Positions 1-32,896 are shown, numbered from the stretch's first letter. The stretch is 32,896 nucleotides of DNA from Candidatus Pacearchaeota archaeon (GCA_014728565.1 WJLK01000035.1:1-32896); one strand, 5' to 3'. Notes: generated from the sequence alone by a model not told the origin. Numbers and translations: made by a program.

Positions 1-758
1 AGATTAGTAACATCCTGTTTTACTCTCTTAAAATAATCTCTTGGATTATTTATCATAAAATTAAAATCTTCAAGTTTATCAAGAAAATTCTTTTTAATAA
101 CTGGCAATAATCTATCAACTACTGATTTTTTAGTATTAAGTAACTCAACCCAGACATAATCGCAAAAACTTAACTTCTTAAAAAGTTCTTCTAAATTAGT
201 TATTCCAAGAAAAACAGGACTTATAAAACCATAAACTATGATTCCATGTTTTTCAGCTTCTTTCAAAACTTCAATTCTCTCATCAGGAGTACTTGCATAA
301 GGTTCTATCATTCTACTAAATTCTTTATCCAGAGTATTAATACTCATTCCAAGTTCACAATTTAATTTTTTTAGCAAATCAAAATCTCTTTTAACAAGGG
401 CAGACTTGGTTAAAATTCCTATTGTAAATTTCTTCTTATAAGGACTTTTTGAAATAATATCTAATATTTTTCTTGTAAGTTCATATTTTTCTTCAAGAGG
501 ATTATAACAGTCAGTAACACTGCTCATCCAGATATATCCTGGTTTGTTATCAGCTAACTCTTTTTCAAGCAATTCAGAACAATTAATTTTAACATAACAA
601 AAATCTCCCCAATTCTCAATAATATTCATGAATTTCTTCATAAAAACAGCATAACAATACCTACATCCATGAACACAACCTATATAAGGATTAATAACAT
701 AATCTGTTATCTTACTTTTGTTCATGCATGATTTTGATTTAATAAATTTGGTTTTCAT
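1..758 (-). CDS. Radical SAM enzyme, SplB-like/COG1533-type (partial; 3' end lies beyond the window edge)
   Basis: Not in the supplied track. I checked every minus-strand codon in this frame from 758 down to 3 and found no stop; the ATG is at 756-758. The translation MKTKFIKSKSCMNKSKITDYVINPYIGCVHGCRYCYAVFM... carries a CxxxCxxC cluster in an NPY.GC.HGC.YCY context typical of this radical SAM subgroup. Confidence 0.7.
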   Translation of the reverse strand, partial: MKTKFIKSKSCMNKSKITDYVINPYIGCVHGCRYCYAVFMKKFMNIIENWGDFCYVKINCSELLEKELADNKPGYIWMSSVTDCYNPLEEKYELTRKILDIISKSPYKKKFTIGILTKSALVKRDFDLLKKLNCELGMSINTLDKEFSRMIEPYASTPDERIEVLKEAEKHGIIVYGFISPVFLGITNLEELFKKLSFCDYVWVELLNTKKSVVDRLLPVIKKNFLDKLEDFNFMINNPRDYFKRVKQDVTN

Positions 759-801
759 CTTCAATAATAAAAAATAAATACTCTCTAATATTTATATTCT
801 T

Positions 802-1545
802 ATGTGGTATCCAGAAAACAGGCATGTTTTAAATGAAACTTTAAACAAATATCTAAAAACAGGAAAGCATAAAAAACCTCTGGCTCTTGATAAAAACTCG
901 AAGTTAAAGAAAGGACAGAACCCCTTACATGGAATAATAGTTCCTCATGCAGGCTACCAGTATTCAGGAGCAGTTGCTGGAACTGCTTTCTCTCTTATTA
1001 AAAAACCTGTTAAAAAAGCTATTGTAATAGGACCTAGCCACTATGTTCATTTATTTGATGCAATGACTACTAATCAACAAGATATTCAAACTCCCCTAGG
1101 AAAAACCAAAACTTTCAATACTGATTTTTTAACTGGAAATATTGAACAGGAACACTCTATTAGTAACCAGTATCCTTTTTTACAAAAACTACATGTAGAA
1201 CAAATAATGCCTCTGATGATTGGAAAAATAACAAACCAGCAAGCCTTAGAAATTGCAAAAAAAATATCAAAAATTAAAGCTCTCTATGTATTTTCAACTG
1301 ACTTAAGTCATTTTCTAGATTATGAAACAGCTGTTAAAAAAGATAAAGAATCAGTAAAAATAATAGAAAATCTAGACAGTGAAAAATTCAGATTCATAGA
1401 TGCCTGTGGTTACTTTCCACTATTAATTTTAAAAGAACTCTGTAAAATTAAAAAAACAAAACCCGAGCTTGTTGAGTATAAAAATTCAGGAGATGTTATT
1501 GGTGATAAAACAAGTGTGGTTGGATATGCGAGCTTCTACTTCTGA
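802..1545 (+). CDS. MEMO1-family / AmmeMemoRadiSam system protein B-like protein
   Basis: N-terminal WYP motif, HGIIVPHAGYQYSG and a C-terminal GDKTSVVGYAS match the MEMO/AmrB family pattern. A TATA-like AAAATAAATA lies about 21 nt upstream of the ATG. Confidence 0.8.
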   Translation: MWYPENRHVLNETLNKYLKTGKHKKPLALDKNSKLKKGQNPLHGIIVPHAGYQYSGAVAGTAFSLIKKPVKKAIVIGPSHYVHLFDAMTTNQQDIQTPLGKTKTFNTDFLTGNIEQEHSISNQYPFLQKLHVEQIMPLMIGKITNQQALEIAKKISKIKALYVFSTDLSHFLDYETAVKKDKESVKIIENLDSEKFRFIDACGYFPLLILKELCKIKKTKPELVEYKNSGDVIGDKTSVVGYASFYF

Positions 1546-1655
1546 CAATCTAAAAATCACAATAATAGAAGTAGGAGTGAGTCTGAGTTTTTGGTTTTGA
1601 CAAATAATAATATAAAAGAAGTAAAGGCGAGTTTGAGTTTTTATTTCTGAATAAG

Positions 1656-1664
1656 TTTAAAAAC
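1656..1664 (+). promoter_or_regulatory. TATA box (TTTAAAAAC) exactly 20 nt upstream of the MscS ATG
   Basis: TTTAAAAAC-N20-ATG. The same motif and spacing recur at many genes in the window. Confidence 0.6.
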
Positions 1665-1684
1665 TAATCAGCATTTATTATACA

Positions 1685-2617
1685 ATGGCTTTATTAGATA
1701 TAATAAACTACCTAGCTGTAATACTCTCAAATCTAAAGTCAGTGATTAACAGCAATATTTACACAAAACTCTCTTTTAACACTATAGCTATAATAATTCT
1801 GGCTTTTGCAACTAAATTTCTTCTAAGCGTATTCTTCAATAGAAGTTTAAAAAGAATAGAAAAGAAAAAATCAATCGAGGATAAAAGAACAAGAAAAACC
1901 AGAATAGAATTCCTAAGAAACATAACAACAACAATAATATTCTTACTAGCAATAACATTTATTCTCCTGCCAATACCAGGATTTAAAACCTTTTCATATT
2001 CTATACTGGCAGGAGCAGGTATAGCTGCTATTATAATAGGTTTTGCAGCTCAAAAAACACTTGCAAATATTTTTTCAGGAATATCTGTTGCCTTATACTC
2101 TCCGTTTAGGATTGGAGACAGGCTAAAAATAGGTGAAGAATTTGGTGATGTTGAAGAAATTAACCTTAGACACACTATTATCAGGACATGGGATAACAGA
2201 AGAATAATAATACCCAACTCCATAATATCTGAAAGAGAGATTGTTAATTATAGTTTAAAAGAAGAGAGATTACTCTGGTCAGTAAATATGGGAATCAGCT
2301 ATGATTCAGACATTGAAAAAGCTAAAAAAATCATGCTAAAACTTGCAAAAAAACATCCTAATGTAATAATGCCTGAGATAAAAGATGAGGATGGAAATAT
2401 AGAAAAAAAACAACCAGTTGTGAGGGTAACTGAATGCAAAGATTTTTCAATTAACCTAAAACTATTTTTCTGGGTTGAAAAACCAGGAAAAGCATGGGTC
2501 ACAGGATTTGATCTTATTGAACAGATAAAAAAGGAATTTGACAAACAAGGAATTGAGATTCCATTTCCTTACAGAACCATTGTTTATAAAAAAGATTTAG
2601 ATAGAAAAAAGAGATAA
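1685..2617 (+). CDS. Small-conductance mechanosensitive channel (MscS family)
   Basis: Three N-terminal TM helices are followed by IFSGISVALYSPFRIGDRLKIGEEFGDVEEINLRHTIIRTWDNRRIIIPNS, the canonical MscS pore-helix/beta-domain signature. Confidence 0.85.
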   Translation: MALLDIINYLAVILSNLKSVINSNIYTKLSFNTIAIIILAFATKFLLSVFFNRSLKRIEKKKSIEDKRTRKTRIEFLRNITTTIIFLLAITFILLPIPGFKTFSYSILAGAGIAAIIIGFAAQKTLANIFSGISVALYSPFRIGDRLKIGEEFGDVEEINLRHTIIRTWDNRRIIIPNSIISEREIVNYSLKEERLLWSVNMGISYDSDIEKAKKIMLKLAKKHPNVIMPEIKDEDGNIEKKQPVVRVTECKDFSINLKLFFWVEKPGKAWVTGFDLIEQIKKEFDKQGIEIPFPYRTIVYKKDLDRKKR

Positions 2618-2714
2618 AAAAATGATTTAAACATATTAAAATAGCTGCTACTCCTAAGCCTAAAAATAAGATTCCTAATAAAGTTTAATAGTAAATTTTC
2701 ATATCCTCCATTAG

Positions 2715-3863
2715 TCAAATCCATTTTTTTCTCTTAAAATAAATAATCATTATCAGAGCAACAAGAATCATAATTCCCCATACAATGAAATAAGCCCACT
2801 TATAACCTAATTCAGGCATATACTCAAAATTCATTCCATAAATTCCAGCAATGAAAGTCAGTGGGATGAAAATAGTGGCTATTATTGTCAAAACCTTCAT
2901 AACCTCGTTCATTTTATTGCTTGTTATTGAAAGATACAAATCCTGAAGTCCTGAAAGCATGTCTCGGTAAGTATCTATAATATCAAGAACCTGAATTTCA
3001 TGATCATAAACATCCTTAATATAAGTCTTTGTCTCTTTTTTTATTAATTTTGAATCTGTTCTTTGTAAGCTATTAATAACCTCCCTCAATGGAAGAACAA
3101 ATTTCCTTACTAAAATTAACTCCCTTTTTAGACCATAAATAATATTAAGGGTTTTTGAATTAGAGTCGAGCATTAAATTTTCTTCAATTTTTCCAATCTG
3201 TTCTCCAAGATTTTCCAATACTAAAAAATAATTATCAACCACTAAATCAACTAATGCGTAATTTAAATAATCTTGATTCAATAATCTTACTCTTTTAGAT
3301 CTAATACGGTTTCTTATAGGCTCAAACACATCACCCTCTTTTTCCTGAAAAGATATAACAAAACCCTCTCCAAGAACAATACTCATTTGCTCTGTTTTTA
3401 TCTGATTTTTTTCTTCATCATAATATATCATTTTCATTACCTGAAATATATTATTATCAAACTCCTCTAATTTAGGCCTCTGGTTAGTATTAACAACATC
3501 CTCTAACAGCAAAGGATGAAGATTAAAATAATCCCCTATTTTCCGAATAACCTCGGTGTTATGTATCCCTATAATATTTATCCAGGTTACGCTTTTTTTA
3601 TCTCTATACTTAAAAACATCTTCAACTTTTTTTGCTTCAAACTCCTGTACATTTGATTTAGTATAGTCTATCACATGGATTTTGATTGGTTCTTGTCTCT
3701 CTTTTCCAACATATACTAAAGTTCCAGGAGATTTCCCTAACTTTTCCTTAGATGCCTTAGGCGAGATTTTTGTAAGATTTAAGGGATTTATAAAACCAAA
3801 AGGGTTTTCAGAAATCTTTTTTAAAAATCTTATATTTCTCTTTGTTTTTTTTAGGATACCCAT
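2715..3863 (-). CDS. corA: Magnesium/cobalt transporter CorA
   Basis: GMNFEYMPEL (GMN motif) sits between two C-terminal TM helices. The track start at 3881 is a GTG; the ATG at 3863 (MGILKK...) has a TTTTATAA-type TATA about 20-25 nt upstream, so I prefer 3863. Confidence 0.9.
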   Translation of the reverse strand: MGILKKTKRNIRFLKKISENPFGFINPLNLTKISPKASKEKLGKSPGTLVYVGKERQEPIKIHVIDYTKSNVQEFEAKKVEDVFKYRDKKSVTWINIIGIHNTEVIRKIGDYFNLHPLLLEDVVNTNQRPKLEEFDNNIFQVMKMIYYDEEKNQIKTEQMSIVLGEGFVISFQEKEGDVFEPIRNRIRSKRVRLLNQDYLNYALVDLVVDNYFLVLENLGEQIGKIEENLMLDSNSKTLNIIYGLKRELILVRKFVLPLREVINSLQRTDSKLIKKETKTYIKDVYDHEIQVLDIIDTYRDMLSGLQDLYLSITSNKMNEVMKVLTIIATIFIPLTFIAGIYGMNFEYMPELGYKWAYFIVWGIMILVALIMIIYFKRKKWI

Positions 3864-3954
3864 AATAATGACAGTAAACACTTAATTATAAAATTATCTT
3901 TTGATCTTAGAAAAATATTATGCTAAAAGAAAACATTAACAATTCATTTTAGTT

Positions 3955-4401
3955 CTAAGCAATAGCCTTTAAACCATCACCCTGTTTTCTAGGAATAACA
4001 TGTATATGTGCATGTTCAACTACCTGGCCAGAAGATTCTCCAACATTAACAGCTACATTAAAACCATCTCCTTTCCCTTCATTAATTAAATTTAATCCAA
4101 TTTTTTTAATATCATCCAGCATCTCACTTGCTAGACTATTGGGGATATCTAAAATATCTTTATAATGCTGTTTAGGAACAATCAGTGTATGTCCTGATGC
4201 TTTAGGATTATTATCAAGAAAGGCAAGAAAATTTTTACTTTCATATATTTTGTCTGCAGGAACCTCTCCTCTTACAATCTTACAAAAAATACACTCACTA
4301 TCCTCAGAAACACCAGCTTCCTCTCTTAAACTATTTAACCCTTCCTCGTCTTTTTTTATTCTCTCCTCAATTTCCTTTATTCTTTTTTCAGCCTCATCCA
4401 T
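3955..4401 (-). CDS. HIT-family nucleotide hydrolase/transferase (Hint-like) with an N-terminal coiled-coil extension
   Basis: CIFCKI nucleotide-binding motif and the histidine triad HAHIHVIP. TTTAAAAAT (revcomp of 4422-4430) lies exactly 20 nt upstream of the ATG. Confidence 0.85.
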   Translation of the reverse strand: MDEAEKRIKEIEERIKKDEEGLNSLREEAGVSEDSECIFCKIVRGEVPADKIYESKNFLAFLDNNPKASGHTLIVPKQHYKDILDIPNSLASEMLDDIKKIGLNLINEGKGDGFNVAVNVGESSGQVVEHAHIHVIPRKQGDGLKAIA

Positions 4402-4421
4402 GTTAATTTAAGTTTAAATAT

Positions 4422-4430
4422 ATTTTTAAA
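4422..4430 (-). promoter_or_regulatory. TATA box (TTTAAAAAT) 20 nt upstream of the HIT gene ATG
   Basis: Same motif and spacing as the other promoters in the window. Confidence 0.55.
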
Positions 4431-4445
4431 TATTTTTATTCTATT

Positions 4446-4700
4446 TTACAAAGGTTGTCCAAATTCATCCCCTGCAAGACATCCATCCTCATCTACATAA
4501 AAACCTCTTTCTGAGTCATAAGATAAATTCCTCTGTCTTGCAGCTTCTCTGTTTACAGAATCCTCAACAGGAAGGTCAGGATCAAAATCAGTATCAGATA
4601 AAACAACATACTGAAAATCAGATATCCAAACCTGAGGAGCTTGAAAATTAGAAGTAACTAATAAAGCTGGTCTTCCATTATATAATATCTCCTGTTTCAT
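4446..4700 (-). CDS. Hypothetical acidic protein (84 aa), orphan
   Basis: Complete ORF with TTTAAGAAT (revcomp of 4721-4729) exactly 20 nt upstream of the ATG. Composition is 5 Arg vs 1 Lys, Asp/Glu-rich. I recognise no motif. Confidence 0.5.
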   Translation of the reverse strand: MKQEILYNGRPALLVTSNFQAPQVWISDFQYVVLSDTDFDPDLPVEDSVNREAARQRNLSYDSERGFYVDEDGCLAGDEFGQPL

Positions 4701-4754
4701 ACTTATTCATACAAATAAATATTCTTAAATATTATTATTTTATAATAATATAAA

Positions 4755-4825
4755 GGGCCTGTAGTACAGTGGTAGTACATATCGCTGGCAGCGATAAGAC
4801 CTGAGTTCAATTCTCAGCAGGTCCA
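4755..4825 (+). tRNA. tRNA-Ala (anticodon GGC)
   Basis: Hand-folded 71-nt cloverleaf: acceptor GGGCCTG/CAGGTCC with the G3:U70 alanine identity pair, anticodon loop CTGGCAG, T-loop TTCAATT, discriminator A, no encoded CCA. Confidence 0.9.
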
Positions 4826-4839
4826 TTTTTCCTTTTTTT
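4826..4839 (+). terminator. Oligo-T tract (T5, then T7) immediately 3' of tRNA-Ala
   Basis: Archaeal RNA polymerase terminates at T-runs. The tract starts at the first base after the discriminator. Confidence 0.4.
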
Positions 4840-4853
4840 CTAAAAAAATGGAG

Positions 4854-5372
4854 CTATGAAGCTTTAGTTTCAGCATGTCCATACTTTTTCCACTCAAATT
4901 TCTCATTGCTATCTTCATTTAAAATTCTATCCAGCATAACCAATTCCTCATAAATACCCTCTATTAAATCATAATTTTTAGACTCCTCTAAACTCACCCA
5001 TTTATAATCAACCAGTGAACTAGCTAGTTTTATGTCTTCATCAACAGGCTCTGCATATAAACTTACTATTATGCATGGAATTTCATCATCTCTGATATAA
5101 ACCATACTAGTAACATAACCAATATTTCTAATATCCAGATTAACTTCCTCTTTTACCTCTCTTTTCAAAAGATTCTCAAAAACATTATACCAGTGATGTT
5201 TTGTATCTCTCTCTCTTAAAACATAATCTAAAATCTCTAATTTTCCTCCGGGAACTGTCCATTTTCCAGGAAAAGCTTTCTCCCAGTCAGCTCTTCTAGC
5301 TATTAAATATTTTCCATTTTTAACAAGAATGCCTGTTACTGAAACATAGTGCGCTTTTAATCTATCATACAT
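4854..5372 (-). CDS. Nudix hydrolase
   Basis: PGGKLE ... LLKREVKEEVNL matches the REUxEExGU core of the Nudix box, with a ~20-aa insertion after the first Gly/Glu element. Confidence 0.8.
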   Translation of the reverse strand: MYDRLKAHYVSVTGILVKNGKYLIARRADWEKAFPGKWTVPGGKLEILDYVLRERDTKHHWYNVFENLLKREVKEEVNLDIRNIGYVTSMVYIRDDEIPCIIVSLYAEPVDEDIKLASSLVDYKWVSLEESKNYDLIEGIYEELVMLDRILNEDSNEKFEWKKYGHAETKAS

Positions 5373-5445
5373 TTTTTACTACAATAGTCTTTATAATCCA
5401 AAAATCCATTTACTTTATTTAAATAATTCCTCAAAACTTTTGACT

Positions 5446-6063
5446 ATGGAACAATCAATTTTAAATCTATTTTTATTCCACAATAAATTAAAATTCAGTG
5501 ATATCCAGAAAAATCTGAAAACAAGGTCTAATAAACTTGCCTATCATCTTAAAAAACTTGTAGACAAACAAATTTTGATAAAACAAAAAGACTTTTACAT
5601 GACAAGCGATATTTTTGAATATCTAATACCTTATATCTCTGATAAAAAAGCTGTTCTTCCAGTAATATTAATATTTATTGGAAACTCAAAAAAAGCCTTT
5701 CTCTTTAAAAGAGATAAAAAACCCTATAGAGACTATCTCTCTCTTCCAGGAGGAAGATTACTTATTCAGGAATCAATTAAAAATGCAGCTAAAAGAATAA
5801 TGAGAGAAAAATTCAACATTCCTGTTAAGATAAATAAAATAAAATCAGTAAGTTTAGAGCAAGTAAAAAAATCCAATAAAATCCTTCATTCATTTCTGCT
5901 TATTTTCATCTCTGCAGAATCTCAAAAACCAATTCAGCTAACAGATGTTAAAAAAAACAAATCAAAAATAATTCCCAGTGATTATGAACTAATAACTAGC
6001 AAAGATTCAGAAATAAAAATAAAAACAATAGAATCAAAACTCAAAGAGTTTTTGAATAATTAA
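5446..6063 (+). CDS. Winged-HTH (ArsR-like) fused to a degenerate Nudix-like domain; putative ligand-sensing regulator
   Basis: The N-terminus FSDIQKNLKTRSNKLAYHLKKLVDKQIL looks like a wHTH. The C-terminal half has LPGGRLLIQESIKNAAKRIMREKFNI, a Nudix box lacking the REUxEE glutamates. The track start at 5440 is TTG; the ATG at 5446 has ATTTAAATA exactly 20 nt upstream (5417-5425). Confidence 0.6.
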   Translation: MEQSILNLFLFHNKLKFSDIQKNLKTRSNKLAYHLKKLVDKQILIKQKDFYMTSDIFEYLIPYISDKKAVLPVILIFIGNSKKAFLFKRDKKPYRDYLSLPGGRLLIQESIKNAAKRIMREKFNIPVKINKIKSVSLEQVKKSNKILHSFLLIFISAESQKPIQLTDVKKNKSKIIPSDYELITSKDSEIKIKTIESKLKEFLNN

Positions 6064-6069
6064 ATTTGA

Positions 6070-6384
6070 TTACTTTAAAACCCTCTTCAACAAACTCCTT
6101 GCTTTTCTTGACCTAAAAAAGTCAATCTCCTCTCTTAAAACAGGCTTTAGAGGGTCTAAAAATTTTTCAGGAGCACCCTGATAAGTTATTTTATCTTCTC
6201 TCCAAGTCTCACCTCTTTCTCGGTAATACTCAAATTTATATCCTCCAATTATTATTCTAACTCTGTCAGAAGCTGTAAAATTCCCTTGAAAATCCATATA
6301 AGTAACAACTACATAAAAAAATCCTCCAAAATTATTTGGACATCTCCATATACATTCTTCAGAAACAATTCTCGATTCTAACAT
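6070..6384 (-). CDS. Hypothetical protein (104 aa), orphan
   Basis: Complete ORF with TTTATAAAG (revcomp of 6405-6413) exactly 20 nt upstream of the ATG. No recognisable motif. 12 Arg vs 7 Lys. Confidence 0.5.
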   Translation of the reverse strand: MLESRIVSEECIWRCPNNFGGFFYVVVTYMDFQGNFTASDRVRIIIGGYKFEYYRERGETWREDKITYQGAPEKFLDPLKPVLREEIDFFRSRKARSLLKRVLK

Positions 6385-6430
6385 GTTAAATACCCATCAA
6401 GAAACTTTATAAAAATTATTGCATAAAAGA

Positions 6431-8647
6431 TTACTTCACTCTTGTCTCAACCAGCTTACCAGCTTTTTCAAAATCTATCTCTTTGTTAATAAGTTTTCTA
6501 AAAATCTCCCTTAGATTTTTTATAGAAACCCTTACCTGTTTTGTACTGTCTCTATCTCTTATTGTTATGTCTTTCTGAACAGGAGTCTTATCATCAATAG
6601 TTATGCAATAAGGAGTTCCTATAATATCATTTCTGGCATATCTTCTTCCAATTGCTCCTCTCCTATCATAAATAACATGAAAATCCTTTCTAAGCTCCCT
6701 TACAATCTCCTCTGCAATTTCTTCATATTCAGGTTTTTTAATAATAGGAAAAACAGCTGCTTTTACAGGAGCTAGTTTACTAGGAATCCTTAAAACAACA
6801 TAATCTCTTTTTTTATCATAAGTATAAGCTTTAGTAAGTATTGCGAGAAAAACTCTTTCCATTCCAAAAGTAGGTTCAATAACTCTTGGAACAGTCTTTT
6901 TTTTGTATTTTTCATCATAAATCTCCATTTTTTCCTTGCTGAATTTTTCATGCTGTTTTAAATCATACTGTCCTCTATTAGCATTTCCAGCAACCTCTTT
7001 GCTTCCGAAACAATACTCATAATCAATATCAAAAGTTGCACTAGAATAATGACTTAACTCATCCTTGGTATGCTCTCTTATTTTTATCTCATTCAATCCA
7101 AGACTCTGAAACCACAATATCTGTTCTGCTAACCAGTAAGCATGCCACTCTCCTAGTTTTTTTTCTTTTAACATATCCCTAATAGAGGTTTCTCTTAAAT
7201 CTTCTCCTGACTTAACCTGTGTCTCAGAATCAAGAAGCTTTAATTTAACATCCAGATGAAAATCATCCAATAAATTACATTTTTCCTCTTCAGGATTTAT
7301 AAAATACTCAAACTCACCAATATGAAACTCCCTGCTTCTGAATAAAAAATCCCTCGGAGCAATCTCATTTCTAAAACATCTTCCAATCTGAGCAATACCA
7401 AAGGGCAATTGCATTCTAGAAGTCTGCTGTATAATTTTAAAATCCATAAACATTCCCTGGGCTGTCTCTCCTCTTAGATAGGCATCAGAAGCATCTAAAG
7501 CACCCACCTTTGTCTTAAACATAAGGCTAAACTCTCCCTGAACCTCAAACTCTCCACCACATTCACAATTTACTTTTCCAACCTCTGACTTATCAAGTTT
7601 AGTTGATTTCTTGCAGTTCTTGCATATAACAGCAACATCACTAAAACTAGATATATGCCCAGAAGCCTCCCATGTCTTAGGATGACTTATAACAGAAGCT
7701 TCCATTCCAACCATATCCTCTCTTGATTTAACAAAAAAATTCCACCAATCCTGCCTAATGTTATTAAACAGCTCTACCCCTAAAGGACCAAAATCCCAGA
7801 ATCCTGCAAAACCTCCGTAAATATCTGAACTTCTAAAAACAAAACCCTTTTCCTTGCAAAAATTAGCAAGTTCCTCTATTGTCAGTTCTTTTTCTTCTAT
7901 AGATATTTCCTGAGTATCTTCCTGCTCTGAATTTTGCATTTTTATCTCATATTCCCATCCTGCCTGCCAGGCTCTGTTTTTTCTCCAGTCTTCCTCAATT
8001 GCCTGTTTCCAGGTTTTTCCTTTTGTCAAAACTTCCAAAGCTAACTGAGGAGCCTTATGTGAAACAATAGCAACTTTTTTTCCATTGTAATTTTTCCTCA
8101 AGAATTCAAGAAAATCAGAAACTCTTTTTTCAACATCTCTAAGACTCTCTCCTCTGGGAAAATTTTTTTCTATATGCTCCTCATAAATAACTTTTTCCTC
8201 ACCTGCCTGATTTAAATCACCATAATCACACTCTCTTAACCTCTTATCCTGAATTATCCTATATTTATCACCAAAACTAATTTCAGCAGAGTCAACAGCT
8301 CTTTTTAAATCAGAACAAAACACAACATCAAAATCTTTTTCCCTGATCTGTTTAGTTAACTCTTCTGATTGTTTAATTCCAGTCTCAGATAACTCTCCAT
8401 GAGCCTGACCAGTAGAAATTCCATTTTCATTATCTTTAGTTGTTCCATGAACAAAATAAGTTATCTTAACTCCTAAATCTTGTTTTTCTTTTTCCTCCAT
8501 CTTTATCTCCTCTGCTTTTTTTTCAGCCTCATCTTTATCCTTGCCTAGATAAGCAATACACTTGCTTGTAACTTTATCACCATCCCTTATGCTCTTTTGC
8601 AGATAATAATAATCCTTTCCACTTATATTTTTCTTAACAATATACAT
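6431..8647 (-). CDS. glyS: Glycyl-tRNA synthetase (archaeal/eukaryal alpha2 type) fused to an N-terminal histidine-phosphatase (PGAM-like) domain
   Basis: From residue ~250: FRSSDIYGGFAGFWDFGPLG, FRNEIAPRDFLFRSREF, GMERV and a C-terminal anticodon-binding region, all class II GlyRS. Residues ~60-235: VHGTT.DN, LSETG, SDLKRA, LRECDYG, GES and VSHK, a histidine phosphatase fold. TTTAAAAAC (revcomp of 8668-8676) lies 20 nt upstream of the ATG. Confidence 0.9.
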   Translation of the reverse strand: MYIVKKNISGKDYYYLQKSIRDGDKVTSKCIAYLGKDKDEAEKKAEEIKMEEKEKQDLGVKITYFVHGTTKDNENGISTGQAHGELSETGIKQSEELTKQIREKDFDVVFCSDLKRAVDSAEISFGDKYRIIQDKRLRECDYGDLNQAGEEKVIYEEHIEKNFPRGESLRDVEKRVSDFLEFLRKNYNGKKVAIVSHKAPQLALEVLTKGKTWKQAIEEDWRKNRAWQAGWEYEIKMQNSEQEDTQEISIEEKELTIEELANFCKEKGFVFRSSDIYGGFAGFWDFGPLGVELFNNIRQDWWNFFVKSREDMVGMEASVISHPKTWEASGHISSFSDVAVICKNCKKSTKLDKSEVGKVNCECGGEFEVQGEFSLMFKTKVGALDASDAYLRGETAQGMFMDFKIIQQTSRMQLPFGIAQIGRCFRNEIAPRDFLFRSREFHIGEFEYFINPEEEKCNLLDDFHLDVKLKLLDSETQVKSGEDLRETSIRDMLKEKKLGEWHAYWLAEQILWFQSLGLNEIKIREHTKDELSHYSSATFDIDYEYCFGSKEVAGNANRGQYDLKQHEKFSKEKMEIYDEKYKKKTVPRVIEPTFGMERVFLAILTKAYTYDKKRDYVVLRIPSKLAPVKAAVFPIIKKPEYEEIAEEIVRELRKDFHVIYDRRGAIGRRYARNDIIGTPYCITIDDKTPVQKDITIRDRDSTKQVRVSIKNLREIFRKLINKEIDFEKAGKLVETRVK

Positions 8648-8667
8648 AACTTACCCACTACAGAATA

Positions 8668-8676
8668 GTTTTTAAA
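8668..8676 (-). promoter_or_regulatory. TATA box (TTTAAAAAC) 20 nt upstream of the GlyRS ATG
   Basis: Motif and spacing identical to the MscS and Sm promoters. Confidence 0.6.
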
Positions 8677-8813
8677 GATTTTTATACTATCTCTCTTTTC
8701 CAGGAATTTCAGGAAATTTCAATAAAAACAAACCATTGAATTTCTTCTTGATAATAATTCAACAAATTTTTCTGTGAATCTCTGATAATCATCAACAGTT
8801 AATATTCTCATTT

Positions 8814-9149
8814 TCAACTATTAAAATCAACTAACTCAGCTGGAAAAGTTCTCTCTCCCTCTTCAACTAACAGATCAGTCAAACAAGAATAACTAACGAA
8901 TGTTTCATCAAAACCAACTTCTTGTATTCTTCTAGGTGACTGAGCATAAAATCCTTCTTCATAATCTCTATCAATCCTAACTCTGACCTGATGCAAAAAA
9001 TCTGACTCAGATTCAACTGAATACAATACCCATTTTCCATCCAATTTCCTAAAAATTTCTCTCCTTACTTCAACACTTTCTTCTAAAGAAACTCTTCTGT
9101 ATCTAAAACAAGAAGAAACAAAAGCAACCTGAGTCCTTGCATCTGCCAT
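8814..9149 (-). CDS. Hypothetical acidic protein (111 aa), orphan
   Basis: Complete ORF with a T/A-box (revcomp of 9170-9178) 20 nt upstream of the ATG. 13 Arg vs 2 Lys. No recognisable motif. Confidence 0.5.
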   Translation of the reverse strand: MADARTQVAFVSSCFRYRRVSLEESVEVRREIFRKLDGKWVLYSVESESDFLHQVRVRIDRDYEEGFYAQSPRRIQEVGFDETFVSYSCLTDLLVEEGERTFPAELVDFNS

Positions 9150-9201
9150 TTAAAAAAACAGATTGCTTATTTAAAAAAATAATTATAAATAAAAACATCT
9201 A

Positions 9202-9477
9202 TTAATTTTCTCTTTTTGTTTTTTCAACTAACTTATGAACATCAATTCCTCTTTTTTTTCTGTTTGTAAAATACCAGACTTCAATAACAACTAAAAAAGC
9301 CATTAAAAACAAAAAAGTAATAAAAGCAGGTCCTTTTAACTCCATTGCTCCAATAACACTTCCAGTAATTGCAAATAAATAAACCAGAGATATAAAAGAA
9401 AAAAGAAATCCTAAAAAAGTTATAATTCCAAAAAATATTAAAAGTATACTTATTATCTCATCATCCTCAAATACCAT
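9202..9477 (-). CDS. Small integral membrane protein (91 aa, 2-3 TM helices)
   Basis: Long hydrophobic stretches and a basic C-terminal tail. TTTATATAG (revcomp of 9498-9506) lies 20 nt upstream of the ATG. Confidence 0.55.
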   Translation of the reverse strand: MVFEDDEIISILLIFFGIITFLGFLFSFISLVYLFAITGSVIGAMELKGPAFITFLFLMAFLVVIEVWYFTNRKKRGIDVHKLVEKTKREN

Positions 9478-9679
9478 AATTAAACCAGTTGATTACTCTA
9501 TATAAAAATTTCTAACATACAGGATAATGATTATAAATCCATACAAACTTCAGTACTCTTTTCTTGTATATCTTTTGTATATACAATACTTACACAGAAA
9601 TATTAGAAATTTATTTTTGTAAAATTTATAGAGCTATCTTCAGTTCCTCCTTTTCCACAACTTTTTCGATTTCCCAAAA

Positions 9680-9751
9680 AGCACGGGCTGGGAATCGAAC
9701 CCAGGAAAACGAGGTCTGCAGCCCCGCGCAATACCACTATGCGACCCGTGC
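9680..9751 (-). tRNA. tRNA-Cys (anticodon GCA)
   Basis: The reverse complement folds as a 72-nt cloverleaf: acceptor GCACGGG/CCCGTGC, anticodon loop CTGCAGA, T-loop TTCGATT, discriminator U73 (a Cys identity element). Confidence 0.9.
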
Positions 9752-9757
9752 ATAAAA

Positions 9758-9831
9758 TGCTCCTGACAGGATTCGAACCTGCGACCTACTGCTTAGAAGG
9801 CAGTCGCTCTATCCAGCTGAGCTACAGGAGC
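9758..9831 (-). tRNA. tRNA-Arg (anticodon TCT)
   Basis: The reverse complement folds as a 74-nt cloverleaf: acceptor GCTCCTG/CAGGAGC, D-arm GCTC/GAGC, anticodon loop CTTCTAA, T-loop TTCGAAT. It lies 6 nt from tRNA-Cys. Confidence 0.9.
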
Positions 9832-9869
9832 AATCTAATACTGAATTTAAAAAAACATCTTATTTAAAA

Positions 9870-10400
9870 CTATTTCTTTTTCTTAAATTTCTTTTTTCCA
9901 ATAAAAAAATATTTCTCCTCTGTTTTAAACTTTTCATGATTCCTAACTACTAAAAAAATTACAATAACAACTATTAATAAAAAAACAACATAACCTATTT
10001 TCTTATAAAAAGGATTGTCAATGATAACATTTCCTGTTAAAGAAGGCTCTCCAAGAACAATCTTTTTTTCTATAAATTCTTTATGACCAACCAGACCTAT
10101 CATAACATAATACTCTCCTGAAGATATTCTAGTAATATCAACTGCAAATTCCCTCTCAATCATACTATCTTTATTAATTGAAAAACCATCTCTGTAAGAA
10201 TAAACAACACCTGTCTCATTCACAATAAATATATCAATAGAAACAGAATCTCCAATAAAACCAGAATTATCAAAAACATAACTTACATTTAAAATACCTT
10301 CTTCTAAACTTAAATTTCTTATCTCAAGATAATCCATTTCAGAAGCATTTACTGAAATTATTAAACAAAAACATAAAACAAATAAAAATATTTTTTTCAT
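9870..10400 (-). CDS. Secreted, C-terminally membrane-anchored surface protein (one Ig/CARDB-like domain), hypothetical
   Basis: N-terminal signal peptide, one beta-rich domain paralogous to domain 2 of the upstream gene (Y.FDNS.FI...), then LTGNVI, a TM helix and a Lys-rich tail. It starts 2 nt after the upstream stop. Confidence 0.65.
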   Translation of the reverse strand: MKKIFLFVLCFCLIISVNASEMDYLEIRNLSLEEGILNVSYVFDNSGFIGDSVSIDIFIVNETGVVYSYRDGFSINKDSMIEREFAVDITRISSGEYYVMIGLVGHKEFIEKKIVLGEPSLTGNVIIDNPFYKKIGYVVFLLIVVIVIFLVVRNHEKFKTEEKYFFIGKKKFKKKK

Positions 10401-10402
10401 TT

Positions 10403-11344
10403 TTAATCCTTTCTTAAGCTTATCTGAATATCATTAACTGAGTCATTCTTATTAATTAAATTATTTAAATTTTTTCTCAGCCACCTAACTCTTCCAAGAG
10501 TCAAATCCTTTTTATACTGGATACCTTTATTCCATGAATCTCTAAAAATAAAGAATATTCCAATAGTTATGATTATAATAAAGATTGTATAACCAATAAC
10601 TTTTTTTACAGCCATTCCTCCAATAACCATCCCAGTTGTCTGAGTATCACCAATAATAACATTTTCTTTAACAGCACTTTCCTCATCAGAATTAATCCCA
10701 ATATAAAAAGTATGTATTCCTTTAGAATCTTCTGGAATCTCCATTACAAAAACTCTTTTTACAATTTTTTTATCTGATTTAAAAGAATCAGAAACTCTAT
10801 TAATCTCTGTTCCTCTGTCATCAACTAACCAGCCACTAACCAAAACATTATTATCAATAAAATTAGAATTGTCAAAAGAATATTCTGCTTTAAGTCCTTT
10901 CTCTGTCTGCTTAACACTGATTATATTTATAACCCTAAGATTCTCTATAACACTAACAACAATAGACTGATTCTCTGAAGTCTCGCTGCATGAAACTTCC
11001 AAATTGCCATAATAATCTCCTACATCTATTTTCTCAGGAACTCTTAAATCAAAAATATAATCTGTATTTTCACCTGGAGCAATACCTTTAACTAAGTTTG
11101 AATAAAACCAATTTTTTGTCTCACCCCTGAAAATTAACCTGCATCTATTAAGAAAAAATTTCCCATTGTTTTTAACCTCCAGAGAAAGAGTTTTTCTCTC
11201 ACCACTCTTAGCAATTATATTTCCAATTTCTGAAAATTCAATTCCTTTATTAAATTCATCATCTTCAAAATTCTCAGCTCTGATAACTCCTAAAATTAAA
11301 ATTAATAAAACACCAATTACAAAAAACACTTCTCTTTTTTCCAT
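10403..11344 (-). CDS. Secreted, C-terminally membrane-anchored surface protein (two Ig/CARDB-like domains), hypothetical
   Basis: Signal peptide, GDYYGNLEVSC-type CARDB-like strand, TTGMVIGG motif, TM helix, basic region. TTTATAAAG (revcomp of 11365-11373) lies 20 nt upstream of the ATG. Confidence 0.65.
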   Translation of the reverse strand: MEKREVFFVIGVLLILILGVIRAENFEDDEFNKGIEFSEIGNIIAKSGERKTLSLEVKNNGKFFLNRCRLIFRGETKNWFYSNLVKGIAPGENTDYIFDLRVPEKIDVGDYYGNLEVSCSETSENQSIVVSVIENLRVINIISVKQTEKGLKAEYSFDNSNFIDNNVLVSGWLVDDRGTEINRVSDSFKSDKKIVKRVFVMEIPEDSKGIHTFYIGINSDEESAVKENVIIGDTQTTGMVIGGMAVKKVIGYTIFIIIITIGIFFIFRDSWNKGIQYKKDLTLGRVRWLRKNLNNLINKNDSVNDIQISLRKD

Positions 11345-11391
11345 TATAAATAAAAAAGAACTTTCTTTATAAAACTAATTATAAAAAATAA

Positions 11392-12105
11392 CTAATGTTT
11401 TTTTATTCTAGCACCTGTAATTATTATAACAAGAATAGCTAGAACAACCAGGAAAACAATAACAATTGGATATCTGCTCCAAAAGTTTTCTGAACTAACA
11501 CTCTCTAATCCAATAACATTTCCTGTCAAAGCAACATTTTTAAAAACAATGTCCTGTTTCTGAGTTCCGTCATTAACCCTCACATCATAATTACCTTCAG
11601 GAGCTGTTAATCTAATTTCTTTTTTTTCTCCTACCTCTAATGGAACAACTGCAGTTTCCTCATGCCCTCCAATAGAGATAATAAGAGATTTTTTATAAGG
11701 AACATTACCAATATTAGCTATAATCAATTTATCCTTCTCTAATCTAATATCTGCTTTTTCTAATTCCTGGACATTAAAAAGCTCTTTAGCCTCAACATCC
11801 TTATAACTAGCAACAACTGCCCAGTAACCACTTATCGAATTCTCCGGAAGTTTAAAAACAACACCCTCTCCAGAATTAACCCTTCCTGAATAAATAACAT
11901 CTGTATAATAGTTCTGAACCTCAAAATTCACCTCTCCAGGAATCTCATTATTGTCATCATCATAAAGAATAACATTAATAAACATCTCCTCTCCAGGAAC
12001 ATAAGTATTATCAATATCTATTCCTATTTTTTCAGCTGAAATTCCTGCTGAAAAAATAATGACTAACAAAAACATCAATAACTGAACATCTCTAATTTTT
12101 TTCAT
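11392..12105 (-). CDS. Secreted, C-terminally membrane-anchored surface protein (two Ig-like domains), hypothetical
   Basis: Signal peptide, beta-rich domains (GYWAVVASY, GNYDVRVNDG), LTGNVIG motif, TM helix, RIKKH tail. TTTAAAAAT (revcomp of 12126-12134) lies 20 nt upstream of the ATG. Confidence 0.65.
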   Translation of the reverse strand: MKKIRDVQLLMFLLVIIFSAGISAEKIGIDIDNTYVPGEEMFINVILYDDDNNEIPGEVNFEVQNYYTDVIYSGRVNSGEGVVFKLPENSISGYWAVVASYKDVEAKELFNVQELEKADIRLEKDKLIIANIGNVPYKKSLIISIGGHEETAVVPLEVGEKKEIRLTAPEGNYDVRVNDGTQKQDIVFKNVALTGNVIGLESVSSENFWSRYPIVIVFLVVLAILVIIITGARIKKH

Positions 12106-12125
12106 GTTATTACTAACTTAATGAT

Positions 12126-12134
12126 ATTTTTAAA
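12126..12134 (-). promoter_or_regulatory. TATA box (TTTAAAAAT) 20 nt upstream of the 237-aa surface-protein gene
   Basis: One half of a back-to-back divergent promoter pair; the other half is the RNase Z promoter. Confidence 0.55.
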
Positions 12135-12154
12135 ACTTACCAATCTCAAAAACC

Positions 12155-12163
12155 TATTTAAAC
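12155..12163 (+). promoter_or_regulatory. TATA box (TATTTAAAC) 20 nt upstream of the RNase Z ATG at 12184
   Basis: The spacing rule supports ATG 12184 over the track start at 12121. Confidence 0.55.
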
Positions 12164-12183
12164 CAAAATATCCTTTGCTTTAT

Positions 12184-13089
12184 ATGGCAGAAAAAATACA
12201 CCTAACTTTTCTGGGAACGAGCAGTGCAATTCCTACAGCAACAAGGAATCACACATCAATTTTTCTTAGATATAAATCTGAAAATATCCTGATTGACTGT
12301 GGAGAAGGAACTCAGAGACAACTAAGAAAAGCTAAAATCAATCCTCTAAAAATAAACAAAATACTTATAACACACCTCCACGGAGACCATGTTTTCGGTC
12401 TTCCTGGATTATTTGAAACCCTTGGTTTAAATAACTACAATAAAACTCTTTTAATCTATGGGCCAAGAGGAATAAAAAAATTTATCAAAAACATTATCAG
12501 AAATTTTATATTCACTGAAAAAATCAAGATACAGGTAAAAGAGGTTAATGGAAAATTCATAGATACAGAGGATTTTGAAATAACAGCTATGAAACTAAAA
12601 CACAATTCTATCTGCAATGGTTACTTCTTTAAAGAAAAAAATAAACTTAGAATAGATAAGAAAAAACTAAAAAAACTTAAGCTTCCTGGCTCATCAGAAA
12701 TAGCAAAGCTCAAAAAGGGAAAAAACATAAAAATAAATAAAAAAACAATCAAATACAAAGACCTTACTTATCCTGAAAAAGGAAGAAAAATAAGTTTTAT
12801 TCTTGACACGCAAAAATGCCAGAACATTAAAAAATTAATAAAAGATTCAGACCTCGCTGTTATTGAATCCACATTCCTGGATTCCCTAGATAAAAATAAA
12901 GTCAAGGAAAGAATGCACCTGACAGCAAGACAGGCAGCTGAACTTGCTAAATCATCAAAAGTAAAAAAACTAATACTAACTCATCTGTCCCAAAGATACG
13001 AATATAAGGAAAAACTAGTTCTTAAAGAAGCTAAAAAATATTTTAAAAAAACAGAAATAGCAAAGGATCTAATGAGTATAACAATATAA
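12184..13089 (+). CDS. rnz: Ribonuclease Z (tRNA 3' endonuclease, metallo-beta-lactamase fold)
   Basis: LTFLGTSSAIP, ILIDCGEGTQRQ, ITHLHGDHVFGLPGL (HxHxDH) and C-terminal LTHLSQRY. Start chosen at MAEKIH by TATA-N20 spacing. Confidence 0.85.
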   Translation: MAEKIHLTFLGTSSAIPTATRNHTSIFLRYKSENILIDCGEGTQRQLRKAKINPLKINKILITHLHGDHVFGLPGLFETLGLNNYNKTLLIYGPRGIKKFIKNIIRNFIFTEKIKIQVKEVNGKFIDTEDFEITAMKLKHNSICNGYFFKEKNKLRIDKKKLKKLKLPGSSEIAKLKKGKNIKINKKTIKYKDLTYPEKGRKISFILDTQKCQNIKKLIKDSDLAVIESTFLDSLDKNKVKERMHLTARQAAELAKSSKVKKLILTHLSQRYEYKEKLVLKEAKKYFKKTEIAKDLMSITI

Positions 13090-13090
13090 T

Positions 13091-13342
13091 CTAATCTTCC
13101 TGTTTAACAACTGAAGCAGGTGAAATAAAAATGATAGTATCTCCTCTTAAAAAAGTAAGCCCAATACTTCTTTTATTCTCACCCTCATTTATCTCTTTAG
13201 CGTTATCTAAAACAATATTTATATGAATATCAAATGCAAGAAGAGTTCCTACCATCTGTCTGTTGTTTTTCAGCTGAACAAGCACTTCTTTTCCTTTTGC
13301 ATTATTTAAGACATCAAGTGGTCTCTCAATTCCATTAACCAT
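13091..13342 (-). CDS. Sm-like (LSm/SmAP) RNA-binding protein, copy 1
   Basis: Sm1 motif (PLDVL...GKEVLVQLKNNRQMVGTLLAFDIHINIVLDNA) and Sm2 motif (TFLRGDTIIFISP). TTTAAAAAC (revcomp of 13363-13371) lies 20 nt upstream of the ATG. Confidence 0.85.
   Translation of the reverse strand: MVNGIERPLDVLNNAKGKEVLVQLKNNRQMVGTLLAFDIHINIVLDNAKEINEGENKRSIGLTFLRGDTIIFISPASVVKQED
13227..13331. repeat. 105-nt block identical to 13579-13683 (inside Sm copy 1)
   Basis: Base-by-base comparison: the identity is bounded by mismatches at 13226/13578 and 13332/13684. Offset is 352 nt. Confidence 0.9.
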
Positions 13343-13362
13343 AAAAGAACTTTATTAATGAA

Positions 13363-13371
13363 GTTTTTAAA
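13363..13371 (-). promoter_or_regulatory. TATA box (TTTAAAAAC) 20 nt upstream of Sm copy 1
   Basis: Same 9-mer and spacing as the MscS and GlyRS promoters. Confidence 0.6.
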
Positions 13372-13454
13372 ACTTTCTATAGTCATGACTACATAAATTC
13401 AAAAAGAACCAAAAGACCGTGCCAATCTAAATAGGTCAAAACTCATTACAAAAA

Positions 13455-13694
13455 CTAATCAACCACATTTGCAGGAGATATGAAAATAACTGAATCTCCT
13501 TTTAAAAAAATCAACCCCAGATTCTTTTTTTCATCTCCCAAGATCTCTTTTGCATTATCAATCGCAATATTGATATGCATATCAAATGCAAGAAGAGTTC
13601 CTACCATCTGTCTGTTGTTTTTCAGCTGAACAAGCACTTCTTTTCCTTTTGCATTATTTAAGACATCAAGTGGTCTCTCAATTGTGTTTTTCAT
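13455..13694 (-). CDS. Sm-like (LSm/SmAP) RNA-binding protein, copy 2
   Basis: Same Sm1/Sm2 motifs; the N-terminal ~40 aa are nearly identical to copy 1. TTTAAAAAAG (revcomp of 13714-13723) lies 19 nt upstream of the ATG. Confidence 0.85.
   Translation of the reverse strand: MKNTIERPLDVLNNAKGKEVLVQLKNNRQMVGTLLAFDMHINIAIDNAKEILGDEKKNLGLIFLKGDSVIFISPANVVD
13579..13683. repeat. 105-nt block identical to 13227-13331 (inside Sm copy 2)
   Basis: See the paired repeat feature at 13227-13331. Confidence 0.9.
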
Positions 13695-13791
13695 AAAACA
13701 AACTATAAAACATCTTTTTTAAATATTCTTATAAAAAAATATAAAAATCAACTCCCAAAACATTTAAATATAGTTTTTAACAAAAAAATCT

Positions 13792-14172
13792 ATGGGATAT
13801 GGAAGAAAAACAACTGGAGGAAAATATCATAAATTCAGAAAAAAGAAAAAACACTCTCTTCCAGGAGAAGAAAGAAAAGTAAAACTCAAAGAAAGAAAAT
13901 CAAAAGTAATCAGAACAAGAGGTAAAAATCTTAAAACAGCGTTGCTATCAGACGAGTTTGCAAATGTCACTGACCCTAAAACTAAAAAAACCAAAAAAGT
14001 TAAAATAACCAATGTACTGGAAACACCTTCTAATCGTTTCTTAGCTAGACAAAATATTCTTGTAAAATCAGCTATAATAGAAACAGAACTTGGAAAAGCT
14101 AAAATAACCAACAGACCTTCTCAGGAAGGCATGGTCCAAGCTCTGTTAATTAAAGAGGAAAAAGAAAAATAA
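13792..14172 (+). CDS. rps8e: 30S ribosomal protein S8e (eS8)
   Basis: The N-terminus GRKTTGGKYHKFRKKKKH..G and the overall basic ~125-aa architecture fit archaeal S8e. TTTAAATAT (13763-13771) lies 20 nt upstream of the ATG. Confidence 0.85.
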   Translation: MGYGRKTTGGKYHKFRKKKKHSLPGEERKVKLKERKSKVIRTRGKNLKTALLSDEFANVTDPKTKKTKKVKITNVLETPSNRFLARQNILVKSAIIETELGKAKITNRPSQEGMVQALLIKEEKEK

Positions 14173-14243
14173 ATCCCTATCTCACATATATTTAAAAACC
14201 CTGTTTTTCATGTTTAAATTAATAAATTTAATACAAATCAAAA

Positions 14244-14375
14244 ATGTCTTATGATTTCAATGACTCAGGTTATGGTTGTGGAAATGGAGGATATTGCAAT
14301 CAAGCAAATAATTATATGAATAATGAAACTGACCAAAATCCTCAGCAAGCTCTTTACGATAATGGTTCTTTTTAG
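14244..14375 (+). CDS. Possible small protein (43 aa, Tyr/Gly/Asn-rich): MSYDFNDSGYGCGNGGYCNQANNYMNNETDQNPQQALYDNGSF
   Basis: Found by my own translation of the 218-nt gap after S8e. A TTTAAAAAC motif at 14191-14199 lies upstream. Too short for the track, and no homology is recognisable. Confidence 0.25.
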   Translation: MSYDFNDSGYGCGNGGYCNQANNYMNNETDQNPQQALYDNGSF

Positions 14376-14390
14376 AATTGTTCATAATTT

Positions 14391-15452
14391 CTAAAAAAAT
14401 CTTTTTTCCTCAAATACTCTTTCATACAAACTCCTGACTATGCCTGATTTTGGAGCTGGATGACTTGAATTAGTTTTATAAAGCCTGTAAGCATAATCTA
14501 AACCTAATCCCATCCAGGCAGTAAACAAAAAAACAGGTAGAACAAAATCTCCCTGTTTTGCAGAATATTGCAAATACTCCAAAAGAGGCATTGTAGTACA
14601 GAGAGGTATCAGTGCTTCAGAAGCATGAAATACTGCCTGTTCATAACTTCCAAGATTTCTTCTAATAGCAGAATCACTTCCAAAAAGAAAAGTACCTGCT
14701 TTTCTAGGAATACTTCTCCACTTAAAAACTAATTTTTCTAAGTCTTTTCTTCCAAATTCTCTTAATGAAAATACTCTATAATTCCTATGTTCTGGTAAAA
14801 GTCTTCTCCTATTTCTAGTTATGTCTGAATAATCTCCAAAATTATCTTTTCCAAATAATCCTACGAATCTATCATACATTTCAGAACCTGTCTGAATAAC
14901 TTCTCTAAGAATATCTCTCTCATCTGTTTTTTCTCTTGCAGTCATGTACCTATTCACCCATCCACAAAGTTCTTCTCTGGACATGATATGCGAACAAAAA
15001 GGTTTTATAGAAATAGCAGGAAAAACATAAGGTTGCTCTATCTTTATGGCTGTTTCAGAATCATCATCAAAAACAGTATCACAGAAGGGACTTATAATTC
15101 CATAAAAATCCCCTTTATTTTCTACAAATTCAACAACACTCCTATCAATAGTTTTCATAGACAAATCAAAAGGATTAATCTCAAGATAGTAGAGAGGTGT
15201 TATTCTCCCAATCTCAGGATCACTATCTGATATCAGAACAGACATTTCAATATCAGAAATGCCTGAAGCAAGAGATAAACCATAATTATTTCTCACAACA
15301 TCATAATAATATCTTGTAGTATATCTTCGTAATCCAACTAGATAAACCCAAAAATTATCCTTACTTCTATCCCTGAACAAATCATCAAAATCAAAATTCC
15401 CTCTAAAAAAACTCGGAGTTCTAGGTTCATCAGTTCCTAATAATATTGGCAT
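14391..15452 (-). CDS. Hypothetical protein (353 aa), Arg-rich, C-terminal hydrophobic segment
   Basis: Long uninterrupted ORF. The track start at 15461 is TTG; the ATG at 15452 has ATATAAA (revcomp of 15473-15481) 20 nt upstream. I recognise no domain. FVLPVFLFTAWMGLGLDYAY lies near the C-terminus. Confidence 0.6.
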   Translation of the reverse strand: MPILLGTDEPRTPSFFRGNFDFDDLFRDRSKDNFWVYLVGLRRYTTRYYYDVVRNNYGLSLASGISDIEMSVLISDSDPEIGRITPLYYLEINPFDLSMKTIDRSVVEFVENKGDFYGIISPFCDTVFDDDSETAIKIEQPYVFPAISIKPFCSHIMSREELCGWVNRYMTAREKTDERDILREVIQTGSEMYDRFVGLFGKDNFGDYSDITRNRRRLLPEHRNYRVFSLREFGRKDLEKLVFKWRSIPRKAGTFLFGSDSAIRRNLGSYEQAVFHASEALIPLCTTMPLLEYLQYSAKQGDFVLPVFLFTAWMGLGLDYAYRLYKTNSSHPAPKSGIVRSLYERVFEEKRFF

Positions 15453-15507
15453 AAAACTCAAAACTAGAAAACTTTATATGAATTGTTGTTTTCAAGAAAA
15501 TTCATTT

Positions 15508-15963
15508 CTAAGCAGCAGAATGAATTCCAAAACCAAGAAGATTTCTAGAACTGTCTACTAATTGCTGACCACTAATTCCAAGCATATCAAATATCTCTCT
15601 AACATCAGAATCTTCTGACCTTCCAATTCCAATAATCAGATGTTCTGGTCCTCTGTATCCATGTTGCATTTCCTCACCACTCTTCTTTGCAAGATTCACT
15701 ATATTGACTGCAGAATGTGTATAAGGCATATCATATCTATGAGCAATCCTATCTCTAACTGCACCCTCTATTTCAGGAAAAACACCAAGTACCTTACAAG
15801 GAGTGATTCCCTCATCTCTAAGAAGTATTCCTGATAAATCTGTCCTTAACAAACCCATGAGAATACATCCTGGTGTAACTTCTTCATAACCTAGAAAACG
15901 AGCAGTTTCAGCTGCTTCATCTAATACCCTAAACCAGTTTTGGTTATAACTCACATAACTCAT
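15508..15963 (-). CDS. Stand-alone Clp N-terminal (Clp R, double-repeat) domain protein
   Basis: Two repeats fit the Clp_N pattern: VLDEAAETARFLGYEEVTPGCILMGLL...GILLRDEGITP and IVNLAKKSGEEMQHGYRGPEHLIIGIGRSEDSDVREIFDMLGIS. There is no AAA+ module. A TATA (revcomp of 15984-15992) lies 20 nt upstream of the ATG. Confidence 0.7.
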   Translation of the reverse strand: MSYVSYNQNWFRVLDEAAETARFLGYEEVTPGCILMGLLRTDLSGILLRDEGITPCKVLGVFPEIEGAVRDRIAHRYDMPYTHSAVNIVNLAKKSGEEMQHGYRGPEHLIIGIGRSEDSDVREIFDMLGISGQQLVDSSRNLLGFGIHSAA

Positions 15964-16049
15964 ATAAAATTAACTAAAAAATAATATAAATACCTTTTCA
16001 TGTTCTAAAGACTCTAAAAAAATTTATAAATCAGGTATAATAGTCTTTT

Positions 16050-16149
16050 AAGAGGCAGATGAAAAGGTGAATTAGCTGTTATGTTCTGAATCTTTTTCTT
16101 CATTACACATCAGCATATTCCAAGGATTTGCCATCCTTGTCTGCCTCTT
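16050..16149 (+). ncRNA. Candidate ~100-nt structured RNA of unknown class
   Basis: A perfect 10-bp closing stem AAGAGGCAGA (16050-16059) / TCTGCCTCTT (16140-16149) encloses a perfect 7-bp hairpin CAAGGAT-TTGCC-ATCCTTG (16121-16139) and a second imperfect hairpin (~16083-16106). TTTATAAAT at 16023-16031 lies 18 nt upstream and a T4 run follows. There is no ORF. Confidence 0.3.
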
Positions 16150-16253
16150 TTACACAAAAATTCAGACTAACCGAAACATTTAAAAACTTTCTTACATTAA
16201 GTTTATAAACCTTGCTATAAATTAAATATAATTTTAATTAATCTTATTTTAAA

Positions 16254-17192
16254 ATGGCTAATATTAAAAGATGTCCTGAATGCGGAAGTGTTAATCTCAC
16301 CTGGGATGAACAACGAGGAGAGGTTTTCTGCAATGACTGTGGAACAGTTGTTGAAGAAAAAATGGTAGATACCAGCCAGGAACTCCAAGGAAGTTTTGAA
16401 TCAGGTGATAAAAAAGGAAGGGGAGGAGCACCTTTATCAATGCAAAAATTTGACAAAGGACTTACTACAAATGTAGGAGAAATCTCAGACATATACAAAT
16501 TAGATGCAGGTTCTACTAGGAAATTTCTAAGATTAAAAAAATGGCAGGAGAGAGTTTCAACCTCTATCGAGAGAAACCTAAGACTAGCCATGACTGAATT
16601 AAGACGTGTAGCTAGTTTCTTAAATCTCCCAGAAGTTGTAAAAGACGAAGCTTCAAGAATCTACCAGTTTGTTTTACAAAGAGGTCTTGTTAGAGGAAGA
16701 TCAATGGAATCAGTTATTGCAGCCTGTATTTATGCAGCATGCAGGTCCTATGACATACCTCGAACACTAGATGAAATATCTGCAGCTTCTGATGTAGAGA
16801 GAAAAGAGATAGGAAGAACCTATAGATTTATAATCAGAAAATTAGGAATTAAAGTAACTCCCTCCTCTCCTAAGGATTACATTCATAGATTTGCCTCTGT
16901 TCTTAAGCTGTCTCCAAAAACTCAGAATGAATCACTAAAAATACTGAAAAAAGCAGAAGGTTCTGAATTAACCTCTGGAAGAGGACCTGCAGGAATTGCA
17001 GCTGCTGGACTTTATGTAGCAGCCTTACTAAATAACGAGAAAAAAACCCAGAGAGAGGTTGCAGATGTTGCAGGAATAACAGAAGTAACAATAAGAAATC
17101 GTTACAAGGAACTTCTCGACAAGCTTGATTTAGAGGAAAAACTAAGAATCAAGGAAGCAGAAGCAAAAGCAAAGAAAAAGAAAGAGAAATAA
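16254..17192 (+). CDS. tfb: Transcription initiation factor TFB (TFIIB homologue)
   Basis: N-terminal zinc ribbon CPECGS...CNDCGTVV, B-reader/linker, two cyclin-fold repeats (RGRSMESVIAACIYAACR; GRGPAGIAAAGLYVAA), and a Lys/Glu-rich tail. Confidence 0.95.
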   Translation: MANIKRCPECGSVNLTWDEQRGEVFCNDCGTVVEEKMVDTSQELQGSFESGDKKGRGGAPLSMQKFDKGLTTNVGEISDIYKLDAGSTRKFLRLKKWQERVSTSIERNLRLAMTELRRVASFLNLPEVVKDEASRIYQFVLQRGLVRGRSMESVIAACIYAACRSYDIPRTLDEISAASDVERKEIGRTYRFIIRKLGIKVTPSSPKDYIHRFASVLKLSPKTQNESLKILKKAEGSELTSGRGPAGIAAAGLYVAALLNNEKKTQREVADVAGITEVTIRNRYKELLDKLDLEEKLRIKEAEAKAKKKKEK

Positions 17193-17489
17193 TCACAAAA
17201 TTCTATAGATTTTTATTCCAAAAATTATCAGAGAGTAGACTATTCCTGTATAAATTAAACTCAGAACAACATTAAGCCCTATAGCAAGTGATTTAGGTGG
17301 CAGCCGAGTATCATCTCTTACTCTTAAAACAGAATCATAAAAATTAGTTACTTCATGAACAACCCTCCACTCTGTTTTAAAATCACTGGTATGTTCAATA
17401 ACAGAAAATCTAATAAAAACAGGAAGAAACCCCATTATAATGAAAATTAGAATAAAACCTGATATCTTTCCTAGTAGTTCACCTCTCAT
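17193..17489 (-). CDS. Small membrane protein (98 aa, N- and C-terminal TM helices)
   Basis: Hydrophobic termini. TTTAAATAC (revcomp of 17510-17518) lies exactly 20 nt upstream of the ATG. The stop codon abuts the TFB stop (convergent, 0-nt gap). Confidence 0.55.
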   Translation of the reverse strand: MRGELLGKISGFILIFIIMGFLPVFIRFSVIEHTSDFKTEWRVVHEVTNFYDSVLRVRDDTRLPPKSLAIGLNVVLSLIYTGIVYSLIIFGIKIYRIL

Positions 17490-17515
17490 CTAATAAAATA
17501 GTTTTAAGTGTATTT

Positions 17516-17529
17516 AAATTTATCATAGT
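17516..17529. repeat. 14-mer AAATTTATCATAGT, copy 1 (copy 2 at 17755-17768); overlaps the promoter of the 98-aa gene
   Basis: Exact duplicate located by eye. Each copy is paired with the 10-nt palindrome GACATATGTC (17542-17551 and 17730-17739). Confidence 0.8.
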
Positions 17530-17754
17530 GTGCTCCCTACAGACATATGTCCTACCCTTTTTACACATTTCATTAACTCAAATTTTTCATTAATTATTAA
17601 TCTGCAGATATTTTTAGCTCTACAGAAGGATATCTTATGAGATCTTTATCATTAATAGAGAATAAATAAATTTAGGTTAGACTTGTCTTCCTAAATTGTG
17701 ATACAGGAACTTATTTTCTCTCCCCTAGTGACATATGTCCCTTGCTTATATAAT

Positions 17755-17768
17755 AAATTTATCATAGT
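17755..17768. repeat. 14-mer AAATTTATCATAGT, copy 2
   Basis: Exact duplicate of 17516-17529. It is preceded by CTCCCCTAGTGACATATGTCC, which resembles CTCCCTACAGACATATGTCC next to copy 1. Confidence 0.8.
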
Positions 17769-17866
17769 TAGGTTTTTATATTGAAAAAACCCTAAGTTGA
17801 TAAGGAATACTCTTAACTCTTGAAAAAGCCTTGAGAGTTGATAAGAGAGACTTTCCTTCTATCTAT

Positions 17867-17950
17867 GCGGGGGTGCCGGAGTGGTCAAACGGGCTGCGTT
17901 TAGGCCGCAGTGGCTAAGTGCCTACAGGGGTTCGAATCCTCTCTCCCGCA
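17867..17950 (+). tRNA. tRNA-Leu (anticodon TAG), class II with long variable arm
   Basis: 84-nt fold: acceptor GCGGGGG/CTCCCGC, anticodon stem CTGCG/CGCAG with loop TTTAGGC, variable arm GGC-TAAGT-GCC, T-loop TTCGAAT, discriminator A. Confidence 0.9.
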
Positions 17951-17964
17951 TAAAATCCTAAAAA

Positions 17965-19740
17965 CTATTTTCTCTTCATCCGAGTCTTAAAATCAGAAAA
18001 ACTCTTTGTAAAAGTTTCCTTCAAATCCTTGTAGAATTCAACAAAAACAACATGCCACTTGCTTCTTAATTTTTTATCTTTTCTAACATCTTTTACAATA
18101 AAAGCAATAAACAAAACAACTACCAATAATACTATTACTCCTACTGACCATAAAATTGTTTTGAGACTCAAATTCAGCCTGAATCTTCCAGATTCCTCTT
18201 TTACAGAAGTTTCATTAGAAGGTATCTCTGTCTTATTAGAAACTTCAGATTCATTACTTGTTGTCTCAGGAATTTTATCATGAACAAAAGTAATTGTAAG
18301 ATTTGCCCTGCTACTCTCTGTATCAATATTATTTAATTTAACATTAATATCATAATAACCATCTCCAAGAACATCAAAACTCTTATTCTCTCCATCTAAT
18401 AAAACAGCCTGCTGAGGATCAGAAGAGACATTGATTGTAACAGCATTGCTTATTAAAGAAACAACTCCTACATAATGATTAGTATTATTAATTGTAACTC
18501 TCACTCTTTTTCTTAATCCAAGTAACCTATTATAACCTGCTCTGAACTGAGTCTCAGGAACATAATAAGTAAGAGTCCAGTAACCAGTAAAATTAAAAGT
18601 AGGATTGTCTCCTCCAGAACTACTGTCATCATCATTGGTGTCATTATTGTCATTATCATCAGAAACATTAGTATCATTACCAAAAACAGAGAACAGGCTA
18701 AAATGAGTTATATTTGCCCAGACATAATTACTTCCTGTAACAACATCCTGATTTTCCTCTAACTGCCATGAAGAAGAACTATCATTATAATAATATATCT
18801 TTAATCTTGACTCATTGCTTATACCTGCAGAACTAAGCTCTGAACCTGAATAGGAAATATTAATAAAACACCATTCCAGATTTCCAGAGGTATTAGAATC
18901 TGTGGTTATGTTAATTGTTTTCAATTCCTCTAAATCACTATGAGAAGAGGGAATTGAACCTTCTTCTAATAAAGTCAGAGTAGAAGAAACATTATTAACT
19001 AGAAATAAAGTTAAACTAGTATCAACAACATCAAAACTAACCAGAGTAGAAATATTAGCAGTAATATTAGTTGTATTGACTATATTAACATTAATTTTAA
19101 TAGAACTAGAATTGGTATTTCCAGAACTGTCATTAACACTTATATTCAAAAAATAACGTCTAGGAGATAATACTGTATTATTTTTTATAAATCCAGAGCT
19201 GTTTATTGTAAAATTACCATTATCATCAATAAAGTAAGAACTTATATTAACATTATCACTAGCATCTATATCATAATTAAACTCCTGAGAACAATTGATA
19301 TTTTGATTTTCAATAGAAAAATCAAAATAAGGAGATGTTGTATCCTGCACAGTTACATTTATCAGAGAAAAATTAATATCTCCATCAGTATCATTAACAC
19401 TTATATTCAAAGAATAAATCCCCAAATCAAGAATAGTGTTATTTTTTATAAATCCAGAGTTATTTATCGTAAAATTGCCATTATCATCAATAAAATAAGA
19501 ATCAATAGGTGAGCCACTTGGAGTAGCATTAACATCATAACCCAAAGCCTCTCCATACTCAACAACCTGATTAACAGGCACTGGATCAAAATAAGGAGGA
19601 GGAGTCATAGCAAAGGCACTAATAGCTCCTGTAATATCTCTGAAATCACCATGAACATTAGATATTACAAATCCAAAAGCTAAAAAACCTACAACTAATA
19701 AAAAAGCTACTAAAATACCAGGACCTCTTTTCTCTATCAT
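17965..19740 (-). CDS. Sequon-dense surface protein (591 aa) with two cadherin-like/Ig-like repeats, an Asp/Asn/Ser linker, a C-terminal TM anchor and a basic cytoplasmic tail
   Basis: N-terminal signal/anchor, an 87-aa tandem repeat (YFIDDNGNFTIN.SGFIKNNT...LNISVND), about 38 N-x-S/T sequons by hand count, and the TM helix ILWSVGVIVLLVVVLFIAFIV. It has its own TATA-like box (revcomp of 19761-19769) 20 nt upstream of the ATG. Confidence 0.75.
   Translation of the reverse strand: MIEKRGPGILVAFLLVVGFLAFGFVISNVHGDFRDITGAISAFAMTPPPYFDPVPVNQVVEYGEALGYDVNATPSGSPIDSYFIDDNGNFTINNSGFIKNNTILDLGIYSLNISVNDTDGDINFSLINVTVQDTTSPYFDFSIENQNINCSQEFNYDIDASDNVNISSYFIDDNGNFTINSSGFIKNNTVLSPRRYFLNISVNDSSGNTNSSSIKINVNIVNTTNITANISTLVSFDVVDTSLTLFLVNNVSSTLTLLEEGSIPSSHSDLEELKTINITTDSNTSGNLEWCFINISYSGSELSSAGISNESRLKIYYYNDSSSSWQLEENQDVVTGSNYVWANITHFSLFSVFGNDTNVSDDNDNNDTNDDDSSSGGDNPTFNFTGYWTLTYYVPETQFRAGYNRLLGLRKRVRVTINNTNHYVGVVSLISNAVTINVSSDPQQAVLLDGENKSFDVLGDGYYDINVKLNNIDTESSRANLTITFVHDKIPETTSNESEVSNKTEIPSNETSVKEESGRFRLNLSLKTILWSVGVIVLLVVVLFIAFIVKDVRKDKKLRSKWHVVFVEFYKDLKETFTKSFSDFKTRMKRK
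19131..19240. repeat. Intragenic repeat, copy 2 of a 261-nt (87-aa) period; partner at 19392-19501
   Basis: Blocks such as cattaacacttatattcaaa and ttttttataaatccagag...ccattatcatcaataaa recur at an exact offset of 261 nt, with scattered substitutions. Confidence 0.8.
19392..19501. repeat. Intragenic repeat, copy 1 (partner of 19131-19240)
   Basis: See the paired feature at 19131-19240. Confidence 0.8.
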
Positions 19741-19778
19741 CTCTAAAAAATTTAATAATTATTTATTTAAATACTTTG

Positions 19779-22700
19779 CTAAACCTTAAGCTCCTTAAGT
19801 TTATTTAATACCTCCTCACTTAATTTTTTTGAATCTCTATTTTTTTTATCCCATCTCCAGTACTGATTTCCATAATGAATATAAATCCAGTCAGAATATT
19901 CCATCAACCCTACTAGCTCTCTCACACCATTTGCATAATCAAGTTTTTTATTAACAAAACTAGAATCCTTAGAAATCCAGTTACCATTTGAATACCTATA
20001 CATTATTGATATATGACCTCCATATTCATATCTCTTTATCTCAATATTAATATCCTGCTTTAACATACTGTCACTAAAAACAGCTGTCTCAGATTCAGAA
20101 TTCTGACTGATAAATTTCCCAGATTCAGAATCAAAAAACTTCCCATCTAACTCAGGAAGAAAATTCCTAAAATCACTAAAAACATAAACATGGCTGTTTC
20201 TTATCTCACCAACATCACTATCAAGCAACCAATCCTCTCTCTTAATCAAATAATCTATCTCTTCAGAATCAGCTTCTCTGGTTATATAATAATCAGTAGC
20301 TGTGTTTCCTCTGTAAATAACAAATTTTGTTCCTAAAAACCCTCTCTTCTTAACAACATAATAACCAACTTTTGTCCCTTCTTCAATATCCTCGTAAGTT
20401 ATTTCATCAACAATAACATCCTCTTCAGAACTTTCAGAGGAATCTTCAATATCATCATACAAAACCTCATCAACTATGACTTTTTCATTAGAACTAACAT
20501 AAGATTTAGTATTCAAACTAAGTGTATTATTAGGGTTCCTTCCATAAAGACCTAGAGAAATTTTAGCATACAAATTAGCAAGAATATACTGTCCTCTTGC
20601 TTTATCAACATTAGTAGTTCCATATTTTATTAAATCCTTCAGCCTAGTTACAATAGGCGTTATCTTAGACTCAATTGTTGCTCTGTTATCTTCAGAGTCT
20701 ATTAGAAGTTCCTGAATCATTCTCTCTGCTTCATCTGCAACTGCCCTGCTCTGTGCCTGGGGCCAAATTTCAACAACACTTCCTCCTCCCTGAACAATCT
20801 TTTGCTCAACTTGCTTGTTTACAACAACATCCTTAACACTATTTAGATCCAGCCAGCATTTTATAGTAGGGTCATCACAATAACCAACTTCTTTCCATCT
20901 TTCAAAACTAGACCCTGTCCCATCATAATCTCCACTGCTGTTAATCTGTTTTCCAGGATTCTCAGTTGAACAAACCCTGACAATTCCCTTATTATACAGT
21001 GCTGGTTGCATTGTTTCTTCAATTCCTGCCTGAAGATTAGGATTTATTAAACTATGATAAGAGGGTGTTCCAGCAACACAATCTTCAGAAGTTGTTATCT
21101 GAGTGTTTGTCTGTTCCTCAACATATCTATCACTCATACTATTCAAAAAATAACTAGTACTTACTCTTCCAAATCCACACTCCTCTCTCCCATTAACACT
21201 TATGCATAATTGTTTGAAACCAGAAGGTCCGGTAAAATCAACTGCTTCATCTGCCTGACTGCCTCTTGGAACATAACCTCTAGCCACTACTCTTGAGCCT
21301 GTTGAGTGAATATAACCCATGTCAGGAAGATTTTTCAGATAAACTACATAAGAAGCTCCCATGTCTTTCCCAGAATAGATGTGATAATAAACTTTATAAT
21401 GAGATGTTGGAGGAACACTTGCTGTTGTTAACTGATTTTCATAAAACCATGCATGAAACTGAACAGGACTATCTGGTTCAATCCACGCATCAAAAGCAAA
21501 CAAAGAAGAAGGAAAACTAGATGAAACAAAGCTCTTACATACATCAACTCCTATCTGGTCTGTAGAACGAGACTGAAAAGCTCTCATAGAGTTAACAGCA
21601 TATTCATTCTGAAAATAATTTATAGCACCTTGAGTATTATCCCAAGCTGTCTGAACAGTAGCATACTCACCACCACCCCTTGTTCCCTGCCCATACATTC
21701 CTGAAAAAGTCTGAGGAATAACTGTCTTTAAGAGAGGGCCTGCCTGTTTCCAGAAAAACTCACAAAGATAAATACTTCTTATTTCATCACAGATACCAAC
21801 ACTCCTCCCAGTCTCTATGCTCTCTCTAAGACAATCAACTGTTGAATTCATTATACTTATATAACCATCTATTCCTGCATGAACTCCTGTAAGGCAGATT
21901 GGAACAGCAATACCCTCTTTATAATTAGGAAGACACAAAACAAGGCTTCCAATAATTCCTGACTGTATAACATTATCAACTCTGTAATCTCCCCCTAAAT
22001 CACACCTGGATGGAGGACAGATAACAGGATCACAAACATTAAACATAAGCATACAATCTTCAGGAGCCATGAAATCAGTGCATCTTCCTTCCTCCCCTCC
22101 TGTTGTAATACCTGTTTCAAAACTCTTGCCTCCAACTGTGACTCTCTCCTTACCATACTGCTTTGCAGCATCAGCAATTGCTCTCTGTGCCTTCATAACT
22201 ATCTCTCTTGATTCTGACTCACTTAATCCTGGAAAATCAACCACAGAATTAACAGCATTATAATACCTGCATATATCATCAGCACTTTTCTGGAATTCAA
22301 TCAAACCATTAGGACCTGAATTGCATATATAAAAATTAACAACTCTTCCAGATTCATCATAAGGTTTTCCAAAACCACTCAAAACATAATTCATTCTAAC
22401 ATACCAACCCTTTCTTGTATCAAAAGGTATCTCTGCAGGAAGTCCTTTGTAAGGGGCTCTTTCAAAATACTTGACCTTTAGTTTATCAGGATTACGCATA
22501 GGATTATCATAAGTATCCTCGCTGGCTTCTCTTATTTTTTTCATTCCAGCCATGCTCATGTAATCCCTGACTTCCTCAATAGCTTTTTTATCTTTAACTT
22601 CAGTTCCATCAACAAAAAAGATCTTACCACTAGGATCAGGTGTGTACTCATCTTGACCATCAGAAACAGGCTTAACCTGAACAAGAACCTCTTTTCCTGC

Positions 22701-25700
22701 AACAGATGTTTTTGACTCAAAATTAACACCTCCCACACTGTCTCTAGAAGGTATAAAAATTCTGATCAGAGTATCACCCTCTTTAAAATTCTTATAAACA
22801 GAGTGATCTAAATCCACATTTGTTATCTTCTTTATATGTCCTACTGTCACCTTATCACCAACAGGTGTTGTTGTCTGAATACCTAAATTGTTTTTCTTAG
22901 CCTCTTCATCAGCCTTGATTTTAGAGGTTATATACTCCTCATAATTCTTAGCTTCAAGAACAACATTTCCAAGTTTTTGATCAGCCATCTCTGTCATTAC
23001 TCCACTTCCTCCTGCTCTCCTCACATTATAAAGAGTCATGATATCTCTTCTCTGCTCATGAGTCATATTCTCCCACTCACAAATTCCTTTCTCTCCTGAA
23101 AAAGAGACCTCTGTTTCTGCTTTATCAGGAAGAACAATTTTATCATCAACACTGTTGCAAAATTTATCAAACTCTTTTTTAAATTCTTTTCTAACTTTCT
23201 CACTGTCAACATAACCGTCAAAATCAAGAGGACCTGACCTCTCAACACCTACCCTATCCTTAATATCCTTTAGAATATTGTTAGTCTTTTCAATTTCACT
23301 AGCATAAATATCAACATCCTCATTTATCAGATTATTCTTATCCAACAAGCACTGCTCAACACTGTTATACTTCCCCTCATTAACCAGTTCCTCGCATTTC
23401 TGATTCCATCCACCAGTACCTGTCATAATTGTATTTCTAGCCATGGATTTTCCACTTAATCCATCAACATAGCTTTTAACAGTTAAAATAGATGATGTTG
23501 AGAAACAGGCTGCCTTCATAACTCTTATCACATTTCCTAATTTACTATTAATCTTATTCCAGGCATTAATAGCCTCGATTAAACCATCCATTAATGCTTT
23601 AGCCATCTCCGGACTTAGAGGAATAGCTCTTTTTTCAATTCCAATTCTAAAATGGAAACTTGATTCTGACCTAGGACCATAAGAATTTGGAAGAATGCTT
23701 ATTTTAGCCTGTTCCACCATATTTATCTCGAGAACCTTTACTTCAGAATCTCCAACAACACTCCTCTCTCCTAATTTTATTCTCTTAGTTCTCTCTCCTG
23801 AACCCTTTTCATAATACTTAAGAGTTATATAATCACTTCTTAACTCAGTAAGGGTAAGAGAATAATTTCCAGTCCTGAAAACTTTATTTAATTCTAGTGT
23901 TTCCTGCTTGCCGTCTATTAAAACAACTGCATTTGCTTCACTTGCTTTAGGTTTCTTGAAATCAAGAACATCAACAAAATGAACTTCATTGGAAAGATGT
24001 ATGACTTTTTTTGAATTTGTTGTATCATATTTCATAAGCAAGTCATTTTCACGAGCAGCTTCTTTTGCACTAGTAGAACCAGGATATTCATGTCTTAATC
24101 TTTTAAGAAAATTTTGAGACCTTGCATTCATATCAAACTGTTTTGATAACTTAGCTGCTTCAAGTAAACCTTTTGCAGCATAAGGATCCTCTCCTTCAAA
24201 CATCTTCTCATTAGGAAAAAAATCAACAAGATCCTGGTAATGCTTTATAGCTTTTTCGTAATATCCAAGTGCAAGTGCAGTATTCTCATCATAATCTTCA
24301 GAACTCCAGTCTTTATCCTTTGCAACCAAAACTTTTTCAAGACCAAAACCTTTTTTTAATTCTGAAAGGTCTCCTTTTTTTAATATCTCCACTTTCAATT
24401 TTTTATCCAAATCTTCTTGCTTTATCTTTTTATATTTGGTTCTGTAAGATTTCTTAATCTCTCCAGGAATATTATTCCTCAAATCCTTAAAAGAAGCTCC
24501 TGTTGAAACTAAATTTTCAACAGTCTCAAAAACTCCTTTATCCTGAAACTCGTATTTTGTATCAGAAAAATCATCCTTCACTAAAACAACAAAATCAGCA
24601 CCGTCTGAAGACATTCCTATATATCCTATATAATGATTATCATCTCCTCTTATCTTCTCATTAGCAACATAATCTCCTGACTCACTGTCTAAGAAAAAAC
24701 TTGCTTTTCCAGGATTAAGGCTCAATTCAACTCTTTTTTGCTCTCCGTAACACTCAAGAGTTATCTTTCCTCCACCTCCATAAGTTTGCAAATCAACTAC
24801 TCTGCACCTGTTATTAAGAATCCTATCCCCTCTAGAAACCCATAACTTCTGGTCATTAATCTGTAACAGAGCAGATTCAACAGGAGGTCCAATACTATCT
24901 AATCTTAATCTAAGTCCAGCAGCACAATAAAAACCTCCTAAATAAATCTCCTTGGAGGTCTCTCCCTTTCTAAGAGTTATTGTATTTTCTTTAGAATCAG
25001 CATTTCTATAAATTGAAATTACTGCTCTGTCAGATTCAATTGATTCAGCCCTTATATAACCTTTTCCATTCCAAAAACCATAATCCCTATAATCTCTATA
25101 CCACTCATTATCACTCATCTCACTTAAATAAAAATAAGTATTTCCAACTCCAAAAGCATTCTCTGTACTATAATCTATAACTGCAGTTATATTAGCATCA
25201 ATAAAATCAGGCATATCACCCTCCTTAGAATATCTGCTTAAAACAACAACAAGATAACCTATGTTTTCATCAACAATAGAATTACTATTAAACCCACTTC
25301 CATAACCTCCGTAATTATAACCTCTAAGAGCAGCTCTTGCAGGAAAATAACTAACACCTGAAATTCCCTCTGGATACTCTCCCCTGAATCTTATGCTCCT
25401 CACTGTTGACATATCAATCAGAGGGTTTGTCTGAACCCCAACTACTTTACAAAAAACAGGAACATTCTGCTCTTCTAATAAATCACTTCTAACAACTGCA
25501 GGAGAACAACCTCCTGGAGCTATCTGCATAATAAAATCCTGTCTGTGCATGCAATCCTGCTGATTAAATCCGTAATTACTGTAATAACTTTGAGAATTAT
25601 AACCATAACCAGAATAACTTGGATTAGAATACTGTGTATTTTTTGAATAACCATAACTAGGATAACCTCCATAATCTGAGTAATAACCCTGATTATAGTT

Positions 25701-25895
25701 TGAAGGATGGCTTGTGTTATAGCCAGTTGGATAACCTCCATAACTGGATGAATATCCTGATCCTGAAGGATAACCAGAACCAGTTGGATAACCAGTATTA
25801 TAACCATAAGGAGAGGTTTGAGCAATTAAAATTGGAATAAATAAAATCACAAATAAACTTAAAATTCCAGATTTTATTTTCAGATTTTTTTTCAT
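19779..25895 (-). CDS. Giant secreted protein (2038 aa), orphan: signal peptide, Tyr/Gly/Ser-rich low-complexity head, TPR-like hairpin, Cys-rich core module, acidic repeat, beta-rich tail
   Basis: A 6.1-kb uninterrupted ORF in an AT-rich genome, where stops are frequent by chance. Signal MKKNLKIKSGILSLFVILFIPILIAQ. I recognise no catalytic motif. ALGYYEKAIKHYQDLVDFFPNE...HEYPGSTSAKEAA resembles a TPR/YbgF-like hairpin. It starts 2 nt after the stop of the upstream gene. Confidence 0.85.
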   Translation of the reverse strand: MKKNLKIKSGILSLFVILFIPILIAQTSPYGYNTGYPTGSGYPSGSGYSSSYGGYPTGYNTSHPSNYNQGYYSDYGGYPSYGYSKNTQYSNPSYSGYGYNSQSYYSNYGFNQQDCMHRQDFIMQIAPGGCSPAVVRSDLLEEQNVPVFCKVVGVQTNPLIDMSTVRSIRFRGEYPEGISGVSYFPARAALRGYNYGGYGSGFNSNSIVDENIGYLVVVLSRYSKEGDMPDFIDANITAVIDYSTENAFGVGNTYFYLSEMSDNEWYRDYRDYGFWNGKGYIRAESIESDRAVISIYRNADSKENTITLRKGETSKEIYLGGFYCAAGLRLRLDSIGPPVESALLQINDQKLWVSRGDRILNNRCRVVDLQTYGGGGKITLECYGEQKRVELSLNPGKASFFLDSESGDYVANEKIRGDDNHYIGYIGMSSDGADFVVLVKDDFSDTKYEFQDKGVFETVENLVSTGASFKDLRNNIPGEIKKSYRTKYKKIKQEDLDKKLKVEILKKGDLSELKKGFGLEKVLVAKDKDWSSEDYDENTALALGYYEKAIKHYQDLVDFFPNEKMFEGEDPYAAKGLLEAAKLSKQFDMNARSQNFLKRLRHEYPGSTSAKEAARENDLLMKYDTTNSKKVIHLSNEVHFVDVLDFKKPKASEANAVVLIDGKQETLELNKVFRTGNYSLTLTELRSDYITLKYYEKGSGERTKRIKLGERSVVGDSEVKVLEINMVEQAKISILPNSYGPRSESSFHFRIGIEKRAIPLSPEMAKALMDGLIEAINAWNKINSKLGNVIRVMKAACFSTSSILTVKSYVDGLSGKSMARNTIMTGTGGWNQKCEELVNEGKYNSVEQCLLDKNNLINEDVDIYASEIEKTNNILKDIKDRVGVERSGPLDFDGYVDSEKVRKEFKKEFDKFCNSVDDKIVLPDKAETEVSFSGEKGICEWENMTHEQRRDIMTLYNVRRAGGSGVMTEMADQKLGNVVLEAKNYEEYITSKIKADEEAKKNNLGIQTTTPVGDKVTVGHIKKITNVDLDHSVYKNFKEGDTLIRIFIPSRDSVGGVNFESKTSVAGKEVLVQVKPVSDGQDEYTPDPSGKIFFVDGTEVKDKKAIEEVRDYMSMAGMKKIREASEDTYDNPMRNPDKLKVKYFERAPYKGLPAEIPFDTRKGWYVRMNYVLSGFGKPYDESGRVVNFYICNSGPNGLIEFQKSADDICRYYNAVNSVVDFPGLSESESREIVMKAQRAIADAAKQYGKERVTVGGKSFETGITTGGEEGRCTDFMAPEDCMLMFNVCDPVICPPSRCDLGGDYRVDNVIQSGIIGSLVLCLPNYKEGIAVPICLTGVHAGIDGYISIMNSTVDCLRESIETGRSVGICDEIRSIYLCEFFWKQAGPLLKTVIPQTFSGMYGQGTRGGGEYATVQTAWDNTQGAINYFQNEYAVNSMRAFQSRSTDQIGVDVCKSFVSSSFPSSLFAFDAWIEPDSPVQFHAWFYENQLTTASVPPTSHYKVYYHIYSGKDMGASYVVYLKNLPDMGYIHSTGSRVVARGYVPRGSQADEAVDFTGPSGFKQLCISVNGREECGFGRVSTSYFLNSMSDRYVEEQTNTQITTSEDCVAGTPSYHSLINPNLQAGIEETMQPALYNKGIVRVCSTENPGKQINSSGDYDGTGSSFERWKEVGYCDDPTIKCWLDLNSVKDVVVNKQVEQKIVQGGGSVVEIWPQAQSRAVADEAERMIQELLIDSEDNRATIESKITPIVTRLKDLIKYGTTNVDKARGQYILANLYAKISLGLYGRNPNNTLSLNTKSYVSSNEKVIVDEVLYDDIEDSSESSEEDVIVDEITYEDIEEGTKVGYYVVKKRGFLGTKFVIYRGNTATDYYITREADSEEIDYLIKREDWLLDSDVGEIRNSHVYVFSDFRNFLPELDGKFFDSESGKFISQNSESETAVFSDSMLKQDINIEIKRYEYGGHISIMYRYSNGNWISKDSSFVNKKLDYANGVRELVGLMEYSDWIYIHYGNQYWRWDKKNRDSKKLSEEVLNKLKELKV
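25557..25817 (-). repeat. Low-complexity coding region: 87-aa Tyr/Gly/Ser/Asn/Pro tract (residues 27-113 of the giant protein)
   Basis: TSPYGYNTGYPTGSGYPSGSGYSSSYGGYPTGYN...SYYSNYGFNQQ has 22 Tyr in 87 residues by hand count and only 3 ionisable non-Tyr residues. The DNA shows imperfect ggataacctccataa-type repeats. Confidence 0.85.
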
Positions 25896-25897
25896 TT

Positions 25898-27784
25898 TTA
25901 CTCAAAATTTATATCCAATCCAGATATCTCCAGTTTATTGAAATTAACCTGCAAATCCTCAACCTTATTAGGAACTCCAAAATCATCAATGTCAATAATT
26001 ATTTTCCTGGACTCTCTTAATTGAGATTCTGGAATATAATGTTTCTGCTTACCCCCTCCTGAAATTGCAAATCCAACACTCTGGCTAGGTATATTAAAAT
26101 CAAAACATTTTTCCTCTGTAAATCCAAGAACTCCTCCTAATCCTGATTTTGGAACTTCTATACACTTCTGGCTACTACTTCCTCTTAACACTATATCAGA
26201 ATCTGTATAAGAATAAACCTTTATCTCATACTGACCCTCTGTTAATTTAGCTGTTTTTTGTTCAGGATATGAAATAACCCATGAATCATCATCTCTTGTA
26301 AAAGTCACAACACAATAATCATCTAATTTTCTTCCAGATTTCCTAACCTCGACTTCCAGTAGATACTCTCTATCCAAAACAACATTAATACCTCCTTCAA
26401 TTCTTGGAACTAACTGTTTCTTGGGTTTATAACCTGGAGAACTTGCAATAACATAACCATTAACACACTGAGGAAAATCTGTTGACAAAACAAAATCATT
26501 CCCTTCTGGAATTGTGTAACCCATATCACAAGTTGTATCAAAACACTTATACTTTATATGAGCAGGAATTGGCTCTAGATTAGTATTATATGTATAAACT
26601 CTTGCTTTGGTATTTTTATGTTGGCATAACCCAGGAACAACATTTGGTAATCCCTCAACATCAGAAGCCTCTCTTGGTTTGTTTTTTTCAATAAAAACAA
26701 CTACTGGAAACTGAAACATCTCTTTTCCCTCAAATAACTGAATCATTACTGGAAATCCAAAATCATAAACAAAATGGTAGGGAACATAACAAAAACCCAA
26801 CATTCCCAAGCCTTCCTGCAATCCAACAGGGTCTGCTCTTAGATATCCCTCTTCAGAAGGCCATATCTCTAATTTCATTGGCCACTCTCTTAAATACATA
26901 AAATTAACATTAATATCTACATCCTCTCCAATATCATTAACAAAATACTTATGCTCCTCTTTTTTAATAACATAATAATCACCTTTGACTTTTATTGCAG
27001 GAATATTTCCCTCTAGTGCTCTGGTTAAATTTTCCCTGATATCCCAGACAGGCCAGATAAGACTTGAACAACCTAGTTCAACTCCATCAACAGGGGCATA
27101 TAATCTGAGTATGTCCACTCCGTAATTTTCTAAAAACATCTCATCCATATTATAATCATAAATTTTTTTAGCCAAATCATAATGCTTTCCTAGATTAGAA
27201 TTAACAACTAATTCATGTTTATTTCCACTCCAAGCAACATCCTCTAAACCAACATCCATATCCTGAATAACTTTGATTACTATCTTGTTTTTCTCAATCT
27301 CACTTTCAACATCAATATCACTACTAAGGTTTATCTGAAATCCTTGCTCAGAAAACTGGGATAAATCACACTGCAAAATTCTCTCCTCAAGATACCCACT
27401 CAACTGAGATTGCATTTTTTCTTTAGTAGGAACCTGCTCTCTAGAAATTCCATTGCCAGAAATATAATACCAGTAAGGAACTCCAGAACCTAAAAAATTC
27501 AACTGGGATGAAAAAGGAATATACATACTTCCTGGATAAAATTCAGGAGTATCAATATAACCAGCTTGCTGTCCTAATATCAATGCTCCATCTAAAACAT
27601 TTTCCTCAATACAACCTAGATAATAATCATAAACAGGATCAACCTCTCTGGGAAGTGATTTTTCTAAACTGCTCCTGTATATAAGATAGGCAATTATTCC
27701 TGCTATAATAACAATAACAATTGCTAAAATTACAAAAATAGTAACTTGAGCCCTTCTACTGTTTCTAACCTCCTTATTTATCAT
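25898..27784 (-). CDS. N-terminally anchored extracellular protein (628 aa from ATG 27784; 638 aa from the track's TTG at 27814), orphan
   Basis: MINKEVRNSRRAQVTIFVILAIVIVIIAGIIAYLIY is a short basic head, then Ala-Gln, then a ~24-residue hydrophobic helix (signal-anchor or class III/prepilin-like signal). The rest is beta-rich with paired Cys and no recognisable domain. Confidence 0.8.
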   Translation of the reverse strand: MINKEVRNSRRAQVTIFVILAIVIVIIAGIIAYLIYRSSLEKSLPREVDPVYDYYLGCIEENVLDGALILGQQAGYIDTPEFYPGSMYIPFSSQLNFLGSGVPYWYYISGNGISREQVPTKEKMQSQLSGYLEERILQCDLSQFSEQGFQINLSSDIDVESEIEKNKIVIKVIQDMDVGLEDVAWSGNKHELVVNSNLGKHYDLAKKIYDYNMDEMFLENYGVDILRLYAPVDGVELGCSSLIWPVWDIRENLTRALEGNIPAIKVKGDYYVIKKEEHKYFVNDIGEDVDINVNFMYLREWPMKLEIWPSEEGYLRADPVGLQEGLGMLGFCYVPYHFVYDFGFPVMIQLFEGKEMFQFPVVVFIEKNKPREASDVEGLPNVVPGLCQHKNTKARVYTYNTNLEPIPAHIKYKCFDTTCDMGYTIPEGNDFVLSTDFPQCVNGYVIASSPGYKPKKQLVPRIEGGINVVLDREYLLEVEVRKSGRKLDDYCVVTFTRDDDSWVISYPEQKTAKLTEGQYEIKVYSYTDSDIVLRGSSSQKCIEVPKSGLGGVLGFTEEKCFDFNIPSQSVGFAISGGGKQKHYIPESQLRESRKIIIDIDDFGVPNKVEDLQVNFNKLEISGLDINFE

Positions 27785-27950
27785 TTTTCTCCTTTTTTTT
27801 AACTTTTTTTTCAATTAAAGAAATAATCTCTGTATTAATATCTCTGTCTATTAATTTCTTAAATTTCTCCCATAATTCTTCATTCTCTATTAAAAGTAGG
27901 TATTTTTTCATCTCCAGCTCTTTTTTATATTCCTTTGTATAAAACAGCAT
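27774..27950 (-). CDS. Unlisted small ORF (58 aa; 45 aa if started at ATG 27911), possible ribbon-helix-helix-like protein
   Basis: My own codon-by-codon translation gives MLFYTKEYKKELEMKKYLLLIENEELWEKFKKLIDRDINTEIISLIEKKVKKKEKNDK*. The pattern is strand (KKYLLLIENE), helix (ELWEKFKKLI), helix (INTEIISLIEKK). It overlaps the ATG of the 628-aa gene by 11 nt and is below the track's length cutoff. Confidence 0.4.
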   Translation of the reverse strand: MLFYTKEYKKELEMKKYLLLIENEELWEKFKKLIDRDINTEIISLIEKKVKKKEKNDK

Positions 27951-27962
27951 ATTTAAATCTTT

Positions 27963-27994
27963 CTTACTAACTTAGTTAGTTAGTTACTAAGTAA
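27963..27994. promoter_or_regulatory. Nested direct/inverted repeat cluster (candidate operator) just upstream of a TATA-like GATTTAAAT (revcomp of 27951-27959)
   Basis: The sequence is cTTACTAAcTTAGTTAGTTAGTTACTAAgtaa. TTACTAA occurs twice (27964-70, 27984-90) flanking (TTAG)x3. ACTAA-c-TTAGT and CTTAGT-N9-ACTAAG are inverted repeats. Confidence 0.4.
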
Positions 27995-28058
27995 ATTTCC
28001 CAAACAAAAATTAAAAATTATAAAAAAAATCAGAAAAAATTGGAAAAAATTAGAATAA

Positions 28059-28130
28059 TGGCCCCACCAAGAATTGAACTTGGCTCTCTTCCACGTCAAG
28101 GAAGTGTTCTAACCATTGAACTATGAGGCC
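28059..28130 (-). tRNA. tRNA-Val (anticodon GAC)
   Basis: The reverse complement folds as a 72-nt cloverleaf: acceptor GGCCTCA/TGGGGCC, D-arm GTTC/GAAC, anticodon loop TTGACGT, T-loop TTCAATT, discriminator A. Confidence 0.9.
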
Positions 28131-28162
28131 TTATTTTTATAATAAACCATTATCTTATAAAT

Positions 28163-28441
28163 TTAACTAGCTTTACCTTTTTTACCGCCCTTAACCTGTC
28201 CCCAGTTTTCTCTGATATACCTTACTTTCAAAGAATTTTTATCAATCCTAGCAAGATAACATAAATCTTCAAAAAAATCTCTTGGCAAAGTTCTTCTCTC
28301 AATATAATAATTTTTAAGTGTTGAATATTTAATATTAAATCCAAACTGTAGAATTCCTCTCAATGAAAAACAACCAATTCTCTCTATAACTAGATCTAAG
28401 AATTTTCTCTGCTCTCCTTTTTTAAACAAAACTCTGTCCAT
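28163..28441 (-). CDS. Hypothetical protein (92 aa), possibly HTH-like
   Basis: Complete ORF. LRGILQFGFNIKYSTLKNYYIERRTLPRDFFEDL looks like a helix-turn-helix-type segment, followed by a Gly/Lys tail. There is no clear TATA at the canonical spacing. Confidence 0.45.
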   Translation of the reverse strand: MDRVLFKKGEQRKFLDLVIERIGCFSLRGILQFGFNIKYSTLKNYYIERRTLPRDFFEDLCYLARIDKNSLKVRYIRENWGQVKGGKKGKAS

Positions 28442-28565
28442 TTCCCTAAATAAATCTTTTGATTTTTGATGTTTTCTAAATCTTTATAACTCCGACACCA
28501 TAAGAGTGAAAAAGTTTAAAAACCTATCTTTTCAATCAATTATATCAAAAAATCCAGATAGCACA

Positions 28566-28874
28566 ATGAAAATCCCAAAAAAAACAAACAGATTCTGTCC
28601 TAAATGCAACAAAAAAACAGAACATAAAATAGATATAGTAAGCACTGGTTTTAAAAGAGGAACTCTCACTAGAGGTTCTATCTCAAGAACAAAGGCAAGA
28701 GGAGGATCAGCTGGAAAAGGTAATAAAGGAAAATATAGTAGAAAAGCTATTAAAAACTGGAAAAGAAAGACAAAAACAACAACCAGGAAAGTGTTAATCT
28801 ACAAATGCCAGGAATGCAAAAAATCAACTCTTGCAAAAAAATCCAGGAGAGTAAGCAAATTATTAATTGAATAA
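28566..28874 (+). CDS. rpl44e: 50S ribosomal protein L44e (eL42)
   Basis: MKIPKKTNRFCPKCNKKTEHK...YKCQECKKS is a four-Cys zinc ribbon in a basic ~100-aa protein. The track start at 28506 is GTG; the ATG at 28566 has AATTATAT (28537-28545) 20 nt upstream. Confidence 0.85.
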   Translation: MKIPKKTNRFCPKCNKKTEHKIDIVSTGFKRGTLTRGSISRTKARGGSAGKGNKGKYSRKAIKNWKRKTKTTTRKVLIYKCQECKKSTLAKKSRRVSKLLIE

Positions 28875-28881
28875 TATAAAA

Positions 28882-29589
28882 ATGGTAAAACAAACAAAAG
28901 TCCTTACTAGAAGAAAAAAATTCATTAAAGTAAATATTCCTTTTATAAAACAAGAAATAGAACTTCTAGGAATCAGTCCTAAGGATGTGGAAAACAAAAC
29001 AATAAAACTTGATTTAACAAGACAGTTAAAAGGAAAAAGCATAGAGGCTACTGTAAAAGTAAAAATTGAAAATGAAAAACCAGTGACTCATCCAGTTAAA
29101 TTAAGATTAATGCCTTACTTCATAAGAAGAATGATAAGGAAAAGAGTAAGTTATGTAGAGGATTCTTTTGAGACTCCGAGCCAGGAATCACTGCTAAAAG
29201 TAAAACCTTTTTTTATAACAAGAAAAAGAGTCTCAAGAGCAGTTAGAAAAACTCTAAGAAACAAAGCTAAAAACTGGATAGAAGATTACTTAAGAACAAA
29301 AAAAGACGAGGAAATTTTTAATGAAATTGTAACTAATAAAATACAAAAACCTCTTTCACTAAACCTCAAAAAAACTTATCCTCTGTCATTATGTGAAATA
29401 AAAGTTCTTGAGATAAAAATACCTCTTAAACCAGAAGAGATTCCAAAAGAAGAAATCCAGGAACCAGAAAAAAAATCTGAGCTAAAAGATGAATTAGAAA
29501 AAATTGAAAACCAAAAAATCAAAGAAGCAGAACAGGATATCAAAGAAACACAGAAAAAAGCATTAGAAAAAGATAATAAAAAAGATTAA
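28882..29589 (+). CDS. rps3ae: 30S ribosomal protein S3Ae (eS1) with a Lys/Glu-rich C-terminal extension
   Basis: KFIKVNIPF...LLG...NKTIKLDLTRQLKGK...ATVKVKI...YFIRRMIRKRVSYVED...KVKPFFITR...YPLSLCEIKVLEI follows the archaeal S3Ae pattern. The track start at 28867 is TTG; the ATG at 28882 lies 7 nt after the L44e stop. Confidence 0.85.
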   Translation: MVKQTKVLTRRKKFIKVNIPFIKQEIELLGISPKDVENKTIKLDLTRQLKGKSIEATVKVKIENEKPVTHPVKLRLMPYFIRRMIRKRVSYVEDSFETPSQESLLKVKPFFITRKRVSRAVRKTLRNKAKNWIEDYLRTKKDEEIFNEIVTNKIQKPLSLNLKKTYPLSLCEIKVLEIKIPLKPEEIPKEEIQEPEKKSELKDELEKIENQKIKEAEQDIKETQKKALEKDNKKD

Positions 29590-29655
29590 GCTTCAATAAC
29601 TATAAAAACTTTCATAATTCTTATTAAGCTCTCAAAAATTGTAACTAAAATCATT

Positions 29656-30654
29656 TTATGATTTAACTGCTCCAAAAACAATATTTCCTGAACAAGATCC
29701 AGCAACACCTATTGGAACATAAATTCTCCAGTAAGTGTCATTTAATGCCTCATTTTCAGTATCATTCTGCCTAAAAGCTAAATCAAACTGCTCTGTCACT
29801 GGACTGCTAGTTAAATTAGTATAATTTGCCTCAAACTGACTTAAAGTAAGAGTTCCAGGATGAGACTCTGTAACATTATATTTCTCCCAAAAGATTGAAA
29901 TATTCTGAACATTTCCATAAGTGCAGTTCATTGCATAACCATCTCCCTCAGTTCTTGCATAACCACTTAAATCAAGATCAATATCAACATTTCCATAATT
30001 TATAACAGAGGTTATGTTTTCATCAGAAACATAAGTTGCATTAACTGTACCATAATTTATAGTATCTGGAAGACCTACTGCAAGCAACTCATCAACAAAA
30101 CTAATGTTACTTCCTGTAGCATTCCAATTCTGAGTATCATTAATCCAGACTGTGCAGTTCCAGTCAGTTGAATTTGCATAATACTGAACAGGAAAAGTAC
30201 AGTTTAAGAGAGCTAAAAATTCATCATCAGTATAACCCATAAAACTAGTGAAATTTCTGGTTATATTGCAACTATCATTTGTATAATGAAAATTATTATC
30301 ATCACTGTCGCCATAAGAAGAACTGGTTGCAAAAAACCTTCCCCAACCAGAATTAAGATCAGTATCATTATTATAATCTCTAACTACAGCTATGCAAGTA
30401 ACTAACTGGGTACTATTCGGACTCAGGGTAACATTATCACCATAGTTAATATGAACACTCAAAAGTTCAGGCCATGTATTTCCAACCTCCAAATAAGTAA
30501 TAACAGTAACATTTCCCCCAACACCTCCAAAAACAGGAGAGCTAAATAATGGAAGTATTAGAAAAATCAATAGAGATTCAATTAAAATAAAAAAGACTAG
30601 TTCTAGTTTCCACCCTACTTTTTTTATTCTTTGTTTAAATTTTCCAAATTTCAT
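29656..30654 (-). CDS. Secreted/anchored sequon-dense protein (332 aa), hypothetical
   Basis: N-terminal KKVGWKLELVFFILIESLLIFLILPLF hydrophobic segment, 22 N-x-S/T sequons by hand count, beta-rich, ends YWRIYVPIGVAGSCSGNIVFGAVKS. It starts 2 nt after the upstream stop. Confidence 0.7.
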   Translation of the reverse strand: MKFGKFKQRIKKVGWKLELVFFILIESLLIFLILPLFSSPVFGGVGGNVTVITYLEVGNTWPELLSVHINYGDNVTLSPNSTQLVTCIAVVRDYNNDTDLNSGWGRFFATSSSYGDSDDNNFHYTNDSCNITRNFTSFMGYTDDEFLALLNCTFPVQYYANSTDWNCTVWINDTQNWNATGSNISFVDELLAVGLPDTINYGTVNATYVSDENITSVINYGNVDIDLDLSGYARTEGDGYAMNCTYGNVQNISIFWEKYNVTESHPGTLTLSQFEANYTNLTSSPVTEQFDLAFRQNDTENEALNDTYWRIYVPIGVAGSCSGNIVFGAVKS

Positions 30655-30656
30655 TT

Positions 30657-31430
30657 TTAATCAAGCTCAATATAAAGATAATAAGCAGTTCTTGTATCTG
30701 ATCCAGGAGTTGCATCTTCAGGAACAATCATCTGAAAATCATAAGTATTTCCATCAAAACCAACCTCACCTTCCTCTGAAAGTGCTGCATAAATAATATC
30801 TGAACCATCGTACAAAGCAACCTCCTCCCAGTAATTCTGATCACTCTGATTATTTGTATAGGTATTAGTAGTTGGACATGAATTTGCAGTTATGGATATT
30901 GTTCCAACATAAAAAGATTCATGAGCTCCTGATTCAGTTTCATTATTGCTTTCATTAAAAGTGGCATTAAAAGTAACAGTTAAATTATCATTAGGACTTG
31001 TATGATTAAAATAAGTATTTTCATTATTCAGATGAGTTATATTAGAACAATTTATATTGGTCCATGTTGGTGTCGTTGAATTTTTAGTAGCAAAAACTCT
31101 TCCACTAGCTGATGTAAACCCCCAATCAAATATTGTTGAACCTGTCTGATCAGTTAGTGCAAACTGTCCATTAATCCACCCAACAAATGCTTTCCAGTGA
31201 GTATTTTTTGTAGTTGTACTTAAATTCAAAGTTGCAATATATCCTCCAGATATATTAATCTCTTTTCCTGAAACATCAGATTTAGTCTCATTAGCAGTTA
31301 CATTTATAGAATCAGGACCTTGAGGAACAGCATTAATACTTGCTAAAGAAAAAAGTAAAATTATTCCAATTATTAAAAGAATTACAATTAAGTTCTGCAC
31401 TACTTCTTCTTTATTTTCAGGCCTCTTCAT
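30657..31430 (-). CDS. Secreted sequon-rich protein (257 aa), paralogue of the 273-aa protein
   Basis: Signal/anchor LIVILLIIGIILLFSLASINA. Shares W.AF.G, TWTNINC.NIT, WEEVALYD, YDFQMIVPED and a C-terminal YYLYIELD with the neighbouring gene. Confidence 0.7.
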   Translation of the reverse strand: MKRPENKEEVVQNLIVILLIIGIILLFSLASINAVPQGPDSINVTANETKSDVSGKEINISGGYIATLNLSTTTKNTHWKAFVGWINGQFALTDQTGSTIFDWGFTSASGRVFATKNSTTPTWTNINCSNITHLNNENTYFNHTSPNDNLTVTFNATFNESNNETESGAHESFYVGTISITANSCPTTNTYTNNQSDQNYWEEVALYDGSDIIYAALSEEGEVGFDGNTYDFQMIVPEDATPGSDTRTAYYLYIELD

Positions 31431-31519
31431 TTTTATCTCTGTACTTTACCTTTCTCCACTGAGAGTTAAGAAAATTCCTACTAACTAGAGCAAAGTTCCC
31501 TTAAATAATAATAGAAACT

Positions 31520-32896: not shown

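Follow-up and report, generated by a model that had tools for sequence, protein, structure and literature searches.

Two adjacent genes in the window (the whole stretch of DNA analysed, 32,896 nt, from a Pacearchaeota-type DPANN archaeon), encoding a pilin-like protein, p628, and a very large secreted protein, the giant, constitute an uncharacterised pair kept by hundreds of Pacearchaeota and Woesearchaeota genomes. The two proteins probably form a surface complex that touches the host, and we give an even chance to the fuller reading, in which the complex is autoregulated, tethered by a pilin, and serves to contact the host and breach its envelope. The original prediction of a surface or host-contact apparatus stands as a strong candidate, but not as the four-gene, tRNA-bracketed set, with an orphan and the further protein p591, in which it was framed. 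The locus comprises the following features.

17866–17951, plus strand: tRNA-Leu(TAG), kept as downstream neighbour across related loci
17965–19740, minus strand: p591, a predicted 591-aa surface glycoprotein, sequon-dense, with cadherin-like repeats and a TM anchor at the C-terminus
19779–25895, minus strand: the giant, 2038 aa, predicted to be Sec-secreted, with a conserved scaffold, 30 Cys and no membrane anchor
19782–20528, minus strand: giant tail, residues ~1790–2038, hypervariable, with no recognisable domain in the source genome
20796–22508, minus strand: giant core, residues 1130–1700, the most conserved part, with 19 of the 30 Cys
21870–21971, minus strand: hydrophobic hairpin, giant residues 1309–1342, small-residue-rich, VIQSGIIGSLVLCLP-NYKE-GIAVPICLTGVHAGI
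25898–27784, minus strand: p628, pilin-like, with a class III signal, an N-terminal alpha/beta module and beta-sandwich domains
27774–27911, minus strand: p45, a 45-aa basic protein of beta-alpha-alpha pattern, putatively an autoregulator that binds DNA
27950–27963, minus strand: operon BRE/TATA, GAAAGATTTAAATA, 38 nt upstream of the p45 ATG
27959–27995, the same on both strands: candidate (TWAS)n operator, tetranucleotide-periodic, abutting the BRE/TATA
28059–28130, minus strand: tRNA-Val(GAC), kept as upstream neighbour of the operon across related loci

The stretch between the two tRNAs consists of four minus-strand open reading frames, and the co-orientation and coordinates originally given for them were correct. 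The proposed spacings were likewise reproduced: the p45 and p628 reading frames overlap by 11 nt, p628 and the giant are separated by 2 nt (the two genes overlap in locus L001), and the giant and p591 by 38 nt. The proposal that the tRNAs delimit a four-gene module fails, since they flank p628 and the giant across the clade, where the conserved order is L44e-S3Ae, tRNA-Val, p45, p628, giant, tRNA-Leu, TFIIB. In many loci tRNA-Leu lies 0–200 nt past the giant stop codon, and in some only 0–20 nt. The bracket is old synteny within a housekeeping neighbourhood and not an island boundary, and the conserved core amounts to about 8 kb and three genes, with the putative regulator p45 optional. In three contigs read individually p628 lies directly upstream of the giant, and among 82 related loci it adjoins the giant wherever the DNA upstream of the giant is present; all loci informative on the point bear out the linkage of the 628-aa and 2038-aa homologues, which had been named beforehand as a check. 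From p45 to the giant stop codon no BRE/TATA was found, bar one mismatched match inside the giant gene that we took as chance, pointing to a single promoter.

The same comparison removes p591 from the module in which it had been placed: its homologue is linked to the pair in 0 of the 82 related loci, and the slot between the giant and tRNA-Leu is occupied elsewhere by unrelated genes. The protein has 38 sequons against 13 expected, is Cys-poor, and its homology is a mosaic of cadherin-repeat, Big and PGF-pre-PGF proteins. The TATA element claimed for this gene was borne out, as a BRE/TATA, AAAGTATTTAAATA, at 19764–19777 (TATA 19764–19771), 23 nt from the ATG, and we predict that p591 has its own promoter of leaderless type. 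The gene is thus an insert specific to its lineage, encodes another class of protein and stands outside the conserved unit.

Searches of Pfam, NCBIfam, PHROGs and PDB sequences gave no match for any of the four proteins, in agreement with the earlier statement that no catalytic, ATPase, S-layer or secretion-machinery motif is recognisable in the extracellular proteins, and no characterised family covering p628 or the giant was found. No conserved part gave a fold or homology match that indicates function, and function is thus something that we infer.

The p628 reading frame (25898–27814) encodes 638 aa from a TTG or 628 aa from the ATG at 27784. Its N-terminus, RRA/QVTIFVILAIVIVIIAGIIAYLIY-R (the slash marking the predicted cleavage site), is a textbook class III (prepilin-type) signal motif, and is followed by an N-terminal alpha/beta module of ~245 aa and then by the beta-sandwich domains; the protein has 11 Cys and 2 sequons. 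Homologues number more than 2,274. In 60 of them, position −1 is G (24), A (23) or S (13), positions −2 and −3 are K/R, +1 is Q in 58, and 23 hydrophobic residues separate the Q from an R/K. The Pfam class III signal model gives no match to p628. Its AF2 model (pLDDT 80) returned only generic Ig/CnaB-type matches in fold searches, and pilin-sized paralogues of ~250 aa share its signal and N-terminal module (hhalign probability 97.6%). As the motif suggests, prepilin peptidase would cleave p628 before Gln+1, its hydrophobic N-terminal helix would hold it either in the membrane or within an assembly resembling a type IV filament, and the beta-sandwich domains would point outward. Type IV filament systems and large adhesins are present in some DPANN (bioRxiv 10.64898/2026.04.22.720090), and one paper describes type IV pilus components as missing from DPANN genomes.

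The giant, which had been called an orphan, is nothing of the kind: residues 740–1760 match 1,153 clusters at 50% identity, 555 homologues are word-indexed, and relatives are encoded by 397 GTDB species genomes. A signal peptide (residues 1–26) and a variable, Y/S/G-rich segment (27–110) precede the conserved, disulfide-rich scaffold, at ~100–1790 (~1,750 aa). The cysteines are mostly invariant, N-glycosylation sequons are depleted (7 against 15 expected), and no segment past the signal peptide reaches transmembrane length in hydropathy. The core, which includes the block CDPVICPxSRCDLGG, has a mean column conservation of 0.66–0.82 and is found at 44–69% identity in 251 of 251 relatives; its AF2 model is confident in part, and Foldseek found no match to it in PDB or BFVD. 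Within the most conserved block, between invariant cysteines, lies the hairpin, whose two arms (1309–1323 and 1328–1342) are the most hydrophobic segments of the mature protein.

Beyond a conserved junction helix, N-x3-[KR]ARG-x2-LL-x-LY-x-K, at residues ~1760–1785, the family diverges. Residues 1800–2038 are detectable in 14 of 251 relatives, and 2% of tail pairs can be aligned; recent cassette exchange was not seen, no pair having a tail identity more than 15 points above its core identity. In longer relatives, SLT, Amidase_3, GDSL lipase, FGE-sulfatase and ankyrin domains sit in the tail, as in P0385 (SLT at 2097–2207) and P0404 (SLT at 2403–2510, then Amidase_3). An M23 domain in P0379 is internal (residues 687–789) and not in the tail, and Phage_lysozyme2, Phage_lysozyme, DUF2272 and Peptidase_M10 also occur in relatives, at unmapped positions. 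Enzyme-bearing giants are mostly longer, more distant members. Among the 120 closest relatives of the giant the precomputed Pfam column holds no peptidoglycan hydrolase, and most members of the family, that of the source genome included, have no recognisable enzyme domain.

Upstream of the operon, eight perfect TWAS units at 27963–27994, extended to 27959–27995 if one mismatch is allowed, form an array that occurs once in the window, where chance would give 0. Across 1.46 Mb of DNA from related loci, 26 of 26 strict and 36 of 36 relaxed matches lie upstream of p628, and in 29 loci the array keeps register with the TATA box; the candidate operator of the original prediction is upheld by this restriction to the p628 operon promoter, whose consensus across loci is TAAGAAAS-RTTTAWATA. 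Array and p45 were scored as both present in 33 loci, both absent in 34 and discordant in one; the discordant locus, L075, does carry p45, which brings the counts to 34 and 34. About half of the loci keep the small protein (pattern MKKYLLLIExE..W..FK...DIN.EI..LI), at 59–89% identity and in every case encoded at the head of the operon, and some loci that lack it have a different small HTH protein and different palindromes in the same position. The p45 reading frame, 27774–27950, would encode 58 aa, the upper of the lengths first suggested, or 45 aa from the ATG at 27911, which GGAG precedes; the longer version was rejected because it would start at an ATG that runs into the TATA box, and because the 45-aa ATG is where homologues begin.

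In its size of ~45 aa, strand-helix-helix pattern and position as first gene of the operon, p45 is like the MetJ/Arc/CopG RHH repressors, and (TWAS)n, a tandem array of short symmetric repeats beside a promoter, is like their operators; tandem met boxes are comparable arrays of short repeats. Unlike those repressors, p45 matches no RHH family significantly (the best match, to Arc, reaches E=0.2 in one of 27 members), so that sequence statistics lend no support to the label "RHH-like"; the 4-nt period of the array is unusual, and its binding by p45 is putative. We propose that p45 binds the two-fold-symmetric array and thereby sets expression of its own gene, p628 and the giant, in keeping with the earlier suggestion of a tightly coupled, possibly self-regulated set of extracellular proteins, whose self-regulation now looks probable.

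The pair was compared with bacterial PilY1 and minor pilins, Streptococcus sanguinis PilB/PilC and archaeal type IV filament loci with large adhesins. As in type IV pilus tips and modular pilins, a prepilin-type protein lies beside, and presumably presents, a very large adhesin-like non-pilin, its pilin module has extra C-terminal domains, and a role in cell-surface adhesion is proposed. The differences are that neither protein is homologous, in sequence or fold, to PilY1 or any pilin family, and that no filament ATPase, platform protein or peptidase is encoded with the pair in the three contigs read, nor any prepilin peptidase or filament ATPase within the window; the variable part is the giant's C-terminus, and the giant is twice as large as PilY1 and Cys-rich. 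A long conserved body, a junction and then a tail that differs between close relatives and is sometimes enzymatic recall CdiA, Rhs and phage receptor-binding proteins, to which the giant has no homology; it also lacks a two-partner-secretion or T6SS context, a downstream cognate immunity gene and any sign of recent cassette exchange. Large proteins of Pacearchaeota and Woesearchaeota described as "murein-like lytic transglycosylase" make up fam00969 (Castelle et al. 2021, PMC8204110; also PMC10936187). Occurring in the same clades, extracellular, up to ~3,000 aa long and bearing SLT in the tails of relatives, the giant's own family probably includes these SLT giants, although the published note covers the SLT domain alone, and the giant and its 120 closest relatives have none. 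In the literature searched we found no mention of the scaffold, its obligatory pilin-like partner, the tail hypervariability or the regulator and operator.

Among other explanations, a two-component S-layer-like envelope, with the giant as outer canopy and p628 as stalk in a structural coat that plays no part in host contact, is the most serious, though we consider it unlikely. As with SlaA/SlaB of Sulfolobales, a large anchorless secreted protein is adjacent and coupled to a smaller membrane-anchored, beta-sandwich-rich one. The window has no other recognised S-layer candidate, and every informative locus of the clade has the pair, set amid ribosomal-protein, TFIIB and tRNA genes, a universality and housekeeping location that would also suit a structural envelope component. 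Yet neither protein is homologous to SlaA or SlaB or resembles any S-layer protein in sequence or fold; the anchor of p628 is N-terminal and pilin-like, whereas that of SlaB is a C-terminal TM helix; and the giant is sequon-depleted and Cys-rich, while sequons are strongly enriched in the other surface proteins that the window encodes. S-layer proteins are usually far less conserved than the giant core, and neither a hypervariable tail with lytic enzymes in relatives nor a dedicated, presumed regulator and operator is expected of a constitutive lattice protein. We think it more doubtful still that the pair is a membrane-breaching, fusogenic machine, in which the Cys-rich core, hairpin and helices insert into a partner membrane to open a feeding bridge or pore while the tail and wall hydrolases clear the way. 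The G/S/A-rich hairpin, with its hydrophobicity, conservation and flanking invariant cysteines, would suit this, as would the wall-lytic domains of relatives, the helices of 30–50 residues ahead of the hairpin in the AF2 model and the loss of confidence exactly there (pLDDT <50) despite high conservation. That low pLDDT may simply reflect a shallow alignment of 38 sequences, however, and the giant has no segment of transmembrane length or hydrophobicity; structure searches of PDB and BFVD matched it to no fusogen or pore former, and its sequence match to HA2 is insignificant (E=0.53).

It is improbable to a still greater degree that a bindosome-like p628 presents the giant as a scavenging platform, whose tail enzymes degrade wall and lipid debris for uptake with no specific host attachment. 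Proteins with class III signals encoded apart from pilus clusters are known as substrate-binding proteins, relatives' tails do carry hydrolases and a lipase, and Pacearchaeota metabolism is minimal; but most family members have no recognisable enzyme domain, no transporter is linked to the pair in any locus (three contigs and 82 loci), and a conserved non-enzymatic scaffold of 1,750 aa is hard to justify for simple hydrolysis. Least credible of all is the version first put forward, a four-gene island including p591 that acts as one apparatus around an orphan. Its genes are indeed co-oriented and tightly packed between two tRNAs, but the synteny data already contradict it: p591, of a different protein class and with a promoter of its own, is missing from 82 of 82 related loci, the tRNAs flank the pair across the clade, and relatives of the giant exceed 1,000.

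For the host-contact complex that we favour, translation of the giant would be coupled to that of p628, and Sec would export the product. Lacking any anchor itself, the giant is probably held at the cell surface by p628, a contact that we infer from gene order alone. Pacearchaeota appear strongly attached to hosts (bioRxiv 10.1101/2020.05.14.094862), and an action on bacterial walls has been proposed for the large SLT proteins of Pacearchaeota and Woesearchaeota (PMC8204110). Because the tail evolves very fast and bears hydrolases and a lipase in relatives, we read it as the part of the complex that would recognise or attack the envelope of the partner cell.

The window has a GC content of ~31% and encodes TFIIB and ribosomal protein S3Ae, in keeping with archaeal sequence. 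Four minus-strand open reading frames are present at the coordinates of the original prediction, and each of the spacings claimed for them (an 11-nt overlap, a 2-nt gap and a 38-nt gap) is correct. The genes and the tRNAs on either side of them are:

28059-28130, minus strand, tRNA-Val(GAC)
27774-27950, minus strand, p45, the first gene, encoding a putative regulator (58 aa; 45 aa from the ATG at 27911)
25898-27814, minus strand, p628, encoding a pilin-like protein (638 aa with a TTG start; 628 aa from the ATG at 27784)
19779-25895, minus strand, the giant gene, encoding a secreted protein (2038 aa)
17965-19740, minus strand, p591, encoding a surface glycoprotein (591 aa)
17866-17951, plus strand, tRNA-Leu(TAG)

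An Rfam scan of the whole window returned five tRNAs and nothing else. Sigma-70 promoter and intrinsic-terminator scans are inapplicable to an archaeon; the archaeal BRE/TATA scan used the pattern RAAANNTTTAWATA. Upstream of p45 it matched perfectly at 27950-27963; upstream of p591 it matched with one mismatch at 19764-19777, consistent with the separate promoter that had been proposed for that gene. From p45 to the giant stop codon, a single mismatched site was detected, inside the giant gene, and was taken as chance. This arrangement fits one p45-p628-giant transcript and a separate, essentially leaderless p591 transcript. Because the 58-aa reading would start at an ATG that overlaps the TATA box, and all homologues begin at the 45-aa ATG (MKKYLLL...), the longer start is ruled out and the small protein is 45 aa. 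The p45, p628 and giant genes form a conserved operon.

The giant protein had been considered an orphan, a description that does not survive database searches. A word-indexed search retrieved 555 homologues. The best 120 of these measure 1,481-2,610 aa, mostly ~1,850-2,400 aa, and share 39-55% identity with the giant protein, mostly across ~84% of its length; every one belongs to a Pacearchaeota or Nanoarchaeota genome bin and carries the annotation "hypothetical" or "TPR repeat protein". An exhaustive phmmer search with residues 740-1760 yielded 1,153 clusters at 50% identity (E<=0.001), 931 of them with E<=1e-30, and when each GTDB species was represented by a single genome, 397 genomes encoded a relative. 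Of 80 loci retrieved, nearly all carry the label Pacearchaeota, Woesearchaeota or Nanoarchaeota, a few just "archaeon" and one "bacterium". The p628 protein is better conserved still, with >2,274 matches, the best 120 of which show 50-67% identity over the full length.

A characterised family for either protein was sought by sequence, profile and structure comparison, and none was found. Pfam, NCBIfam and PHROGs scans of the p45, p628, giant and p591 proteins gave no significant match, and neither single sequences nor family profiles matched in PDB sequence searches; a match to a haemagglutinin HA2 profile (E=0.53) was insignificant. Foldseek searches of PDB and BFVD with a model of giant residues 740-1760 returned nothing at E<=0.001. 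The p628 and giant proteins are thus without detectable relatives outside their own families and without a fold match.

Gene order was analyzed by tblastn of the window proteins against 82 related loci (1.46 Mb). Wherever upstream DNA is present, p628 lies directly upstream of the giant gene, so that the adjacency to be checked in related genomes holds in every informative locus; the other loci lack such DNA because their contigs begin within the giant gene. p45 was detected in about half of the 82 loci and p591 in none. Three long contigs carry the 45-aa reading frame (called in two of the three), a ~625-633-aa protein and then the giant protein, with S3Ae, NDK, SRP54 and FtsY on one side and, in two of the three, TFIIB, S8e, LSM and RNase Z on the other. 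A 92-aa basic protein without a family match, encoded between L44e and tRNA-Val (28163-28441, minus strand), recurs there in many related loci, with 33-72% identity.

ARAGORN placed tRNA-Val(GAC) upstream and tRNA-Leu(TAG) downstream of the p628-giant pair across the clade, the latter 0-200 nt after the giant stop codon in many loci. Where the gap is larger (0.3-3.4 kb), it holds unrelated genes, encoding small soluble proteins and various membrane proteins, none of which resembles p591; one further gene in the gap reads as a candidate MazF/PemK-like toxin. The tRNA "bracket" is therefore ancestral synteny with p591 in a variable slot, and an integrated island bounded by tRNAs is ruled out, since these tRNAs accompany the pair clade-wide. 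The predicted four-gene, tRNA-bracketed module accordingly reduces to the operon. Recurring in the same slot in ten loci (L005, L022, L025, L026, L029, L033, L034, L035, L038 and L056) is a gene of ~107-130 aa whose product, ending in ..EIEHKLHLSDQ.., looks like a ribosome hibernation factor (HPF/RaiA).

The p591 protein is an ordinary variable archaeal surface glycoprotein of the cadherin-repeat/PGF-pre-PGF type. It has only 48 homologues, matched piecewise, which include proteins named for cadherin repeats or PGF-pre-PGF and others with Big and He_PIG domains. Its best match is named a cadherin repeat protein, and its best alignment (43% identity over 309 aa) is to the homologous protein P0244, which the PGF-pre-PGF model matches while not matching p591 itself. 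A C-terminal transmembrane segment is visible in the translation. The p591 protein has just 2 cysteines but 38 N-X-S/T sequons, where its composition would predict 13; the giant protein, by contrast, has 30 cysteines and 7 sequons where 15 would be expected, and the p628 protein has 11 cysteines and 2 sequons. This contrast indicates that p591 on the one hand and the pair on the other belong to two different classes of extracellular protein.

Other secreted proteins are encoded nearby. At 29656-32341 (minus strand), three co-oriented genes specify proteins of 332, 257 and 273 aa with 22, 13 and 10 N-X-S/T sequons; the latter two look like paralogues (ending in YYLYIELD and YYFYVELE). They may be surface filament or coat subunits, and occur together in one related locus only (L022). 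At 9870-12105 (minus strand), three co-oriented genes encode proteins of 176, 313 and 237 aa with an N-terminal signal peptide and a C-terminal transmembrane anchor, one of them with a weak, sub-threshold MG2-domain match. Elsewhere on the minus strand, a 738-aa protein (6431-8647) is a fusion of histidine-phosphatase (67-201), class II aminoacyl-tRNA synthetase core and HGTP anticodon-binding domains; a 557-aa synthetase near a related locus has the same two synthetase domains without the fusion. At 14391-15963 (minus strand), a 356-aa reading frame with a TTG start and no family match is followed by a 151-aa protein whose sole Pfam match is a single Clp_N repeat.

The N-terminus of p628 carries a signal of the archaeal class III (prepilin peptidase) type. 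All 60 aligned homologues have a small residue at position −1 (G in 24, A in 23, S in 13); positions −2 and −3 are mostly K/R, and +1 is Q in 58, followed by 23 hydrophobic residues and then R/K; the window reads RRA/Q at this junction. Glutamine at +1 is known for EppA-type substrates. A plain signal anchor is disfavoured, because it would have no need of an invariant junction between a small residue and Gln. Curated pilin models and the Pfam Class_IIIsignal model gave no match to p628 at E<=1, and no prepilin peptidase (PibD/EppA/FlaK), filament ATPase or platform protein was found in the window or in the 10-kb flanks of the three long contigs. Published statements on type IV filament machinery in DPANN disagree (bioRxiv 10.1101/2020.05.14.094862; bioRxiv 10.64898/2026.04.22.720090).

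A scan of the 1.46 Mb of related loci for the signal motif revealed two more proteins, of ~250 aa (L044 15626-16438; L062 14237-14962), which carry the same signal as p628, KR[GA]Q[IV]TIF, and are homologous to its residues 5-246 (hhalign probability 97.6%, E=3.9e-12). This homology indicates that p628 consists of a pilin-sized N-terminal module with an extension of ~380 aa. The L044 paralogue is encoded directly downstream of the giant gene. In the AlphaFold model of p628 (pLDDT 80), a helix spans residues 10-39 at the N-terminus and is followed by an alpha/beta region, with several beta-sandwich domains beginning at ~390. With this model, Foldseek returned from the PDB only generic Ig/CnaB-type multidomain matches with TM-scores up to 0.2.

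The giant protein is exported by Sec and lacks an anchor: residues 1-26 form a signal peptide, beyond which hydropathy analysis found no hydrophobic segment of transmembrane length. A variable Y/S/G-rich stretch at residues 27-110, detectable in 4 of 251 relatives, precedes conserved blocks at 100-400, 750-850 and 1150-1700, and most of the 30 cysteines are invariant. Hydrophobicity in the mature protein peaks in two segments, 1309-1323 and 1328-1342, which make up a hairpin (1309-1342; window 21870-21971, minus strand) that is rich in small residues, flanked by cysteines and located in the most conserved block. AlphaFold predicted long helices and beta domains for residues 740-1760 (pLDDT 66); a helical region of low confidence coincides with the most conserved, cysteine-rich part, and confidence is lowest at residues 1309-1342 despite their conservation.

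Conservation drops sharply after a conserved helix at residues ~1760-1785. The core (1130-1700) is 44-69% identical in all 251 relatives in hand, while for the tail (1800-2038) the matches are weak and partial, in 14 of the 251 and in only 2 of the 25 with the closest cores. When 243 tails were compared pairwise, 600 of 29,403 pairs were alignable; even where core identity is >=60%, fewer than 7% have alignable tails, and tail similarity never exceeded core similarity by more than 15 points. The pattern is thus one of fast divergence, and recent swapping of cassettes is unsupported.

A Pfam scan of 19 long family members identified SLT in two, in a C-terminal extension beyond residue 2,000 and in one case followed by Amidase_3. 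In long relatives, the region beyond residue 2,000 also holds GDSL lipase, an FGE-sulfatase-type domain and ankyrin repeats; Peptidase_M23 in relative P0379 is an internal insert (residues 687-789), and Phage_lysozyme2, Phage_lysozyme, DUF2272 and Peptidase_M10 occur among the same 19 members. Pfam, NCBIfam and PHROGs found no recognisable domain in the tail of the window's own giant protein, which has no SLT. The giant protein is a conserved scaffold with a hypervariable tail that is lytic in some relatives.

The upstream region predicted to be a repeat-rich operator proved to consist of eight perfect T-W-A-S tetranucleotides (27963-27994) that run into TAAG-AAAG-ATTTAAATA, the BRE/TATA element. 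The array reads alike on both strands, spans roughly −35 to −75, touching the BRE, and has no second copy in the window (0 expected by chance). In the 1.46 Mb of related loci, all 26 strict and all 36 relaxed matches to (TWAS)n lie upstream of p628, and alignment of 29 loci on the TATA box places the array in register, followed by TAAGAAAS-RTTTAWATA. The presence of the array agrees with that of p45 in 67 of 68 loci in an automated test (Fisher p=2.5e-18, uncorrected for shared ancestry), and the one discordant locus, L075, does carry p45. Where p45 is missing, p628 is preceded directly by a plain TATA. The comparison across loci strongly supports p45 as a DNA-binding regulator with (TWAS)n as its putative site.

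In three or four of the loci without p45, L013 (7735-7929), L017 (4718-4924), L030 (7911-8099) and, by a reading of upstream DNA, L010 (start ~7845), a different helix-turn-helix protein of 62-68 aa (..GYTISELSKKL.LSRQTIANCFAFLEGAQKV..) is encoded upstream of p628 and is itself preceded by other palindromes, resembling TATTG..TTATCAATA; it is a non-homologous replacement of the p45 regulator. The sequence pattern of p45 would suit the ribbon-helix-helix fold originally suggested, with no statistical support from searches: the best match to such families was Arc at E=0.2, in 1 of 27 members and not significant, and the p45 profile retrieved no ribbon-helix-helix protein from the PDB.

We propose, at about even confidence, that the pair is a pilin-tethered host-contact and envelope-breaching complex, in which p628 would be processed and would tether the giant protein at the membrane or on a filament, the tail would engage the envelope of the partner cell, and p45 would autoregulate the operon. 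An envelope resembling SlaA/SlaB would suit the universality of the pair and its housekeeping context; sequon depletion in the giant protein, high conservation of its core, the variable enzymatic tail and the regulator make it unlikely. Compared with S-layer proteins, the giant protein shows neither homology nor fold match, and with its 7 sequons against 15 expected it does not look heavily N-glycosylated.

The cysteine-rich core and hairpin might instead constitute a new kind of pilin-tethered membrane-inserting or fusogenic device that opens a cytoplasmic connection between Pacearchaeota/Woesearchaeota cells and their hosts, with the hypervariable tail, a peptidoglycan hydrolase in some lineages, setting host specificity; this is attractive but lacks structural support for the hairpin on which it centres, and we regard it as rather improbable. 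A scavenging platform is more doubtful again, as most members have no enzyme domain and no transporter is linked. Least probable of all is the four-gene island first envisaged, which the synteny data contradict.

Systems of the general kind to which a host-contact complex would belong are known, both pilin-associated giant adhesins and proteins that pair a conserved body with a variable tail. Large SLT proteins (fam00969, PMC8204110) come from the same clades and size range, and the window's giant protein lacks SLT; members bearing SLT have already been mentioned in the literature (PMC8204110). Polymorphic toxins (CdiA/Rhs) likewise combine a conserved body with a variable C-terminus, but near the giant gene there is no TpsB/T6SS partner and no cognate immunity gene, the downstream slot being empty or occupied by unrelated genes. 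Neither the obligatory pilin-like partner nor the scaffold-and-tail architecture nor the (TWAS)n-p45 pair was described in the literature searched.

Pacearchaeota and Woesearchaeota, which rank among the most abundant of uncultured archaea, have no known attachment or feeding machinery. Their metabolism is minimal and their attachment to hosts apparently firm (bioRxiv 10.1101/2020.05.14.094862). A supposed orphan has become a clade-wide target: an obligatory pair of pilin-like anchor and giant secreted scaffold, the latter with a tail that evolves fast and in some lineages bears bacterial-wall hydrolases, joined in half of the genomes by a matched regulator and operator. Tail type can be compared with host type, and wall hydrolases would point to bacterial hosts; (TWAS)n-p45 offers a clean case for archaeal promoter control, and for the labelling of contact sites in enrichment cultures, p628 and the giant protein are the antigens of choice. 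If the pair is the cell envelope instead, the envelope of a major archaeal radiation would be defined; if the fusogenic reading is true, the giant protein would be the first molecular candidate for the breaching of the host envelope by DPANN.
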